Source of the DNA: Candidatus Eiseniibacteriota bacterium
GTDB lineage: Bacteria; Eisenbacteria; RBG-16-71-46
Reading direction: 5' to 3'
DNA length: 63,807 nucleotides
Assembly: GCA_044222065.1 (NCBI GenBank)
Contig: JBGAOA010000018.1
Location: 1-63,807, forward strand
Shown here: positions 1 to 63,807 of the stretch, piece after piece
How the letters are laid out: every line of letters begins with the position of its first letter
How positions within the stretch are numbered: position 1 is the first letter of the stretch
Notes under the pieces: model-generated
Told to the model about the DNA's origin: nothing
Databases searched by the model: none
Seen by the model: only the letters and a program-made list of their open reading frames with translations
Position numbers and translations under genes: made by a program

Positions 1-49
1 GAGCGGGGAGAGTAGAGAGGTGGGCAGCCGCCGTACAGAGGAAACCGAG

Positions 50-883
50 TCAGTCGCGGGCCATGTAGTTCCGCTTCAACCACGCGCTCAGGCCGTCGAG
101 GCCCGGGAACAACACGCGTTCGTTGAGGTTCATCTGGTCGAGCTTGTCGCGCACCTCCCACTTGAGCGCCGCCGGGATGACGATCTTGCGATAGAAGTCC
201 GGCCGCGACTCGAGCCACTGGTCCAGCTCGAGGTTCGGATCGTTCATGACCGAGAAGAGGGCGTACTGGTTGACGATGCGGGAGTCGATCGAGGGTGGCT
301 CGAAGAACGCGACGAACTTCCGCTTCCACTTCGCGTCGAACTGCTTCAAGTCACGTGCGGCCTTCGACAGCATGTTGACGTCGAAGACGTACGCGGTTCC
401 TTTCAGGATCTTCAGCATCTCCTGAGGGAGCGCATCCCGCACGGCAACCACGTTGACGCCCCAGATCGCGCCATCCGCGTCGTAGTGATCGGTTTCCGAG
501 GTGGCGAAGTGCGCGGCGACCTGCGGCGACCAGGTCCAGTCGAGCAATCGCGTCGGAAGCCCGTGGTGCTGCGCCAGACTCAGCCACTGCCATTCGGAGC
601 CCTGCTCCTGCAAAGCCTGGGGCGCGTACTTCCTGAAGCTCCGCACGAGCGAGGGCTCGAGGGTCCGATACTGTCGGCCCATGCGCGTCAGCGAGTTCTT
701 GAGCGTGAACCGAACGTCCGCGAGCCCGCGATATGCGTAGGGCGAGCGCCACATGCGCAGCCCCGGACTATAGGAGTCCTCGAACAGCTCTCGCTGCAGC
801 TCCAGCCACGACTTCACTCGGACTACGCTCGCCGTCGCCATGCATGCCTCCAGTCGGTGCATCAAGGGCGAGGCCGGCGCCAA
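50..883 (-). CDS. FRG domain-containing protein
   Basis: 277-aa ORF. It has the motif QHHGLPTRLLDWTWSP typical of FRG domains. Local GC appears lower than surroundings (visual estimate). Confidence 0.65.
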   Translation of the reverse strand: MAPASPLMHRLEACMATASVVRVKSWLELQRELFEDSYSPGLRMWRSPYAYRGLADVRFTLKNSLTRMGRQYRTLEPSLVRSFRKYAPQALQEQGSEWQWLSLAQHHGLPTRLLDWTWSPQVAAHFATSETDHYDADGAIWGVNVVAVRDALPQEMLKILKGTAYVFDVNMLSKAARDLKQFDAKWKRKFVAFFEPPSIDSRIVNQYALFSVMNDPNLELDQWLESRPDFYRKIVIPAALKWEVRDKLDQMNLNERVLFPGLDGLSAWLKRNYMARD

Positions 884-921
884 ATCGCGCCGGCCTCGCT
901 CGCTCGCTGCCGCTTCGAACC

Positions 922-2988
922 TCAGAGCTGCTTGTCGTTGCCCTTCATGCCGTCGGCGATCTTCTTGCGCATCGCCTCGGCGTCGGCACTTCGCGCGCCC
1001 GAAGGGGCGCCTAAGTCGCCGCCGATCTTCTCGGACAAGAGCATCGTCAGCAGCGCCTCCATCACGTTGCCCGACGACGGCGAGCCGCCGCCGTTGCCGC
1101 CCGTGCCGCCGCCGACGATCACGCGCGGCACGACGTCCACGCCCGAAGTCTGGATCGCCTCGGCGAAGCGGTTCATCACCTGCTGCGTGAGCTGGAAGCG
1201 CGGGCCGCCGTACGCGCGCACCTGCTCCTCGATCGCCATCGCCTGCGCGATGCCGACGCGCGCGGCGCGCTCGGCCTCGCCGGTCGCGAGCGCCTGGATG
1301 CGGCGCGCTTCGCCTTCGCCCGTGATGCGGATCTTCTCGGCCTCGGCGGTCGCGAGCGTCTGGATCTTCGACGCCTCCTGCTGGGCGCGCGCGAGGTCCG
1401 CCTTACCGTTGTTCGACTGCACCTGGATGCTCAGCTCCGACTCGGTGATCGCGGTCTGCTGCTTCGCGCGCGCTTCGGCCTCGCGCAGCTCGCGCTCCTT
1501 CACCGCCGCCTGCTCCTGGCGGTTGTAGGTCTCGACCTGCTCGGTCGCGATCTGGCGCGAGCGCAGCTGGATCAGGATCTGCTCGATCTGCCCGCCCTGC
1601 TGACCCGACGTGGGCGTGCCGATCAGCACCTCCTGCAGCTCGAGGTTGTACTGCCCGAACTTCTCCTTCATCTGCTCGGACGAGATCTTCTGGATGTCGC
1701 TGCGGTCCTGAATGAGCTGGATGAGCGTGCGCGTCTGCCCGATGTTCTTGAAGTACGCCGACACCATCGGGTCGAGCGTCTGCTCGACGAGCCGCTTGAT
1801 GTCGCCGAAGCGCTGGATGACGAGCGGCGCCTTGCGGTAGTCGATGTGCACGACGACCGACAGCGGCAGAGACGGCTCGAACGCGTCCTTCGTGATCAGC
1901 GACACCTCGGCCAGGTTCTCGTCGAACTTGTGCGAGCCGGTCTCGCCGCGCGTCCACTTCAGGATGAAGTTCGTCGTCGGCACCATGATCATCTTGCCGG
2001 CGTAGGTGTTGAACGCGTACTTGCCCGGCAGCAGCGCCTCGCTCCACACGCCGCGCGTGCCCTTCGCGACGAGTTCGCCGTGCTTGTACTCCGTGCCCGA
2101 GATATCGAGGCCGATCTCGCCCGTGTACGACACCACGACGCCGACGTTGCCCACCTCGACGACGGTCTTCGGGATCATCTCGACCGTCGCGAACAGGCGG
2201 TTGATGTAGTACGTGCCTTCGACGAGCACCTGCAGCTGGCGGCCGCGCATGCCGCCCGCGGCGAGGAAGCGCTCGGGGTCCTGGAAGCTGTTGTGATACG
2301 TGTCGGCCTTGCCGGCGTCGTCGCCGAGCGTGGGCGCGATGATCTGCCCCGGCGGCAGCGACGGGCCGTCGTGCACCGTGACGATGCCGACGTTGTCGTC
2401 GGTGCCCTTGATGATCACGGGAGCGAAGCCCTCGCGCTCGCGGATGATGCGCGCCATGCGCTGGAACACTTCCTCCTCGCCCTTTTCGAGCGGCAGGTAG
2501 TAGAGGCGCTCCTCGGTGATCACGACGAACGCCGAGAGGTTCAGCGCATACGTGCCTTCGCGGATGATCTTGCGCTGCGGTCCGCGCTGCCCGCCCTTCT
2601 TCAGGAACTCGGCCGCGTCCTGGAAGTCGCTCGCGACGGCGTTCGACGCGAGCGTCTGCGACGGCGGCAGCGGCGTGCCGTCGCGCGAGAACACGTAGCC
2701 GATCTTGCCCTGGGGAATCGTCACGAGCGGCACGATGTGCACGGAGTACTGGATCGGCAGCAGGTAGTGCAGGCCGCCGCGCAGCATGCCGGGCTGGAAG
2801 CCGGCTTCACCGTTGAGCGCGATGACGCCCTTGTCGAGCGAGCCCTTGGGGCTGATGCGCATCTCGATGATGCCGACCTTGTTGTTGGGGATGAAGCGGA
2901 TGCCGGCGAGCAGGAACAGCACGACCGCAACGCCGAGCACGAACAGGACTCCTTGAACGAGACCCATTCCCGCGAAAAGCATGGACAC
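922..2988 (-). CDS. Flotillin / SPFH (band 7) family protein, YqiK-like
   Basis: 688 aa. It has an N-terminal TM helix, an SPFH-like region, a long Ala/Glu/Gln-rich coiled-coil (AEARAKQQTAITESELSIQVQ...) and a Gly-rich C-terminus. This is the typical flotillin architecture. Confidence 0.85.
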   Translation of the reverse strand: MSMLFAGMGLVQGVLFVLGVAVVLFLLAGIRFIPNNKVGIIEMRISPKGSLDKGVIALNGEAGFQPGMLRGGLHYLLPIQYSVHIVPLVTIPQGKIGYVFSRDGTPLPPSQTLASNAVASDFQDAAEFLKKGGQRGPQRKIIREGTYALNLSAFVVITEERLYYLPLEKGEEEVFQRMARIIREREGFAPVIIKGTDDNVGIVTVHDGPSLPPGQIIAPTLGDDAGKADTYHNSFQDPERFLAAGGMRGRQLQVLVEGTYYINRLFATVEMIPKTVVEVGNVGVVVSYTGEIGLDISGTEYKHGELVAKGTRGVWSEALLPGKYAFNTYAGKMIMVPTTNFILKWTRGETGSHKFDENLAEVSLITKDAFEPSLPLSVVVHIDYRKAPLVIQRFGDIKRLVEQTLDPMVSAYFKNIGQTRTLIQLIQDRSDIQKISSEQMKEKFGQYNLELQEVLIGTPTSGQQGGQIEQILIQLRSRQIATEQVETYNRQEQAAVKERELREAEARAKQQTAITESELSIQVQSNNGKADLARAQQEASKIQTLATAEAEKIRITGEGEARRIQALATGEAERAARVGIAQAMAIEEQVRAYGGPRFQLTQQVMNRFAEAIQTSGVDVVPRVIVGGGTGGNGGGSPSSGNVMEALLTMLLSEKIGGDLGAPSGARSADAEAMRKKIADGMKGNDKQL

Positions 2989-3264
2989 TCACTCCTGGCT
3001 GGTCTGTGCGCGCTCCGTCTCAGGGGGTCCGCGGCGGACCCGGCGGGAGGCTGGCGCACGTGGGTTGCGCGGGCGGGGGTTTTGGTCGCCCGGCGCTGCC
3101 GCTGGACCGGGACGCTACAGGGCGCGCGCCGCGATTCAAGCGAAACCGGACAAGCCGGAGCGATTGCTCGGACTGCGCGGACGGCGGCGGACGAACCGTC
3201 CGTTCGCGAACGCGATCCGTCGCACGGCGAACGGGCGCACGAGCGATGTGGCGGCGGGCGCGTC

Positions 3265-3304
3265 GGTGACACGGGTAACGGGTTGTCACCCGATCCGGGT
3301 GACA
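3265..3304. promoter_or_regulatory. Inverted repeat GGTGACA-N12-TGTCACC plus a third GGTGACA half-site, in the 560-bp divergent intergenic region
   Basis: Read directly: GGTGACA at 3265-3271, TGTCACC at 3284-3290, GGTGACA at 3298-3304. It lies between the divergent flotillin (-) and 3551 (+) genes. Confidence 0.3.
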
Positions 3305-3550
3305 GAGGAAACACTTCGAGGCTCGATCGAAGCGGACACCGCGCACACGCCGCGCTCCGAGTCGTGCGCATTCGCCCGCCGGATGCGCGGTTCGCGGCGC
3401 TCGGCCCCGCCTCGGCGAGCGCCACCCCGGCGCGGCACCCGAAATGCTCGTCCCCCCGTTGGGTCCTCCCCTCTCCGCCACGATCGTCACGCAACGCGAC
3501 CGCACCCGGGCGTGATCCGCGACGGCGCCCGCCGTCCGTGGGGGAGCGAC

Positions 3551-4291
3551 ATGCCGCTTTCACCTCGACACGCCGTACCACTCGCCGCCCTCGTGGGGTT
3601 CACACTCGTGACTTTCGACCCGATCGCTTCACCGGCGCGCGCCGACGTTCGCGACGACCGCGCCGAATACTCGACGCCTGCGCTCAACTCGCTCGGCTTC
3701 CGCGACTGGACGCTGCGGCTGCTCACCCGCGGCCGCAACGCCCGCCCCGAGATCGGCCCCGGCATGCTCGCCGCTGCCGACGTCGAAGACGACGCTCCGC
3801 CGCGCGAACGACCGCGCGCCGCGCGCCGCCCGCGCGCCCGCGACCTCGCCGTCTCGCTCGGCGAGCCGGACGCGCGCGAGCGCGGCGCGCTCGACGACGC
3901 GGCCGCCGCGGTCGAGCCGGCCGACGGCGACCACTCGTCGGCCCAGGACGCCGAGGGCGAACACGCGCTCAGCGTCGCGCGCGTGAAGCTGCGCCGCGCC
4001 GTGCCGCTCGGCGCGCAGCCGGCCGCAACACCCACCGAGCTCGGCATCGCGGCGCTGCCGTCGCTCGACGGAGAATCGCCGACGCTCGAACTCGCGTTCC
4101 CGTCGGCCGGTGAGGCGTCGCTGCAACTGTTCGACGTCGCGGGCCGGCGGCTCGACCGCGTCGCCGTCGGAGCGAGCAGTCCGGGCCGCCGGATCGTCGC
4201 GCTCGACACGCATCGAGTGCCGCGCGGCGTCTACTTCCTGTTGCTCACGCAGGGGCCGCGAGTCGCCGTCTTGCAGCTTGCGCGGCGCTGA
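3551..4291 (+). CDS. Secreted low-complexity protein with T9SS-type (Por secretion) C-terminal sorting domain
   Basis: ATG at 3551 follows GGGGAG. The N-terminal signal-like segment is MPLSPRHAVPLAALVGFTLVTF. The C-terminus LQLFDVAGRRLDRV...PRGVYFLLLTQGPRVAVLQLARR resembles a T9SS CTD beta-sandwich. The middle is Ala/Arg/Asp-rich. Confidence 0.5.
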   Translation: MPLSPRHAVPLAALVGFTLVTFDPIASPARADVRDDRAEYSTPALNSLGFRDWTLRLLTRGRNARPEIGPGMLAAADVEDDAPPRERPRAARRPRARDLAVSLGEPDARERGALDDAAAAVEPADGDHSSAQDAEGEHALSVARVKLRRAVPLGAQPAATPTELGIAALPSLDGESPTLELAFPSAGEASLQLFDVAGRRLDRVAVGASSPGRRIVALDTHRVPRGVYFLLLTQGPRVAVLQLARR

Positions 4292-4329
4292 AGCGTCGCG
4301 GACAATTCCGGCCGAACGAAGCCGCACCC

Positions 4330-4405
4330 GGGGCGCACGTCGTCAGCCCACCGTGGGTGATGTCCAGCACGGTGGTCACGCATGGCGTGCGCCCCTCTTT
4401 TTTTT
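4330..4405 (+). terminator. Rho-independent terminator candidate: GGGGCGCACG...CGTGCGCCCC stem followed by a T8 run
   Basis: Arms are at 4330-4339 and 4386-4395, with internal sub-hairpins (CCCACCGTGGG). TTTTTTTT at 4398-4405 is immediately downstream of the 3551-4291 CDS. A T8 run is rare in this GC-rich sequence. Confidence 0.55.
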
Positions 4406-4421
4406 CAGCGTCGCGCCGGCC

Positions 4422-4766
4422 TCAGCCCGGCGGCCACTGGAGCGCGCGCCCGCCGAGCAGGTGGAAGTGCAGGTGCGGGACGGACTGGCCGCCGTCGGCG
4501 CCGACGTTCGTGACGAGCCGCCAGCCGCGCTCGAGCTTCTCCGCGCGCGCGACGTCGGCGGCGAGCGCGAACAGCTCTCCGAGCAGCGCGCCGTTCGAAG
4601 CGCCGAGGGCCGCGGCCGAATCGGCGACGTGCGACTTCGGGATCACGAGCACGTGCGTCGGCGCCTGGGGCTGGATGTCGCGGAACGCGAGCGCGTGCGC
4701 GCTCTCGGCGACCTTGTGCGCGGGAATCTCGCCGCGCGCGATGCGGCAGAACAGGCAATCGGACAT
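4422..4766 (-). CDS. HIT (histidine triad) family protein
   Basis: Start MSDCLFCRIARGEIP. The histidine triad HLHFHLLGG is present. 114 aa. ATG is at 4764-4766 on the minus strand. Confidence 0.85.
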   Translation of the reverse strand: MSDCLFCRIARGEIPAHKVAESAHALAFRDIQPQAPTHVLVIPKSHVADSAAALGASNGALLGELFALAADVARAEKLERGWRLVTNVGADGGQSVPHLHFHLLGGRALQWPPG

Positions 4767-4942
4767 GGACGCTCCTCCCTCGCGTGAGCACGGCGGACGC
4801 GCCGCATCGTAGCGAGCGCACGCACCGCGAACCAGCCGATGAAAAACGCATGAAACGTCGGCGCGCGCCGCGGGCCCGCGCGCTTGACCTCGCGCGCCGA
4901 CGACCCAACAATCGCGCAGTCTCTTCAACCAGGAGCATCGTC

Positions 4943-6244
4943 ATGACGCATCGGAAGAAACTCGCGATCCTCGTCGGCGGCGGGCCCGCCCCCGGGATCA
5001 ATGCGGTGATCGGCGCGGCCACGATCCGCGCCGCAGTGGAAGGGGTCGAGGTCGTCGGCATCGAGGACGGCTTCGAGCAGCTCATGCACGGCAAGGTGGA
5101 CCGCGTGCGGGAGCTGACGATCGAGGCGGTGAGCCGCATTCACTTCCGCGGCGGGTCGTACATCGGCATCGCGCGCGCGAACCCCACGACCAAGCCCGAG
5201 TACCTCGAGAACACGATCATCTCGCTGCTGCGGATGAACGTGACCGACCTCATCACGATCGGCGGCGACGACACGGCGTTCTCGGCGCTGCGCCTCGACC
5301 AGCAGTCGCAGGGGCGCATCAAGGTCGTGCACGTGCCGAAGAGCATCGACAACGACCTCGATTTGCCGCCCCACGTGGACACGTTCGGCTTCCAGACCGC
5401 GCGTCACGTCGGCGTCGAGATCCTGAAGAACCTGCTCGTGGACGCGAAGACGACGTCGCGCTGGTACTTCGTCATCGCGATGGGCCGCAAGGCCGGTCAC
5501 CTCGCGCTCGGCATGGGCAAGGCCGCCGGCACGACGCTCACGCTGATCCCCGAGGAGTTCCGCAAGCGCCCGATCCGCCTGAAGACGCTCGTGGACACGC
5601 TCGTCGGCGCGATCATCAAGCGACTCAACTACGGCCGGCGCGACGGCGTCGCGGTGATCGCCGAGGGCGTCGTGCTCGACATCGATCCCAAGGACCTCGA
5701 GCACTTGGAAGAGACCGAGCGCGACGCGCACGGTCACCTGCGCATCGCCGAAGTGAACATCGGCGAGATCCTGAAAGGCGAGGTCGAGAAGCGCCTCAAG
5801 GACTTCGGGCTCAAGACGACGATCGTGGCGAAGAACGTCGGCTACGAGCTGCGCTGCGCCGATCCGATCGCGTTCGACATGGACTACTCGCGCGACCTCG
5901 GTTACTGCGCGTCCAAGTTCCTGCTGTCGGGCGGGCACGGCGTCGTCGTGACGATGCAGGCCGGCGCGTTCGTTCCGGTGCCGTTCGCGCAGCTCGTGGA
6001 CCCAACGACGGGCCGGCCGCGCGTGCGCCTCGTGGACGTGACGTCGGCGCGTTACGCGATCGCGCGGCGCTACATGATCCGGCTGCGCCGGGACGACTTC
6101 GAGGACGCGCACGAACTGGCGAAGTTCGCCGCGACCGTCGGGCTGTCGCTCGAGGAATTCCGCGAGCAGTTCCAGTACCTGATCGACGACGAGCTGCCGC
6201 CGCTCCACTTCGACACGATACCGTCCGTCACCGTGGCCCCGTGA
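4943..6244 (+). CDS. 6-phosphofructokinase, long PfkA-family form. Signature residues (GGDDT, PKSIDND) are consistent with a PPi-dependent type.
   Basis: ATG at 4943 is preceded by AGGAG at 4931-4935. It carries GGGPAPGINAV, TIGGDDTAFSA and PKSIDNDL. 433 aa. Its stop overlaps the aceK start. Confidence 0.88.
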   Translation: MTHRKKLAILVGGGPAPGINAVIGAATIRAAVEGVEVVGIEDGFEQLMHGKVDRVRELTIEAVSRIHFRGGSYIGIARANPTTKPEYLENTIISLLRMNVTDLITIGGDDTAFSALRLDQQSQGRIKVVHVPKSIDNDLDLPPHVDTFGFQTARHVGVEILKNLLVDAKTTSRWYFVIAMGRKAGHLALGMGKAAGTTLTLIPEEFRKRPIRLKTLVDTLVGAIIKRLNYGRRDGVAVIAEGVVLDIDPKDLEHLEETERDAHGHLRIAEVNIGEILKGEVEKRLKDFGLKTTIVAKNVGYELRCADPIAFDMDYSRDLGYCASKFLLSGGHGVVVTMQAGAFVPVPFAQLVDPTTGRPRVRLVDVTSARYAIARRYMIRLRRDDFEDAHELAKFAATVGLSLEEFREQFQYLIDDELPPLHFDTIPSVTVAP

Positions 6245-7977
6245 CCGATGCCGGCCTGATCGTCGAAGCGTTCGACGCCTTCCTCGCGCGCCAGCTCGAG
6301 CTGGTGCGCGAGGCGCGCCGGCACTTCGAGCAGGCCGACTGGCAGGCGGTGCAGCGCGACACCGCGCGGCGGCTCGACCTCTACAACGCGGCCGTGCAGG
6401 AAGGGCTCGACGCGCTGCGTGCGCGGCTCGGCGAACGGCTGAACGAGCGCGCGACCTGGAGCGACCTGCGCGCGAAGTTCGCCGCGATCGTCGAGGGCCG
6501 CGGCGACGTCGAGGTGGCCGAGACGTTCTTCAACAGCTGCACGCGGCGCATCTTCCAGACCGTCGGCGTGGACCCGGGCGTCGAGTTCGTTTCGCCGGCG
6601 GGCGACGTGCGCGCGCCGCTTCACGCCGGCGACCGGCTGCGGCGGCACTTCGAGCGCCGCGGCACGCTCGTCGCGATGTTCCGCGACGTGCTCGACGCGT
6701 ACGCGTTCGAGACGCCGTGGCGCGACGCCGAGGGCGACGCGGCGCTGATCGCCGCGGCCGTCGCGCGGAACCACCTCGAGTCGAGCGTGCGCGGCCTCGA
6801 ACTGGGGCGGCCGGTGTTCTTCCGCTCGAAGGCGGCGTACGTCGTCGGACGGCTGCTCACCGACTCGGGAGCGGTGCCGTTCCTGCTCGCGCTCCGCAAT
6901 CCCGGCGGCGGCATCGTCACCGACGCCGTGCTGCTCACCGCCGACGAAGTGAGCGTCGTGTTCAGCTTCGCGCGCAGCTACTTCCTCGTCGAGATGGAGC
7001 GGCCGCGCGAGATGGTCGAGTTCCTCGGCTCGATCATGCCGCGCAAGCCGCTCGCCGAGCTGTACAACGCGATCGGCTGGAACAAGCACGGCAAGACCGA
7101 GCTGTATCGCTCGATCCTCCACCACCTCGAGACGAGCGACGACCGCTTCGAGGTCGCCGCCGGCCAGCGCGGCATGGTGATGGCCGTGTTCACGCTGCCG
7201 CGCTTCGACGTCGTCTTCAAGGTCATCCGCGACCGCTTCCTGCCGCCGAAGACCGTGACGCACGAGGAAGTGCGCGCGAAGTACCGGCTCGTGTTCCGCC
7301 ACGACCGCGCGGGCCGCCTCGTGGACGCACAGGAGTTCGAGCACCTCGCGTTCGACCGCGCGCGCTTCGACGCCGCGCTGCTCGACGAGCTGCTCGCGAG
7401 CTGCTCCGAGCGCGTGCGCGCCGAGGGCGACCGCGTCGTGATCTCGCACCTCTACACCGAGCGCCGGCTGCGGCCGCTCGACGTGTACCTGCGCGAGGCC
7501 GACCCGGACGCGGCGCGCGACGCCGTCGTGGACTACGGGCAGGTGCTGCGCGACCTCGCCGCGACGAACATCTTCCCCGGCGACATGCTGCTCAAGAACT
7601 TCGGCGTGTCGCGCCACGGGCGGCTCATCTTCTACGACTACGACGAGCTGTGCCGCCTCGACGAGTGCCGCTTCCGCCCGCTGCCGGCGGCCCGCGACGA
7701 CGGCGAGGAGACCTCGGCCGAGCCTTGGTTCTACGTGAGCGAGCGCGATATCTTCCCCGAGGAATTCCGGTCGTTCCTCGGTCTTCCGCCCGAACTGCTC
7801 GCCGTCTTCCTGGAGCATCACGCCGAGCTGCTCGGACCGGCGTTCTGGACGCGCATGCAGGAGCTGCACGCGCGCGGCGAAGTGCTCGACGTCTATCCCT
7901 ACCGCTCGTCGCGACGGTTGCGCCATCAGCCGCGCTCCGCGGCGCGGCGCGGCGAGAACTCTCAATCGAAGGAGTGA
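6241..7977 (+). CDS. aceK: Bifunctional isocitrate dehydrogenase kinase/phosphatase
   Basis: 578 aa with full-length AceK-like sequence (LYNAIGWNKHGKTELYRSILHHLE...FPGDMLLKNFGVSRHGRLIFYDYDE). The GTG start at 6241 overlaps the PFK TGA at 6242-6244. Confidence 0.88.
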   Translation: MTDAGLIVEAFDAFLARQLELVREARRHFEQADWQAVQRDTARRLDLYNAAVQEGLDALRARLGERLNERATWSDLRAKFAAIVEGRGDVEVAETFFNSCTRRIFQTVGVDPGVEFVSPAGDVRAPLHAGDRLRRHFERRGTLVAMFRDVLDAYAFETPWRDAEGDAALIAAAVARNHLESSVRGLELGRPVFFRSKAAYVVGRLLTDSGAVPFLLALRNPGGGIVTDAVLLTADEVSVVFSFARSYFLVEMERPREMVEFLGSIMPRKPLAELYNAIGWNKHGKTELYRSILHHLETSDDRFEVAAGQRGMVMAVFTLPRFDVVFKVIRDRFLPPKTVTHEEVRAKYRLVFRHDRAGRLVDAQEFEHLAFDRARFDAALLDELLASCSERVRAEGDRVVISHLYTERRLRPLDVYLREADPDAARDAVVDYGQVLRDLAATNIFPGDMLLKNFGVSRHGRLIFYDYDELCRLDECRFRPLPAARDDGEETSAEPWFYVSERDIFPEEFRSFLGLPPELLAVFLEHHAELLGPAFWTRMQELHARGEVLDVYPYRSSRRLRHQPRSAARRGENSQSKE

Positions 7978-7983
7978 CGCGTC

Positions 7984-9264
<1,281 letters not shown>

Positions 9265-9271
9265 GGACGCG

Positions 9272-10051
9272 GTGCACGACCGCCCGCTGACTCCGGAGGC
9301 GCTCCGTGGGATGGATCCCACGGGGCGCTTTTCCGATCGCGCGTCGGACTACGTGCGCCACCGTCCGGACTATCCGGCGATCGCGTTCGACGCGATGCTC
9401 GAGGGCCTCGGCGCGCCCGAGTCGCTGCTCGCCGCCGACGTCGGCGCCGGCACCGGCATCTCGACCCGGCCGCTCGCCGAGCGCGGCGTGCGCGTCGTCG
9501 CGATCGAGCCGAACGCCGCGATGCGCGCGGCCGCCGAGCCGCACGCGAACGTCGCGTGGCGCGACGGTTCGGCCGAGGCGACGGGGCTCCCCGACGCGTG
9601 CGTGGACCTCGTGCTGTGCGCTCAGGCGTTCCACTGGTTCCGACAGGCGGAAGCGCTCGCCGAGTTCCGGCGCGTGCTGAGGAGCGGCGGACGGTTCGCG
9701 CTGATGTGGAACGTGCGCGACGACTCGGACGCCCTCACGCGCGAGTACATCGAGGCCATTCATGCGACCAACGGCGTCCATGCGTCGGAGCGCATTCCGT
9801 TCGATCCGGCGACGAGCGATCAGGTCGGTGGCTTCGGGCCGGTCGGGTTTCACGCGTTCCCCCACGAGCAGGCGCTGGATCGCGACGGGCTCCTCGGGCG
9901 TGCGACGAGTTCCTCGTACGTGTCGCGCGAGCCCGCGAAGCTCGAGGCGCTCACGCGCCTGCTGCACGAGGCGTTCGAGCGCCACCGCGACGCGCGCGGG
10001 CTCGTCACGATGCGCTACGTCACCGAAGTCTGGATGGCGTCGCGGCTCTAG
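9272..10051 (+). CDS. Class I SAM-dependent methyltransferase
   Basis: Motif I is VGAGTGISTRPLAERG. The CAQAFHWF motif is typical of Methyltransf_11/25. GTG start at 9272; the exact start is uncertain. Confidence 0.8.
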   Translation: MHDRPLTPEALRGMDPTGRFSDRASDYVRHRPDYPAIAFDAMLEGLGAPESLLAADVGAGTGISTRPLAERGVRVVAIEPNAAMRAAAEPHANVAWRDGSAEATGLPDACVDLVLCAQAFHWFRQAEALAEFRRVLRSGGRFALMWNVRDDSDALTREYIEAIHATNGVHASERIPFDPATSDQVGGFGPVGFHAFPHEQALDRDGLLGRATSSSYVSREPAKLEALTRLLHEAFERHRDARGLVTMRYVTEVWMASRL

Positions 10052-10123
10052 GCGGCGCTGCGGCCTGCGGCGCGCCCGGACCCCGCGCTTCGCGCCGCGC
10101 GCCCCGCGCGCTACCCTTCCGCC

Positions 10124-10360
10124 GTGCCTCGCGATTCGAAGAAGCCGCCGCGCCAGCGCGGGAAGACGAACGAGCGCGCGCCGAAGCCGCGCGCGACGCC
10201 GGCGAAGCCGCGGCCCGAACCGCCGGGGCATCTCGCCGCGCGCGCGGCGTGGTTCCAGCGCCGGCGCCGCGGCGAGGCGGCCGAGCCCGCGCCGCCTTCG
10301 CCCCCGGACGACGCGGCGCGCGACGACGCGGACGCGAGCGACGACGATGACGAGCGCTAG
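10124..10360 (+). CDS. Hypothetical small, highly charged protein (basic N-term, acidic C-term)
   Basis: 78-aa ORF with GTG start and no clear RBS. It is low-complexity. It fills the convergent intergenic space and may be spurious. Confidence 0.2.
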   Translation: MPRDSKKPPRQRGKTNERAPKPRATPAKPRPEPPGHLAARAAWFQRRRRGEAAEPAPPSPPDDAARDDADASDDDDER

Positions 10361-10369
10361 CGGCGCCGC

Positions 10370-12586
10370 CTAAACGCGCAGCCTCCACGTGCTCCGGCCG
10401 TAGGTCGCGGCGAACAGCAGCCGGTCCTTCGCGTGGAGCGCCAGGTCCACGACCATCACGTTCGGCAGGTTGAGCGACAGGTCGCTCCACGTGCGGCCGA
10501 AGTCCTCGGTCACGAACACACCGGTGTCGTTCGCGACGAACACGCGGCGCGGGTTCGCCGGGTCCACGACGAGCGAGTGGTGCGGCACGTCGGGCAGGCG
10601 GCGGTGGTCGAGATCGGTCCACGTCAGCCCGCCGTCCATCGAGCGGAACACGTGCGAGTGCCCGAAGTTCGCGACCGTCGCCCACAGCACGTCGGCGTCG
10701 CGCGGGTCGGTCGCGAGGCGCGTGATGTCGTGTCCGGGCAGCACCGGGCTCGCGAGGTTCGCGCTCCACGTGTTCCCGCCGTCGAGCGAGCGGAACACGT
10801 TTCCGTTCTCGGTGCCGACGTACACGCGCTTCGGGTTCGCGCGCGCGATCTCGATCGCGCTGATCGGGCTGTCGTCGAGGTGCGGGGACACCGCACGCCA
10901 GTTCGCGCCGTCGTCGAGCGTGCGCCACACGCGCGTCGAGCCCGTGAACACGCGGTCCGGGTCCTTCGGGTCCATCGCGATGTAGCCCATCCACACGCTG
11001 CCGCGCTCGTCCTCGCTCGCCCTGGGCGAGACGTCCTTCGAGCGGCCGTGCCGCTGTCGCGCGATGTCGAGGTTGTAGCACGACGTGTAGAAGTGGCCGG
11101 CGTCCTTCGGGTCGTACACGATCCAGCCGCCGTCGCCGCCCATCAGTTCCTCGTGGTCGTCGGCGCGCCCGGTGCGCGTCGCGAGCGTGCCGTTGTCCTG
11201 CGCGCCGCCGCCGTAGCAGCGGCTGTCGCTCTGCGCGACGTCGAAGTCGTAGTACATGATCGTCGCGAGCCCGTTGCTGCGGTTCTCCCACGTCGCGCCG
11301 CCGTCTTCGCTCGCGTCGAGCCCGCCGTCGTTCGCGCTGTAGAGGCGTCCGGCCGCACGCGCCGGCATCACGAGCGCGTGGTGGTCGGAGTGCGCGTAGC
11401 GCGGTCCGCCGCGGCGCGCGTCCCAGCGCGTCGCGCGCGTCCACGTGCGCCCGCCGTTCGTCGTGAGGTGCAGGTCCACGCCGCCGCACACGATGTGGCC
11501 CGGGCGCTTGGGATGGATCGCGATCGCGCAGTTGTAGGACATCTGCTCTTCGTTCCGGAGCGCGCCCCGCGAGATCTCGCGCCAGCTCTCCCCCGCGTCC
11601 TCGGACAGGTACACGCCGAGTGCCAGGTCCGCCGTGTCGCTCTTCTGGTCGGTGACGAGCGCCGCGATCACGTTCGGCTTCGAGGCGCACAGCGCGAGCG
11701 CCGTGCGCCCGATGCGCTCGGGCGCGGGCAGGCCGCGCGTGAGCTGCGTCCACGTGGCGCCGCCGTCGGTCGTGCGGTAGAGGCCGCTCGCCGCACCCCG
11801 CGTCGTGATCGCGGTGAACATCGTGCCGCGCCGGCGCGGGTGGAACAGGATCGCGTGGCACCAGTACGGGTACTCGCTCGCGTACGGCTCGCGCCGCCAA
11901 GTCACGCCGCCGTCGAACGAGCGGTAGAGCCCGCCCTCGTCGTGCTCGGGGCTCGCGGCGCCGAAGCCGACGCCGCCAAGCGCGAGATGGCGCGAGTCGA
12001 ACGGGTCCACGACGAGCGCGCCGATGTGGCGCGGCACGCCCGCGCGTTCGCACGAGGCGTGCAGGTGCCAGGTCTCGCCGCCGTCGGTCGTGCGGTACAC
12101 GCCGACGCCGCCGTAGCTGTCGAGCGAAAGGTTCGCTTCGCCGGTTCCGGCGTAGAGCAGATCCGGGTCGCGCGGATCGATCGCGAGCGCGCCGACGTTG
12201 AGCACTTCCTCGGAGTGCCACTGCGCGCGCCACGTGCGGCCCGCGTCGTCGCTGCGCCACACGCCGCCGCCCGCGGCGCCGAGCCACAGGCGGTCGGGCT
12301 TCGTGGGATGCACGGCGAGGCAGGTCGCGCGTCCGCCGACGTTCGTCGGGCCCGCCTGCTCCCACTGCGCGGTCACGCTCGCGCGCGGCAGCGAGGCGCG
12401 CGCGGTCGAGCGCGCCGCGATGAGCTTGCCGATCGGCGCCTCGCGCAGCGGCCAGGCGTTGCGCGCACGGAACCACGCGCTGCGCTTCTTGTGCGTCGAG
12501 CGCCGCGCCTTGGGCGGACCCTCGCGGCGCTGCTTCTTCGGACCGCGGACGAACGACTGGATCGGCGGGGATGCGTTGCGCTTCAT
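10370..12586 (-). CDS. BNR/Asp-box repeat, sortilin (VPS10)-like beta-propeller protein
   Basis: 738 aa with many S-x-D-x-G-x-T-W motifs (SDDAGRTW, TTDGGETW, SFDGGVTW...). ATG at 12586 is preceded by GGGAGG. The N-terminal ~60 aa are strongly basic. Confidence 0.8.
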   Translation of the reverse strand: MKRNASPPIQSFVRGPKKQRREGPPKARRSTHKKRSAWFRARNAWPLREAPIGKLIAARSTARASLPRASVTAQWEQAGPTNVGGRATCLAVHPTKPDRLWLGAAGGGVWRSDDAGRTWRAQWHSEEVLNVGALAIDPRDPDLLYAGTGEANLSLDSYGGVGVYRTTDGGETWHLHASCERAGVPRHIGALVVDPFDSRHLALGGVGFGAASPEHDEGGLYRSFDGGVTWRREPYASEYPYWCHAILFHPRRRGTMFTAITTRGAASGLYRTTDGGATWTQLTRGLPAPERIGRTALALCASKPNVIAALVTDQKSDTADLALGVYLSEDAGESWREISRGALRNEEQMSYNCAIAIHPKRPGHIVCGGVDLHLTTNGGRTWTRATRWDARRGGPRYAHSDHHALVMPARAAGRLYSANDGGLDASEDGGATWENRSNGLATIMYYDFDVAQSDSRCYGGGAQDNGTLATRTGRADDHEELMGGDGGWIVYDPKDAGHFYTSCYNLDIARQRHGRSKDVSPRASEDERGSVWMGYIAMDPKDPDRVFTGSTRVWRTLDDGANWRAVSPHLDDSPISAIEIARANPKRVYVGTENGNVFRSLDGGNTWSANLASPVLPGHDITRLATDPRDADVLWATVANFGHSHVFRSMDGGLTWTDLDHRRLPDVPHHSLVVDPANPRRVFVANDTGVFVTEDFGRTWSDLSLNLPNVMVVDLALHAKDRLLFAATYGRSTWRLRV

Positions 12587-12701
12587 GGCGGCCTCCCTGG
12601 GGTTCGGGATTCGGCGGCGGACGCGGCGCAGGGTAGCGCGCGCGTGGCGTGTCGCGCGCGACGAACTTCGCGGCCGCGCGCGACGGCCCGCGTTCGAACG
12701 A

Positions 12702-13415
12702 CTACCACCCCGGCCAGCGCGGCAGGTGCACGAGCACGCCGAGGCGCGCGAGCACGAACGACTGCGCGGGCTCGGTGCGTCCCGGGAACACGCTCAGCCG
12801 CACGTCGCCGAATCCGCTCACGCCGTCGTGCTTCCGGTATTCGCAGCCCGCCCCGAGTTCGAAGCCGGCATCGATTGCGAACAACTCCGCGCCTTCGATC
12901 TGAGTGAAGGTCGTCGTCGCGGTCGAATACGTGATCGCGGGGCGCGAGATGTTCGGCAGCCCGACGCCGACGAGCGCGTACGGCCGCAGTCCCGGCTGGG
13001 TGCCGTGGAAGCGGCCGACGATCATGACCTGCGAGAACAACGCGCGGTCCGACTGGACCGACACCGGGGAAAAGTCCTCACGGAACTTCGACTCGCGGAA
13101 CGGCAGGCGGAAGTCGTCGAGTTCCATTCCCACGTCGCACCACTCGGCCACCGGATGCGAGTAGCCGAACCCCCACCCCGGACGCGTCGAGAAGTACTTC
13201 CACTCGGGCGGGTCGAGCGGCGCGGGCATCGCGCCGCTCACGAACACCCAGTCGCGCTCGCGGTCGCCGTTGTCGGTGTAGACCTTCGTCGGGTAGCGAC
13301 GCTGCGGCGGTTCCCAGCGTGACTGCGCGAGCGAACGCGCCGGCGCGAGAGTGATCAACGTGAACACGAGCGCGCAGGCGAACGCGCGGTTCGGAAGACG
13401 GCGGCGCAGGAACAT
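12702..13415 (-). CDS. Secreted hypothetical protein, possible outer-membrane beta-barrel
   Basis: Start MFLRRRLPNRAFACALVFTLITLAPARSLA (signal peptide). The C-terminal residue is aromatic (W). 237 aa. The ORF-track start further upstream was rejected. Confidence 0.5.
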   Translation of the reverse strand: MFLRRRLPNRAFACALVFTLITLAPARSLAQSRWEPPQRRYPTKVYTDNGDRERDWVFVSGAMPAPLDPPEWKYFSTRPGWGFGYSHPVAEWCDVGMELDDFRLPFRESKFREDFSPVSVQSDRALFSQVMIVGRFHGTQPGLRPYALVGVGLPNISRPAITYSTATTTFTQIEGAELFAIDAGFELGAGCEYRKHDGVSGFGDVRLSVFPGRTEPAQSFVLARLGVLVHLPRWPGW

Positions 13416-13786
13416 GGAGTCCTCGTTCCCGATCGAGGAGTTCGCATCGTCCGGGGGAGCGGCCGGACGGGCGCATCGTAGCCTGCAACCGGCGGGCCGA
13501 CGCAACGCCGCGGCTCGTCCGATCCCGACTGCCAGCCTGACCGCCGGCCTGCCAGAGGCGGCGCGGCCCCGCGCGTCGATGAACGCCAAACCCTCGCCAA
13601 TCGCGGTCCGAACGCTTGTCCGGACTTGGGCACACGCCGTGCAGTCGTGAGCCGGGTTCGGCGCGCGCCGGTTCGCCGCCGAACGCCGGGCGCCCCCGAG
13701 GGGGCGCGACCCGTGGCGACCCGGATGCGATCCGTGCCGCCGCGCCACACCCCTTGCCCCGACCTCAGGGGCCGAGGAGACGAACC

Positions 13787-16150
13787 ATGGATCTCCGATT
13801 CGGGCCGCGTCGCGGCCGAGTCCTTCGCATCGGCGCGACCGAGAACGGCACGCCGCTTTCGACCGGCGCACTCGAACAGTTCGAAGCGTTCGACCTGATC
13901 TACCGCTCGCTGTGCGCGCTGATGTTCAACTACGTGCCGACCTCGGGACACCCGGGCGGCTCGCTGTCGTCGGGCCGGTTCGTGCAGAGCGTGCTGTTCG
14001 ACGCGCTCGACATGGATCCCTCGCGCCCGGCGCGCGACGACGCGGACCTCGTCTCGTACGCCGCGGGCCACAAGGCGCTCGGCCTCTACGCGCTATGGGC
14101 GCTGCGCGACGAGATCCTGCGCCTCGGCGCGCCCGAGCTGCTGCCGAAGCGCATCGAGGAGCGGCTGCGCCTCGAGGACCTGCTCGGCTTCCGCCGCAAT
14201 CCGTCCGCGACGACGCCGCTCTTCCGGGAATTCAGCGTGAAGGCGCTCGACGGCCATCCGACGCCGGCGACGCCGTTCGTGCGGCTCTCGACCGGCGCCT
14301 CGGGCGTCGGCATCGCGTCCTCGATCGGGCTCGCGATCGGCGCGCGCGACACGTACGGCGCCGACGCGCCGCGCGTGCACGTCGTCGAGGGCGAAGGCGG
14401 CCTCACGCCGGGACGCGTCGCGGAAGCGCTCGCGATGGCCGGCACGGCGTCGCTCGACAACGTCGTCGTGCACGTGGACTGGAACCAGGCCTCGATCGAC
14501 TCGAACCGCGTGTGCCGCGACGTGACGATCCCCGGCGACTACGTGCAGTGGACGCCGGCCGAGCTGTTCTACCTGCACGACTGGAACATCGTGCACGTCG
14601 ACAACGGCTTCGACTTCGAGCAGGTGATCGCGGCACAGCGTGCGGCCGCGGAGTTCGAGACCGGCCAGCCGACCGCGATCCTGTACCGCACGGTGAAGGG
14701 CTGGCAGTACGGCATCGAGGGCCGCGCCTCGCACGGCGCCGGCCACGGGCTGTGCTCCGAGGGCTTCTACCGCGCGCTCGAGCCGCTCGTCGGCCCGCAC
14801 GGCGTCGAGCTGCCGAGCTGCAACGGGCTCGCGGCGAAGCGCTGTTCCGGCACGAACGGCGCCGGCGTCATGGAGAACTGCATGTGGGACGCGCTGCAGA
14901 TCGTGCGGCGCGAACTCACGTCGCGCCCCGAGCTCGTGGCGTTCTTCGCCGCGCGGCTCAGGAGTGCCAGGAGCCGGCTCGACGCGCGCGCGCGGAAGCC
15001 GCGCGCGGGCGCTCCGAACGTCGCGGCGATCTACGAGGCCGTGCAGCGCGACGGCGGCGCGACGCCGCCGGAACTCGCGCTCGCGCCCGGCACCGTGACG
15101 ACGCTGCGCGGCGAACTCGGGCGCGCCCTCGCGCGGCTCAACCAGGCGAGCCGCGGCGCGCTGCTCGTGAGCGCCGCCGACCTGCTCGGCTCGACGAGCG
15201 TGAACGCGATCGCCGAGGGCTTCGGCGCCGGGTTCTGGAACGCGCGCACGAATCCCGACGCGCGCACGCTCTCGATCGGCGGCATCTGCGAGGACGCCGC
15301 CGCCGGCATCGGCAGCGGCCTCGGCGCGTTCGGACACCACGTCGGAGTGTCGTCGTCGTACGCCGCGTTCGAGGCGCCGCTCGCGCACATCGCGGCGCGC
15401 CTGCACGCGATCGGCAACCAGGCGCGCGCGTCGGTGGACGAACAGCCGTACCGCCCGATGGTGCTCGTGTGCGCGCACGCGGGGCTCAAGACCGGCGAGG
15501 ACGGACCGACGCACGCCGACCCGCAGGCGCTCCAGCTGCTGCAGGAGAACTTCCCGGTCGGCACGGCGGTGACGCTCACGCCGTGGGACCCGGCCGAAGT
15601 GTGGCCGCTCGTCGCGGCGGCGTTCGAGAAGCGTCCCGCGGTGATCGCGCCGTTCGTCACGCGCCCGAACGAGACCGTGCCCGACCGGGCCGCGCTCAGG
15701 CTCGCGCCCGCGAGCGCCGCGCGCACCGGCGTCTACCGGTTGCGGGCGTCGAGGGGCGAGCCGGACGTCGTGATCGTGCTGCAGGAGAGCGCGGTCGCGA
15801 TGGCGTTCGTGAACGACGTTCTGCCGCGCCTCGACCAGGACGGCGTGGACGCCGACGTGTACTACGTCGCGAGCGCGGAGCTGTACGACCTGCTGCCCGC
15901 GGCGGAGCGCGAGAAGATCTTCCCCGAGCGGCTCGGCTACGAGGCGATCGGCATCACCGGCTTCACGCTGCCGACCATGTACCGCTGGGTGAGAAGCGAT
16001 CGCGGGCGCACGGCGACGCTGCACCCCTACGCGCACGGGCACTATCCCGGGAGCGGCGCGGGACCGGCGGTGCTGCACGAAGCCGGGCTCGACGGCGCGG
16101 CACAGTACGCGGCGATCCGGAAGTTCGTGGACGCGCAGGTGGCGGGCTAG
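13787..16150 (+). CDS. Transketolase-family TPP-dependent enzyme (unusually long, 787 aa)
   Basis: ATG at 13787 is preceded by GAGGAG. The N-terminus has HPGGSLSSG and a TK-like GEGG...DNVVVHVDWNQASID block. Pyrimidine-binding and C-terminal domains are also present. Confidence 0.7.
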   Translation: MDLRFGPRRGRVLRIGATENGTPLSTGALEQFEAFDLIYRSLCALMFNYVPTSGHPGGSLSSGRFVQSVLFDALDMDPSRPARDDADLVSYAAGHKALGLYALWALRDEILRLGAPELLPKRIEERLRLEDLLGFRRNPSATTPLFREFSVKALDGHPTPATPFVRLSTGASGVGIASSIGLAIGARDTYGADAPRVHVVEGEGGLTPGRVAEALAMAGTASLDNVVVHVDWNQASIDSNRVCRDVTIPGDYVQWTPAELFYLHDWNIVHVDNGFDFEQVIAAQRAAAEFETGQPTAILYRTVKGWQYGIEGRASHGAGHGLCSEGFYRALEPLVGPHGVELPSCNGLAAKRCSGTNGAGVMENCMWDALQIVRRELTSRPELVAFFAARLRSARSRLDARARKPRAGAPNVAAIYEAVQRDGGATPPELALAPGTVTTLRGELGRALARLNQASRGALLVSAADLLGSTSVNAIAEGFGAGFWNARTNPDARTLSIGGICEDAAAGIGSGLGAFGHHVGVSSSYAAFEAPLAHIAARLHAIGNQARASVDEQPYRPMVLVCAHAGLKTGEDGPTHADPQALQLLQENFPVGTAVTLTPWDPAEVWPLVAAAFEKRPAVIAPFVTRPNETVPDRAALRLAPASAARTGVYRLRASRGEPDVVIVLQESAVAMAFVNDVLPRLDQDGVDADVYYVASAELYDLLPAAEREKIFPERLGYEAIGITGFTLPTMYRWVRSDRGRTATLHPYAHGHYPGSGAGPAVLHEAGLDGAAQYAAIRKFVDAQVAG

Positions 16151-16185
16151 CCCGAGTTCCGGCGCGACGTCGCGTGAACGACGCA

Positions 16186-16218
16186 CGGCCACTCGCGGAG
16201 CGAATCCGCGGGTGGCCG
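16186..16218. terminator. Hairpin CGGCCACTCGCGGA-gcgaa-TCCGCGGGTGGCCG between convergent genes; candidate bidirectional terminator
   Basis: 14-bp stem with one G-U pair and a 5-nt loop. There is no U-tract. Confidence 0.35.
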
Positions 16219-16259
16219 TTCGCGAAAGCGGTGCGGGCCGCGCGAGCGGCCGACTTCGA

Positions 16260-17207
16260 TCAGCGATAGAGCGTCTTGAGCCGTCCCCACGACGCGGGCT
16301 TCGACGCGACGGCGCCGAACGTGAAGCGCTGGACGCGGTTGTTGCCGTACTCCACGACGTAGAGGTCCCCGTTCGGCGCCACGCACAGGTCGCTCGGCAC
16401 GAACAGCTCGCCGAGCCCGGAGCCCTCGAAGCCGAACGTGCACAGCCACGACCCGTTCATCGCGAACTTCTGGACGCGCCGGTTCCCGGTGTCGCACACG
16501 TACAGGTTGCCGGCGCCGTCGCTCGCAATGCCCTCGGGAGCGAAGAACGGAAGTGGAGTCGACAACTGCGCGAGCCACACGCCGTCCCGCGTCCAGCGCG
16601 AAACGACGTGGTTCCCGATGTCGCCGACGCACACCGTGCCGAGCGCGTCCACGTGGAGTCCGTAGGGTGTGCCGTTCGTGTTCCAGAGCGTCACGACGTT
16701 CAGCGACACGGGGTCCACTCGAACGATCTGGCCGTAATTCGAATTCGCGATGTAGATCTGTCCATCCGCATCCGCGGCGATGTCGGTCGGGTAGTACCAC
16801 CCGCCGAACGGGTTCGTCACGTAACCGAGGAACGTCCCGCTCGTCGTCCATCGTCCGACGTAGTGGCCCTGATTCGCCGACACCCAGACGATGCCGTTCG
16901 AAACGCAGATTCCGGTCGGATAGGCGTAGCCGCGCACGGGATCCACGGGAACGGGCCAGGTGCGAACGAAGTTGCCGTTCGCGTCGAAGACCTGCACCCG
17001 CTCGTTCTGCTGATCGGTCACGTACAGCAGGCCGCCGGGATCCACGGAAATCCCGAACGGACGGTTGAACTCCCCGTTCGCCGTACCGCTGGACCCGAAC
17101 GTCGAGTGGGGCACGGGGCAGGCCGCGGCGAGCGCGAGGGTTGGCGAAGCGAGAAGGACTGCGAAGGCGGCGTTGTAGAGGAGTCGTCGAACGGGCACGG
17201 GGGACCT
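16260..17207 (-). CDS. NHL repeat-containing secreted protein
   Basis: GTG start at 17207 is preceded by AGGAGG. The signal peptide is LLYNAAFAVLLASPTLALAAA. Repeated NHL-like blocks are present (LLYVTDQQNERVQVFD, LYVCDTGNRRVQKF, LYVVEYGNNRVQRF). Confidence 0.75.
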   Translation of the reverse strand, partial: RSPVPVRRLLYNAAFAVLLASPTLALAAACPVPHSTFGSSGTANGEFNRPFGISVDPGGLLYVTDQQNERVQVFDANGNFVRTWPVPVDPVRGYAYPTGICVSNGIVWVSANQGHYVGRWTTSGTFLGYVTNPFGGWYYPTDIAADADGQIYIANSNYGQIVRVDPVSLNVVTLWNTNGTPYGLHVDALGTVCVGDIGNHVVSRWTRDGVWLAQLSTPLPFFAPEGIASDGAGNLYVCDTGNRRVQKFAMNGSWLCTFGFEGSGLGELFVPSDLCVAPNGDLYVVEYGNNRVQRFTFGAVASKPASWGRLKTLYR

Positions 17208-17446
17208 CCTGTTCTCGGGCGGCCGGGCCGCGCGCGGAAGGTCGCACCGACGGCGCCGCGCGGCGGAAACAGCATTCATGCTACCGCCCGGTCGGACGGA
17301 CGTCTCCGGCGAATTACCGGCGGGGCCGACGGGCGCGGCGCCTCGGCAGCCGGGCGTGCCCCGATCCGGGCCGGGTCGAAGGCTCCGGATCGGGCCCGCG
17401 ACCGCTCGCAGGCCATCGCCGCTTCGACCGCGCGACCCGATTCGGC

Positions 17447-18136
17447 TCAGGCCGGCCGCTCGACCGGCCGCCGCGTGCCGCCGTGGAGCAGGGCGAAGAT
17501 GATCGGCAGCTCGCCGAAGTAGAGCGGGAACGCGACTCGATTGACCATCGCCCGGTAGTCGGGGAACGCGATCGTCGTCACGCTCGTGGCGACGTAGGCG
17601 GCGCCTGCGATCCACAGTAGCACGCCGAACGCGCGCGGGAAGTACCCGGACTTGATGACCAGCGTGCCGAACGGGAAGAGCCACAGCCCCCAGAACACCG
17701 ACGCGATCGTGCCGCCCGTGCCGTGCAGCCGGAGTGCTGTGAGCGAGAGCGCCTCGAGCTGTTCGCGCGTGAACACGCTCAGGTAGTCCGCGCCCTTGAG
17801 GAGCAGAAGCGGCACGAACTCGTTCAGCACGTTCGCGAACGAGATCGTCACCCCGACCGCGACGAGCAGGACCATGCGCAGCGACTGCGTCTCGTCCACG
17901 CCGCGGAAGAGCCGGTGCAGGCTCGCGACGAGGTAGACGAACAGCACGAGCGTCAGCATGCCGGCGAGCACGGTGAGCCGGTACGTCGACTCGCCCGCGA
18001 GGAGGTTGCGCGCGGTGGCGGCCGCGTCGCCCCGCACGAGGACGTCGGGCAGCACGAACTCGCGGATCACTCCGAAGACGGCGAACACGAAGTAGAGCAG
18101 CCCGGCCTTGCGCGCGGCGCGAATCGTGGACGACAT
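17447..18136 (-). CDS. DUF4386 family membrane protein
   Basis: 229 aa with four predicted TM segments. The N-terminus MSSTIRAARKAGLLYFVFAVFG matches the DUF4386 pattern. Confidence 0.65.
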   Translation of the reverse strand: MSSTIRAARKAGLLYFVFAVFGVIREFVLPDVLVRGDAAATARNLLAGESTYRLTVLAGMLTLVLFVYLVASLHRLFRGVDETQSLRMVLLVAVGVTISFANVLNEFVPLLLLKGADYLSVFTREQLEALSLTALRLHGTGGTIASVFWGLWLFPFGTLVIKSGYFPRAFGVLLWIAGAAYVATSVTTIAFPDYRAMVNRVAFPLYFGELPIIFALLHGGTRRPVERPA

Positions 18137-18232
18137 GGCGGCACTCCGATCCCGGCGGGAGGACGAAAGCGAGCGGCCCGCCGGCTCGAGTGGCGCCGGG
18201 CAGGCGGGCCGCGGTCGGCGGCGATGAGGGCT

Positions 18233-18550
18233 CTACGGCCGGTCCGACGGAGGGGTTTCGGGGCCGGGCGCCGTGGCCGCGGGCCGGCCGAAGCGCGCCC
18301 GCGACCGCTCGCGCGCCTTCGAGGCCTCGAGCGCGCGATCGCGCGGCGGGGCCGTCGTGACGAGCGCGGCGAGCAGCTCGCGGGTCGCCTCGCTCACCCG
18401 CTCGACCGCACGATCGAAGGCCGCTTCGTTCGCTTTCGAGGGCTTCGTGGACCCCGAGAGCTTGCGCACGTACTGGAGCGCCGAGGCGCGGATCTCGTCC
18501 TCGGTCGCGGGAGGCGAGTAGTTGTGGAGCGTGCGGATGTTCCGGCACAT
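18233..18550 (-). CDS. DUF2277 domain-containing protein
   Basis: The N-terminus MCRNIRTLHNYSPPATEDEIRASALQYVRKLSG is characteristic of DUF2277. 105 aa. Confidence 0.65.
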   Translation of the reverse strand: MCRNIRTLHNYSPPATEDEIRASALQYVRKLSGSTKPSKANEAAFDRAVERVSEATRELLAALVTTAPPRDRALEASKARERSRARFGRPAATAPGPETPPSDRP

Positions 18551-18755
18551 GTTCGGGTCCTCTTGCGCGTGGCGGGCTCAGACCGCCCGCGGGACAGGAA
18601 GGCGACGGGCGTCGTCGATCATCGGAAGCGCGACCGGACGGATCGTCCGCCCGGCAGCAGCAGCGCGGACGCGAGCGGCACTCGCGAGTCGCGAGGAGCG
18701 CACCGGGCGGCGTTCCCCCCCGAGTCCGAACGTCATCGCCGCGCCGCCACGAGCG

Positions 18756-19187
18756 TCAAGGGGTTCGAACGCGCGACGCCGAAGCGTGGCGGCCTACGCG
18801 GCCCTGCTTCAGGTCCTCGCAGCGCCCGATCAGCGAATCGCCGCGCGCTTCGAACACCCAGCGGATGCGCACGCGCGCGTTCGAGAAGAACGAGTGCCAC
18901 GTGTGCGCTTCCGGCGCACGGGTGAAGTCCATCGTTCCCATCAGCGCGGGCTCGCCGTTCACGTACTTGTAGGCGTCGAGCGTCACGTGGGCCGCCTGGC
19001 CGGGGGTCCGCCGGAAGTCGTAGAGCACTTGCTCGTCGTTGCAGGCCGAGTTCCACGGCTCCTTCACGCACAGCGACACGCCGCGCCAGCGGCCGAGCAG
19101 CTCCGCACGCGCGTCGCCGGGCTTCGGCGCGGACGCGGGGGTCGCCGCGAGCAACACGATCAGTGCGAGTGCGGTGCTTCCGGCCAT
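18756..19187 (-). CDS. Hypothetical secreted protein
   Basis: 143 aa. Signal peptide MAGSTALALIVLLAATPASA. Confidence 0.45.
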   Translation of the reverse strand: MAGSTALALIVLLAATPASAPKPGDARAELLGRWRGVSLCVKEPWNSACNDEQVLYDFRRTPGQAAHVTLDAYKYVNGEPALMGTMDFTRAPEAHTWHSFFSNARVRIRWVFEARGDSLIGRCEDLKQGRVGRHASASRVRTP

Positions 19188-19248
19188 CGCGGATCTCCCT
19201 TCGGACTCCTCGACGACGACGCGCCGTTCCGCGTGTCGTCACGGACGC

Positions 19249-20528
19249 TCACTTCGCGGATGCCTCCGGCGGAGCGAGCACGAGCCGCATCCTGTCGAAG
19301 TCGAACGTCACGCGCCAGTCCCGAAAGAACGCGTGCGACACGATGCCGGCAATGCGGTAGCCGAAGGCGCGCTCGAGGAACGACGGAAACGGACCGAAGA
19401 GCCCCGCGAGCTCGGCCGCCTTCGCGCCGCCGAGTTCGAAACGCGAGACCGGGAAGAATTGCACGCGCATGCTGCCGCCTCCGCCCATGCCGCTCGGCGC
19501 AGCGCTCGTGTCGGGCACGGCAATGCCGGATTCAAGGAGCGCCGATGCGGGCGCGGTGATCGCAGCGCCCGCGAGGCCCGTGTCCACGAACCACAGCGCT
19601 TCGGGCGCGTCGTTCATGCGCCCGCGCGCGAGCACGAAGTGGTCGCCCGCGAGCCACATCGGAACGACGACGTCCCCCGAGTCGGATGCGGACGGCTCGC
19701 GCGCGCGGCGTTCGAGCACGAGCTTCCCGCCCGGGTAGTCCAGCGTCGCGAGGAAGCGCATGAGCACGCGCGTGCCGAGGATGCCGGCGACGCGCTTGCC
19801 GCCGGCGGCCGCCGAGAAGCGGCTGCAGTCGAGCAGCGTCGCGGGCAGGTCGCGGATCGTGACGTCCCCGAGCGCCAGCGCGCCGATGCGCGACAGTTCG
19901 ACGTCGCGCTTCCGGCCGCCGCCAAAGGTGCCACTCTGCGCGCCGAAGCGCGGAGCGCCGAGCGAGTCCGCGATCACAGGGTCCACGAGCAACTCCCCGC
20001 CGCCGGTGTCGATCAGGAAGTAGAACGGCCCCCGCCCCTCGAGGCGCGCCTCGACGAGCGGCAGCGGATCGGTGCGCACGAACCGCACTTCCGCGCGCTC
20101 CGGACCCTCGAGTCGATACGGCACGACGCCGGCGAACGAGGCGAGCTGGCGCGCAAAGGGCTCGCGTCCGAGGTCGCTCGCGAGCTCGACGGCGCCCGCG
20201 AAGTCCAGCTCGCGCGTGCGGGCTTCGAGCAGCAGCGCGCGCGCCGAGACGAGATCGGGCCGCTTCGCGAGCAGCGGCTCGAGCAGCGCGCGCGCGCCGC
20301 GCGTGTCGTTGCGCAGCAGCCGAAGCGCCGCGAGGCGGACGGGGCGCAGCGTGTCGCGCGCGCTCGCGCGCCGCGCTTCGAAGGCGCGTTCGGCGAGTTC
20401 GAAGCGCCCCGACACGAACAGCGATTCGGGGTCCTGCGGTTCCGCGGCGGCGCTCGAGCGGCCGACCGCCGGCGTGGCGAGCACGAGCGCCACGACGATC
20501 GGCAGCACGCTTCGGACTCGGAAGTTCA
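19249..20528 (-). CDS. Secreted retropepsin/pepsin-like aspartic protease (two DTG lobes)
   Basis: Start MNFRVRSVLPIVVALVLATPAVG (signal). There are two catalytic-type motifs, FLIDTGGGELLV and WFVDTGLAGAAI. 426 aa. Confidence 0.7.
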
Positions 20529-21137
20529 TTCGGAGGGTCTCCTCTCCCGCCGCCTTCGACCGGCGTGCGGCGGCTCCGGCGGATGACGCCCCGCGGCGGC
20601 CGCGATCAGGATCGCGAGCGCGACCATCCGGTCGGGAACGATGACGTAGTGGTTGCGCTTCTCGAGCCGCACCCAGCCGACGGCCTGGAGCTCGCGAAGG
20701 TGGTGGTAGAGCTGGCCCGTCGTGCCCATGCCCGGGATGCGGCCCAGTTCCGTGACGTCGTAACGGCCGTGAGCGAGCGCACGCAGGATCTCGAGGCGCA
20801 CGGGGTGACGGAGCGCCGAGAACGCGGGCGCCCACGGCGTCCACGGCTCGTCGAGCAAGGGCGCCAGCTCGCGCTCGCCGATCCACTCGTAGTGCTCCCC
20901 GCCTCCGGCGTACACGATGCCCGCGAACGCGACGCGGCCGCCCGCGCGCCCGCGCGCGGGGCGCGGCGCCGCGCGGCGACGCAGGCCCTGGAGCACCCAC
21001 TGCGCGTCGGGAGCGGGCGCCTCCGGCGCGCGTGCCGCGGGGGTGCGCGCGGTGCGCGCGGGAGCTTCGAGCGCCGCGATGCGGCGTTCGAGCGATTCGA
21101 GCCGTCGTCGGATCGTCCGCGGGTCCGGTGAAGTCAT
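20526..21137 (-). CDS. ArsR-family winged-helix transcriptional regulator
   Basis: The HTH region is VRLEILRALAHGRYDVTELGRIPGMGTTGQLYHHLRELQAVGWV. Its stop overlaps the protease start. Confidence 0.7.
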   Translation of the reverse strand: MTSPDPRTIRRRLESLERRIAALEAPARTARTPAARAPEAPAPDAQWVLQGLRRRAAPRPARGRAGGRVAFAGIVYAGGGEHYEWIGERELAPLLDEPWTPWAPAFSALRHPVRLEILRALAHGRYDVTELGRIPGMGTTGQLYHHLRELQAVGWVRLEKRNHYVIVPDRMVALAILIAAAAGRHPPEPPHAGRRRRERRPSE

Positions 21138-21233
21138 GCCGCTCCGTCGTTACGGAACGGCGTAGTGGATGGGCGGCGCGGAACGAACGCGGCGATCGAG
21201 GGGACCGGCGCGTCTCGAATCGTCCGCCGCGAG

Positions 21234-21626
21234 TCAGGCGCGGCGCGTCGTCCGGACCGGCCGCTTCCGCGCGGCGTCCTGCTTCGCGCGCAGCTTCGCG
21301 ATGCGCTCGATGAGGTCGTATCGCATCGGCTCGTCGAGCGGGAACCGCAGGTTCCCCTTCGGCCCGCAATAGCGCGCGAGCGCCTTCTCGAGGCGCGCAT
21401 CGCCGCGCACCGGCGGAAACACGCCGAGGTGCGCCTTGAACGCGGCGAAGTAGAGCAGGATGCCGTTGCCCTTGAACGCCGGCATCCGGTAGCTCAGGAC
21501 TTCGCGCGCGCCGGGCGCCGCGGCGCGCACGATGCGGCGGACGCGCTTCAGCACGCGCTGCACCCCGGGCTCGAACGCCGCGATGTACTCGTCCACGGTC
21601 TCGGGCGCTTTCGATTTCATCGGCAC
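21234..21626 (-). CDS. DUF1801 (YdhG-like) domain protein
   Basis: 130 aa. The pattern VDEYIAAFEPGVQRVLKRVRRIV...GNGILLYFAAFKAHLGVFP is present. Confidence 0.7.
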   Translation of the reverse strand: MPMKSKAPETVDEYIAAFEPGVQRVLKRVRRIVRAAAPGAREVLSYRMPAFKGNGILLYFAAFKAHLGVFPPVRGDARLEKALARYCGPKGNLRFPLDEPMRYDLIERIAKLRAKQDAARKRPVRTTRRA

Positions 21627-21651
21627 GACGGTCTCCTCGAGCGGTCGGCGT

Positions 21652-22350
21652 TCAGATCGCGAGCGCGCGCTCGACGGCGGCGCGCGCGAGCAGGCGGGTC
21701 GAATCGAGCGTCGGCAGCGACGCGTTGCGGTCGTCGAGCACGAGCGGCAGCTCGGTGCAGCCGAGGATCACGGCGTCGGCGCCGGCATCGCGCAGGCGAT
21801 CCACGACCTCGCGCAGCGCCGCGACCGAGCCGGGCCGGAACTCGCCGCGCACGAGTTCCTCCATGATCACGCCGTGTACGACGTCGAGGTCGCGAGACTC
21901 GGGGCGCAGTGCGGCGAGCCCGTGGACGCGCAGCGCCTCCGGGTAGACGTCGCTCGTCACGAGCCAGCGCGTGCCGAGGAGCGCGGGCGCGCGCAGCCCG
22001 CGGCGCACGACCTCGGCGGCGACGACCTCGGCGATGTGGAGCCACGGCCGCGGCGAGCGCTCGCGCACGCGCGGCAGCGCGGCGTGAATCGTGTTGTCCG
22101 GGCAGATCAGGAAGTCGGCGCCGGCGGCCGCGAGCCGATGGGCCGAATCGAGCATGAGCGTCGCGATGCCGTCGAGGTCGGCGCGGTCGAGGCACGCGAC
22201 GTAGTCCGCGAGCGCGTGCGAGTGGAGCGACAGCTCGGGGTGTGCGTGCGCGCCGAGCCGCGCCTCGCCTTCGGCGCAGATCGTCCGATGGCAGAGCGAC
22301 GCGCCCTCGGCCGAGCAGGCCACGATGCCGATGTGCAGCGCGCGCCCCAT
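21652..22350 (-). CDS. Aspartate/glutamate racemase family protein
   Basis: 232 aa. Conserved blocks HIGIVACSAEGASLC and AVILGCTELPLV are present. Confidence 0.8.
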   Translation of the reverse strand: MGRALHIGIVACSAEGASLCHRTICAEGEARLGAHAHPELSLHSHALADYVACLDRADLDGIATLMLDSAHRLAAAGADFLICPDNTIHAALPRVRERSPRPWLHIAEVVAAEVVRRGLRAPALLGTRWLVTSDVYPEALRVHGLAALRPESRDLDVVHGVIMEELVRGEFRPGSVAALREVVDRLRDAGADAVILGCTELPLVLDDRNASLPTLDSTRLLARAAVERALAI

Positions 22351-22418
22351 CGCCGGACGGTCAGCGCGCCGACGAGGGACGCGGGTGCGGCGGCGGCACG
22401 CGGAGGACTCCCGCGCGC

Positions 22419-22790
22419 TCAGACATGCTGGTCGACGAGGATCGGATTGCCGTCAGGATCCACGACGATGAAGTGTGCGGGGCCTTTCGTGGACTCGTCG
22501 GCCTCCGCCTGGAGCGCGATGCCCTTCGACTTCAGATCGCGCTGGATCTCGCGCACGTCGGCGAACGAGGCGAGCGGCTGCGCGCCCTGGTCCCAGCCGG
22601 GATTGAACGTCAGCGTGTTCTTCTCGAACATGCCCTGGAAGAGCCCGATGACGTGATCGCCGTTCTTGAGGATCAGCCACCTCTGGTCGGCGTTGCCGCC
22701 GAGCTTCTGGAAGCCGAGCTTCTCGTAGAACGCCTTCGAGGCGTGGATATCCTTCACGGCCAGACTGATCGAGAACGCGCCGAGCAGCAT
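22419..22790 (-). CDS. VOC (glyoxalase/bleomycin-resistance) family protein
   Basis: 123 aa. A VOC fold signature is present (FSISLAVKDIHASKAFYEKLGF ... HFIVVDPDGNPILVDQ). Confidence 0.8.
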   Translation of the reverse strand: MLLGAFSISLAVKDIHASKAFYEKLGFQKLGGNADQRWLILKNGDHVIGLFQGMFEKNTLTFNPGWDQGAQPLASFADVREIQRDLKSKGIALQAEADESTKGPAHFIVVDPDGNPILVDQHV

Positions 22791-22962
22791 GGTGGGCTCC
22801 TGGGGTCGAGTGACGTGCCGGACGAGTGTCGCGGGCGCGGACTCTAGCGCAGAAGCAGCCGCGCGTGGGGCTGCGCTCGGCGAGGCACGAAGACGAAGGC
22901 GGAGCGCCGGCGCCGTCCACCACGCCTGCGCTCCGCTTCACCCTCCGGGAGCGGCGACGGGA

Positions 22963-23832
22963 TCACCCGCCCGGGAACTCCACGTCGTTCGTGGCGTCGT
23001 TCGCGAGCGGCTGCGTCACCGGCGGCCACACGCCCGCGTCCGTCTGGCCTTCCATCTCGCCCATGCGCGGCGCGACGCCCGGGTCGCGGCGGAAGAGCAC
23101 GCCGAGCTGGAAGCGCGGGCCCTTCGACACCTCCATCGCCTTCGCGAGATCCGTCGGGTCGTAGTCGTCCGGCAGCAGGTCGCAGCGCTGGTAGATCTGT
23201 TCGGCGTAGGTCGGCGTCTGGTACGTCACGCAACCCGCGAGCACGTGCACGAACGCGAAGCCGGGGTAGCGGATCGCCTCGGCGAGCGTCTGCCGCAGGT
23301 GCGGCAGGTTGCCCGCGTGCGTGCGCGCGACGAAGCCGCAGCCCGCGCTGAGCACGAGCAGCACCGGATTCAGCGGGCGCTCGTCCGGCCCCGCGAGGCC
23401 GCGCTCCTGCTTGAAGTCCGCCTCGGTCGTCGGCGACGCCTGCCCCTTCGTGAGTCCGTAGATGCCGTTGTCGAGCACCGCGTACGTGATGTTCGGATTG
23501 CGGCGGATCGCGTGCGGCAGGTGACCGAGCCCGATGCTGAAGCCGTCGCCGTCGCCGCCGACGACGATCGTCGTGATGTCGGGACGCGACAGCTTGAGGC
23601 CGGTCGCGATCGGCAGCGCGCGGCCGTGGATGGAATTGAACGCGTAGCTCTTCGTGTAGCCCGGCAGCCGGCTCGAACAGCCGATGCCGCTGATCACCGC
23701 GAGCCGCTCGGGAATCACTTCGCAGTCGGCGAGCGCCTGCGTCAGCCCCTTCAGCACGCCGTAGTCGCCGCAGCCCGTGCACCAGACGGGCGTCACTTCG
23801 GTCCGGAAATCCTTGGCCTTGAGTTGCGTCAC
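22963..23832 (-). CDS. korB: 2-oxoacid:ferredoxin oxidoreductase, beta (TPP-binding) subunit
   Basis: GTG start at 23832 is preceded by GGAGGTG. Motifs: WCTGCGDYG, GIGCSS, GGDGDGFSIGLGHL. 289 aa. It overlaps the korA stop by 4 nt. Confidence 0.9.
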   Translation of the reverse strand: MTQLKAKDFRTEVTPVWCTGCGDYGVLKGLTQALADCEVIPERLAVISGIGCSSRLPGYTKSYAFNSIHGRALPIATGLKLSRPDITTIVVGGDGDGFSIGLGHLPHAIRRNPNITYAVLDNGIYGLTKGQASPTTEADFKQERGLAGPDERPLNPVLLVLSAGCGFVARTHAGNLPHLRQTLAEAIRYPGFAFVHVLAGCVTYQTPTYAEQIYQRCDLLPDDYDPTDLAKAMEVSKGPRFQLGVLFRRDPGVAPRMGEMEGQTDAGVWPPVTQPLANDATNDVEFPGG

Positions 23833-25598
23833 GGCGTCACCTCCAGCAGGCGCTGCAGCTCGACCGTCGTGACCGGAACGCCGCCGCTGCGGGCGAGCGA
23901 CCGGAACTCGTCGATGTGCGTCATTCCCGCGATGTGGCGGAAGAACTGGCCCTGGAAACTCAGCTCGAGCACGCAACCCTTTGCGAGCCCCTTTCGCCAG
24001 CGTTCGAACGCCTCGAGCGGGAACGGGTGGATCACTTCGGGCATGAACACGCGCCACTCGGGACGGCGCGCGACCCACTCGCGCAGCAGCCCGTACTGGC
24101 TTCCCCACGCGACGATGCCGTTCGGCGCGTCGTCGCGGCCGAGCGTGCGGAACCAGCCCTTCGTCTCTTCCGCGATCGCCTCGAACTTCCTGAAGCGCTT
24201 CTCGTTCATGCGCTGGTGCATCAGCGTGTCGGCGGTCGGCAGGCCCTCGGGCGTGTGCTCGATGCCCGCCGCCTGGTACGTGCCGCCCGGCACGCCCGGC
24301 ACGCGGAACGCGTTCACGCCGTGGGCGCCCGACAGGTCGAAACGCGCCGGCGAGTCCGACGGCGACCAGCGTTTGCGCAGCACGCGGTCGTGGCGGCCGA
24401 TCGGCACGTCGCGGATCTGGCGGCGTTGCGCGATGTAGGCGTCCGACAGCACGAGCACGGGCAGCTGGTACGTCTCGCTGATCGTGAACGCCTTGAGCAT
24501 CACGTCGCGCGCGTGCACGACGTCGAACACGCCGAGCACGACGCGCGGGAAGTCGCCGTGACCGCCGTACACCGACTGGAACAGGTCGCTCTGTTCGGTG
24601 CGCGACGGCATCCCGGTCGCGGGACCGGCGCGCTGGCAGTCCACGATGACGGCCGGCAGCTCGGCCATGCTCGAGAGCCCGAGCATCTCGGTCATCAGCG
24701 ACAGGCCGGGGCCGCTCGTCGCCGTCATCGAGGGCACGCCGCCGAACGACGCGCCGAGCACCATGCCGAGCGCCGCGATCTCGTCCTCGGCCTGCACGAC
24801 CCGTCCGCCGCGTGCGGGCAGCTCTTCGATGAGCGTCTCCATCACCTCGGACGACGGTGTGATCGGGTAGCCCGCGAAGAAGCTCAGTCCCGCCTCCATC
24901 GCGCCGCGCGCCGACGCCTCGTTCCCCGTCTCGACGTGCAGCGCCGTGCCGCGCGCGCGCAGCTTCGTGATGGGCTGCAGCTCGTTGGTCGCGTGCGCGC
25001 CGTTGAAGGTCGTCAGGTTGTTCGCGAGCGCCTTCGGCTTGTGGCCGAAGCGCTTCCGCAGCGAGCCGCGCGCGAACTCGGGGTCCCAGCCGAGGAGCCG
25101 CGTGAGCAGCGCGAGCGCTTTCATGTTCTTGGGCTCGCCCGCGACCTCGACGCCGTCCTGGAACGTCGCGAACGGATAGCGCGTCGCCTCGCGCGCGAGC
25201 GGGCCGAGCCACTCGGGCAGCGGATTCTGGTCCGCGGCGTCGAGGATCACGACGCTGTCGGACTTGAGCCGCACCGCGCCCTGGAAGCGCTTCAGGTCGG
25301 CGATGCGGAAGCACAGCAGCACGTCGGCCTGGTCGCCCTCGTACTGCACTTCGGTCTCGGACAGGCGCAGCACGACCGCGGACTCGCCGCCGCGGATCTG
25401 CGGCCCGTACGACTGGACCATCATGCCGTAGATGCCCTGTTCGGCGGCCATGTTGAGCAGCAGGTCGCCGAGCAGCGCGACACCGTCGCCGCCGCTCCCG
25501 ACCAGCGCGAGGACGACGGAGTGCGTCGCGGAGGCCACGTCGGCGGGGGACGCCGATGCGGACTCGTGCGACGGATGAGCGAGGGACTCCGGACGCAT
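23829..25598 (-). CDS. korA: 2-oxoacid:ferredoxin oxidoreductase, alpha subunit with N-terminal gamma domain fused
   Basis: ATG at 25598 is preceded by GGAGG. The gamma-like block is LVGSGGDGVALLGDLLLNMAAEQGIYGMMVQSYGPQIRGGES, followed by the alpha core GYPITPSSEV. 590 aa. Confidence 0.9.
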   Translation of the reverse strand: MRPESLAHPSHESASASPADVASATHSVVLALVGSGGDGVALLGDLLLNMAAEQGIYGMMVQSYGPQIRGGESAVVLRLSETEVQYEGDQADVLLCFRIADLKRFQGAVRLKSDSVVILDAADQNPLPEWLGPLAREATRYPFATFQDGVEVAGEPKNMKALALLTRLLGWDPEFARGSLRKRFGHKPKALANNLTTFNGAHATNELQPITKLRARGTALHVETGNEASARGAMEAGLSFFAGYPITPSSEVMETLIEELPARGGRVVQAEDEIAALGMVLGASFGGVPSMTATSGPGLSLMTEMLGLSSMAELPAVIVDCQRAGPATGMPSRTEQSDLFQSVYGGHGDFPRVVLGVFDVVHARDVMLKAFTISETYQLPVLVLSDAYIAQRRQIRDVPIGRHDRVLRKRWSPSDSPARFDLSGAHGVNAFRVPGVPGGTYQAAGIEHTPEGLPTADTLMHQRMNEKRFRKFEAIAEETKGWFRTLGRDDAPNGIVAWGSQYGLLREWVARRPEWRVFMPEVIHPFPLEAFERWRKGLAKGCVLELSFQGQFFRHIAGMTHIDEFRSLARSGGVPVTTVELQRLLEVTP

Positions 25599-25599
25599 T

Positions 25600-26472
25600 T
25601 CAAGCCTCCACGGTGGCGGGTTCGACCGGTTCCGGTCGGGGGCGCTGACCGATGCGATGCAGGATCGTGCTCGGACAGATTTCGACGCACGCTTCGTTGC
25701 ACGACGGCCCGTAGGCGATGCACTTCTCGTGATCGATGACGATCGTCCGGCCGTCCCACTCGATCGCGCCGGCCGGGCACTTCGAGACGCACTTGCGGCA
25801 CAGCGTGCAGCCCACCATGCAGGTGGCGCGCACCACGGACTGCTTGTCCTTCGCGACGCACGACAGCTCGATGCGGTGGTTGCGCGGGTAGAGCTGGAAC
25901 AGCTCCTTCGGGCACACGGGCACGCACACGCCGCAGCCGGTGCAGGTCTCGGGATCCACGACCGCGATGCCTTCGCCACCGAGCGACAGCGCGCCGAACG
26001 GGCACGCCTTCACGCAGTCGCCGAGGCCGAGGCAGCCGTTCTTGCACGCCTTCGGGCCGCCGAAGACGAGCGACGCCGCGGCGCAGGTCTCGAGCCCGGC
26101 GTACTGCGCCTCGTCGCGCGCGTAGGCGCTCACGCCGTGGCAGCGCATCAGCACGACGCGGTCCTGCACCTCGCCCGGCGCCTTGCCCGTGAGCGCGGCG
26201 ACCTGCGACGCGACCGTCGCGCGTCCCGGCGCGCACAGGCTCGGCGGCACGCCCGGGTCGAGCGCGACCGCCTCGGCGTACGCCTGGCAGCCCGCGTAGC
26301 CGCACGCGCCGCAGTTCGCCGACGGCAGCGCCGCGCGCACGCGTTCGACGAGCGGATTCACCTCGACCCGGAACTTGATCGCGGCGGCCGCGAGCGTGAC
26401 GCCGAAGAACAGCCCGAGCAGGGCGAAGAGCCCGAGTCCCCACAGCGCGATTTCGAGAGCGGAGCGGTCCAT
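25600..26472 (-). CDS. rnfB: Rnf complex subunit B (4Fe-4S polyferredoxin)
   Basis: N-terminal TM helix, the CGACGYAGC motif, and several CxxCxxCxxxCP clusters. 290 aa. Confidence 0.9.
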   Translation of the reverse strand: MDRSALEIALWGLGLFALLGLFFGVTLAAAAIKFRVEVNPLVERVRAALPSANCGACGYAGCQAYAEAVALDPGVPPSLCAPGRATVASQVAALTGKAPGEVQDRVVLMRCHGVSAYARDEAQYAGLETCAAASLVFGGPKACKNGCLGLGDCVKACPFGALSLGGEGIAVVDPETCTGCGVCVPVCPKELFQLYPRNHRIELSCVAKDKQSVVRATCMVGCTLCRKCVSKCPAGAIEWDGRTIVIDHEKCIAYGPSCNEACVEICPSTILHRIGQRPRPEPVEPATVEA

Positions 26473-26475
26473 GGG

Positions 26476-27450
26476 TCAGCGCATGAAGTTGAGGCCGGAG
26501 AAGCCCATGAACGCGAGCGCGAACAGTCCCGCGAGCGCGAACGCGATCGGCAGGCCCTGGAAGCTCTGCGGCACGCGCGCGAGTTCCATCTTCTCGCGCG
26601 CGCACGACATGAGGAACAGCGCGAGCGCGAAGCCGAGCCCCGAGCCGAGCGCGAGCGCGAAGGCGTCCTGCGGCGAGGCGTTCGACGCGGCGTTCAGCAG
26701 CGGCACCGCGAGGATGATGCAGTTCGTCGTGATCAGCACGAGGTAGATGCCGAACTTCTTGTGCAGTTCGGCGTGCGTCTTCTTGAGCATCGTGTCGAGG
26801 AACTGCACGACGAACGCGACGACGCCGATGAACACGATCACCTGCAGGAACGCGAGGTGGTGCGGCAGCATGACGAACGCGTAGATGAGCCAGGACAGCA
26901 TCGCCGTGCCGATCATCACGGCCGTGAACGTGATGCCCATGCCGACCGCCGTGTCGCGGCGCTTCGTCACGCCGAAGAAGATGCAGAGCCCGAGGTAGCG
27001 CGTGAACACGAAGTTGTTGATGAGCGCGGCGCTCATCACCGCGGTGAGGAGCAGCGCCCACGGCGCCGGCCGCACCGGCAGGCGCGACGGCGGATCGGCG
27101 AGTTCGAGCACGTAGCGCCCCGCGGGCTCGAGCCGGCCGGCCACGGTGAGCAGCGCGACGTTCCCCGGCTGCGGCTCGACGGCCGTGACGGCGATCGGCA
27201 GGTCGGGCGCGAGTTCCGGCGTGAGCCGGAACGCGGCCGGAGCGAGCCCGTCGGCGGGCCGCGCGAGCTTCACGCGCAGGTGGTCGGGCGCGAGCACGCG
27301 CGCCGAGGCGAGCGCGCCGCGATCGTTCGTCGCCGCGTGCACGCGCGGCGCGTGGAACGCGATCGCACCGAGCGCGAGCGCGAGCAGCCCGAGCAGCAGC
27401 GCGATGAACGCGACGAGCGGCTTGCGGAACTCGCTCGGATCATGCCGCAT
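26476..27450 (-). CDS. rnfA: Rnf complex subunit A with ~138-aa N-terminal extension
   Basis: The RnfA core begins at MSAALINNFVFTRYLGLC. An in-frame upstream extension (MRHDPSEF...TM helix...~100 aa) starts at the ATG at 27450, which overlaps the rnfE stop. Confidence 0.85.
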   Translation of the reverse strand: MRHDPSEFRKPLVAFIALLLGLLALALGAIAFHAPRVHAATNDRGALASARVLAPDHLRVKLARPADGLAPAAFRLTPELAPDLPIAVTAVEPQPGNVALLTVAGRLEPAGRYVLELADPPSRLPVRPAPWALLLTAVMSAALINNFVFTRYLGLCIFFGVTKRRDTAVGMGITFTAVMIGTAMLSWLIYAFVMLPHHLAFLQVIVFIGVVAFVVQFLDTMLKKTHAELHKKFGIYLVLITTNCIILAVPLLNAASNASPQDAFALALGSGLGFALALFLMSCAREKMELARVPQSFQGLPIAFALAGLFALAFMGFSGLNFMR

Positions 27451-28099
27451 GCTGTCCTCCCGCGGCGTCGGCCGACGAGTGTCCGGTGAGCTGGCGCTCG
27501 AGGCGGTTGAAGAACGCCATGAGCAGCGCGATCGAGAAGAACCCGCCCGCCGGAAGCGCGAAGAAGAGCAGCGGCTTCACGGGCACGACCCGGAACCCGA
27601 GCAGCGTGCCGTTGCCGAGCAGCTCGCGGAACACGCCGATCGCGACGAGCGCGAGCAGGAACCCGAGCCCCATGCCGACGCCGTCCCAGAACGTGGGCAC
27701 GAGCGGCTGGCGCGAGGCGAACACCTCGAGGCGCGAGATGATGATCGCGAACGCGACGATGAGCTTCACGTACAGGCCGACCTGGGCGTAGAGCGCGGGC
27801 ACGAATGCCGCGAGCGACATGTCCATCGCGCTCACCCACACCGCGATGATCAGCGTGTACACCGGGATGCGCACGGCCGGGTGGATCCACTGGCGCGTGA
27901 GCGCGACCGTGCAGCTCGACAGCACCTGCACCGCGAGCACGGCGACGCCGAGGATGATGCCGTTCATGACGGTGTTCGTGACCGCGACCGCCGGGCACAG
28001 CGAGAGGGCGAGCCGGAACACCGGGTTCTCGGCGAAGATGCCGTTCAGGAGCAGGTAGCGGACTCCGGGCGGCTTTCCGGGTTCGGGAACGAAGCTCAC
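27440..28099 (-). CDS. rnfE: Rnf complex subunit E
   Basis: GTG at 28099 is preceded by GGAGGGTGG. Sequence ENPVFRLALSLCPAVAVT is present. 219 aa. The GTGA overlaps the rnfG stop. Confidence 0.9.
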   Translation of the reverse strand: MSFVPEPGKPPGVRYLLLNGIFAENPVFRLALSLCPAVAVTNTVMNGIILGVAVLAVQVLSSCTVALTRQWIHPAVRIPVYTLIIAVWVSAMDMSLAAFVPALYAQVGLYVKLIVAFAIIISRLEVFASRQPLVPTFWDGVGMGLGFLLALVAIGVFRELLGNGTLLGFRVVPVKPLLFFALPAGGFFSIALLMAFFNRLERQLTGHSSADAAGGQHAA

Positions 28100-28926
28100 G
28101 ATCCACCCTCCAGGTGCGGGGAGACGATCGCCCAGCGGCGGCGGAAGTGGTCCACGGTCTCGCGCACGCCGTCGGTGACGGCGCGGCTCGAGATCGTCGC
28201 GCCCGTGACGGCGTACACGCGGTTCACGCCCTCGCGCGCGATCAGCGCCTCGTGCTCCTTGCGCCAGCGCGCGAGCGGCTCGCGTTCGAGCGCGTGGAGC
28301 GCGGCGCTCCAGTCCTCGGGGCAGGGATCGCGCGTGACCTCGAGCGTCGCGAGGCTCTCGGCGCGGCGGCCGACGTACTGGCCCTGGAACCACGGCGTCG
28401 CGGTCTCGGCGCCGAGCCCGGGGTCTTCCTCGTGCTGGACGATCTTCACGCCGGCGATCGCGAACGCGGAGTCGAGCGCGACGAAGAAGCGGATCACGTT
28501 CTTGTAGCCGCGCGACTCGCCCTCGACCACGAATCCCGCCGGCGCCCCCGCGCGGCTCGCGACGAAGATGCGGCCGAGCGGCTCGCACGTCTTCTCCTCG
28601 GCGGCGGCGTGCGCGACGTCGGTCGCGCCCGCGAGCGTTCCGTCGAGCGCGAACACGAGCCTGCGGTCCCCGTCGCCGGCTTCCCTTGCGGCGCGGTACA
28701 CCACCTGCCCGTGTTCGCGGTCGAGGTACTGGCTCACTTCGCGCACGACGGCCGTCGAGTCGAGCGACAGCATCGCAGCGATCGCCTCGCGCTCCTCGGA
28801 GGCCCGCGCCGCCGCGGCGTAGCGCTCGGTCCCCATGTAGATGCCGCCGAGGATCGCCGCGCCGATCACGCACGCGCCGAGCATCGAGCCGATCATGGCG
28901 GGCACTTCGCGGTTCGGCGCGCTCAC
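28096..28926 (-). CDS. rnfG: Rnf complex subunit G (FMN-binding)
   Basis: FMN-attachment region is TGATISSRAV. The start is either GTG at 28926 (GTGA overlap with the rnfD stop) or ATG at 28896. Confidence 0.85.
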   Translation of the reverse strand: MSAPNREVPAMIGSMLGACVIGAAILGGIYMGTERYAAAARASEEREAIAAMLSLDSTAVVREVSQYLDREHGQVVYRAAREAGDGDRRLVFALDGTLAGATDVAHAAAEEKTCEPLGRIFVASRAGAPAGFVVEGESRGYKNVIRFFVALDSAFAIAGVKIVQHEEDPGLGAETATPWFQGQYVGRRAESLATLEVTRDPCPEDWSAALHALEREPLARWRKEHEALIAREGVNRVYAVTGATISSRAVTDGVRETVDHFRRRWAIVSPHLEGGS

Positions 28927-29903
28927 GACGGCGTCCCCGCGAGCGCGACGCGGCGCGGCCGGAACCACAGGTTGAGCGCCGGCACGAGCATGTTCGCGAT
29001 CAGGATCGCGTAGCAGATGCCCTCGGGGTAGCCGCCCCACGTGCGGATGACGCCCGTGAGCGCGCCGACGAGCAGGCCGAAGACGATCTGGCCGTTGCGC
29101 AGGTTCGGCGACGTCACGTAGTCGGTCGCCATGAAGAACGCGCCGAGCCACAGCCCGCCCGTGAGCAGGTGCAGGCCGAACGCGCCGGTCCACAGCGTGA
29201 CGAGCGCGAGCCCGGCGAACACCGCGAGCGGGATCGTGAGCCGGATGATGCCGCGCGCGAGCAGGATGCCCGCGCCGAGCGCGAGCAGCAGCACCGAGGT
29301 CTCGCCGATCGAACCCGGCCGGAAGCCCGCGAGCAGGTCGAGCCACGTGCGCCCGTGGACGCTCGCGACGCGCAGCGCCTCGCCGAGCCCGTGCTCGCGC
29401 AGCGCCGCGAGCGGCGTCGGCGTCGTCGCGGCGTCGAGGTGCGGCGTGCCGAGCGCGCGCGGCACGATCCAGCCGGAGGTCATCGCGAGCGGGAAGCTCG
29501 CCATGAGGAATGCGCGGCCGACGAGCGCCGGGTTGAACAGGTTGAAGCCGAGTCCGCCGAAGATCCACTTGCCGACGAGGATCGCGAACAGGCCGCCGAG
29601 GAACGCCGCCCACGCGGGGAGTTGCGCGGGCAGCGTCATTGCGAGCAGAAGTCCGGTGCAGACGGCGCTGCCGTCCTCGAGCGAAGCGCGCTTCTTGAGC
29701 ATCCGTGCCGCGAGCCACTCGCCGCCCGCCGTGCCCGCGATCGAGCCGAGGATCACGAACAGCGCGCGCGGCCCGAACACGAACACGCCCCAGAGCGCCG
29801 CGGGCGCGAGGCTCGCGTTCACCCACCACATGATGCGGGCGGTGCTCTCTTCGGTCCGCACGTGCGGCCCCGGGGCGATGATGTACGGCGCGTGCTCGGT
29901 CAC
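28923..29903 (-). CDS. rnfD: Rnf complex subunit D (NqrB/RnfD family)
   Basis: GTG at 29903 overlaps the rnfC TGA. Sequence APGPHVRTEESTARIMWWV matches the conserved SPH/PHxR N-terminus, with multiple TM helices. 326 aa. Confidence 0.9.
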   Translation of the reverse strand: MTEHAPYIIAPGPHVRTEESTARIMWWVNASLAPAALWGVFVFGPRALFVILGSIAGTAGGEWLAARMLKKRASLEDGSAVCTGLLLAMTLPAQLPAWAAFLGGLFAILVGKWIFGGLGFNLFNPALVGRAFLMASFPLAMTSGWIVPRALGTPHLDAATTPTPLAALREHGLGEALRVASVHGRTWLDLLAGFRPGSIGETSVLLLALGAGILLARGIIRLTIPLAVFAGLALVTLWTGAFGLHLLTGGLWLGAFFMATDYVTSPNLRNGQIVFGLLVGALTGVIRTWGGYPEGICYAILIANMLVPALNLWFRPRRVALAGTPS

Positions 29904-31264
29904 GTTGCGATCCTCAGTTCGCGCGCGCGGCGCAGCGCGGACTTCGACACCTGCATGAACTGGGCGAGCGGCCGGCCGGCCGGGCAGACGAACGAGCACG
30001 AACCGCACTCGTAGCAGTCGAGCGGCCCGAAGCGTTCGGTGTCGAGCGTGCGGCCGACCTCGACGCGCAGCGACACCTGATCGGGCTCGAGCCCGAGCGG
30101 GCACGCGTCGAGGCAGCGCCCGCACGCGATGCACGGCCCGAAGCCCTCTTCGAGCGGTCCGCGCCCGGTGAGCAGCACGAGGCCGTTCATGCCCTTCACG
30201 ACCGGCAGGTCGAGGCGCGGCAGCGTGCGGCCCATCATCGGCCCGCCGGCCACGATGCGCGTCGTCTCGTCCTTCGTGCCGCCGCACGCCGCGACGACGT
30301 GCGAGAGCAGCGTGCCGATCGGCACGCGCAGGTTGCGCGGCGTCGCGATGCCCGGCCCCGTGACCGTGAAGATGCGGTCGAGGAGCGGCTTCTGGAAGCG
30401 CAGCGCCTCGTACACCGCGACCGCGGTCGCGACGTTCTGCACGACGACGCCGACCGCGAACGGCAGCTGGCGCGGCGGAATGACGCGGCCCGTGAGTGAT
30501 TCGACGAGCTGCTTCTCGGCGCCCTGCGGATAGCGCACCTGGCACGGCACGACTTCGAACGTCATCCCGTCGCGCACGGCGTCCTTCCCGGCGGCGACGA
30601 GCGCGGGGATCGCGTCGAGCTTGTCGGCCTCGAGACCGAGCAGCACGCGCTTCACGCCGACGAGGCGCGCCATCGCGAGCGAGCCCTCCACGACCTCGCG
30701 CGGGTGCGCGAGCATCGTGCGGTAGTCGGACGTGAGGTAGGGCTCGCACTCGGCGCCGTTGACGACGAACGTGTCCACCTTCGCGCTCGGCGGCAGCCGC
30801 AGCTTGCGATAGGTCGGGAACGCCGCGCCGCCGAGGCCGACGATGCCGGCCTCCTTGATGCGCGCGAGCGACTCGTCGAGCGACAGCGAACGCCAGTCGG
30901 GGTCCTCGGGGAACTCGAGCGGCTCGAGGTCGGGCTGCGCCTGGATCACGATGCTCTGCGCCGTGACGAGCGTCGGGTGCGGGCGCTTGTCGAGCGGGCG
31001 CACCTTGCCCGAGATCGTGGCGTGGATCGGCGCGCCGGTCTCGCCGCCTTCGGCGATCTTCTGGCCGCGCCGCACGACGTCGTTCTTCGCGACGATCGGC
31101 GTCGCGGGCTCGCCGAGGTGCTGCGCGAGCGGCAGCCACACTTCGCCCGGCGGCGGGACGTCCTCGATGGCCTTCCCCGCCGCGAGTTCCTTGTGGGACT
31201 CGGGGTGGATGCCGCCGCGGGAAAACGTGCGGAGGCTCGCGCGCTCGCCGCTCATCGCGCTCAT
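29900..31264 (-). CDS. rnfC: Rnf complex subunit C (NADH-binding, 4Fe-4S)
   Basis: ATG at 31264 overlaps the apbE TGA (ATGA). Motifs: GLGGAAFPT, FVVNGAECEPYLTSD, and two CxxCxxCxxxCP motifs. 454 aa. Confidence 0.9.
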   Translation of the reverse strand: MSAMSGERASLRTFSRGGIHPESHKELAAGKAIEDVPPPGEVWLPLAQHLGEPATPIVAKNDVVRRGQKIAEGGETGAPIHATISGKVRPLDKRPHPTLVTAQSIVIQAQPDLEPLEFPEDPDWRSLSLDESLARIKEAGIVGLGGAAFPTYRKLRLPPSAKVDTFVVNGAECEPYLTSDYRTMLAHPREVVEGSLAMARLVGVKRVLLGLEADKLDAIPALVAAGKDAVRDGMTFEVVPCQVRYPQGAEKQLVESLTGRVIPPRQLPFAVGVVVQNVATAVAVYEALRFQKPLLDRIFTVTGPGIATPRNLRVPIGTLLSHVVAACGGTKDETTRIVAGGPMMGRTLPRLDLPVVKGMNGLVLLTGRGPLEEGFGPCIACGRCLDACPLGLEPDQVSLRVEVGRTLDTERFGPLDCYECGSCSFVCPAGRPLAQFMQVSKSALRRARELRIAT

Positions 31265-32280
31265 CCGACGAAGTGCGTTTCGAGCGCGCCCGGCCAGCCG
31301 CGGAAGCGGTCCGGGCCGAGCAGGAACGACACCGTGGACATCACGTCGGACTCGACGCCCGTGCGCGCGACGACGCTCGCGCTCAGGTGACCGTTCGCGG
31401 GCACGCCGCGCCGCGCGTCGAACAGGTGGCCGAGCGTGAGCGCGCCGAGCGCGTGCGTCTGCTCGCTGTTGCCGCTCGTCGCGACCGCGCGATCGTTCAG
31501 CACGAACACGTGGTCGAGCGCGCCGGTCGCGGGATGGAACACGCCGACCGACCAGCCCGGTGCGCCGTCGTCGGGCGCGCCGAGGCCGTACACGTTCCCG
31601 CCGATGTCCACGAGCGCGGAGCGCACGCCCTCGGCGCGCAGCGCGTCCACCGCGCGGTCGAGCGCCCAGCCCTTGCCGATCGAGCCGAGGTCGAAGCCGG
31701 CGCGCTCGCGCATGAGGCCGAGCGTGCCGGCGGCGCGGTCGGCCGCGACGTAGCGCGTGCCCATGCACGCGAGCGCTTCGTCCACCTCACGAGCGTTCGG
31801 CGCCGCGCCGCGGGCGGCGCCGTAGAAGCCGTACGCCCGCATGAGCGGGAGGAGCGTCGGGTCGTACACGCCGTTCGACCGCTCCGACGCCGCGCACGCG
31901 AGCGACACCACCTCGATCACCGCATCGTCCACCCGTGTCGCCCGCGCACCCGCCGCCGCGTTCACCCGCGCGAGTTCGCTGTCCGCGCGGTGCACGCTCA
32001 TCTGAGCGTCCACCGCGCGCACCGCGGCGAACGCACGCTCCAGCGCGCGCGCCGCGCGCGCGCGCTCCGCCACCACCACCACCCGCATCCTCGTTCCGAG
32101 CGCCGGCCGGCTCGCCTCGAGCCTCTCGGGCCGGCGCTCGCGCACCTGCCTGTGCACGAGCGGGGCGAGCGCCCCTGCGCCCGCGAGCAATCCCAGACCG
32201 GCGAGGAAACGGCGGCGCGAGAGCGGCCCCGCTTCCGAAGTCCAATGCCAGAGCCCACCCCGCGGTCCCGTTCCGGGCAT
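31261..32280 (-). CDS. apbE: FAD:protein FMN transferase (flavin transferase for RnfG/RnfD maturation)
   Basis: ATG at 32280 is preceded by GGGGGA. A Tat-type signal SRRRFLAGLGLLAGAGALA is present. ApbE-like core: DLGSIGKGWALD. 339 aa. Confidence 0.85.
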   Translation of the reverse strand: MPGTGPRGGLWHWTSEAGPLSRRRFLAGLGLLAGAGALAPLVHRQVRERRPERLEASRPALGTRMRVVVVAERARAARALERAFAAVRAVDAQMSVHRADSELARVNAAAGARATRVDDAVIEVVSLACAASERSNGVYDPTLLPLMRAYGFYGAARGAAPNAREVDEALACMGTRYVAADRAAGTLGLMRERAGFDLGSIGKGWALDRAVDALRAEGVRSALVDIGGNVYGLGAPDDGAPGWSVGVFHPATGALDHVFVLNDRAVATSGNSEQTHALGALTLGHLFDARRGVPANGHLSASVVARTGVESDVMSTVSFLLGPDRFRGWPGALETHFVG

Positions 32281-32352
32281 CCTCGATCCCCCATGCGGCG
32301 ACGCGTGTTTCATCGAGGGTCGCCGCGCCCTCGCACTGCCCGGGGCCGATTG

Positions 32353-32369
32353 CTTGCATAAGTAATGCA
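32353..32369. promoter_or_regulatory. AT-rich inverted repeat TTGCAT-AAGTA-ATGCAA in the divergent apbE/ferredoxin intergenic region; candidate operator. A weak sigma-54-like GG-N10-GC (TTGCA) match sits on the plus strand.
   Basis: Read directly. It is the only AT-rich 17-mer in a ~70% GC context. Upstream GGGCCGATTGCTTGCA has the GG/GC spacing of -24/-12 elements (3/7 + 5/5 match). Confidence 0.3.
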
Positions 32370-32432
32370 AGCGAACGCCGGCGTGCTGTCCGGCAACGGC
32401 GAACCCAAGGACTCAGTGAGGAGGAGGGGAAG

Positions 32433-32639
32433 ATGGCGAAGGTGCCCGAGTTCTATGTGGATGGCGACCTGTGCACGGAGTGCGGCGACTGCATCAAGGC
32501 GCTGCCGATGGCCTTCCGAAAGGTCGACGGTGAAGAGGTCGCAGAGGTCTTCAACACCGAGATCAACGAAACCCTCCTGCCAAAACTGCAGCAACAAATG
32601 ACGGATTGTCCTGGGCACGCGATCCTGTGGAAGAAATGA
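32433..32639 (+). CDS. Small single-cluster ferredoxin
   Basis: 68 aa. The RBS is GAGGAGGGGAAG. Motif CTECGDC...DCPGHAI (CxxCxxC...CP). It sits immediately upstream of the OFOR genes. Confidence 0.6.
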   Translation: MAKVPEFYVDGDLCTECGDCIKALPMAFRKVDGEEVAEVFNTEINETLLPKLQQQMTDCPGHAILWKK

Positions 32640-32646
32640 GGAAGCC

Positions 32647-33624
32647 GTGGATCCCATCGACCCTCGTGGTCTGCTGAAAAACTCCGCGCTGGAGCTGCGC
32701 GGGGACGGCAAGGCGGGCGGCGGGCTCGTGCTCGCCTTCCAGAGTCTTGCGAACCTGTTCCTGCGCGATCCCGAGACGCACGTGCAGGAGTGGCCGTTCT
32801 TCAGCTCGGCGCGCCGGGGAGCGAACATCCGCTCGTTCCTGCGCGCGAGCCGCCAGGCCGTGCGGCCGGCGTGCGAAGTGTCTCGTCCGAGCGTCTCGCT
32901 GCTGATGGACGAAGTCGCCTCGCAGTCGGTGGACTTCGCGCAGGGCGTTCCGGCCGGCGGCACGTTCGTGCTGAACACGCGCCGCAGTCCCGAAGAGTGC
33001 GCGAAGCACTTCCACCTCTCGGGCCGCGTGTTCACGATCCCGGGCGACGACATCGGGATGAAGCACCTGAAGGCGCCAATCGGAAACGTCGCGACGTACG
33101 TCGCGATGGCCGAGGCGATCGGCGGGTTCGAGCGTGAGGACGTGTGCGACGCGTTCCTCAAGATGCTCAAGAAGCGCCACGTTCCGGATGCCGTGTTGCA
33201 GCGCAACACCGCGGCGCTCGACGCCGCGTTCGGCGCCGTGAAGCACGGCGTGTACGACTGCGCCGGACCCGGCGATCACCTGCCGGTGCCGTTCTCGGGC
33301 TACGGCGCGCTGCCGGTCGGCGCGCAGACCGCGCTCCGGCTCTCCGAGGTCAATCGCACGGCGAACTTCGCGCCGAGCGGCTTCCGGCTGCGGTTCGAGG
33401 ATCCGAACGACGCGTGCACGGGATGCGCGCACTGCATCACGAACTGCCCCGAAGGCATCATCCGGTTCGTGCCGAACGCCGAGACCTCGCTGAAGGTCAC
33501 CGGCGCGGACGTCAACCAGTTCTGCAAGCTCTGCCAGGAGTGCATCGCGGTCTGTCCCGAGAAGCTGTTCAGCTCGGCGCCGTTCGAGGAGCACTGGGCG
33601 GAAGAGGAGCAACACGCGTCATGA
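32647..33624 (+). CDS. 2-oxoacid:ferredoxin oxidoreductase gamma subunit fused to delta (2x[4Fe-4S]) subunit
   Basis: The gamma pattern is ELRGDGKAGGGLVLAF...FFSSARRGANIRSFLRAS. The C-terminal part has CTGCAHCITNCP and CKLCQECIAVCP. The GTG start follows GAGGA. Confidence 0.85.
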   Translation: MDPIDPRGLLKNSALELRGDGKAGGGLVLAFQSLANLFLRDPETHVQEWPFFSSARRGANIRSFLRASRQAVRPACEVSRPSVSLLMDEVASQSVDFAQGVPAGGTFVLNTRRSPEECAKHFHLSGRVFTIPGDDIGMKHLKAPIGNVATYVAMAEAIGGFEREDVCDAFLKMLKKRHVPDAVLQRNTAALDAAFGAVKHGVYDCAGPGDHLPVPFSGYGALPVGAQTALRLSEVNRTANFAPSGFRLRFEDPNDACTGCAHCITNCPEGIIRFVPNAETSLKVTGADVNQFCKLCQECIAVCPEKLFSSAPFEEHWAEEEQHAS

Positions 33625-34955
33625 GCGCACCCTCCGGCACGAAGTTCCCGATGCCTCACGTGTCGACGCCCTCGGGCGAGCGATACGACGGCGCGATCGA
33701 CCTCGAGAAGGTGCGGGCCGCGCACCATCCCGTGTACGAGTCGCGCGAGACGATCACGGCCGACGGCAACACCGCCGCCGCGATCGCGACGCTGCAGATG
33801 TGGCGCTGCGTGATCTACCCCGGCTTCCCGATCACGCCGTCCACGAAGTGGATCGAGACGGTCGCGGCGAAGGTCGCGTCCGATCCCACGACCACGAAGC
33901 GCGTGAAACTGCTCGAGGCCGAGCACGCGGTCGCGGACTACATGGTGGCGGCGGGCGCCGCCTGTCGCGACCTGATCTTCCCCACCGCGACGAGCTCGGT
34001 GGGCCTCGACCACATGACCGAGACGACGCGCTCGCTGGGCGCTTCGGGACTCGGAAACGTGATGATCATCAACGTGTATCGCGCGACCGCGAACTTCCCG
34101 CTGTGCATCGAGGGCGATCCGTCCGACGCGCTCGCGCACCGCGACGACGGGTTCATCCAGATCTGCGCGCGCGGCAAGCAGCAGATCTACGACACGGTGA
34201 TCCAGGCGCCCTGCCTCGGCATGCATCCCGAGGTGATGACGCCGACGATGCCCGGCTACTACGGCATCAAGGACAGCCACCGGAACGCGCGGCTGCGCGT
34301 CGAGCCCGACGAGGAGATCACGAAGTTCCACGACCGCTGGATCCGCCCGTGCGCGCTGCCCGGCCTGCTGAACGGTGACACCGCGCTCGGCAACTGCGTC
34401 ACGTCGCGGCATTTCCAGGGCTTCAAGATCTCGCAGAAGCAGCGCTTCGAGCGCGTGTTCGACGTGCTGCCCCGCATCGGCGCCGACTTCGAGAACCACT
34501 TCGGCCGCCCGGGTCTCGCGTTCTTCGACTCGGTCGGATTCGCGGCCGACGGACAGGCCGACATCGCGGTCGTCGGCATGGGCCCCGACTTCGGAACGTT
34601 CGACGCGAACCGCGAGTCGTGGGCGGCGCGCTGGGGCTTGGGGCTGGGCGGCATCGCGATGCGGCTGCTGACGCCGTTCCCGCGTGAGGCCGTGAAGCAG
34701 CGGCTCAAGCACGCGAAGGTCGTGCTCGTCGTCAACCAGGCGCACCACATGGGACGCGGCCACCTGACGCTCGACGTCGTGGACGCGCTCTCGGACCTCC
34801 CGAACCCGCCGAAGGTCGTCAGCGCGTTCGCCGGCCTCGGCGGCGCCGACGTCAGCGAGGCGACGTGGGAGAAGATGCTCCTCATGGCGCGCACCGCGCT
34901 CGAGGGCGGCAACGTTCCGCCGTACGCGTTCTTCCACGAAGGAGCGGCCCTATGA
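33621..34955 (+). CDS. 2-oxoacid:ferredoxin oxidoreductase alpha subunit (Por/Vor type)
   Basis: 444 aa. ATGA overlap with the upstream stop. Sequence YPGFPITPSTKW is present. Confidence 0.9.
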   Translation: MSAPSGTKFPMPHVSTPSGERYDGAIDLEKVRAAHHPVYESRETITADGNTAAAIATLQMWRCVIYPGFPITPSTKWIETVAAKVASDPTTTKRVKLLEAEHAVADYMVAAGAACRDLIFPTATSSVGLDHMTETTRSLGASGLGNVMIINVYRATANFPLCIEGDPSDALAHRDDGFIQICARGKQQIYDTVIQAPCLGMHPEVMTPTMPGYYGIKDSHRNARLRVEPDEEITKFHDRWIRPCALPGLLNGDTALGNCVTSRHFQGFKISQKQRFERVFDVLPRIGADFENHFGRPGLAFFDSVGFAADGQADIAVVGMGPDFGTFDANRESWAARWGLGLGGIAMRLLTPFPREAVKQRLKHAKVVLVVNQAHHMGRGHLTLDVVDALSDLPNPPKVVSAFAGLGGADVSEATWEKMLLMARTALEGGNVPPYAFFHEGAAL

Positions 34956-35965
34956 GCGGCTACAAGGAAATCGCGACCCGCGAGAGCTGCTTCCGGCCCG
35001 GCTCGACGCTGTGCCCGGGCTGCATGGAGGCGATCGCGTTCCAGAACGTCGGGCGCGTGTCGGACAACGGCGTGAAGACCGTGTTCACGATCGGCACGTC
35101 GTGCGCCGAGGTGTCGTCGCTGTTCTTCCCGAACGTCGTGGCGTGGGGACGCGGCGACGCGCCCCCGGACGACTTCACGAAGAGCTTCTCGATCCTGCAC
35201 AACGTGTTCGAATCCGCACCGACGCTCGCGGAAGCCGTGCGCGACGTCGCCGACGTGCTCACCGAACAGGGGGCGCTCCAGCACCCCGTGCAGGTGATCT
35301 CGTCGAGCGGCGACGGCGGCGCCCTCGCGATCGGTCTGCGCGCGCTGCTGCACACGATCCACCGCCGCGCGCGCGTCACGCTCATGGTGCTCGTGAACGA
35401 GATCTTCGCGAACACCGGCTTCCAGTACAGCCCGGCGACGACGCCATTCGCCGACACGAGCACGACGCCGAACGGGCCCGGGCATCCGGGCAACGTGCAG
35501 CCGCCGCTCGATTACATCCACCTGTGCATCGCCGCGGGCGCGGGGATGGTCGCGCAGATCAGCCCGGCGCACGGCAAGATGTTCGTGAAGACGTGGGAGC
35601 GCGCGCTCGAGGCCGAGGGCACGGCGGTGATCTTCGTGCCCGCGCCGTGCATCAGCGGCTGGAAGTTCGAGGACGGCGAGACCGTCCGGCTCGCGACGCT
35701 CGGCGCCCAGACGGGCGTGTTCCCCGTGTTCGTGTGGGAGAAGGGCAAGGGCGGCTCGGTGAAGGACTGTTCGCTCACCGAGAGCGAGCGCCCGGCGGTC
35801 GAGGAGTTCCTCGGCATCCAGCGCCGCTTCCACCACATGGTGCAGAAGGACCCGGCGACGGGTCGCTTCGCGCCCCGACCGGGACGCGAGGAGGACGTCG
35901 CGAAGCTCAAGGGCTGGGTGCAGTCGAACGTCGAGCGGCTCTACAAGCTCGCCGAGCTCAAGTAG
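34952..35965 (+). CDS. 2-oxoacid:ferredoxin oxidoreductase beta subunit (TPP-binding)
   Basis: 337 aa. ATGA overlap. Motifs: CPGCMEAIA and GDGGALAIG. Confidence 0.9.
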   Translation: MSGYKEIATRESCFRPGSTLCPGCMEAIAFQNVGRVSDNGVKTVFTIGTSCAEVSSLFFPNVVAWGRGDAPPDDFTKSFSILHNVFESAPTLAEAVRDVADVLTEQGALQHPVQVISSSGDGGALAIGLRALLHTIHRRARVTLMVLVNEIFANTGFQYSPATTPFADTSTTPNGPGHPGNVQPPLDYIHLCIAAGAGMVAQISPAHGKMFVKTWERALEAEGTAVIFVPAPCISGWKFEDGETVRLATLGAQTGVFPVFVWEKGKGGSVKDCSLTESERPAVEEFLGIQRRFHHMVQKDPATGRFAPRPGREEDVAKLKGWVQSNVERLYKLAELK

Positions 35966-35983
35966 TCGGATCCGCTTCGAACT

Positions 35984-36023
35984 CCGGGCCGCGTCCGCGA
36001 GGGCGCGGCCCGGAAGCGTTTTC
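35984..36023 (+). terminator. Terminator candidate: CCGGGCCGCG-loop-CGCGGCCCGG followed by GCGTTTTC
   Basis: Perfect 10-bp stem with a short T-tract, 19 nt downstream of the OFOR beta stop. Confidence 0.45.
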
Positions 36024-36194
36024 ATCGAAATTACCGGTGGGCACCCGTGCTTTTTCGCGCGCTCGAACGTTCTCATGGGCGTCCACACGCCGCGTTCGTC
36101 GAAGAAACCCCTTCCACCCCGGCGCTCACGGCACTAGCGTGGCGGCTCCTTCGGCGTTTCGAGCCGCAGCCCGACCGGCCCACAGGAGAGTTTC

Positions 36195-36371
36195 ATGCGT
36201 TCCCGTGCTTCACAGATTCGATTCGCCCCGGCTCCCTCGGCGCTCGCGAGCGCCCAGAAGCGCACCCGTGCGGTCGGCCGCCGCAACGGCCGCATGACCC
36301 TGATCGCGGTGATCGGCATGATGGTCGTGCTCGCGATCGCGTGCATTGAGCTGGTGATCGCCGCGCGCTGA
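36195..36371 (+). CDS. Small hypothetical protein (58 aa) with basic N-terminus and C-terminal TM helix
   Basis: Not in the ORF track (below the length cutoff). ATG at 36195 is preceded by AGGAGAG. Sequence MRSRASQIRF...RRNGRMTLIAVIGMMVVLAIACIELVIAAR. A perfect hairpin follows at 36397-36420. Confidence 0.35.
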   Translation: MRSRASQIRFAPAPSALASAQKRTRAVGRRNGRMTLIAVIGMMVVLAIACIELVIAAR

Positions 36372-36396
36372 TTCCGGACGCCCGGGCGAAACGAAC

Positions 36397-36420
36397 GAGG
36401 GGTCGCGCGAGCGACCCCTC
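36397..36420. terminator. Perfect 10-bp hairpin GAGGGGTCGC-gcga-GCGACCCCTC between convergent genes
   Basis: Read directly. Confidence 0.35.
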
Positions 36421-36460
36421 CGGCGTTTCGGGTGGAGGGCGCGGCCTCCCGCGCCGCGCC

Positions 36461-37570
36461 TCAATCCCCGAAGCAGATCCCGAGGTCGCGCGCGGTCTCG
36501 ATCGTGTCGCTCTCGAGCGGCACCATCTTCATGCGCTTGACCGCTTCGCGCAGCGGCTCGTAGCGCACGACCGGCGGCTGGAGCGACACCATCACCGACG
36601 ACTGCCCTTCGTCGAGCGCGCGCACGGCGGCGGCGCCGAAGCGCAGCGCGACGAGCCGGTCGAAGCTCGTGGGCGAACCGCCGCGCAACAAGTGGCCGAG
36701 CACGACCGTGCGCGCCTCCTTGCCCGTGCGCGCCTCCAGCTCGCGCGCGACGCGGTCGCCCGCGCCGCCGAGCTTCTCGGCCTGCCCGATCGCCTTGCCC
36801 TGCACCGACAGCTCGCCGCCCGCAGGTCTGGCGCCCTCGGCGACGACCACGATCGTGCTGCGGCGTCCGGAGCGTTCGCGCTCGTTCACGAACTCCGCGA
36901 CCTTCGCGATGTCGTACGGCACCTCGGGGATCAGGATCACGTCGGCGTTCCCCGCGATGCCCGCGTGCACCGCGATCCAGCCGGCGTAACGCCCCATCAC
37001 CTCGACCACCATGACGCGCCGGTGCGACGTCGCCGTCGTGTGCAGGCGGTCGATGCAGTCGGTCGCGAACGACACCGCGGTGTCGAAGCCGAACGTCATG
37101 AACGTGCGGTCCAAGTCGTTGTCGATCGTCTTCGGCACGCCGACGACGCGCAGTCCCTTCTGCGCGAGCGTGTGCCCGATCGAGAGCGAGCCGTCGCCGC
37201 CGACCGTGATGAGCGCGTCGAAGCCGCGCGCGTTGAAGCGCTCGACCAGCTCGTCGGTGCGGTCCACCTCGAGCCACGAGCCGTCGGGCTGGCGGATCGG
37301 GAACTTCTGCGGGTTCCCGCGATTCGTGGTGCCGAGGATCGTGCCGCCGAGGTGACCGATGCCCGCGACCACCTCGCCCGTGAGGGTGATCACGCCGCCG
37401 TCCGCGAACGACTCGGCGTCGAGCAGGCCGTTGTAGCCGTCACGAATGCCGTACACCTCCCAGCCGCGCTGGATCGCGGCGAGCGTGACGGCGTGAATGA
37501 CGGCGTTCAGTCCCGGCGCGTCGCCGCCGCCGGTGCTGATCGCGATCTTGCGAATTCGAGTGATGGCCAT
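36461..37570 (-). CDS. pfkA: ATP-dependent 6-phosphofructokinase (PfkA family)
   Basis: 369 aa. Motifs: GGGDAPGLNAVIH, TVGGDGSLSIG, PKTIDNDL. Start MAITRIRKIAIS. Confidence 0.9.
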   Translation of the reverse strand: MAITRIRKIAISTGGGDAPGLNAVIHAVTLAAIQRGWEVYGIRDGYNGLLDAESFADGGVITLTGEVVAGIGHLGGTILGTTNRGNPQKFPIRQPDGSWLEVDRTDELVERFNARGFDALITVGGDGSLSIGHTLAQKGLRVVGVPKTIDNDLDRTFMTFGFDTAVSFATDCIDRLHTTATSHRRVMVVEVMGRYAGWIAVHAGIAGNADVILIPEVPYDIAKVAEFVNERERSGRRSTIVVVAEGARPAGGELSVQGKAIGQAEKLGGAGDRVARELEARTGKEARTVVLGHLLRGGSPTSFDRLVALRFGAAAVRALDEGQSSVMVSLQPPVVRYEPLREAVKRMKMVPLESDTIETARDLGICFGD

Positions 37571-37689
37571 CCGTGGCGAGGGAAGGTGGCGCGCACGGGA
37601 CGTGGCGCCCACCTCGCATTGCCCGGTATCGGCCGCGGCGCGCGGAAATGTAGCGTCGCGCGCGCCGGACGCCGCTGGCGCGGCCGCCG

Positions 37690-38952
37690 TCAGCCCTGAA
37701 CGGCCGCGTTCGCTGCGACTTTGGGGCGGAACAGCGCCACGAGCGCGAGGAACGCGAACGCGCCCACGACGCACAGCGCGGCCTCGGCGAACAGCATGCC
37801 GCCCGCGCCCCACCGGTCGTGCGCCCAGCCGTCCACGTTCGTCATGTAGTAGATGGGCATGTTCGAGACCGACGCGTACACGCTGTACTTGGTCGCCGCC
37901 GCGCCCTTGCCGATCGCCTCGAGCACGAACGCCGTGAAGCCCGCGTACGTGAGCCCGGTGATGAACGCGTACACGCTCGCCCACACGATGAACATCGCCT
38001 CGGTGCGCGGCATCAGAGCCATCGCGACGGCGCACGCGGCCTGCAGCAGGCCGTAGACGACGTACGCCCACTTGCGGTCCATGCGGTCGCAGATCCAGCC
38101 GCCCACGATGCAGCCCGCGGCCGAGATCACGCCCGCGAGGAGTCCCGTGACGAGCGCGATCGAATCGGCCGACGCGCTCCAGTCCTTCCCGACCGTCGCC
38201 CACAGGCCGCTCGCGGCGCCGGAGCCCACGGGCAGAAGGCACAGGATGAGCGCGATCAGTCCCGCGCGCGCCTTGATCACGGTCCACAGGTCCATCACCG
38301 ACTGCAAGAGCCCCGGGAAGAGTTCGCGCAGGCCGCGCGACCGCTCGGTGCTCGTCACGCCCCACAGCGCGAGGCAGCAGAGCAGGCACAGCCCGCCGAC
38401 GATCGTGCTCGTCATCCACGACGCCGGCAGCCGCTGGCTCAGCCACAGGCCGATGCCCGCGCCGAGCCCCGTGCCACCGAGGTTGCCCGCCTGGAACCAG
38501 CCGCCGGCGCGGCCCTTCAGTTCCTCCGGCGTGCCGTGCGCCATCAACCGTTCGACCGACATGCCGAGGAACGTCGTCGCGAGGCTGCCGACGAACACCG
38601 CGGTCGTCAGTGCCGCAAGCCCCGCCTTCGTGGTCGGGAACCAGCCAAGCACCATGATGCCGATCGCGCTCAGCACGCCCGCGATCAGGTACCAGCGCTT
38701 CGCCGTGAGCGTCGAGTCCACGACCGGCGCCCAGAAGAACTTGAACGTGTGCGGCGCCACGTTGAGCGCGACGATCGCCGCGATCTGCAGCACCGGCACA
38801 CCCGCCTCGCGCAGCAGGTAGCCGATCGGCCCAGTGACGTAACCGGACTGAACGCCGAACGGGATGATCAGCACCATGAACACCCATGGGTGCACGTGGT
38901 GTTCGTGGTGCGCGTGCGGAGCGGGCGCGGCGCCGGCCGCGGCCTCAGCCAC
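37690..38952 (-). CDS. MFS-type transporter
   Basis: 420 aa with ~12 predicted TM helices. The N-terminus is His-rich. Confidence 0.7.
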
Positions 38953-40903
38953 GCTTCGCCTTCGTTCGGTGCTGCTCGATCAGCTTCTCGACCACTTCGG
39001 GCTCGGCGAGCGTCGTGATGTCGCCCATCCCCTCGTACTCGTGCGAGGCGATCTTGCGCAGGATGCGCCGCATGATCTTCCCGCTGCGCGTCTTCGGCAG
39101 CCCCGACGCGAGGTGGATGATGTCGGGCGTCGCGAAGCCGCCGATCGCGTGCCGCACCTGCTCCTTGAGCGCGCCCTCGAGTTCCGCGCCGCGCGCGCCG
39201 GAGTAGTCGGCGCTCACGATCACGTAGGCGTAGATGCCGGTGCCCTTGATGTCGTGCGGATAGCCGACGACGGCGGCCTCGGCGACCGCCTCGTGCGCGA
39301 CGAGCGCGCTCTCGACCTCGGCCGTGCCGAGGCGGTGGCCGCTCACGTTCAGCACGTCGTCGATGCGGCCCGTGATCCAGTAGTAGCCGTCCTCGTCGCG
39401 CCGGCAGCCGTCGCCCGTGAAGTAGAAGCCTTTGTACTGGCTGAAGTACGTCTCCTTGAAGCGGTGGTGGTCGCCCCACACCGTGCGCGCCTGTCCCGGC
39501 CAGGGCGTCGTGAGGCACAGCGCGCCCGAGACGCCGTTGCCGTCGATCACGCGGCCGTTCTCGGGCTCGACCACGATCGGCTTCACGCCGAAGAACGGCA
39601 GCGTCGCCGATCCCGGCTTCGCCGGCGTCACGCCCGGCAGCGGCGTGATGAGGATGCCGCCCGTCTCGGTCTGCCACCACGTGTCCACGACCGCGCAGCG
39701 CGAGTCGCCGACCACGTCGTGGTACCAGCGCCAGATCTCGGGGTTGATCGGCTCGCCGACCGAGCCGAGCACGCGCAGCGACTTCCGCGAGTAGCGCTTC
39801 ACGGGCTCGTCGCCCGCCTGCGCGATCGCGCGCAGTGCCGTCGGCGCCGTGTAGAAGATGTGGATGCCGAGGTCGTCCACCATGCGCCAGTAGCGGCCCG
39901 GATCGGGGTACACGGGCGTGCTCTCGAACATCACGGTCGTCGCGCCGTTCGCAAGCGGCCCGTACACGATGTACGTGTGCCCCGTGATCCAGCCGACGTC
40001 GGCGGCGCAGCAATAGACGTCGCCGTCGTGGTAGTCGAAGACGAGCTGGTGCGTCATCGCCGCGTACACGAGGTAGCCGCCCGTCGTGTGCAACACGCCC
40101 TTGGGCTTCCCGGTGCTGCCCGACGTGTAGAGGATGAACAGCGGATCCTCGGCGCCCATCCACGCCGCCGTGCACGTCGAGCGCTGCGTCTTCATCTCGT
40201 CGTCGAGCCAGAAGTCGCGGCCGTGCTGCATCGGCACCGGCTTCTCGGTGCGGCGCGCGACGAGCACCGTCTGGACGAGCGACAGGCCTTCGATCGCGCG
40301 GTCGGCGATCGCCTTGAGCGGGATCTCCTTGCCGCCGCGCATGCCGACGTTCGCCGTGACGAGCACCTTGCAGCCGGCATCGAGGATTCGGTCGCGCAGC
40401 GATTCGGCGCTGAAGCCGCCGAACACGACGGAGTGCACCGCGCCGATGCGCGCGCACGCGAGCATCGCGTACGCCGTCTCGGGGATCATCGGCATGTAGA
40501 TGCACACGCGGTCGCCCTTGCGGACGCCGTGCGCGAGCAGCACGTTCGCGAGCCGCGCGACGTTGTGCTTGAGCTCGCGGTAGCTGATGTGGCGGTACGT
40601 GCCGGGCTCGTCGCCGGCCCAGATGATCGCGGTCTTCTCGCCCTTCGTCGGCAGGTGGCGGTCCACGCAGTTGTAGCAGGCGTTCAGCCGCCCGCCCGAG
40701 TACCACGCGAAGTCGATCTCTTCGTAGTCGGCGTCGAACACCTGGTGCCACGGGTGGAACCACTCGACGCGCTTCGCCTGTTCGCCCCAGAACCCGACCG
40801 GGTCGTCGATCGAGCGGCGGTAGAGCTGCTCGTACTCTTCGAGCGAGCGAACGTGCGCGCGTTCGCGGATGTGCGGCTTGACCTCGTAGACGTCCTGGGA
40901 CAC
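38945..40903 (-). CDS. acs: Acetyl-CoA synthetase (AMP-forming)
   Basis: 652 aa. The AMP-binding motif is [11 protein letters not shown]. Typical Acs N- and C-terminal blocks are present. Confidence 0.95.
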
Positions 40904-41156
40904 GGCGAACCTCCGGACGGGCGACGCGAAGACGGCGAGAGCGCGCGCAGTCTAGCGCGACGATGCGGCGCGGCTCCACGGGAAAGCGGAGCGCGAGACG
41001 CGCGAACCGCCGCGACCGTCGGCCGAGCGGCGGGCGTGAGCGCGGGCCGAGGCCGCGAGCGAAGCGTCCGGCGCTCGAATCGCCGCGGCGAACGACGCGT
41101 CGCCGCGACGCGGGGCCATTGGCACGGAGGGAACGCGAGCCGCTAGTCTGCGCCGC

Positions 41157-42923
41157 ATGTCCCGCACCGCTCCGCGCCGTGGCCGCGAGCGCGCCGCATC
41201 GCCCGCACGCGCGGGGCGCGAGCGCGCGCCGGTCGTCGCGCTCCTCGCCCGTCACGAGCGCCTGCTCCTCGCGATTCTCGTCGGGCTGCACGTGGTCCTC
41301 GCCGTGTGGGCCGCGGCGCGGAACTCGGTGACGTTCGACGAGAACTTCCACCTGCCCGCGGGCGTGATGACGGCGGCGCGCGGCGAGCTGCGCATCTCGG
41401 CCGTCAATCCGCCGCTCGTGAAAGCGCTCGCCGGCGCCGCCGCACTCGCCGCGGGCGCGCGCCTGCCGTCGGACGCGGCGATCGCGAACGGCGAGCAGGG
41501 TGTGGTCGGCGAGTCGTTCATGCGCGCGAACGCCGACCGCTACCACCGCGTCTTCCTCGCCGGCCGCCTCGTCGTGATCGCGCTCTCGGGCCTGCTCGCG
41601 CTCGCCGTGGGGTGGCTCGCGCGCGCGTTCGCAGGCGCGGCGGCGGGCGTGCTCGCCGTGGCGTTCTACGTGTTCGCACCCGAGGCGCTCGCGCACGGCA
41701 GCGTCGTCACGATGGACGTGCCGACGGCGCTCGGCTTCGTCGTCACGCTCGGCGCGTGGCGCGCGTTCGTGCGCGGCGGGCGCTGGGCGTGGTGGGCGAT
41801 CGCCGCGATCGGGCTCGCGTTCACGTTCCTCGTGCGCTTCACGGCCGTGTTCCTGCCGCCGCTGCTCGTGGCCCTCGCGCTCGTCGAACTGGCGGCGAAG
41901 CGCGTGCGACGTCCGCGACGCCTCGCGATCGGCTTCGCGCTGTTCGCGCTCACGACGCTCGTCGCGATGTACGCCGGCTACCTCGGGCACGTGTCGTTCG
42001 ACCCGCTGCGCGCGTACCCGTTTCAGTCGGAGTCGTTCCGTTCACTCGCCGCGCGCTTCCCCGACCTGCGCTCGCCGCTCCCGGACGCCTGGCTCGCGGG
42101 CTTCGACCGCCAGGCGGTCGAGTCGCAGATGGGCCGCACGCCGAGCTACCTGAACGGCCGCATCCACGACATCGCGCCGCTCTCGTACTTTCCGATCGCG
42201 CTCGCGGTGAAGTGGCCGCTCGGCTTCCTCGGAGCGCTGCTGCTCCGGCTCGCGTGGACGTTTCGTGCGCCGTTCGGCATCTCGCTCCGCGCGCGCGGCG
42301 TGCGCGAAGCGCTGTGGCTCGCGGCGCCGGTCGCGCTGTTCCTGTTCGTCGCGATGTTCGTCGGCAAGCTCGGCATCGGGATCCGCTACGTGTTCCCGAT
42401 CCTGCCGTTTCTCTGCATTGCGCTCGGCGGGCTCGCTTCGCGTGTGCGCGCGAGCCGGGCATTCGCGTGGATGCCCGCGACCGCGGCGGCGCTCGCGCTC
42501 GTGCAGGCGATCGAGTCCGGCGCGCACCTCCCCTACCCGCTGTCGTTCTACAACTCGATCGCGGGGGGACCCGCGCGCGGACAGTGGATCGTGAACGACT
42601 CGAACGTGGACTGGGGCGAGGGGCTGATCGCACTGCGCGACGAACTGCGGCGGCGCGGCATCGGGCGCGTGCACCTCGCGTATCACGGCACGACGGACCC
42701 GGCGGTGTACGGCATCGACTACGTGCCGTATCGCGGCGGCATGCCCGGCCCCGAGAGCGAGTGGATCGCGATCAGCAGCTACTACTTCGTCGGGCTCTCG
42801 CAGCGCATGATGACGCGCGAAGGCCGCACGGCGGACGCGCTCAAGCTCGACTTCCGCCCGCTGTGGTCGCGCACGCCGACCGCGATGCCGGCGGGGTGCA
42901 TGGTGTTGTTCCGGCTGAGGTGA
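41157..42923 (+). CDS. Glycosyltransferase family 39 / ArnT-like membrane protein
   Basis: 588 aa, polytopic. The N-terminal loop carries FDENFH, typical of PMT/ArnT-like GT-C enzymes. The exact start is uncertain. Confidence 0.7.
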   Translation: MSRTAPRRGRERAASPARAGRERAPVVALLARHERLLLAILVGLHVVLAVWAAARNSVTFDENFHLPAGVMTAARGELRISAVNPPLVKALAGAAALAAGARLPSDAAIANGEQGVVGESFMRANADRYHRVFLAGRLVVIALSGLLALAVGWLARAFAGAAAGVLAVAFYVFAPEALAHGSVVTMDVPTALGFVVTLGAWRAFVRGGRWAWWAIAAIGLAFTFLVRFTAVFLPPLLVALALVELAAKRVRRPRRLAIGFALFALTTLVAMYAGYLGHVSFDPLRAYPFQSESFRSLAARFPDLRSPLPDAWLAGFDRQAVESQMGRTPSYLNGRIHDIAPLSYFPIALAVKWPLGFLGALLLRLAWTFRAPFGISLRARGVREALWLAAPVALFLFVAMFVGKLGIGIRYVFPILPFLCIALGGLASRVRASRAFAWMPATAAALALVQAIESGAHLPYPLSFYNSIAGGPARGQWIVNDSNVDWGEGLIALRDELRRRGIGRVHLAYHGTTDPAVYGIDYVPYRGGMPGPESEWIAISSYYFVGLSQRMMTREGRTADALKLDFRPLWSRTPTAMPAGCMVLFRLR

Positions 42924-42939
42924 GGGCGCGCGTCGCGAC

Positions 42940-44199
42940 TCAGTGCAACTGCGTCACCCAGAACCACTGCAGTCCCCACGCGGTCACGGCGATGCTCCAC
43001 GCGGTGAGCAGCGCGACGAGCCACGCGGGCGCGCGCCGCGCTCCGAAGCTCGCGACGAGCAGGCCGAGCGCGATCCAGTCGAGTGCGAAGCGCTGGCCGA
43101 ACTGCGACCAGCCGTCGTTGTAGTAGAGGAGCGACGGCAGCGCGATCGCGAGCGCCGTGAGCGCCGCGACGAGTTCGAACTTCGTCCAGCGCCGCGGCCA
43201 CGCGGCGAGTGCCAGGTACGGCGTCGTCAGCAGCAGGCTCATGCCGTGAGCGTCGGGCACGAGCCGGCCGCCGAGGACGAGCGGCGGGCGCAGCAGCCAG
43301 CCGTACAGGTTGTGCGCGAGGAAGTGCGGGTGGAAGCGCCCGTAGGTCTTGACCAGCGTCTCGAACTCGGGGCCCATCAGGATGTAGTGGTAGCCGGCGT
43401 CCATCGGACTGCCGAAGCGCGCGGCGTTGTACGCAGCGTGCAGTCCCGCGGCGAGCGCGATCGGCACGCCGAGCGCGAGCGCGACGCGGCCGAGCGGGAG
43501 TTCGCCGCGCTCACCGGCATCGCCGGCGGCGGCCGGCGCCGCGTCGTCCGCGCCCTTCCACAGCATCCACGCGGCGAGCGGCGCGGCGAGCGTCACGGTC
43601 GAGCGTGTGAGCACGGTGAGCCCGAGCAGCACGCCCGCGAGCCACGCGCGGCGCGACGACGCCGCCCACAGCGCCGCGACCTGCAGCGCGGTCGCGGTGA
43701 TCTGCGCGTGCAGCCACACGTTTCCGATCGGAGCGCCGTAGCCGATCGCGGTGCCGAGCGCGAACGCGAGCGTCGCGCACGCGAGGCGCGCGTTCCCCAG
43801 GTCCGGCAGCACGCGGCGGATGAGCGCGAAGAACGCCCACGCGCCCGCGAGCGCCGTCACGATCAGTACGAACACGTCCGGCGTCTGGCGCGCTAAGAAC
43901 GGCGTGAGCGGCATGAGCAGCACCGCGGGCAGCGGACCGAACACGACGTACGCGCGGCCGTTCACGAGTGCCATGTCACCCGTTTCGTCGGGGTGGTGCC
44001 ACAGGTGGAGCTGCCCGTGCCAGAACGCGTCGGCGAGGTACGTGTAGTGCGCCCAGTGCGAGGCGCGGAACGCGTCGCCGCCCGTCACACCCCACCAGAA
44101 CGCGAACACGAACGCGAGGGTCGCGGCGAGCAGCCACGCGTGGCCGCCTCGCGCGCGCGGCGCGGCGGCGTTCGATCGTGCGGAGCGGAGCTTCGACAT
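42940..44199 (-). CDS. Polytopic membrane protein, putative GT-C-fold glycosyltransferase (GT87/DUF2029-like)
   Basis: 419 aa with ~10 TM helices. It is convergent with the GT39 gene. Confidence 0.45.
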   Translation of the reverse strand: MSKLRSARSNAAAPRARGGHAWLLAATLAFVFAFWWGVTGGDAFRASHWAHYTYLADAFWHGQLHLWHHPDETGDMALVNGRAYVVFGPLPAVLLMPLTPFLARQTPDVFVLIVTALAGAWAFFALIRRVLPDLGNARLACATLAFALGTAIGYGAPIGNVWLHAQITATALQVAALWAASSRRAWLAGVLLGLTVLTRSTVTLAAPLAAWMLWKGADDAAPAAAGDAGERGELPLGRVALALGVPIALAAGLHAAYNAARFGSPMDAGYHYILMGPEFETLVKTYGRFHPHFLAHNLYGWLLRPPLVLGGRLVPDAHGMSLLLTTPYLALAAWPRRWTKFELVAALTALAIALPSLLYYNDGWSQFGQRFALDWIALGLLVASFGARRAPAWLVALLTAWSIAVTAWGLQWFWVTQLH

Positions 44200-44264
44200 G
44201 GGGAGCGACTATAGCGCGGCACGCCCGCGCCGGGCACCGGCGCGGGCTCGCCGCGAGCGAAAAA

Positions 44265-47094
44265 CTAACGGAGGGCGACCAGCTTTCTGCGCTCGAGGCG
44301 CTCGCCGGCGCGCAGCTCGACGAAGTACACGCCCGCGGCGAGCTGCACTCCGCTCGAGAGCCTGACCTCTCGAGTCGTCGGCCCCGCGCCCATCACGTCG
44401 CCGCGCGCGATGCGCCGTCCGGTCACGTCGTAGACGGAGATCGTGGCGCGCACTCCGGTGTCGAGCGCGAGCGACACCGAGACCGCGCGCGCGCCAGATT
44501 CCAGCCGGAGGCCTTCGAGTCGGGCCGTGAACGCGCGCGCACCCTTTCGAATGGGGAGCGCGTCCGTCGCGACGAGCACGGGGACGACGGAGTGCACTCG
44601 CCGGCTGGATGCCGTCCCCACGAAGTCCGCGGTCGAGTCTCCCGGCGTGAGCTGCAGGTCGCTCGCGACGAACTGAATCACGAAGTCCGTGAATCCGTCC
44701 CCGTTGACGTCGCAGCGTGTCGCGAGCGAGTCGTAGTCGCACAGCGGCATCGCGCTCGCGCGCGCCGGCCAGTGCCCTCGTCCGCCCGACGGCGGATCGC
44801 CGAGGCGCGGGTAGGCGCCGGCAAAGGTGGCCCAGTACCTCGACAGCGTAGTCGCGTCGAAGCTCGCAGTTCCCAAGATCGCGACGCGGACGCTCTCGTT
44901 CGTGCCGAGGTGAATCGCCGGGTCGGTCCGGCCCGGATTCACAACTCCGACGGCGGCGACGAGCGGTTGCCCCCAGCGCAGCGACCAGGTCTCCTTGAGC
45001 GGCTGGCACGACGAAGACGCGGTCGCGCGGCCGCCGTTCAGCATCCACGCGTCGCGAACGGGGTCGTAGACGCACGTCTGGCCGGTGCGCTGGCGCGGTA
45101 GGAACTGGTCGAACCGCCCCCCCGGAATGGTCCAGTGCCTCGGCGTGTCGAGCGAGTACGCGACTCCGGGCCAACCGAGGTAACCGCCGTCCGGAGCGTG
45201 AACGACCCAGTTGCGCTCGGCATCAAAGATCGCGGAACCATTCCAGATGTCGCGATCGATGTCGGTGAGCTTTGTCCACAGCGGAGCGCCGGAAAGGCCG
45301 AGGGCCCATGCATCGGTGTTGTCCGGGGTCACGTAGCAGGGAATGCCACCGAAGACGACGAGACGGTCCCTCAGTTCGTCGTAGAAGAGACTGTGCCGAG
45401 TGCGGCCGGTCGGCTTCGAGCCCTCGATCGCGAGTTCGCTCCAGCCAGAACCGGTCGAGAGGTCGTAGCTCCACACTCCATCCACGCAGGGACGGGGTCG
45501 AGAGATTCCAGCCTCCGAACAGAAGGACGCGGTCTCGCCTGGAGTCGTAGGCGATCTGCATGCCTTCGTTCATGAGAGATCCCCCGCTCGAATTCGGAAG
45601 CTCGACCCAGCGAGGCGAAGGCGTGAGTTCGAGCGCATACAGTCGAGCGGGCGAGCTGATCGCGCCGACCGGAACGCACATCAGGATTCGGCGCCGGCGC
45701 GAGTCGAATGCGAGTGCCGGCCGAGTGACTGGCGCGAAGGGAACGCCACCCGGCGTCGAAATCGCGCGCCACGTTCCTGGACGATCCAGCGGGAACTCGA
45801 AGAGCGATCGCAGCGCCGTGTTCCCGCCGCTGCCCCCGAGCGCGATGAGGCGGTCGGCCGCCCGATCGTAGAAGAGGCGATGCCCGGGCTCGAACGGTCC
45901 GGCGGACATGGAGAGGACGCTCCACAGCCCGGCGCCCGTCGTCTGCGTGTACATCCACTGATCGGTCGAGTACGCGCACGCGCCGGGGGCCGTCGTTCCG
46001 CCGAAGAACAGCGCGCGATCTCGCGCGGAGTCCCAGACTCCCTCGGCGTCCGAGGGAATGAGCGCGACGGTCGCGGCGACCGTGGTCCAGCGGTTGGTGC
46101 CCAGATCGAAGCTCCACGAAATCCCGCTGCCGGCCGCGAAGATGCGATTCCGGGTTCGATCGAGCACCGTCGCGACCGCGGTCGCCGGACCGCCCGCGAG
46201 CGGCGAGAGCCTCGTCCAGATGTAGACCGGACCGAGAGTCAGCGCCCACACGCCGTTCCCGGACACGAACAGCATGCGGTCGCGCGCGGCATCGAAGTAA
46301 GCCTTGCCGCGCGTGCCCGGCGCCGGCGCGTCACCGCTGTAGGTGAGCTGTGTCCACACGGGAACGTCCCCGCCCGACATCTCCCACAGATCCGAGAGCG
46401 GCGTGGGTAGCGGGCACGGCGGCCCTGACGGGTTGTAGCTGCGATCCATGCCGCCGAATACGAGCATGCGGTCGCGCACCGGGTCCCAGATCGCGGCATG
46501 GTTGAAGCGGGATCGTATTGGCGCCCCATCGAGCACGACGTGCTGCTCTCGATCCACGTCGAAGATCCACAACCCGCTCGTCGAGAAGCAATAGCGGCCC
46601 GGCAGGTAGTCGATGTACTCATCAAGATCCCCGCCGTATCGAATCATGCGACGCCGTAGCGGATCGAAGACGGCCGTACCCCCCGCCCCACCGACCTTGG
46701 CCCCCATCGCCGCCGGGTACGCGAGCCACTCGCCCGGGTTCGCGACGTTCATGCTGGTGAAGTCGTGCGTGAAGTAGGTGCCGTCCCACCCGCCGCACGA
46801 GAACACCTTTCCCGTCGCTTCGTCGTAGGCGACCGCCTGCCCGCTCTGCCCGTACCACGTGAGCGAGCGCCAGCCGGCCTCGGGGTAGTCGCGAGACTGA
46901 GGTTCGATCGGCGGTGTTGAAGCGCCGGGACTCGAATGAGGAAGTTGCGTCGACGAACCGAACAGCGAATCGCACGATGCGGGAGTCTGCGAGGGTTCGG
47001 GAAGCGCACGTGGAGTCTGCGCGGAGGCGGCGGTCGCGAGCACCACGAGTGCGACCGCAAGGGCACGGAAGATCCGAAGGGCGACCATGGACAT
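44265..47094 (-). pseudogene. Kelch-repeat secreted protein with T9SS-type C-terminal sorting domain, split by an apparent single-nucleotide frameshift near 45485-45495
   Basis: The N-terminal part (signal MSMVALRIFRALAVALVVLATAASA, Kelch blocks ...DRVLLFGG) is in one frame. The continuation (DGVWSYDLSTGSGWSEL...LVVFGG ... C-terminal GVYFVELRAGERLERRKLVALR) is in another frame. The junction lies inside one Kelch repeat. Confidence 0.5.
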
Positions 47095-47192
47095 TCTCCG
47101 GGGCGAGAGGGTCGGTGCCGGGGAGAATGCTAGGACTGCGGAGCGGCGCGTGGAAGAGGGTTCTTCGCCCGCCGGGCTCTGAGCGCCCTCGC

Positions 47193-48101
47193 CTACCTCC
47201 GGAACAGCACGACCACGCCCGCGATCGCGAGCAGCGTTCCGGCGAGAGCGCGCCACGTCAGCTTCTCGCTGTGGAAGCGCGCGGCGATCAGGAGCGCGAA
47301 CAGCGGGTAGATCGCCGTGATCGAGGCCGCGATCCCGGTCGGGATGAATGCGATCGCGGTCAGCGACAGCGTGACGCCGAGGAAGGGGCCGCAGAACGCG
47401 CCGCCCGCCATGAACCACGCGGCGCGGCGGTCGCGCATCGCCGCGAGCGTGTGGCCGAGCTGGCGCTCGGCGCCTGCGAGCGTCCAGATCGCGACCGCGG
47501 CGCTGCTCACGCGGATCACCGTCGCCGACAGCGGATCGAGCCCGCTCGCGAGCGCCTTCTTCGAGAGCACGTAGCCGCCGGCCTGGCCGAGCGCGGCGAG
47601 CAGTCCGGCGAGCACGCCGAGCGCGGCCGAGCCCTCGACGTTCACGTGGTGGCGGTGCTCCTGCTCGTTCAGCACCCACCACACGCCGCCGAGCGTGAGC
47701 GCCATGCCGAGTGCCGCGAGCGGGCCCGGCACTTCGTGGAGCAGCGGCCAGGCGATCGCCGTCGTGAACAGCGGCGCGGTGGACGCGAGCAGCGACGCGC
47801 GTCCGGGGCCGAGGATCACGAGCGAGCGGAAGTACCACGTGTCGCCGAACACGAAGCCGATGAGGCCCGAGAGCGCGAGCAGCCCGACCTGCGTCCGCGT
47901 CGCCCACACGGGCCACGGCGCGCCGCGCGTCGCGAGCAGCGCGACGGCGAGGAAGACGCACGCGACGCTGATGCGCAGGCGGTTGAGCCGCACCGAGCCC
48001 ATGGACCGGCCCGCGGCCGCGAAGAGGTTCGATCCGACCGCCCAGCAGAGCGCGGTGCCGAGTGCGGCGAGTTCTCCCGAGTAGCGCATGAGGCCGCGCA
48101 C
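47193..48101 (-). CDS. DMT superfamily (EamA-like) transporter
   Basis: 302 aa with 10 TM helices, two EamA-like halves. Confidence 0.8.
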   Translation of the reverse strand: MRGLMRYSGELAALGTALCWAVGSNLFAAAGRSMGSVRLNRLRISVACVFLAVALLATRGAPWPVWATRTQVGLLALSGLIGFVFGDTWYFRSLVILGPGRASLLASTAPLFTTAIAWPLLHEVPGPLAALGMALTLGGVWWVLNEQEHRHHVNVEGSAALGVLAGLLAALGQAGGYVLSKKALASGLDPLSATVIRVSSAAVAIWTLAGAERQLGHTLAAMRDRRAAWFMAGGAFCGPFLGVTLSLTAIAFIPTGIAASITAIYPLFALLIAARFHSEKLTWRALAGTLLAIAGVVVLFRR

Positions 48102-48146
48102 TCTAGCGGAGCGCGCGGCCTCGAACGAGTTGGCGGCGCCCCGCGA

Positions 48147-48715
48147 TCAGCGATTTCCTCGGGGCAGCGGACTGTCCACGGGATTGCTCAGACGCGGCGG
48201 ACTTTCCGGGCCCGCGGGACGCGCGTTCGGCCGCGGCTTGCCCTGATGGCACGTTCCGCAGTTCACGAACGGCCGCTCGCTCTCGAGATGCGTCATGCGC
48301 CGCAGCAGCGTGTCGTTGATCGCGGACATCATCTTCACCATGTCGCGCGCCGCGAGCTTCGGACGCTTGTCGTCCTTGTCCCACTGGCCGAGCACGTGGC
48401 AGTGGTCGCAGCCGACGCCGAGCGCGCGCCCGTCGCCGAAGTTCATGATGCGCACGAGCCGGCCCGCGGGCATGCCCTTCAGCACCTGGATGTTCTTGAA
48501 CACGCTCTCGGCCGGGAGCGTGTCGCGTCCCGCGATCTGCTGCAGCACGACGTTCATCAGGCTGTCGCGCATGCGCACCGCGGTGTCGCCCGGGAACGGC
48601 GCCGGCGCCTGCGGGCGCGCGCCCGGGGGCGGGCCGCCCGCGGGCGGCTGGGCGAGCGCGAGCGCGACGACCGCCACGAGCAGCACGAGCACGAACGTCA
48701 GCGAGACGGGACGCT

Positions 48716-48719
<4 letters not shown>
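48147..48719 (-). CDS. Diheme c-type cytochrome (two CxxCH motifs), secreted
   Basis: Start MKRPVSLTFVLVLLVAVVALALA. Motifs CDHCH and CGTCH. ATG at 48719 is preceded by GGGAGGTG and forms an ATGA overlap with the upstream BNR gene stop. 190 aa. Confidence 0.7.
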
Positions 48720-51919
<3,200 letters not shown>

Positions 51920-52170
51920 GGAACCTCCGTGGAATGGACGGCGGATCGGGGGCCGACTCTACGTGCCCCGGTTCGCTCACGCCATGGAGACCTCGTGACT
52001 CCCCACGCCCCCGCGATTCGCCCCTGTCTCGGTGTCACACCCGGGGGGCGTCGTCGACTGCTCGACCGAATGTGGTCGTTCGCCGCCGGACGAAGCCCGC
52101 GCCTCGATGGCGCAGCGCCTCCGGGGACGACGTGTCATGGACACCCCGCCCCGAACGAAAGGTGCCCCCC

Positions 52171-54000
52171 ATGGATTTCCCGAAGTCCATCCGACTCGAA
52201 ATGGCCGGAGTCCCGCACGAATTCCACTTCGACGATGCGGAGGGATTCCTAAACTTTCGTTCGAACCTCGAACTGATTCGTCGGAGCGAACCCGTCGAGC
52301 GCGCGGCACGCATCGAGGAACTCGAGCGCCAGCAGCAGGCGCTGCTCGAGCGACACGAAGGCCTGCGTCACGAGATCGACGCCGTCGACGCCGAGATCGA
52401 CGAGTTCGGCTTCGCATCGCGCATGGGGGTGATCGGAGGCGGCCTGCAGGTGATCAAGGGCCTCGCGACCGGAGGTGTCACCGCCCTCGGAGTGGCGACG
52501 GGTCCCATCGGCAAGCTGATCGACGCCGAGTACGGAATCCTGCAGTCGGCGATCGACGTGAAGAGCGGCGAAGCGCTCGATGCCACCGATGCCGCGGTTC
52601 CCGTCGATCTCGCCGGCGAAGCGCTCTCGGCCACGGGCCACAGGCTCGCCGGCCGCGCGATGGGCGCCGCGGCGCTCGGCCTCAGCGCCTACGAGGCATC
52701 GCACGACGTGCTGGAAGGCGGGCGCACGATCTCCGAGATGACCGAGAACCGCGCGCGCCTCCTGAACGAAGGAGACGCCGCGAAGGAACGCTATGCCTCG
52801 CAGATGCAGGAAGCGGCGACTCGATACGACGAACTTCAGCACGAGAAGGACGCGCTGCGCTCGGCCCACGACGAGACGTTTCATCGCTCGCTCGACGACC
52901 TCGACCGTCTCTACCCGGAGGCCGCCGCTCAGCTTCGGAAAGAATGGCAGGACTCGTCGCCCCGGGCAGCGTTCGACGATCACGAATCGCATCCCGCCCG
53001 CACACCGGACCACTCCACGGAGGAAGACATGACGAACTCGCTCGGGAACGAATCGGACGCTTACGCTTCGGCGGCGACACAGCAGCACACGGACAGTGCG
53101 CACGCGGCTGCGCTCGAGGCCGCGGGCCACACTCAGAGCGCGCACGAGGCCGCGCTCGAAGCCACGGAGCAGGCGCACGGCGCGGCGCAGGCCGGGAACG
53201 AGGCTCGCGAACACGCCGAGGCGGCGGGTCAGCACGAGCAGGATGCCCTGACCGCGTCGCAGCACGCGCAGGAATCCGAGCAGCAGGCGACTGCCGCGTC
53301 GCAGCACGCGCAGGAGTCCGAGCAGCAGGCGACGACCGCGTCGCAGCACGCGCAGGAGTCCGAGCAGCAGGCGACGACCGCGTCGCAGCACGCGCAGGAG
53401 TCCGAGCAGCAGGCGACGACCGCGTCGCAGCACGCGCAGGAATCGGAGCAGCAGGCCTCCGCCCTGCTCGGCCAGATTCAGCAGCTCGAGCAGCAGGCGG
53501 AGACCGCGACACAGCACGTGATCGAGGCCGAGCAGCTGAGCGCGACTCTGGTCGGTCAGATGCAGGGCTACGAACACGACGCGACGGCGCTCCTGGAACA
53601 GACCCGTGGTCACGAGAACGAGGCTGCGACTTCGCTCGAACAGGCTCGTGGCCACGAAGGCGACGCGCACGCGTCGGCGGATCAGGCGCGCACGCTGTCA
53701 GAAGAAGTGGCGGGCCTTCGCGACGAATCGGCGTCCGCTCACGATCAGATCGAATCGTTCCGTCACGAGTGCGAGGCGTGGCACGCGGACGTCCAGCGCA
53801 TGCACGAGGATGCGATCCAGCTGCACCACGGCATCCAGGAGCTTCACAACCAGGCGCAGCAGCTGCTGGAGCAGGTGCAGGACGCGGCGCGCGAGGCCGC
53901 GCAGTCGGCCGATCAGGCCGCCGCGAGCGCCAAGAACGCCGAACACTTCGAACACGAAGCGGAGTCGGCCGCGACCCGCGCGAATTCCTGGGCCGGCTGA
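52171..54000 (+). CDS. Hypothetical coiled-coil protein with Gly-rich hydrophobic segment and 5x tandem 14-aa repeat (TASQHAQESEQQAT)
   Basis: ATG at 52171 is preceded by GAAAGGTG. 609 aa. Its 5' end is visibly lower in GC than the surroundings. It is the first gene of a four-gene cluster ending in Hsp70. Confidence 0.6.
   Translation: MDFPKSIRLEMAGVPHEFHFDDAEGFLNFRSNLELIRRSEPVERAARIEELERQQQALLERHEGLRHEIDAVDAEIDEFGFASRMGVIGGGLQVIKGLATGGVTALGVATGPIGKLIDAEYGILQSAIDVKSGEALDATDAAVPVDLAGEALSATGHRLAGRAMGAAALGLSAYEASHDVLEGGRTISEMTENRARLLNEGDAAKERYASQMQEAATRYDELQHEKDALRSAHDETFHRSLDDLDRLYPEAAAQLRKEWQDSSPRAAFDDHESHPARTPDHSTEEDMTNSLGNESDAYASAATQQHTDSAHAAALEAAGHTQSAHEAALEATEQAHGAAQAGNEAREHAEAAGQHEQDALTASQHAQESEQQATAASQHAQESEQQATTASQHAQESEQQATTASQHAQESEQQATTASQHAQESEQQASALLGQIQQLEQQAETATQHVIEAEQLSATLVGQMQGYEHDATALLEQTRGHENEAATSLEQARGHEGDAHASADQARTLSEEVAGLRDESASAHDQIESFRHECEAWHADVQRMHEDAIQLHHGIQELHNQAQQLLEQVQDAAREAAQSADQAAASAKNAEHFEHEAESAATRANSWAG
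53251..53460 (+). repeat. Five tandem copies of a 42-bp unit (ACCGCGTCGCAGCACGCGCAGGAGTCCGAGCAGCAGGCGACG), in-frame within the 52171-54000 CDS
   Basis: Read directly. Copies 3 and 4 are identical; the others differ by 1-4 nt. Confidence 0.9.
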
Positions 54001-54037
54001 GCCGCCCGAAACGTCCGAGAGCAGAGGAGAGCGCAAC

Positions 54038-55052
54038 CATGACTCGAGAGGAAGCCGCCGAGCTGCTCGGCACGACGCCCGAGGCCACGACGGGAGAAGT
54101 GCGGCGGAGGTTTCACGAGCTCTATTCCGAAATGCTCGTGCGCCTCACCAACGCGCCGACGCCCGCGCTCAGGAGCACGTACGAAGCGAACCTAGGAGAA
54201 CTCAAGGCGGCCTGCCGGATCCTGTCGCCGGGATACGACGAAGCGCACGATCGCGATCTCCCCACCTCACAGCCGCTCGCAGCTCAGCTCGTCGCACCCA
54301 TTGCGCCAGTGGCGCCGCTGACCGAAGCGCCCCCGAAGCGCCCGGGACTTTCGTGGTGGGCGCTTCCTCTCGCCATCCTGGGCGTCTACGCACTCGCGCT
54401 GGTCACGATGCGCGTCGGCCGAAGCGCCGAGCCGGCGGCCGCCGCTCCCGCTCAGATTCGCGTGACGCCGCCGTCGCAGGTGCCTGCCGTGCCCAGGAGC
54501 GGTCGCCCGAGCACCGAGTGGATCGGCTCCCGGAGCACACCGAAGCCGCGGCGCGAACCGGAGCGGACCGCCGAGGAGAGCCCGACCGCGGAGGCGGCCG
54601 TCCCCGTCACCGCCGCACCGCGCTATGAGACCCGCACGACGATGGAGCCGGTGACGAGCTACGTGAGCGAAACCGTTCCCGAACATCCGAACGGCGACAC
54701 CGAGCAGGTCGTCGAACGCCTGCACGACTACGACCTCTATCACGATCCGCCGGACCCGGCCGCCGATGGCGTCCTGCATCCGGGCAACAACTGCAGGCGG
54801 GTCGCCTGCGAGCATTACGGCCGCTGCGTCCACGGCCAGCCGAATCGCTGCCTCGTGTGCGGTGAGGGCCCCTTCACGCAACACGCCTTCGATTGGGCCC
54901 CGTGCCCGCACCCGCGACCCTGCACTCACCAGGCGGCGTGCAGTCATACGCGCGTCGAGTCGCACACCGTGCCGTGCCGGCACCTCGTCACGCGTCAACG
55001 CGCCGTCACCGAGATGCGCGCCGTCGAGCACGTCGTCGAGGTCTCGCGCTGA
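54038..55052 (+). CDS. Hypothetical protein: N-terminal J-domain-like helical region lacking HPD, one TM helix, Cys/His-rich C-terminal domain
   Basis: ATG at 54038 is preceded by AGAGGAGAG. The N-terminus MTREEAAELLGTTPEATTGEVRRRFHELYSEML resembles J-domain helix II without HPD. The TM helix is LSWWALPLAILGVYALALVTM. The C-terminus has 12 Cys and many His in ~75 aa (CRRVACEHYGRCVHGQPNRCLVCGEG...). Confidence 0.6.
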
Positions 55053-55113
55053 GGAACGGGGACGGGCCCGTCACACCCGGGCCCGTGCTCCGACTGCTGC
55101 GTCGGAGGACACG

Positions 55114-56835
55114 ATGAACGTCATTCGACCGACACCCGGCAGCGCACTCGAACAGACTCGGAAGTTGCTCGAAGACCTCGAACGTTGGGCCGCGAACGCG
55201 GACTCGCAGGCGCGAGGTCGCGAGGCGGCCGCGGAGATGCGGGGGCTTCGCGAGTTCTGCGAATCACCGCGCCTCGAGGTCGAAGTCGCCTGGTTCGGTG
55301 CGGAACGCGGAACGGCGACGGACATCGGGGCCGTGGGCGAGGCCGGGGACACGGGGCTCGCGAACTGCGCGGGGCCCGAATTCCGCCTCGTGGCGGCCTC
55401 GCACGAACGCGGCGGCAGCCGTCCGGTCGGCGAGGTCGTACCTCCGATCCTCGTGATCGTCGTCGGCCCGGGAGCAGACATCGGCGCGGACGTCCGGACA
55501 CGCGGCCTTCGCCTCGCGTTCGACCGCGGCGTGGTGCTCGTCTCCGCGGACGCCGGGGCGGCCTCGTTGGAGGCACTGATGGCCGACCTGTCCGAACTGG
55601 CGTTGGTCGTCGAGGACATCAGCGGCCCGGAACCGCTGCGGGATCGCGTGAAGGCGTGGCTGCGAGATCAGGGACGGCGATTCGACGCCCGCATGCTGCA
55701 ATCGCGCGCCGCCGCGAAGGCGGCGAGCACGACGCTTCAGGCCTGCGCAGAGGCCGCTTCGCAGAGCCTTCGCGGCGCCCGCGTGCGACGCGCCGTCATC
55801 CAGCAGCGCGTCGCGGGTCTGTCCGCGCGCACGACGGCCTCCAGTGTCGAACTCGGCGCTGATCTGCGCGCCCGGCTCGGTGCGCTCGTGACCGGCTATG
55901 AAGCGCGTCTTCACGAGCGCCTCGACGCCCTCACGGCCACGAGTGGCGACTCGTTCGTCACGCAGATCGATGCGCTCGCCAGCTCCGTTAAGGAACTACG
56001 ACAGCAGCACCAGGTGCAGACGACCGTGCTCACGGTCGACGAGCCCACGAGCGCCGGACTGCGGGACACCGTCGAGCGCCACATCCGTCCGCACCTGCGC
56101 AAGGACATCGAAGCCGCGCAGGCGCTCCTCGTCGCCGGGCGGGACGTCCTGACTTCGGCTCTCGAGCAGGCCGGCGCGCCGCCGTTCGTGCCTCAGTTCC
56201 AGCATCTCGGCGAAGACGCGGTCCGCCGCGTCGTCGAGCCGCTCACGACGGCGTCGATCCCGTATCGCGGCGAGGTCCACCGCCGGGGTCCGTTCGAGAT
56301 GTTCATGCTGGCACGGCGCTACCAGATGGTGTTCTACCTGCTGCTCACGATTTTCGGCGCGGGCATCAGCCGCGGCCAGGATCACCGCGGCGCCTGGATT
56401 GCCCTGTCTGCCGTGCTTCTGGCGATCGGCCTCGTGATCATGACGCGCACGGTGCGCCGGGAGCGTGCCTACGCGCTCGAGCGTGAACTCGAACGGGCGC
56501 GCGACGCGATCAAGCTGGAAGGCCGACGACTCGCGGGCGAACTCCAGCGCGCGTGGGTCCCGTTCCTCGCCCGTTACGTCCGCGACGAGATGCAGTCAAT
56601 GCACGCCCAGGGGGAAGCCCCGTTGCGCCAGCTGCAGGCCGCGCGCGCGACCGAGGCCGCGGACGAGAAGCAGCGCATCCAGCGCCAGATCCAGGCGCTC
56701 GAGACGAGCGAGCGGAGGCTCGCCACGCTGGCGCGCCAGCGGGAGGAGTTCGCCCACCGTCTGGCGCAGTTCCTCGGTCACCTGGACCAGATGCTCACCT
56801 CGACGCGCGAACCTCGCGAGGCGGAAACGCCATGA
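55114..56835 (+). CDS. Hypothetical protein with two C-proximal TM helices and coiled-coil tail
   Basis: ATG at 55114 is preceded by GGAGGA. 573 aa. The TM helices are MVFYLLLTIFGAGI and AWIALSAVLLAIGLVIM. Its stop overlaps the Hsp70 start (ATGA). Confidence 0.6.
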   Translation: MNVIRPTPGSALEQTRKLLEDLERWAANADSQARGREAAAEMRGLREFCESPRLEVEVAWFGAERGTATDIGAVGEAGDTGLANCAGPEFRLVAASHERGGSRPVGEVVPPILVIVVGPGADIGADVRTRGLRLAFDRGVVLVSADAGAASLEALMADLSELALVVEDISGPEPLRDRVKAWLRDQGRRFDARMLQSRAAAKAASTTLQACAEAASQSLRGARVRRAVIQQRVAGLSARTTASSVELGADLRARLGALVTGYEARLHERLDALTATSGDSFVTQIDALASSVKELRQQHQVQTTVLTVDEPTSAGLRDTVERHIRPHLRKDIEAAQALLVAGRDVLTSALEQAGAPPFVPQFQHLGEDAVRRVVEPLTTASIPYRGEVHRRGPFEMFMLARRYQMVFYLLLTIFGAGISRGQDHRGAWIALSAVLLAIGLVIMTRTVRRERAYALERELERARDAIKLEGRRLAGELQRAWVPFLARYVRDEMQSMHAQGEAPLRQLQAARATEAADEKQRIQRQIQALETSERRLATLARQREEFAHRLAQFLGHLDQMLTSTREPREAETP

Positions 56836-58355
56836 AGGTCGGAATCGATCTCGGCACGAGCTACTCGCTCATCGCGACCACGTCGCCGTCCGGGCAGCCG
56901 ATCCTGATTCCCGACTTCCTCGAGCGCGACGAGTTCCAGACGCCCTCGGTGATCCACCTGGGGCCGTCCGGCACGTTCGTCGGTGCGCTCGTCGACACGC
57001 TGCTCGAACAGCAGCCCGGGCTCAAGGCGATCCGCTACTTCAAGCGCTGGCTCGGACGCACCGAGCCCCTCCATTTCGACGAAGGAGGCGCCGCGTGGCA
57101 TCCGGAGAGCGTCGCGGCCCTCGTATTGAAGAAGCTCCGGTCCGATGCGGAGAGTTTCACCGGCACGTCGGTCGACGGCGCCGTCATCACCGTTCCGGCT
57201 CATTTCAACGATACGCAACGCAGGGCGGTGCTGTCGGCGGCGATGCTCGCGGACCTGCCCGTGCTCGGCCTCATCGAGGAGCCGGTGGCCGCCGCGCTGC
57301 ACTACGGCATCGTGAGCGAGGATCGCGACCGGGTCTTCGTCGTGTACGACCTCGGCGGCGGCACGTTCGACGTGAGCGCCATCTGCATGGATGAGAAAGG
57401 TGTCTACGTGCTCGCCAAGGACGGGCTCACGGACCTCGGCGGCAAGGAATTCGACGAACGCGTGGGCGGCATCATCCTCGCCCAGTTCGAGCGCGCGTTC
57501 GGGGACGTGCCCGCGCTGAGCGCGCGCTCCGTTCTCGACCTACGGCGGGCGGCCGAGGAACTGAAGATCGCGCTGTGCACGAGCGACGCTCCGCGCGTGG
57601 CGCGCGTGGTGATGCTCGGCGAGCGTGCGGTCGAGATCGTGCTCGAGCGCGCCGAGTTCGAACAGTCCGTGAGCGAACTCATCGAGGCGACGATCGCGTG
57701 CTGCCAGCGTTGTCTGACTCAGGCGGGACTGCGCCCCCGCGACGTCCACTCGGTGCTGATGGTGGGCGGTGGCTCGATGGTGCCGGCGGTCCGGCGCCGG
57801 CTCGAGCGGCTGTTCGACGGTCCGGAGCAGCGCGTGCTGCACCACGAACCGAGTCGCGCCGTGGCGCTCGGCGCCGCCCTGCGGGCGGCTCAGCTCGGCG
57901 ACGAGGCCCGCCCCCGCCAGCTTCCTCCCGAACTGCGCGGCGTCAGCGGACACACAGTGGCCGTCCGCACGATCGACGCCTCGACGGGACGTCCCGGCTT
58001 CGATCCCGTCATCAAACGCGGTTCACCGCTTCCCTCGCGAGCGGCCCGCACCTATTTCGCGACGCGTTCGGGCCAGAGCCGGCTCATCGTCGAGGTGGTG
58101 CAGTACGGGGACCGCGCCGAGGACTATGTGAGTCTCGGCGAGCTCGAGCTCGAACCGCTCGCTGGCGGCGCGCCGAACGGTGGCGCCAACGTGATCGTCG
58201 AGATGCTCGACGACGGCACGGTCACGCTCCGCGCCGCCGACCCCCGAGGCGGCGGCGAGATCGAGCGCACCCTGGTTCGCGCCGCGAGCGACGGTGTGCC
58301 GAACCTCGCGGCGCAGCGAGGCCTGGTCCGCTCGGCTCTCCTGAACCACCTCTAG
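56832..58355 (+). CDS. Hsp70-family ATPase, truncated (no C-terminal lid/EEVD), HscC-like
   Basis: 507 aa. Hsp70 NBD signatures: MKVGIDLGTSYS, ITVPAHFNDTQRRAV, VFVVYDLGGGTFDVS. The substrate-binding region is shortened. Confidence 0.85.
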   Translation: MKVGIDLGTSYSLIATTSPSGQPILIPDFLERDEFQTPSVIHLGPSGTFVGALVDTLLEQQPGLKAIRYFKRWLGRTEPLHFDEGGAAWHPESVAALVLKKLRSDAESFTGTSVDGAVITVPAHFNDTQRRAVLSAAMLADLPVLGLIEEPVAAALHYGIVSEDRDRVFVVYDLGGGTFDVSAICMDEKGVYVLAKDGLTDLGGKEFDERVGGIILAQFERAFGDVPALSARSVLDLRRAAEELKIALCTSDAPRVARVVMLGERAVEIVLERAEFEQSVSELIEATIACCQRCLTQAGLRPRDVHSVLMVGGGSMVPAVRRRLERLFDGPEQRVLHHEPSRAVALGAALRAAQLGDEARPRQLPPELRGVSGHTVAVRTIDASTGRPGFDPVIKRGSPLPSRAARTYFATRSGQSRLIVEVVQYGDRAEDYVSLGELELEPLAGGAPNGGANVIVEMLDDGTVTLRAADPRGGGEIERTLVRAASDGVPNLAAQRGLVRSALLNHL

Positions 58356-58592
58356 GCCGCCGCGGGGGGCTTCCGAATACGGCGTCACACCTGGCGCCCC
58401 TCCCCGACTCCGAGGGTGAAGCGCGCGGATGCGCGGTCGGACGACTCGGTCGAGGAAGCCCTCGCCCCCGAATCGAACTCCCGGCACCGGCGGGCCGACT
58501 CGACACACGCCGGAGGCGAACTCCGGCGACAGCCCGAGACGTGGAAGCGCCGACTCCCATCGAGCGGCGACCCAATGCGAGGAGGCAGGTCA

Positions 58593-59245
58593 TGCGGAAG
58601 GCGATGGTGTGGACGGCGCTGCTGACGATCCTGACGGTGAAGTCCGCCGTGGCGCAGACGATGTTCGGAGCGGAGGCGTACGGCAGCTCGAACCAGGTCG
58701 CGCTGGGATCGTGGGCGAGCGAACTGGTTCAGGAAGGCCGGAACGCCGGTGCGCTGACGAACGATCCGTCCCGCACGCCCGCCGGGGGCGGCGGGGTCCG
58801 GTTGCGCGGTGAGGGTTGGATGGCGTCGCTGGATTACGAGCGGCTCCCCGTCGCGCTCGACATGGAGGCGGGGCGTCACAAGGTCATGGGCGACTTCGCG
58901 GCCGACGTGATCGAAGCCAACGTCGGGCTGATGCTCGGGCGCGCGAAGGGCTTCGCGGTCGGGTTCGGCGGCGGAGTGAGCCTCTACAACATGTCCGGCG
59001 GGATTCAGCAGACCTACGACGGCGACCTCATCATGAATCGGACGATCGAGGGCGCGGCTGTCGGCGGACAGTTCATGGGCATGGTCGAGTGCAACCTCGG
59101 CGGACAGTTCTCCCTCCTCGGAGCCTTCGGTCAGCGTTCGGCGAAGCTCGAACAGCCCACCTCCGAGGGCGTGATCCTGCCCGTCGACATCGACTACTCG
59201 GGATCGTTCGTGAGGGTCGGCATCGCGACCTACTTCTCGCGGTAG
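58593..59245 (+). CDS. Outer-membrane beta-barrel protein (secreted)
   Basis: ATG at 58593 is preceded by AGGAGG. Signal peptide MRKAMVWTALLTILTVKSAVA. Alternating hydrophobic beta-strand pattern. 217 aa. Confidence 0.55.
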
Positions 59246-59333
59246 CCGCGGCGGTGGAATCCCGAGACCATCGCAGGCTCGAGGCGGAACACCCTCCGGT
59301 GTCCGCTTCGAGCCTTTTCGCGACGGGATCGAC

Positions 59334-62300
59334 TCACCCCGCGTCGCCGACCAGCACGAACGCCGCCCAGTAGTACGGATGCGCATACGGACGCTGGCCG
59401 TCGCTGGTGCGGTACTCCCGCAGCCAGCGTTTCGCGTCGTTCAGCGCCTCCGACTTGCGGGCGAGTCCGCCGGGTTTCGCGAGGAGCGTCTCGTAGAAGC
59501 GATTCATGAGCAGCGACGTCGCGCGGTCGTCTACTTCCCACAGGCTCACGAGCACGCTGCGCGCCCCGCGCCGCAGGCACGCGTCCGCGAGCCCGAGGTA
59601 GCCCTCGCCGCCCGCGAAGCGGCCGAGACCCGTCTCGCAGGCCGACAGCGTCACGAGATCGGCGCCGAGCCGCCACTCGCTCGAGATCTCGCGCGCGGAC
59701 ACGAGGCCGTCGAAGATTCGCCTGCGCTCGATCGCGGCGTCGACGGGATCTGGAAGCGCGATCTGCGACAGCACGAGCGCAGAACGCTCGGGCCGGCGCG
59801 GATCCACGAGCGCGTGCGTCCCGAAGTGCAGGATCGCCGCGCGCTGCAGTTCACCGTCGCGCGCGAGTCGGACCAGCTCCTGCTCGCTGCTCCGCTCCCC
59901 GAACAAGAACCGGCTGTCCGGATCCGCGTGCTTGCGCAACGCCTCGATCTCGAGCCGCGTGCCGCGCAGGCGCGGGAGTCTCGACACGAAGCGCCGGTCC
60001 GCGCTCGCGGTCCGGCGCAGCGAGTCGCCCAGTGCGAACGACCGCGTGGTGCTCCGGTCGGCGCCGAGATCGACGCTCGGCCCCCCGCAGCGCCCCTCGG
60101 CGCTCATCTCGCGCAGTGCGTCGTCGGAGAACGGTGGATCGGCGAAGCACACGACGCGTGGCGCGCCCCCGCGCGGCTGCCCCGCGGCGCGGCCCCGCTC
60201 CCAGGCGAACAGCGTCGCCGACGGGACGTAGGACACCTCGAAGCGCTCCCCCATCGACGGCGCACCCGCGTCAGCGAGCGGTTCGATCGGCACGCCGTGC
60301 ATGTCACCCGAGGGAATGACCACCAGCCTCCGCACACCTTGGAGCGCGCCCATGAGCGGCGCCAGACGCGCGCGATAACACACCACGGCAGACGACATGG
60401 GGCTCCCCGGAATCTGTAACGCGCCACGTGCCGCGGTGACGACTCCGTTGCGCGAAGACTCGGCGGGCAACGGGAACCACTGCGGCGAGCCCCCGGCGCG
60501 CATCACGTAGGCATAGTCGGAGCGAGCGTTGTCCGCGGCGGTCACACTGAGCCACCCGACCAGTGCTTCGTCCGGGCGAAGGGCGCTTCGGACGGTCTCG
60601 AGGGTCGCGACGCCCGTCGTGCCCGCGCCTCGGCGGCGAACCTCGAGTCCGGCGTCGATCCAGCGCGCCTCCGCGAACTCCAACCGTTTCTGCGCCTGCA
60701 GCCGTTCGTCCGCACGAACGTCGGCGGCGCGCGCGAGCGCCTCCGCCGCGCGCGCCGCGTCCGCAACTTCGCGGCGCAGCGAGTCGAGCCGAACCGAAGC
60801 GTCGCCGCGCATGAGTTCCTCGGCGAGGTCGCGCGCGAGGTAACGCTCGATTGCGCTCCATGCGCCGTCCGCATCCCCGAGTCGGAGTCTCACGAGCGCG
60901 AGCTTCGGAAACGGCGACTCCACGTCGATCGCTTCACCCCGGCCTGTCACGCTCAGGTCCCGGGCCGCCTCGTAGTCGCGCGCGGCGTCGGCGAAGTAGC
61001 GCTCGGCGCGACGCACGTCGCCGACGCCGAGCGTCGCGTCTCCGAGATTGATCTCGGCTCCGATGTAGTCGCCGCTCAATCGGCCGCGGCTCCGACGAAG
61101 CGTCTCCTCCGCCCCGAGCAACGTGGTGCGGGCGCGCCCCCACTGCCCGAGATGCATCGCGCAGCTCGCCCAGTTCATCGCCGTGCGAGCGTGCGCCGGG
61201 ACGTTTCCGAGGCGGGCGGATTCCTGAATGTCCATGGCGCGGCGAAAGGTCCGCTGCGCGATGGAATAGTCTCCCCGGAAGTACTCGATCGTTCCCAGCA
61301 CCTGAACGCCCTTCGCGAAGTCCGAAAGGTTTCGGTCCGGCGTGCGCTCGTAGGTGGCGAGCGCGGCGCGGGCGATCGGGAGCGCCTCTTCGTCGCGGCC
61401 CTGCTTGCGCAGCGCCGCGGCGTAGTTGAGCCGCGCTTGAGCGACGTCCGGAGCGGAATCCCCGAGCGCCTTCACCCGTAGCCGGATCGCTTCCTTCAAG
61501 ACCTCCTCGGCCTCGGGGAAGTTCCCTTGCAGGTCGAGCGTGTGACCGAGGTTGTTGAGCCCCGTGGCGATCGACTCGTCGTCGTCGTGATCTCGAGACA
61601 GGGCGACCGATTCCCGATACAACGCCTCGGCCTCCGCCAGCTTTCCCACGTCCTCGTACAGCGTAGCGAGATTGTTGAGCGCCGCGTCGATCGCGGGATG
61701 CAACGGATCGAGTTCCTTGCGATTGATCGCCAGCGCCGCCTCGGCCGCACGAATCGCCTCGTCATAATCCCCGAGTTCCATCACGGTCACGGCGACGTTG
61801 TTGTACGCGCGCGCCGCCTCGTAGCTCGAGTCCCCGCACGCCGCGAGCACGAGCGGCAGCTCGAGTCGGGCCAGCGTCGCGGCGCTGTCGTACACCTCCC
61901 GCTCGTAGCAGTCCACGAACAGCACGTCGAGGCTGTCGCCGACTTCGAGCTTGCGCCGCAGCGATTCTGGAGCCGCGATCATCCCCGCGAGGAAGTCGTG
62001 ATTGCGGCGGGCGTCCAGCAGCCTCCAGCGCGGCGCTTCAGGGTCCGCTTCGAGACAGCGGACGAACGTCTGCGCGACGTCCAGCGAACCGGACCAGTCG
62101 CGTGCCATCCGCAAGGCCTGCGACTCGGCTTCGAGCGAGTCGGCGGCCGAAGGCGGCGGAGCGGCGGGAGCCTGAGCCGAAGGCCGGGCAGCACAGCCGG
62201 CGAGGAGCAGGGTGAGGGCGATGATCGCGAGCGGACGGACGGACCAGTGGCTCGCGCGGGAGCGAGCGACGCTCGGCACGTGCACGGCGGTCGAGTGCAT
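59334..62300 (-). CDS. TPR-repeat + CHAT (caspase-like protease) domain lipoprotein
   Basis: 988 aa. Lipobox LTLLLAGC. The N-terminal half has TPR-like repeats (LNNLATLYEDVGKLAEAEALY...). The C-terminal CHAT-like region has a conserved His...Cys context (ILHFGTHALVD ... TLSACETG). Confidence 0.8.
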   Translation of the reverse strand: MHSTAVHVPSVARSRASHWSVRPLAIIALTLLLAGCAARPSAQAPAAPPPSAADSLEAESQALRMARDWSGSLDVAQTFVRCLEADPEAPRWRLLDARRNHDFLAGMIAAPESLRRKLEVGDSLDVLFVDCYEREVYDSAATLARLELPLVLAACGDSSYEAARAYNNVAVTVMELGDYDEAIRAAEAALAINRKELDPLHPAIDAALNNLATLYEDVGKLAEAEALYRESVALSRDHDDDESIATGLNNLGHTLDLQGNFPEAEEVLKEAIRLRVKALGDSAPDVAQARLNYAAALRKQGRDEEALPIARAALATYERTPDRNLSDFAKGVQVLGTIEYFRGDYSIAQRTFRRAMDIQESARLGNVPAHARTAMNWASCAMHLGQWGRARTTLLGAEETLRRSRGRLSGDYIGAEINLGDATLGVGDVRRAERYFADAARDYEAARDLSVTGRGEAIDVESPFPKLALVRLRLGDADGAWSAIERYLARDLAEELMRGDASVRLDSLRREVADAARAAEALARAADVRADERLQAQKRLEFAEARWIDAGLEVRRRGAGTTGVATLETVRSALRPDEALVGWLSVTAADNARSDYAYVMRAGGSPQWFPLPAESSRNGVVTAARGALQIPGSPMSSAVVCYRARLAPLMGALQGVRRLVVIPSGDMHGVPIEPLADAGAPSMGERFEVSYVPSATLFAWERGRAAGQPRGGAPRVVCFADPPFSDDALREMSAEGRCGGPSVDLGADRSTTRSFALGDSLRRTASADRRFVSRLPRLRGTRLEIEALRKHADPDSRFLFGERSSEQELVRLARDGELQRAAILHFGTHALVDPRRPERSALVLSQIALPDPVDAAIERRRIFDGLVSAREISSEWRLGADLVTLSACETGLGRFAGGEGYLGLADACLRRGARSVLVSLWEVDDRATSLLMNRFYETLLAKPGGLARKSEALNDAKRWLREYRTSDGQRPYAHPYYWAAFVLVGDAG

Positions 62301-62415
62301 GCGCGGATCCTCCGAGGTTCGTGGAGATCCGAACCGCGAGAGCGGCGGCCCGGGCGGTCAGACTAGCGCATCCCGAGTCGCGTGCGGTCGATTGGACCTG
62401 GCGTCCGGTCGTGCG

Positions 62416-63360
62416 TCAGGGGCGCAGATGGATCGGGAAGTGAGCGAGACGCACCGCTCCCGTCGCGTCCTCCCACGAGAGGCGCAGCACGACGTCCGCG
62501 GTCGGCCAGTCGCCCTCCGCGCGGATCAGCGGGCCGCGCTCCGCGTCGAGCAGGTAGGCGCCTTCGACGGTCATGCGCTGCAGGATCTCCCCGCGCGTCG
62601 TGATCAGGGCGACCTCGACCGGGGCGTTCGGAGGCAGTTCGGGATCCAGCACGAGCGCGAGACGAAGACGCCGTTCTTCCGGGCGCGGCACGAGCAGCGT
62701 GTCGTTCGCGCCCGACGCCGAGGCAGGACCTTCGCGCGCCACGAGCGTGCGTGTCGCGGGGCCCGCCCCGAGTTCGAGGCGCAACAGCGAATCGTTGCGG
62801 ACGCCCCGAGTGACGCCTCCCTCCGGCTCGCCGATCTCGCCGCCGCCGCGCCCGAGCGGGCCCATGACGAGCAGGGCCGCCGCCGCGGCCGCGATCGCGC
62901 CGCCGAATGCGCCGCCGAACCAGAATTCGCGCCGCCGCCAGAACGACTCGATGCGCTCGACGCGGGGCGGCCTCGGCGTCGCCCCTTCCGAACGGGGAGC
63001 GATGCTCGCGAGCAATTCCGCCGAGGGCTCGAGCGCCTCGACGCGCTCGAGCACGGGTTCGTGCCCGAGGCGTCTCAACGTGTCGGAACATTCGTCGCAG
63101 CCCGCGAGATGGCGCCGAACGATCTCGCGTTGCAGGCCCTTCAAACGATCACGGCGGCGTTCCCACTGAGCGATCATCGCGTCCGGCAGGTGGCGGCCGA
63201 GGTTCGCGTCCGGGGTTCGCAGGGACTCGAGCGCGTCGCGGCACTCCGGGCAGTCGCTCACGTGCCGCTCGAATCGCGCTCGATCCGTTTCATCGAGCCA
63301 CCCCGTCACGTAGGCCGCCAGGCGCCCACGAACCCAGTCGTGTTCCGGCGTGTCGTTCAT
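62416..63360 (-). CDS. Anti-sigma factor with two zf-HC2-like motifs and one TM helix
   Basis: Motifs HVSDCPEC and HLAGCDEC (H-x3-C-x2-C, twice). TM helix FWFGGAFGGAIAAAAAALLVMGPL. ATGA overlap with the upstream sigma-factor stop. 314 aa. Confidence 0.65.
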   Translation of the reverse strand: MNDTPEHDWVRGRLAAYVTGWLDETDRARFERHVSDCPECRDALESLRTPDANLGRHLPDAMIAQWERRRDRLKGLQREIVRRHLAGCDECSDTLRRLGHEPVLERVEALEPSAELLASIAPRSEGATPRPPRVERIESFWRRREFWFGGAFGGAIAAAAAALLVMGPLGRGGGEIGEPEGGVTRGVRNDSLLRLELGAGPATRTLVAREGPASASGANDTLLVPRPEERRLRLALVLDPELPPNAPVEVALITTRGEILQRMTVEGAYLLDAERGPLIRAEGDWPTADVVLRLSWEDATGAVRLAHFPIHLRP

Positions 63361-63807
63361 GCGAGCCCCAAAAGGTTGCGCGCCCAGTCGCCGAGCGGGC
63401 CCTGATCCGCCCGGCAGATCTCGAGCGCGCGCTCACGGCAGCGCTCCGAGCGCTTGCGCGCCGCGGCGTGCGTGATCTCGAGGTGTTGCGCGACGGACGC
63501 GAGATTGAACGACTCGACCCATCGATCGAACAGCTCGCGACACTTCTCGCCGAGCGACTCGAGCAGGACGCGAACGTAGAACTGCGCCTCCTCGGGATCG
63601 AGCGGTTCGTCGTCCCCCTCGGGCACGACGACGCCCGGATCGCCCTCGAGCGCTTCGGTCCATTGTTTCCGTCGCATGCGGTTGATCGCCACGCGTTTCG
63701 CGATCGTGACCTCCATCGCCTCCCGGTTCCGCACGCCGCCGCACCGAACGGCTCGCAGCAGTCCGACCAGGCCCTCTTGTGCGAGGTCTTCGAGTTCGTC
63801 GGAGTCC
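63357..63807 (-). CDS. ECF-type RNA polymerase sigma-70 factor (partial; N-terminus lies beyond the window end)
   Basis: The region-4 HTH is FNLASVAQHLEITHAAARKRSERCRERAL. The reading frame continues to the window edge (DSDELEDLAQEGLVGLLRAVRCGG... region 2). Confidence 0.75.
   Translation of the reverse strand, partial: DSDELEDLAQEGLVGLLRAVRCGGVRNREAMEVTIAKRVAINRMRRKQWTEALEGDPGVVVPEGDDEPLDPEEAQFYVRVLLESLGEKCRELFDRWVESFNLASVAQHLEITHAAARKRSERCRERALEICRADQGPLGDWARNLLGLA

Follow-up and report, generated by a model that had tools for sequence, protein, structure and literature searches.

Layout of the locus

The analyzed window is a stretch of 63,807 nt from a soil bacterium of Candidatus Eiseniibacteriota. 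On its minus strand, from position 32280 down to 22963, nine consecutive open reading frames were found: apbE, rnfC, rnfD, rnfG, rnfE, rnfA, rnfB, korA, and korB (Table 1). A preliminary description of this DNA had counted ten genes and left the strand unstated, although its own list, like the sequence, holds nine; its gene names agree with the Pfam and NCBIfam profile matches in all nine cases. Its account of the junctions was exact. The apbE and rnfC genes share an ATGA overlap of 4 nt, and GTGA overlaps of 4 nt each join rnfC to rnfD, rnfD to rnfG, and rnfG to rnfE. The overlap between rnfE and rnfA amounts to 11 nt, gaps of 3 nt (the largest within the operon) and 1 nt separate rnfA from rnfB and rnfB from korA, respectively, and a 4-nt GTGA overlap leads from korA into korB. 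Tight stop/start junctions thus occur at 8/8 gene pairs of the operon, compared to 5/18 other same-strand neighbor pairs in the window, for which the start calls are approximate (Fisher p = 8e-4).

The predicted start codons, as assigned in the preliminary description, are supported by their conservation in orthologues, by GGAGG-like (Shine-Dalgarno-like) motifs 6-11 nt upstream of six of the eight internal starts, and by public gene callers, whose starts are identical for RnfA, RnfE, KorA, and KorB in exact-sequence look-ups. The ATG of apbE at 32280 has GGATCGAGG upstream; an alternative TTG start at 32370 is unlikely, as it lies inside a conserved palindrome. A promoter scan found no promoter-like sites inside the operon and a terminator scan found terminator-like sites at chance level, both results being uninformative. 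Downstream of korB, a candidate terminator was recognized. Lacking a T-run, it was missed by the consensus scan, and the whole region gave no better RNA fold than its shuffled versions (z = -0.76).

Judged from this layout, apbE through korB may be co-transcribed and translationally coupled. The start/stop overlaps permit the coupling that had been proposed, but they do not demonstrate it. Stoichiometric co-production, which had been suggested as well, is not implied by overlaps when one product is a soluble enzyme and the other a membrane complex; nor does it follow here, since ATGA overlaps are also used by neighboring operons in the same window, namely the divergent operon of a second 2-oxoacid:ferredoxin oxidoreductase (OFOR) and pfk/aceK.

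Table 1. Features of the apbE-korB operon and of the divergent fdx-OFOR operon, with positions in the window
Feature	Position	Strand	Description	Support
candidate terminator	22886..22939	minus	GC-rich hairpin then GTCTTCGTG, 24 nt past korB stop	sequence reading, RNA fold
korB	22963..23832	minus	289 aa, OFOR beta (TPP site, single [4Fe-4S]), GTG start	Pfam TPP_enzyme_C, PFO_beta_C
korA	23829..25598	minus	589 aa, OFOR gamma (domain III) fused to alpha (domains I-II)	Pfam POR, POR_N
rnfB	25600..26472	minus	290 aa, long polyferredoxin type	NF005503, 316.8 bits (cutoff 252)
rnfA	26476..27450	minus	324 aa; N-terminal TM/signal helix, ~90-aa Ig-like domain, RnfA core (residues 135-320)	
rnfE	27440..28099	minus	219 aa, GTG start	NF009070, 200.6 bits (cutoff 184)
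rnfG	28096..28926	minus	276 aa, GTG start	PF04205 FMN_bind; TIGR01947, 67.8 bits (under cutoff 102)
rnfD	28923..29903	minus	326 aa, GTG start	TIGR01946, 273 bits (cutoff 207)
rnfC	29900..31264	minus	454 aa, NADH/FMN-binding domain, two 4Fe-4S motifs	TIGR01945, 446 bits (cutoff 246)
apbE	31261..32280	minus	339 aa, FAD:protein FMN transferase	PF02424 ApbE, 205 bits
candidate operator	32354..32370		perfect palindrome TTGCAT-N5-ATGCAA in the apbE/fdx intergenic region	
fdx	32433..32639	plus	68 aa, single-cluster ferredoxin	PF13370 Fer4_13, E = 3.9e-10
second OFOR gamma-delta	32647..33624	plus	fusion of domain III and dicluster ferredoxin domain	Pfam POR, Fer4
second OFOR alpha	33621..34955	plus	ATGA overlap with gamma-delta gene	Pfam POR_N, PFOR_II
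second OFOR beta	34952..35965	plus	ATGA overlap with alpha gene	Pfam TPP_enzyme_C

The apbE and fdx genes are transcribed divergently from a shared intergenic control region of 152 nt, whose palindrome is the single match of its kind in the whole window. In relatives, the palindrome is exact, unique, and in the same place at loci L002 and L086, degenerate at L004 and L095, and absent at L093; fdx is syntenic at all five. The second OFOR encoded downstream of fdx scores below the NCBIfam cutoffs: its gamma-delta subunit reaches 79.9 bits with TIGR02175, slightly under the cutoff of 81.1, the best match of the alpha subunit is PorA (far under the cutoff), and the beta subunit is PorB-like. A GAAGGAG motif is found at the alpha/beta junction.

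Rnf subunits and KorAB

According to Pfam and NCBIfam, all six Rnf subunit genes lie in one cluster in the order C-D-G-E-A-B. RnfC is composed of RnfC_N, Complex1_51K, SLBB, and Fer4 domains, RnfB contains 24 Cys in CxxCxxCxxxCP-like motifs, and RnfD could be aligned over its full length with its counterparts in 7ZC6 and 9ERI. Threonines predicted to accept covalent FMN are present in both RnfG, within a TGAT motif at residue 241 (AVTGATISS), and RnfD, whose site DAATTPTPL reads TTPTPL compared to TTATPL in 7ZC6_D and 9ERI_D. RnfG exceeds the usual length by an insertion within its FMN_bind domain, and the Ig-like domain of RnfA is predicted to be periplasmic. ApbE combines the ApbE domain with an extracytoplasmic targeting signal, a twin-arginine-like sequence at the N-terminus (SRRRFLAG; SRRRFLAGLGLLAGAGA), and scores far under the cutoff of the E. 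coli-type equivalog NF007774.

RnfA and RnfE each contribute two of the four Cys that ligate the intramembrane [2Fe-2S] cluster of Rnf (PMC12174285). Three of these ligands are kept here (RnfA C156, RnfA C244, and RnfE C35). The second RnfE Cys was not found in alignments to 7ZC6_E, 9ERI_E, 8AHX_E, and the related loci; its place is taken by Ala118, in a region that reads LIVAFAIIIS versus the canonical LIVVNCIILG. Among the best 150 RnfE cluster representatives, about 11 share this loss, and the NC pair is kept in 117. The complete Rnf ion pump of the preliminary description is therefore present as six subunit genes, but since RnfE is devoid of one of the four canonical Cys, canonical Rnf electron transfer is not assured.

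In KorA, the POR domain spans residues 36-200 and POR_N residues 232-459, with the YPITP motif present as GYPITPSS. KorB contains the TPP-binding motif GGDGDG...DNGIYGLTKGQ, and four of its Cys (C18, C21, C52, and C201) coincide with those of 6N2N_B in the alignment (E = 1e-67); definitions of the YPITP, TPP-binding, and four-Cys proximal [4Fe-4S] motifs of OFORs were taken from PMC5020499. The best solved relative of KorA is 6N2N_A, the OGOR of Magnetococcus marinus (E = 4e-87). No Fer4 domain was found in KorB with Pfam, and KorAB carries no delta/ferredoxin domain. These features assign KorAB to the two-subunit OFORs with gamma-alpha/beta architecture, predicted to be of the OGOR/KorAB type, with the restriction that both subunits score under the NCBIfam curated cutoffs (KorA reaches 446.5 bits with TIGR03710, cutoff 482.75). 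The substrate is most likely 2-oxoglutarate: in searches with KorA and KorB, 6N2N scored 296 and 232 bits compared to 151-175 bits for the broad-specificity OFORs of S. tokodaii, and the 90% cluster of KorB bears the automatic JGI name 2-oxoglutarate ferredoxin oxidoreductase subunit beta. Because it has no ferredoxin domain, KorAB needs a carrier, and the fdx product is the probable candidate.

Conservation and comparison with known systems

All four close relatives among the Eisenbacteria-type genomes keep the order rnfB-korA-korB, as do 11 of the 12 informative metagenome contigs. Among more distant loci, none of 76 with rnf has an adjacent kor gene, and none of 8 with korA has an adjacent rnf. 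Being retained in relatives and absent from distant loci, apbE-rnfCDGEAB-korAB is a predicted nine-gene operon that is conserved within one Candidatus Eisenbacteria lineage. The same tight junctions were observed in the orthologous loci L001-L004 and in L106 and L107, whose genes JGI had called independently. Linkage and junctions are kept together at 55-87% protein identity in at least 15 loci, which upholds the earlier view of one functional unit. In every orthologue, korA starts 1-5 nt past the rnfB stop or overlaps it, and beyond korB the gene content is not maintained between loci or the genes run convergently. The whole arrangement including the divergent fdx-OFOR operon recurs in L002, L004, L093, and L095 and partially in L086. 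On the short contig L096, the alpha part of korA is 79% identical and the upstream genes are unrelated.

The canonical clostridial and acetogen rnfCDGEAB operons (Clostridium tetanomorphum, 7ZC6; Acetobacterium woodii, 9ERI) have an identical C-D-G-E-A-B set of six subunits, and they share the long polyferredoxin RnfB, the flavinylation sites of RnfG and RnfD, and an apbE in the neighborhood. However, apbE is often nearby in those operons, whereas here it comes first and overlaps rnfC, and korAB is joined downstream. Further differences are the Ala substituted for the second [2Fe-2S] Cys of RnfE, the N-terminal TM helix and Ig-like domain of RnfA, and an RnfG that is ~70 aa longer. The scores of RnfA (191, cutoff 229), RnfG, and RnfE with TIGR01948 (171, cutoff 213) fall under the curated cutoffs. 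With the two-subunit (alpha-beta)2 OGORs of M. marinus (6N2N, the best PDB match) and Hydrogenobacter thermophilus (KorAB), KorAB shares the domain III-alpha fusion, a beta subunit with a single [4Fe-4S] cluster, the missing ferredoxin domain, and the YPITP and TPP motifs; unlike those enzymes, it is encoded within an rnf operon and scores under the NCBIfam cutoffs.

In the nqr operon of Vibrio cholerae, apbE and nqrM are co-transcribed and apbE follows the structural genes, whereas in the present operon apbE is the first gene; no nqrM-like gene was seen at the Eisenbacteria locus. Electrons would enter through RnfB and ferredoxin here, as opposed to NqrF and NADH in V. cholerae Nqr. Some rnf operons are associated with a partner redox gene, such as the cytochrome c gene of Methanosarcina acetivorans, and in Rhodobacter and Azotobacter rnf is located in nif clusters. 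As in those cases, the gene for the physiological electron partner appears to be part of the rnf operon or adjacent to it, but here this partner is a ferredoxin-reducing OFOR. No description of an OFOR within an rnf operon was found in the searchable literature.

Proposed ferredoxin loop and alternative readings

We consider it likely that the locus represents a real, conserved nine-gene operon that, together with the divergent fdx-OFOR operon, forms a ferredoxin loop working in the oxidative, energy-conserving direction. Periplasmic ApbE would attach FMN to RnfG and RnfD. Oxidation of 2-oxoacids to acyl-CoA and CO2 by the OFORs, with 2-oxoglutarate as the most likely substrate of KorAB, would supply electrons to the small ferredoxin, which the six-subunit Rnf would re-oxidize, reducing NAD+ and exporting Na+ or H+. 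The ferredoxin:NAD+ oxidoreductase activity and Na+/H+ translocation of this Rnf are predictions from sequence, and we infer the ferredoxin partner, the substrate, and the direction. The dedicated electron flow proposed earlier is plausible, but that proposal had not taken in fdx, which probably encodes the carrier, or the second OFOR. As to direction, the oxidative one is favored for a module that is reversible in principle. The window also encodes NADP-isocitrate dehydrogenase, AceK, acetyl-CoA synthetase, and PFK, a neighborhood that points to a heterotrophic, oxidative TCA/glyoxylate metabolism; the closest solved homologue, however, is the OGOR of a reverse-TCA organism and would fit the opposite direction equally well.

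In that opposite direction, which we regard as possible although rather unlikely, the ion gradient would drive NADH-dependent reduction of ferredoxin by Rnf, with KorAB acting as 2-oxoglutarate synthase and the second OFOR as pyruvate synthase. Such a system would serve reductive carboxylation in a reverse TCA-type pathway, anaplerosis, or acetate assimilation. The grouping of two OFORs and a ferredoxin with Rnf and the acetyl-CoA synthetase in the window are consistent with it, as are the similarity of KorA and KorB to the M. marinus OGOR, which has been studied as a CO2-fixing reverse-TCA OFOR, and the reversibility of Rnf (PMC12174285). OFOR reactions are reversible as well, so homology by itself sets no direction; moreover, no reverse-TCA marker was found within the window, and NADP-isocitrate dehydrogenase with AceK suggests an oxidative TCA cycle with control of the glyoxylate shunt.

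The close apposition of the rnfB stop and the korA start in every orthologue, the single [4Fe-4S] cluster of KorAB with no domain V, and the long multi-cluster RnfB would also suit a docking of KorAB on the polyferredoxin RnfB. The result would be an ion-pumping 2-oxoglutarate:NAD+ oxidoreductase, in which electrons from 2-oxoglutarate reach NAD+ with no free carrier in between. This is the least probable of the readings considered, as a small dedicated ferredoxin gene is conserved beside the operon and free ferredoxins are established partners of two-subunit OFORs (PMC5020499). Similarly improbable is the broader proposal of a distinct Rnf subfamily, comprising Eisenbacteria and a few Desulfomonilaceae and Nitrospirae-like MAGs, in which the [2Fe-2S] site was remodeled to three Cys, lost, or replaced, RnfA gained its Ig-like domain, and, in Eisenbacteria, Rnf became tied in such a supercomplex to an RnfB-docking OGOR that lacks a ferredoxin domain. 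It is likewise improbable that korAB came to lie behind rnf by chance in an ancestor and has its own transcription or regulation, the overlaps reflecting genome compaction. ATGA overlaps are indeed common in neighboring unrelated gene pairs, the rnf-kor linkage is restricted to one clade, and the korA relative of L096 has another gene context. However, order and junctions have outlasted considerable protein divergence where the downstream flanks have not, gaps of at most 5 nt leave no space for an intergenic promoter, and the biochemical partnership of OFOR and Rnf via ferredoxin is well established.

The favored ferredoxin loop is a lineage-specific arrangement of known parts with a well-understood partnership and overturns no known biochemistry. 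If the operon forms one transcript, it would provide genetic evidence as to which enzyme supplies Rnf in a candidate phylum that is uncultured and abundant in soil, and would point to a TCA-type 2-oxoacid step that gains extra energy via ferredoxin and Rnf instead of an NAD-linked dehydrogenase complex. The more unusual aspect is structural, namely a whole and evidently selected Rnf subfamily without one [2Fe-2S] Cys and with an extra, predicted periplasmic RnfA domain. Since redox-driven switching of the membrane-embedded [2Fe-2S] cluster is central to current Rnf/Nqr mechanisms, a natural three-Cys variant of Rnf may be used to probe how essential the four-Cys site is.

Gene layout and translational junctions

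The GC content of the window is ~70%, so raw lists of open reading frames are full of shadow frames, and coding frames were chosen by third-position GC analysis. Every coding frame between 32280 and 22963 lies on the minus strand, where nine consecutive genes run from apbE to korB (see the table). The preliminary description spoke of a ten-gene operon, yet its own list also amounts to nine. An open reading frame directly after korB (22453-22941, minus strand) was rejected as a tenth gene, as it has no Pfam match, is not conserved, and gives an arginine-rich, junk-like translation.

Genes of the operon, of the divergent operon and of the isocitrate dehydrogenase region
Gene	Coordinates	Strand	Remarks
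apbE	31261-32280	minus	
rnfC	29900-31264	minus	
rnfD	28923-29903	minus	
rnfG	28096-28926	minus	
rnfE	27440-28099	minus	
rnfA	26476-27450	minus	
rnfB	25600-26472	minus	
korA	23829-25598	minus	
korB	22963-23832	minus	
fdx	32433-32639	plus	68-aa single-cluster ferredoxin
OFOR gamma-delta fusion	32647-33624	plus	
OFOR alpha subunit	33621-34955	plus	
OFOR beta subunit	34952-35965	plus	
pfk, aceK, NADP-icd	4784-9264	plus	in a row; pfk/aceK 4-nt overlap; aceK encodes isocitrate dehydrogenase kinase/phosphatase

The junctions are as originally reported: the first four are 4-nt ATGA/GTGA overlaps, the fifth overlaps by 11 nt, the next two are gaps of 3 and 1 nt, and the last is again a GTGA overlap. 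Wrongly assigned start codons could create such overlaps artificially, but several observations indicate that they are real. GGAGG-like motifs are located 6 to 11 nt upstream of six of the eight internal starts, within the preceding gene. In four orthologous loci taken from genomes, where RnfB identity is 72-73%, all rnfC/D, rnfD/G, and rnfG/E junctions present there are 4-nt start/stop overlaps, rnfE and rnfA overlap by 8 to 14 nt, the rnfA/rnfB and rnfB/korA gaps measure 2 to 6 nt, and korA and korB overlap by 4 nt or, in one locus, are 9 nt apart. The genes of a relative, called independently by JGI, are packed similarly tightly, with 4-nt overlaps at both rnfB/korA and korA/korB, and exact-sequence look-ups returned RnfA (324 aa), RnfE (219 aa), KorA (589 aa), and KorB (289 aa) proteins that public gene callers had delimited identically.

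Tight junctions are enriched in the operon (8/8 versus 5/18 in the rest of the window, p = 8e-4). Overlapping junctions are customary in this genome too, and ATGA overlaps occur at 33621 and 34952 in the neighboring operon. The overlaps allow coupling by termination and reinitiation. The proposed stoichiometric co-production goes beyond this, since equal stoichiometry of a soluble enzyme and a membrane complex is not shown by overlaps that neighboring operons have too.

Conservation, the divergent operon, and control regions

The closest proteins are named at NCBI from Candidatus Eisenbacteria MAGs. A species-level genome scan with RnfB delivered 80 loci, and korA-korB follow straight after rnfB only in the four closest ones; the whole arrangement is present in two of these, while the remaining two end at contig ends. 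In the other 76 loci, all more distant (RnfB at most 58% identical; Clostridia, Desulfomonile, Methanosarcina, and others), no kor genes were found beside rnf, nor did tblastn reveal a 2-oxoacid:ferredoxin oxidoreductase (OFOR) beside three sister Rnf loci (L005, L006, and L052). A metagenome scan with KorA yielded 15 contigs with at least 63% identity, 12 of which include upstream sequence. In 11 of these 12, rnfB is located immediately upstream of korA, and the full operon is visible in three contigs (L086, L093, and L095). No rnf genes were found near the eight KorA relatives with at most 46% identity. Because of these counts from both scans, the rnf-kor linkage, whose conservation the preliminary description had proposed to check, is clade-specific and within the clade essentially constant. 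The exception is a 2.5-kb contig (L096, 1-2494): of a korA relative it carries just the alpha part (residues 213-559, 79% identical; the gamma domain is apparently missing), and unrelated genes instead of rnfB lie ahead of it. Chimeric assembly or a differing gene arrangement may account for this contig.

Diverging from apbE (32433-35965, plus strand) is another compact operon, overlooked in the preliminary description, which encodes a small ferredoxin and a second OFOR. The two operons are syntenic in two related genomes (L002 and L004) and two metagenome contigs (L093 and L095). The second OFOR scores below every NCBIfam cutoff, its best matches being PorC, PorA, and PorB. Since KorAB lacks a ferredoxin domain, the small ferredoxin would be the natural choice of carrier linking both OFORs with RnfB.

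The 152-nt intergenic region between apbE and fdx contains a perfect 17-bp palindrome, TTGCAT-N5-ATGCAA (TTGCATAAGTAATGCAA, 32354-32370), which matches nowhere else in the window. L002 (4326) and L086 (133) each have a single exact copy at the equivalent spot; L004 and L095 have a degenerate version and L093 has none. The palindrome is a candidate operator serving both divergent operons. A TTG at 32370 was dismissed as apbE start, as it sits within the conserved palindrome, and a sigma-54 reading of the TTGCA element was discarded by eye because the upstream GG is one base too close. A promoter scan of 21500-33500 found no sigma-70-like site, and five terminator-like sites versus 4.0 expected in the same region correspond to chance level; such scans say little for an uncultured phylum with 70% GC. 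A permissive search of 21000-37000 gave no Rfam match, and thus no known leader or riboswitch.

Downstream of korB, a GC-rich hairpin (22939-22895) followed by GTCTTCGTG is a candidate terminator; RNA folding of the korB 3' region gave a strong local hairpin, with the region as a whole folding no better than shuffles. The real gene downstream is a glyoxalase-family open reading frame (22419-22790) past a 172-nt gap. Nothing downstream of korB in the relatives is conserved with the window, and korB is followed by convergent genes in two relatives with JGI gene calls (L106 and L107).

Protein families and atypical Rnf subunits

Pfam and NCBIfam confirmed each of the gene names originally assigned: ApbE (205 bits), RnfC (TIGR01945, 446 bits), RnfD (TIGR01946, 273 bits), RnfG (FMN_bind domain), RnfE and RnfA (Rnf-Nqr domain), RnfB (NF005503, 317 bits; long polyferredoxin type), KorA (POR domain III and POR_N), and KorB (TPP_enzyme_C). 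KorA, KorB, RnfA, and RnfG score under the curated cutoffs and are therefore divergent members of their families. The nearest solved relative of KorA and KorB is the two-subunit 2-oxoglutarate:ferredoxin oxidoreductase of Magnetococcus marinus (6N2N; E = 4e-87 and 1e-67, respectively), with which the YPITP motif, the TPP motif, and four cluster cysteines, as defined in PMC5020499, align. The specificity determinants of the Sulfolobus tokodaii OFOR (PMC5020499) transfer poorly to KorAB; by our reading of the alignment, the position matching Lys49-beta is Arg in KorB and in the M. marinus enzyme alike.

RnfE reads LIVAFAIIIS where the proteins of C. tetanomorphum, A. woodii, and A. vinelandii have LIV(V/T)NC (canonical form LIVVNCIILG), which places Ala118 at the second-cysteine position of canonical RnfE/NqrD. 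The intramembrane [2Fe-2S] cluster is described as being held by four cysteines (PMC12174285), one of which is thus replaced. Ala118 is common to all Eisenbacteria orthologues (including L002, L004, L093, and L095) and also occurs in the sister loci L005 and L006 (Desulfomonilaceae) and L052 (Nitrospirae); among the best 150 RnfE cluster representatives, ~11 have the change and 117 have NC. The substitution defines a compact subfamily. Further clade-specific substitutions near the site are G33S, N117F, G122S, and P112K in RnfE and P157I and G283C in RnfA. RnfA Cys283 is an unlikely substitute ligand, as it lies two residues ahead of a surface REK motif. Because this conserved cofactor-site feature is not found, the predicted complex is filed as a divergent Rnf subfamily and not as canonical Rnf.

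RnfG is also unusual: it has 276 aa (family model, ~190 aa), exceeds the model by roughly 70 residues, and carries a ~40-aa insertion directly ahead of the TGAT flavinylation motif and extra sequence past the N-terminal helix. L002 could not serve as proof of an RnfA without the N-terminal domain, as N's mask this part of its stored record. One homologue (P0019, 534 aa) combines RnfE and RnfA, including the Ig-like extension, in one polypeptide, either as a natural fusion or through loss of the stop codon at the overlapping junction. The sister locus L005 (MAG SKS1.bin41, 5361-12258) shows a rearranged order, rnfD-G-E-A-B then rnfC, with apbE on the opposite strand and without kor genes.

Direction of electron flow and significance

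Following established family knowledge (the review PMC12174285 and PMC5020499), ApbE, acting in the periplasm, would flavinylate RnfG and RnfD, the OFORs would yield acyl-CoA and CO2 while reducing ferredoxin, and Rnf would hand the electrons to NAD+, translocating ions. The corresponding flavinylation features are present, namely the RRRF signal of ApbE, TGAT in RnfG, and TTPTPL in RnfD. A serious rival, although one we consider rather unlikely, is the reverse direction, in which Rnf drives ferredoxin reduction for 2-oxoglutarate or pyruvate synthesis. The oxidative direction is weakly favored because the same window encodes an NADP-isocitrate dehydrogenase (708 bits) adjoining AceK, as well as acetyl-CoA synthetase and PFK, as expected of a heterotroph using an oxidative TCA/glyoxylate system.

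AceK is associated chiefly with Proteobacteria, and its presence in an Eisenbacteria-like MAG may merit a look. Two large Sortilin/BNR-repeat proteins (10370-12586 and 48716-51919, both minus strand) and a 988-aa TPR-CHAT protein (59334-62300, minus strand) are unrelated to the operon.

Both the parts and the physiological partnership between OFOR, ferredoxin, and Rnf are already known. The searchable open-access literature gave no description of an rnf-korAB operon or of Eisenbacteria Rnf/OFOR metabolism. What appears to be new is the conserved apbE, rnf, and korAB operon with its divergent fdx-OFOR operon in a candidate phylum, alongside the atypical RnfE and RnfA predicted from it. A specialist would not be surprised by the operon as such; the three-cysteine RnfE subfamily, on the other hand, might well be a surprise.

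Follow-up and report, generated by a model that had tools for sequence, protein, structure and literature searches.

The window analyzed here is a whole contig of 63807 bp whose end falls within a sigma factor gene. On its minus strand, an ECF sigma factor gene is followed by the genes of an anti-sigma factor and of a TPR-CHAT lipoprotein, and we give about even chances to the reading that the three form a split, DdvA-like envelope switch with a neighbouring Hsp70 cluster as its output. The observations behind this reading are the gene identities, the His/Cys dyad and export signal of the CHAT protein, three promoter matches ahead of Hsp70-cluster genes, and a sigma/anti-sigma/CHAT neighbourhood that recurs in other loci. 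To our knowledge, caspase-like control of sigma factors is represented by two recent cases only, Craspase and DdvA. For DdvA, the cut has so far been proposed only, and its fused build is reported as rare (PMC11506125). The locus resembles a split variant of DdvA, in which a separate TPR-CHAT lipoprotein stands beside a sigma/anti-sigma pair.

Organization of the locus

All genes listed in a preliminary description of this DNA were found, with their open reading frames as given there (Table 1). The anti-sigma start is overlapped by the sigma stop in the sequence GCATGAAC, an ATGA coupling, as had been described for the sigma gene; this gene is, however, incomplete, its 5' end being lost at the contig end, and only its last 149 codons lie within the contig. 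The placement of a 988-codon TPR-CHAT gene 115 nt downstream of the anti-sigma gene is borne out by the ORF coordinates, and the lipoprotein identity of its product holds, with a lipobox at Cys36. The Hsp70 cluster, located on the plus strand, is convergent with the CHAT gene, the two being separated by 88 nt.

Table 1. Features of the sigma/anti-sigma/CHAT locus and the Hsp70 cluster. Positions are those of the window; residue numbers refer to the encoded proteins.
Feature	Position	Strand	Basis or remark
ECF sigma factor gene, 3' part only	63357..63807	-	In-frame translation; Sigma70_r2 E 1e-6
Membrane anti-sigma, 314 aa	62416..63360	-	zf-HC2, tandem zinc motifs, one TM helix
First H-x3-C-x2-C motif, HVSDCPEC, anti-sigma residues 33-40	63241..63264	-	
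Second H-x3-C-x2-C motif, HLAGCDEC, anti-sigma residues 84-91	63088..63111	-	
Anti-sigma TM helix, residues ~146-169	62854..62925	-	Kyte-Doolittle window >1.6
Anti-sigma/CHAT spacer, 115 nt	62301..62415	-	GGAGGA 7 nt before CHAT ATG
TPR-CHAT lipoprotein, 988 aa	59334..62300	-	Pfam, lipobox, AF2 model
Lipobox LLAGC, Cys36 codon	62193-62195	-	Signal peptide with lipobox
Predicted catalytic His829 codon (LHFGTHA)	59814..59816	-	>=90% conserved, alignment A2
Predicted catalytic Cys888 codon (TLSACETG)	59637..59639	-	Invariant, alignment A2
Predicted promoter P1, GTCACA-N15-CGACTGC	52034..52061	+	20.3 bits; ~110 nt upstream of g1
g1, 609 aa, coiled-coil and repeat protein	52171..54000	+	No family match
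g2, 337 aa, membrane protein, Cys/His-rich C-terminus	54039..55052	+	No family match
Predicted promoter P2, GTCACA-N15-CGACTGC	55070..55097	+	24.7 bits, best in the window; in 61-nt g2-g3 spacer
g3, 573 aa, membrane and coiled-coil protein	55114..56835	+	No family match; ATGA-coupled to g4
g4, lid-less Hsp70, 507 aa	56832..58355	+	PF00012 E 2.8e-75
Predicted promoter P3, GTCACA-N15-CGACTCC	58384..58411	+	20.6 bits; in g4-g5 spacer
g5, 217-aa exported protein	58592..59245	+	Signal peptide; no family match

The sigma factor and its anti-sigma factor

By its sequence features, the sigma factor is predicted to belong to the ECF (group 4) sigma-70 factors. Aligned over its residues 37-165, the full-length ortholog P0123 (187 aa, 81% identical) scored 46.4 bits against TIGR02937 (sigma70-ECF; cut-off 42.9), and no Pfam region-4 model came above threshold for the sigma factor. 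P0123 carries no C-terminal extension and is accompanied by an anti-sigma factor. Family ECF54 is actinobacterial, has no anti-sigma factor, and has CHAT, subtilase and carboxypeptidase genes as neighbours (PMC8999054; PMC7826278). Common to both are a conserved CHAT-domain neighbour of the sigma factor and a proposed protease control of the latter, but membership in ECF54 was rejected by the family description, since a ZAS anti-sigma is present in the window.

The anti-sigma factor is assigned, with putative zinc sites, to the class I zinc-binding (ZAS) anti-sigmas. Proteins of this class have an N-terminal domain with H-x3-C-x2-C, are encoded beside the sigma gene, bind zinc, and inhibit the cognate sigma factor by binding it. 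It matches Pfam zf-HC2 (E 1.9e-10; 41.1 bits, cut-off 22.2), the NF052375 anti-sigma model in two stretches, and RslA (PDB 3hug_B) with residues 15-57. The double zinc motif and the transmembrane helix that had been described were both located, as two H-x3-C-x2-C motifs and one hydrophobic helix. The residues H7/H33/C37/C40 and H57/H84/C88/C91 are invariant in eight members of the anti-sigma family, and neither motif varies among six CHAT-linked anti-sigmas of other loci. The family, with two complete zinc sites, comprises 453 cluster representatives; its double zinc site was not found in the literature searched. The AF2 model (pLDDT 80.9) shows helices at residues 4-120, a low-confidence stretch at 131-180 and a beta-sandwich at 193-312, and the periplasmic part is accordingly modelled as a Gly-rich linker followed by an Ig-like beta-sandwich.

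The TPR-CHAT lipoprotein

The CHAT protein consists of a TPR superhelix (residues ~50-560) and a caspase-like CHAT domain (PF12770, residues 642-986; E 1.4e-58, 199 bits), with many TPR families matched besides, and its AF2 model has a pLDDT of 86.6 and a pTM of 0.83. The alignment check of the dyad proposed in the preliminary description, performed with 41 CHAT homologs (alignment A2), found Cys888 in every sequence and His829 conserved to at least 90%. Judged by fold and dyad, the protein is a predicted clan CD caspase-like peptidase. Its best PDB fold match is DdvA (8rw5/8rot; E 2.6e-14, 973 columns), followed by Csx29 (8eey_B) and by separases, with E values from 1e-11 to 1e-14; the DdvA match stands only marginally above the others, and the TM-scores are 0.33-0.37. 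P0002, the nearest homolog of the CHAT protein (37% identity), lacks an upstream sigma gene.

The locus had been set in a conflict or programmed-death context. In a system of that kind, a caspase-like CHAT effector, induced by the ECF sigma factor, would bring about death or arrest of the cell. The intact dyad would suit such a role, as would the part played by CHAT proteases in Craspase (Csx29), their proximity to other defence genes, and the regulation of a CBASS-CRISPR island by DdvS/DdvA. However, the CHAT protein is exported through a lipoprotein signal and is not cytoplasmic, and most of its 80 relatives surveyed below likewise carry signal peptides. PADLOC gave no match for the sigma factor, the anti-sigma factor, the CHAT protein, the Hsp70 or g3 beyond a weak generic TPR match and a 12-bit match to GajA, the Csx29 model NF041237 gave 16.1 bits (cut-off 300), and inspection of the locus revealed no Cas, CBASS, STAND or NTPase genes. 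Because the CHAT protein is exported, matches no PADLOC defence system and lacks NTPase or effector partners, the conflict framing is not supported, and we regard it as improbable.

Predicted promoters and the Hsp70 cluster

ECF sigma factors read bipartite -35/-10 promoters, which are often autoregulatory. In order to search for promoters of the sigma family, a matrix was built from ten sites, all of them from the related sigma loci L084, L086, L089 and L091, where they lie upstream of sigma and of divergent genes; sites of the window were not used. The matrix consensus is (T/C)GTCACA-N14/15-CGACT.CC. Applied to the window, it detected P1, P2 and P3, all intergenic, on the plus strand and ahead of g1, g3 and g5, respectively, and the next match, of 16.2 bits, falls within a 762-aa ORF. 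Scores of 20 bits or more were reached in 5% of 200 simulated windows, so that about 0.05 such matches were expected versus three observed, and none was found in 871 kb of unrelated loci. The matrix also gave three matches of 23-25 bits in L093, a locus not used for training, before sigma and two neighbouring genes. GTCACA-N15-CGACT is present upstream of sigma in L084, L086, L089, L091 and L093, and the region upstream of the window's own sigma gene lies off the contig.

The promoter check suggested earlier therefore turned out differently for the two candidate targets. At the Hsp70 operon, three strong sigma-family matches were found. This operon, described as abutting the locus, is indeed the convergent neighbour of the CHAT gene, and it does more than abut, since P1-P3 make the cluster the predicted regulon. 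We consider it likely that the sigma factor drives the cluster through these predicted promoters; its promoter specificity is inferred from relatives whose anti-sigmas are 34-42% identical to that of the window. For the CHAT gene, in contrast, the dedicated ECF promoter that had been suggested was not found, as neither the 115-nt gap nor the anti-sigma gene contains a match to the matrix. A search of the gap for a sigma-70 promoter, a terminator or an unusual RNA structure was likewise negative. Given that the gap holds no ECF-type promoter, the CHAT gene is probably co-transcribed with the sigma and anti-sigma genes, and ECF control of CHAT, if real, is exerted through this co-transcription. 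In L084, the closest relative with known context, the equivalent spacer is 8 nt long.

The motif has near-identical -35 bases (GTCACA), a C-G-rich -10 element and a similar spacing when compared with the ECF41 promoter, TGTCACA-N16-CGTC (PMC3426412), but its -10 element is CGACT and not CGTC. ECF41 membership was rejected, since that family has a SnoaL-like extension and no anti-sigma factor, whereas here the 187-aa ortholog has no extension and an anti-sigma factor is present.

Within the cluster, g4 combines a nucleotide-binding domain with a beta substrate domain, and PDB matches to DnaK/BiP span residues 3-496, while its scores are below the NCBIfam cut-offs for DnaK, HscA and others. The N-terminus of g1 is homologous to the L084 gene that diverges from sigma (tblastn, 21-aa fragment, E 4e-7, 52171-52233). 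An Hsp70-cluster regulon was not found in the literature searched. The window thus offers a directly testable regulon, namely three near-identical predicted promoters before an uncharacterised Hsp70 cluster.

Linkage of TPR-CHAT genes to sigma/anti-sigma pairs

We surveyed 80 loci of exported TPR-CHAT proteins from other phyla. An ECF sigma gene lies within 6 kb in 31 of them, and tight sigma/ZAS-anti-sigma linkage was found in 24 (~30%; 20 with gaps below 100 nt), compared with about 2.6 tight linkages expected from a background of 7 unlinked sigmas in 871 kb. At least 12 sigma clusters take part in the tight linkages, which come in three gene orders. With few exceptions, the gene that follows sigma encodes a ZAS anti-sigma with a single TM helix, and the dyad is kept in all 24 sigma-linked CHAT proteins. 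As a point against the proposed switch, the periplasmic domains of CHAT-linked anti-sigmas are unrelated, being TPR-like in L005/L006 and Ig-like in the window. The split form is spread over many phyla, and an N-terminal zinc motif was found in none of the 80 related CHAT ORFs.

The sigma pair and the CHAT gene could also be unrelated neighbours, with promoter matches that arose by chance or belong to another sigma factor. The 115-nt gap in place of an overlap, the nearest CHAT homolog without a sigma neighbour and the many partial motif matches in GC-rich genomes are all compatible with coincidence. This explanation is disfavoured, and we hold it to be very improbable: the three matches of at least 20 bits exceed expectation and are all correctly oriented in intergenic regions, the matrix was validated by L093, tight linkage is found in 24 of the 80 loci against about 2.6 expected, and the association of sigma, anti-sigma and CHAT with g1 is repeated in L084. 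In that locus (anti-sigma 41% identical), sigma and anti-sigma genes are followed after the short spacer by the gene of a 1210-aa TPR-CHAT protein, and a g1 homolog is divergent from sigma, behind the same promoter motif. The window and L084 are the two loci that have the CHAT gene or the g1 cluster, and each of them has both.

A more serious alternative is that the TPR-CHAT protein is an output of the sigma factor only, i.e. an exported protease made and working with the Hsp70 cluster in the envelope, with no part in sigma release; we see this as a real possibility, though not a probable one. The joint clustering of CHAT and g1 just described would fit it, as would the position of CHAT downstream in the sigma operon, the usual place of ECF targets. 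In addition, the same slot holds other cargo elsewhere in the window's sigma/anti-sigma family, where CHAT follows the anti-sigma gene in only 2 of ~7 distinct loci, and the others have a ~190-aa exported protein and a 3420-aa M10 peptidase, or FeeM/ICMT genes; this anti-sigma family, therefore, does not need CHAT. Moreover, for a close sigma/anti-sigma pair on another contig (81-83% identical), no CHAT ortholog was detected among 5.8 billion proteins. On the other hand, an output-only role does not easily account for tight linkage with so many sigma clusters in three orders; eight of these cases are convergent and cannot be co-transcribed. No Hsp70-cluster gene was found in the 80 CHAT-centred loci, which indicates that the linkage of CHAT to sigma pairs is general and that to Hsp70 is not. 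DdvA further shows that a TPR-CHAT module can belong to an anti-sigma factor, and the absence of the candidate autoregulatory motif of sigma cluster A before CHAT genes argues weakly in the same direction.

Comparison with known systems and proposed mechanism

In the type III-E Craspase, the TPR-CHAT protein Csx29 reportedly cuts Csx30, which holds an ECF-type sigma factor. The arrangement proposed here is similar in that a TPR-CHAT protease would free a sigma factor by cutting its inhibitor, but Craspase works in the cytoplasm, bound to Cas7-11 and guided by RNA, whereas the CHAT protein of the window is exported. Membership in the Csx29 family was rejected on the NF041237 score (16.1 bits, cut-off 300), and no cas genes lie around the locus.

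The anti-sigma factor DdvA of Myxococcus xanthus combines a zinc domain and a TM helix with a TPR-CHAT part in the periplasm (PDB 8rot, 8rw5; PMC11506125, PMC6061681). CHAT autoproteolysis ahead of RseP has been proposed for it, and the fused form has been reported only in Myxococcota and one Comamonas (PMC11506125). As in DdvS/DdvA, the window has an ECF sigma factor and a single-pass anti-sigma factor with a cytoplasmic zinc domain, (here probably) co-transcribed, and a TPR-CHAT module with a His/Cys dyad placed in the periplasm; the logic of a CHAT cut, intramembrane proteolysis and sigma release is shared as a proposal only. Unlike in DdvA, the TPR-CHAT module is not the anti-sigma C-terminus but a separate gene product with its own lipoprotein signal, and the anti-sigma factor combines two zinc motifs with a periplasmic domain of its own, which is Ig-like. 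The predicted regulon also differs, being the Hsp70 cluster, with no PADLOC matches, and not a CBASS-CRISPR island. No sequence similarity was detectable between the window proteins and DdvA.

In the RseA/DegS/RseP pathway, a site-1 protease in the periplasm and, after it, a site-2 protease remove a membrane anti-sigma factor. The sigma operons of such sigma-E-like ECF systems are autoregulated and include genes of periplasmic accessory proteins. The same succession of a periplasmic site-1 and a site-2 protease is proposed here for the loss of the membrane anti-sigma factor. However, DegS is a PDZ serine protease, whereas the candidate site-1 protease of the window is a clan-CD cysteine protease on a TPR scaffold and is encoded within the sigma operon itself.

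In the split, DdvA-like switch that we propose, the sigma factor would be held at the inner membrane by the single-pass anti-sigma factor with its two putative cytoplasmic zinc-binding motifs. All three genes would form one transcript, from an autoregulated promoter past the contig end. On the periplasmic side, the TPR-CHAT lipoprotein would lie next to the anti-sigma factor's Gly-rich linker and Ig-like domain and may serve as a signal-sensing protease that makes the site-1 cut, to be followed by intramembrane proteolysis. With the anti-sigma factor inactivated, the sigma factor would read GTCACA-N15-CGACT promoters, and the output would be the five-gene Hsp70 cluster, from promoters before g1-g2, g3-g4 (Hsp70) and g5. 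Action of CHAT on the anti-sigma factor, suggested by analogy, we put at slightly below even chances. If the split arrangement works like DdvA, caspase-like proteolysis would be common in the envelope signalling of several soil phyla that have received little study. A broader and rather doubtful extension is that free lipid-anchored or secreted TPR-CHAT proteins are widespread, undescribed site-1 proteases or sensors for ZAS anti-sigmas, with DdvA as a rare fused form, and that in this lineage the switch turns on a non-canonical, membrane-associated Hsp70 machine (g1-g5). Members of this proposed free TPR-CHAT class occur in Acidobacteriota, Latescibacterota, Calditrichota and relatives.

Organization of the sigma factor, anti-sigma factor and TPR-CHAT genes

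The preliminary description of the right end of the window reported an ECF sigma factor gene coupled through ATGA to the gene of an anti-sigma factor with two H-x3-C-x2-C motifs and a transmembrane helix, followed 115 nt downstream by a 988-aa lipoprotein combining TPR repeats with a CHAT (caspase-like peptidase) domain. The three genes were found as described, which confirms this observation; only one point needs correcting, the sigma gene being cut short by the end of the contig (see the table below). The window is a complete contig of 63,807 bp with about 70% G+C. Repeats or strain variation may lie behind assembly breaks near these loci, such as the one inside the sigma gene at 63807. The closest CHAT homolog is carried by two independent JGI contigs (L001 and L002), and both are broken at one common point (their position 1), 1.6 kb upstream of that homolog and beside a tRNA-like stretch. 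The full-length sigma ortholog P0123 (187 aa, 81% identical) passes the ECF model TIGR02937; a sequence search gave no match between the ECF sigma factor and any solved sigma factor.

The ATGA is the overlap of the sigma stop codon with the anti-sigma start codon. In the anti-sigma factor, the two zinc motifs occupy residues 33-40 and 84-91, and a single hydrophobic helix spans residues ~146-170. An exhaustive profile-free search found relatives in 453 cluster representatives at E ≤ 1e-3 (180 at ≤ 1e-10), most of them 290-340 aa long and aligned across both zinc motifs and the transmembrane helix. H7, H33, C37 and C40, together with H57, H84, C88 and C91, do not vary among the eight closest members, which gives two complete HHCC ligand sets; the block LRGLQRELVRRHL is likewise conserved. 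The AlphaFold model (pLDDT 80.9) is helical in its N-terminal domain (residues 4-120) and of low confidence across the transmembrane helix and a Gly-rich linker (131-180); it also contains a confident beta-sandwich (193-312), for which structure comparison returned only generic, uninformative Ig-like matches. Relative to the 83% identical ortholog, the periplasmic domain is nearly identical and the cytoplasmic part far more divergent. A genome scan with the anti-sigma factor alone gave no match, a metagenome scan with the family alignment recovered only a single 1.8-kb contig, and no description of this tandem-zinc family was found in the searchable literature.

The CHAT gene is preceded by a good ribosome-binding site (GGAGGA). 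Among 41 aligned homologs, Cys888 (TLSACETG) never varies and His829 (LHFGTHA) is retained in at least 90%, so that the caspase-like dyad is intact in sequence. In the AlphaFold model of the protein (pLDDT 86.6, pTM 0.83), a long TPR superhelix leads into the CHAT alpha/beta domain. In a fold search its top solved-structure match was DdvA (8rw5, 8rot; E = 2.6e-14, about 970 aligned columns), with Csx29 of Craspase and separases ranking close behind. This likeness to DdvA was reached by the fold search only, as sequence searches of the PDB returned TPR proteins and a marginal Csx29 match. The preliminary description had also placed the locus in the context of bacterial conflict and programmed death. 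Such a defence or programmed-death role finds little support here, since the protease is exported and the PADLOC models gave no defence match for the locus proteins.

Coordinates of the features in the window and in the loci of relatives
Feature	Coordinates	Strand	Remarks
ECF sigma gene, 3' part only (last 149 codons)	63357-63807	minus	Sigma70_r2 match; contig end falls inside the gene
Anti-sigma factor, 314 aa	62416-63360	minus	Matches to zf-HC2 and M. tuberculosis anti-sigma factor RslA
TPR-CHAT lipoprotein, 988 aa	59334-62300	minus	Lipoprotein signal LLAGC (Cys36), TPR repeats, C-terminal CHAT (E = 1.4e-58)
Predicted promoter, 24.7 bits	55070	plus	61-nt g2-g3 spacer; -10 element ends 18 nt before g3 ATG
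Predicted promoter, 20.6 bits	58384	plus	g4-g5 intergenic region
Predicted promoter, 20.3 bits	52034	plus	About 110 nt before g1
Tandem array in g1	53250-53536		Period 42 nt, 4.9 copies, 95% matches
Second, weaker 42-nt array in g1	53086-53184
Exported protein, ~190 aa	L086 7944-8525; L088 1250-1834; L089 2105-2662; L090 1366-1947		3' of anti-sigma gene; no family match
FeeM-like, ICMT/PEMT and PKD-domain genes	L086 2781-6305; L087; L093 359-1708; L091		Preceded by GTCACA-N15-CGACT
C(C/G)GATAGT(T/C)	L084 ~165-172; L086 ~6270; L089 ~385; L091 ~6295		20-27 nt upstream of sigma-promoter -35, at variable distance
TGAGAA-N17/18-CATCTAT(A/T)T	L042 9287; L050 6261; L053 3387; L073 ~6215		Upstream of some cluster-A (Aminicenantes-like) sigma genes
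W(G)x(I/V/M)KALY(R/F) tail	L001 852-1517; L005 2465-3157 and 7509-7916; L004 2-3967; L006 7257-9413		Frequent on genes flanking closest CHAT homologs

Predicted promoters of the Hsp70 cluster

The upstream regions of the sigma genes in L084, L086, L089 and L091, loci of close anti-sigma relatives, share the bipartite element (T/C)GTCACA-N14/15-CGACT.CC, which is also found inverted before divergent genes and, in addition, ahead of other genes in these loci. The promoter of ECF41, TGTCACA-N16-CGTC (PMC3426412), resembles it in the -35 part. A position matrix was built from ten sites, all from these four loci and none from the window, and was then run over the window. A search for an ECF-type promoter upstream of both the Hsp70 operon and the CHAT gene had been suggested. 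For the operon it gave three sites, which split the convergent five-gene cluster into g1-g2, g3-g4 and g5; for the CHAT gene it gave none, as neither the 115-nt gap nor the anti-sigma gene contains a scoring site. A score of 20 bits or more occurred even once in only 5% of 200 second-order Markov simulations of the window, and no site of at least 20 bits was present in 871 kb of unrelated loci. In L093, left out of the training, three sites of 23-25 bits precede the sigma gene, the divergent FeeM gene and the next gene. The fourth-best match in the window (17581, minus strand, 16.2 bits) was set aside because it lies inside a 762-aa ORF. Our best-supported conclusion is that the ECF sigma factor very probably drives the adjacent Hsp70 cluster through these three dedicated predicted promoters, and no description of such a regulon with a non-canonical Hsp70 cluster was found in the searchable literature.

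Promoter, terminator and RNA folding analyses of the 115-nt gap detected no sigma-70-like promoter, terminator or unusual RNA structure (z = 0.17). A candidate that looked motif-like by eye, GGTCCAA-N11-CGACTCGG, was rejected, its spacer being too short and its score below 11 bits. Expression of the CHAT gene probably relies on transcription that continues into it from the sigma operon.

Within the cluster, g4 encodes a lid-less Hsp70 of 507 aa that scores below every curated DnaK, HscA and HscC cut-off, and family-model searches gave no match for g1, g2, g3 and g5. In L084 the gene diverging from the sigma gene, located behind the same GTCACA-N14/15-CGACT element, begins with MDYPKAVTVEIGGRPREFHFD, which is similar to MDFPKSIRLEMAGVPHEFHFD at the N-terminus of g1 (E = 4e-7 in a search of the window translated in six frames). 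This 21-aa fragment was the only match in a tblastn search of g1-g5 against all fetched loci, and no g1-g5 homolog was found in the 80 CHAT-centred loci. As L084 also encodes sigma, anti-sigma and CHAT proteins, two distant genomes combine this module with the g1 cluster, each in its own arrangement. The main tandem array of g1 encodes ASQHAQESEQQAT repeats in a coiled-coil protein.

In several relatives the element precedes genes of other kinds (see the table), which suggests a different regulon there, possibly concerned with an acylated small molecule or lipid. The second conserved element upstream of the sigma promoters, C(C/G)GATAGT(T/C), may be the site of another regulator.

Linkage of sigma, anti-sigma and CHAT genes across genomes

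The most similar CHAT domains were aligned and used to scan species-representative genomes, and the best 80 of 595 relatives were kept as loci, which represent Acidobacteriota, Latescibacteria, Krumholzibacteriia, Planctomycetota, Bacteroidota, Calditrichaceae, cyanobacteria and further groups. Most of the 80 CHAT proteins have a signal peptide or lipobox at the N-terminus, and none has a zinc motif there. Iterated profile searches of all ORFs placed an ECF sigma factor within 6 kb in 31 loci. It was tightly linked to CHAT in 24, with a gap to the CHAT gene of less than 100 nt in 20, whereas about 2.6 tight linkages would be expected from the background of seven unlinked sigma factors in 871 kb. 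Three gene orders were observed (sigma-antisigma-CHAT, CHAT-sigma-antisigma, and CHAT convergent with antisigma-sigma), and the linked sigma factors form at least 12 clusters at 35% identity. The association is therefore real and broad. The 3' neighbor of the sigma gene almost always encodes a 230-340-aa protein with H-x3-C-x2-C and one transmembrane helix (a double zinc motif in L005, L006, L033 and L047), and both dyad motifs are kept in all 24 sigma-linked CHAT proteins. The locus of the closest CHAT homolog (L001/L002) was rejected as a sigma-linked case, having a tRNA and a small lipoprotein upstream and no sigma gene. In three other sigma clusters, a search for a promoter motif shared by sigma and CHAT genes yielded only TGAGAA-N17/18-CATCTAT, a candidate promoter of the cluster-A sigma group, and no motif ahead of CHAT.

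The same three functional parts are found in the Myxococcus xanthus ECF sigma factor DdvS and its anti-sigma factor DdvA, which has a cytoplasmic zinc-bound domain, one transmembrane helix and a periplasmic TPR-CHAT region (PMC11506125, PMC6061681). It has been proposed that CHAT clips the juxtamembrane linker of DdvA, followed by RseP (PMC11506125). Whereas TPR-CHAT is fused to the anti-sigma factor in DdvA, an architecture reported by its authors only from Myxococcota and one Comamonas (PMC11506125), the window encodes it as a separate lipid-anchored protein. By analogy, TPR-CHAT would act on the anti-sigma factor as a regulatory protease or a sensor. We favor this role, tentatively and with less certainty than the control of the Hsp70 cluster, because DdvA provides a precedent, the periplasmic location is shared, the dyad is intact, and linkage to zinc-binding anti-sigma factors is widespread and independent of gene order.

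The components are of known kinds. The split arrangement, a separate exported TPR-CHAT protein beside a zinc-binding anti-sigma factor, and its breadth across phyla are undescribed in the searchable literature, where CHAT neighbors of ECF groups were found only for ECF54, a group without an anti-sigma factor.

At the P0006 locus, an ECF sigma gene is followed by a Ser/Thr protein kinase gene and two tandem TPR-CHAT genes whose CHAT domain is interrupted by a PDZ insertion; L051, with a 574-aa gene lacking a zinc motif between sigma and CHAT, may resemble it. The W(G)x(I/V/M)KALY(R/F) tail resembles the C-terminal sorting signals of FCB-group bacteria and may be one.

The third gene of the sigma/anti-sigma family

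Gene contexts were taken from look-ups of the closest anti-sigma relatives. In L084 (anti-sigma 41% identical), the sigma and anti-sigma genes are followed, after an 8-nt gap, by a gene for a 1210-aa TPR-CHAT protein (CHAT at E = 6e-56). In L086/L087, L088, L089 and L090 they are followed by the gene of a ~190-aa exported protein and, on contigs that extend far enough, by that of a 3420-aa M10 peptidase; FeeM-like acyltransferase, ICMT and PKD genes lie nearby in L086, L091 and L093. The third position in this family can thus be taken by several alternative genes, of which CHAT is one. The pair P0123/P0122, located on a 61,571-bp NCBI contig and 81-83% identical to that of the window, has no CHAT ortholog above 37% identity in a collection of 5.8 billion proteins, so the CHAT gene may vary even between close relatives. 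The variable third gene and the joint occurrence of CHAT and the g1 cluster favor CHAT being part of the sigma output, a reading that we consider somewhat less likely than that of a regulatory protease or sensor.

The ~190-aa exported protein is conserved in the CHAT-less members of the family, where it fills the slot of the window's TPR-CHAT protein. The M10 peptidase of L086 carries a FlgD_ig C-terminal domain, and in L091 the sigma gene directly follows T6SS genes (TssC, VgrG, PAAR).
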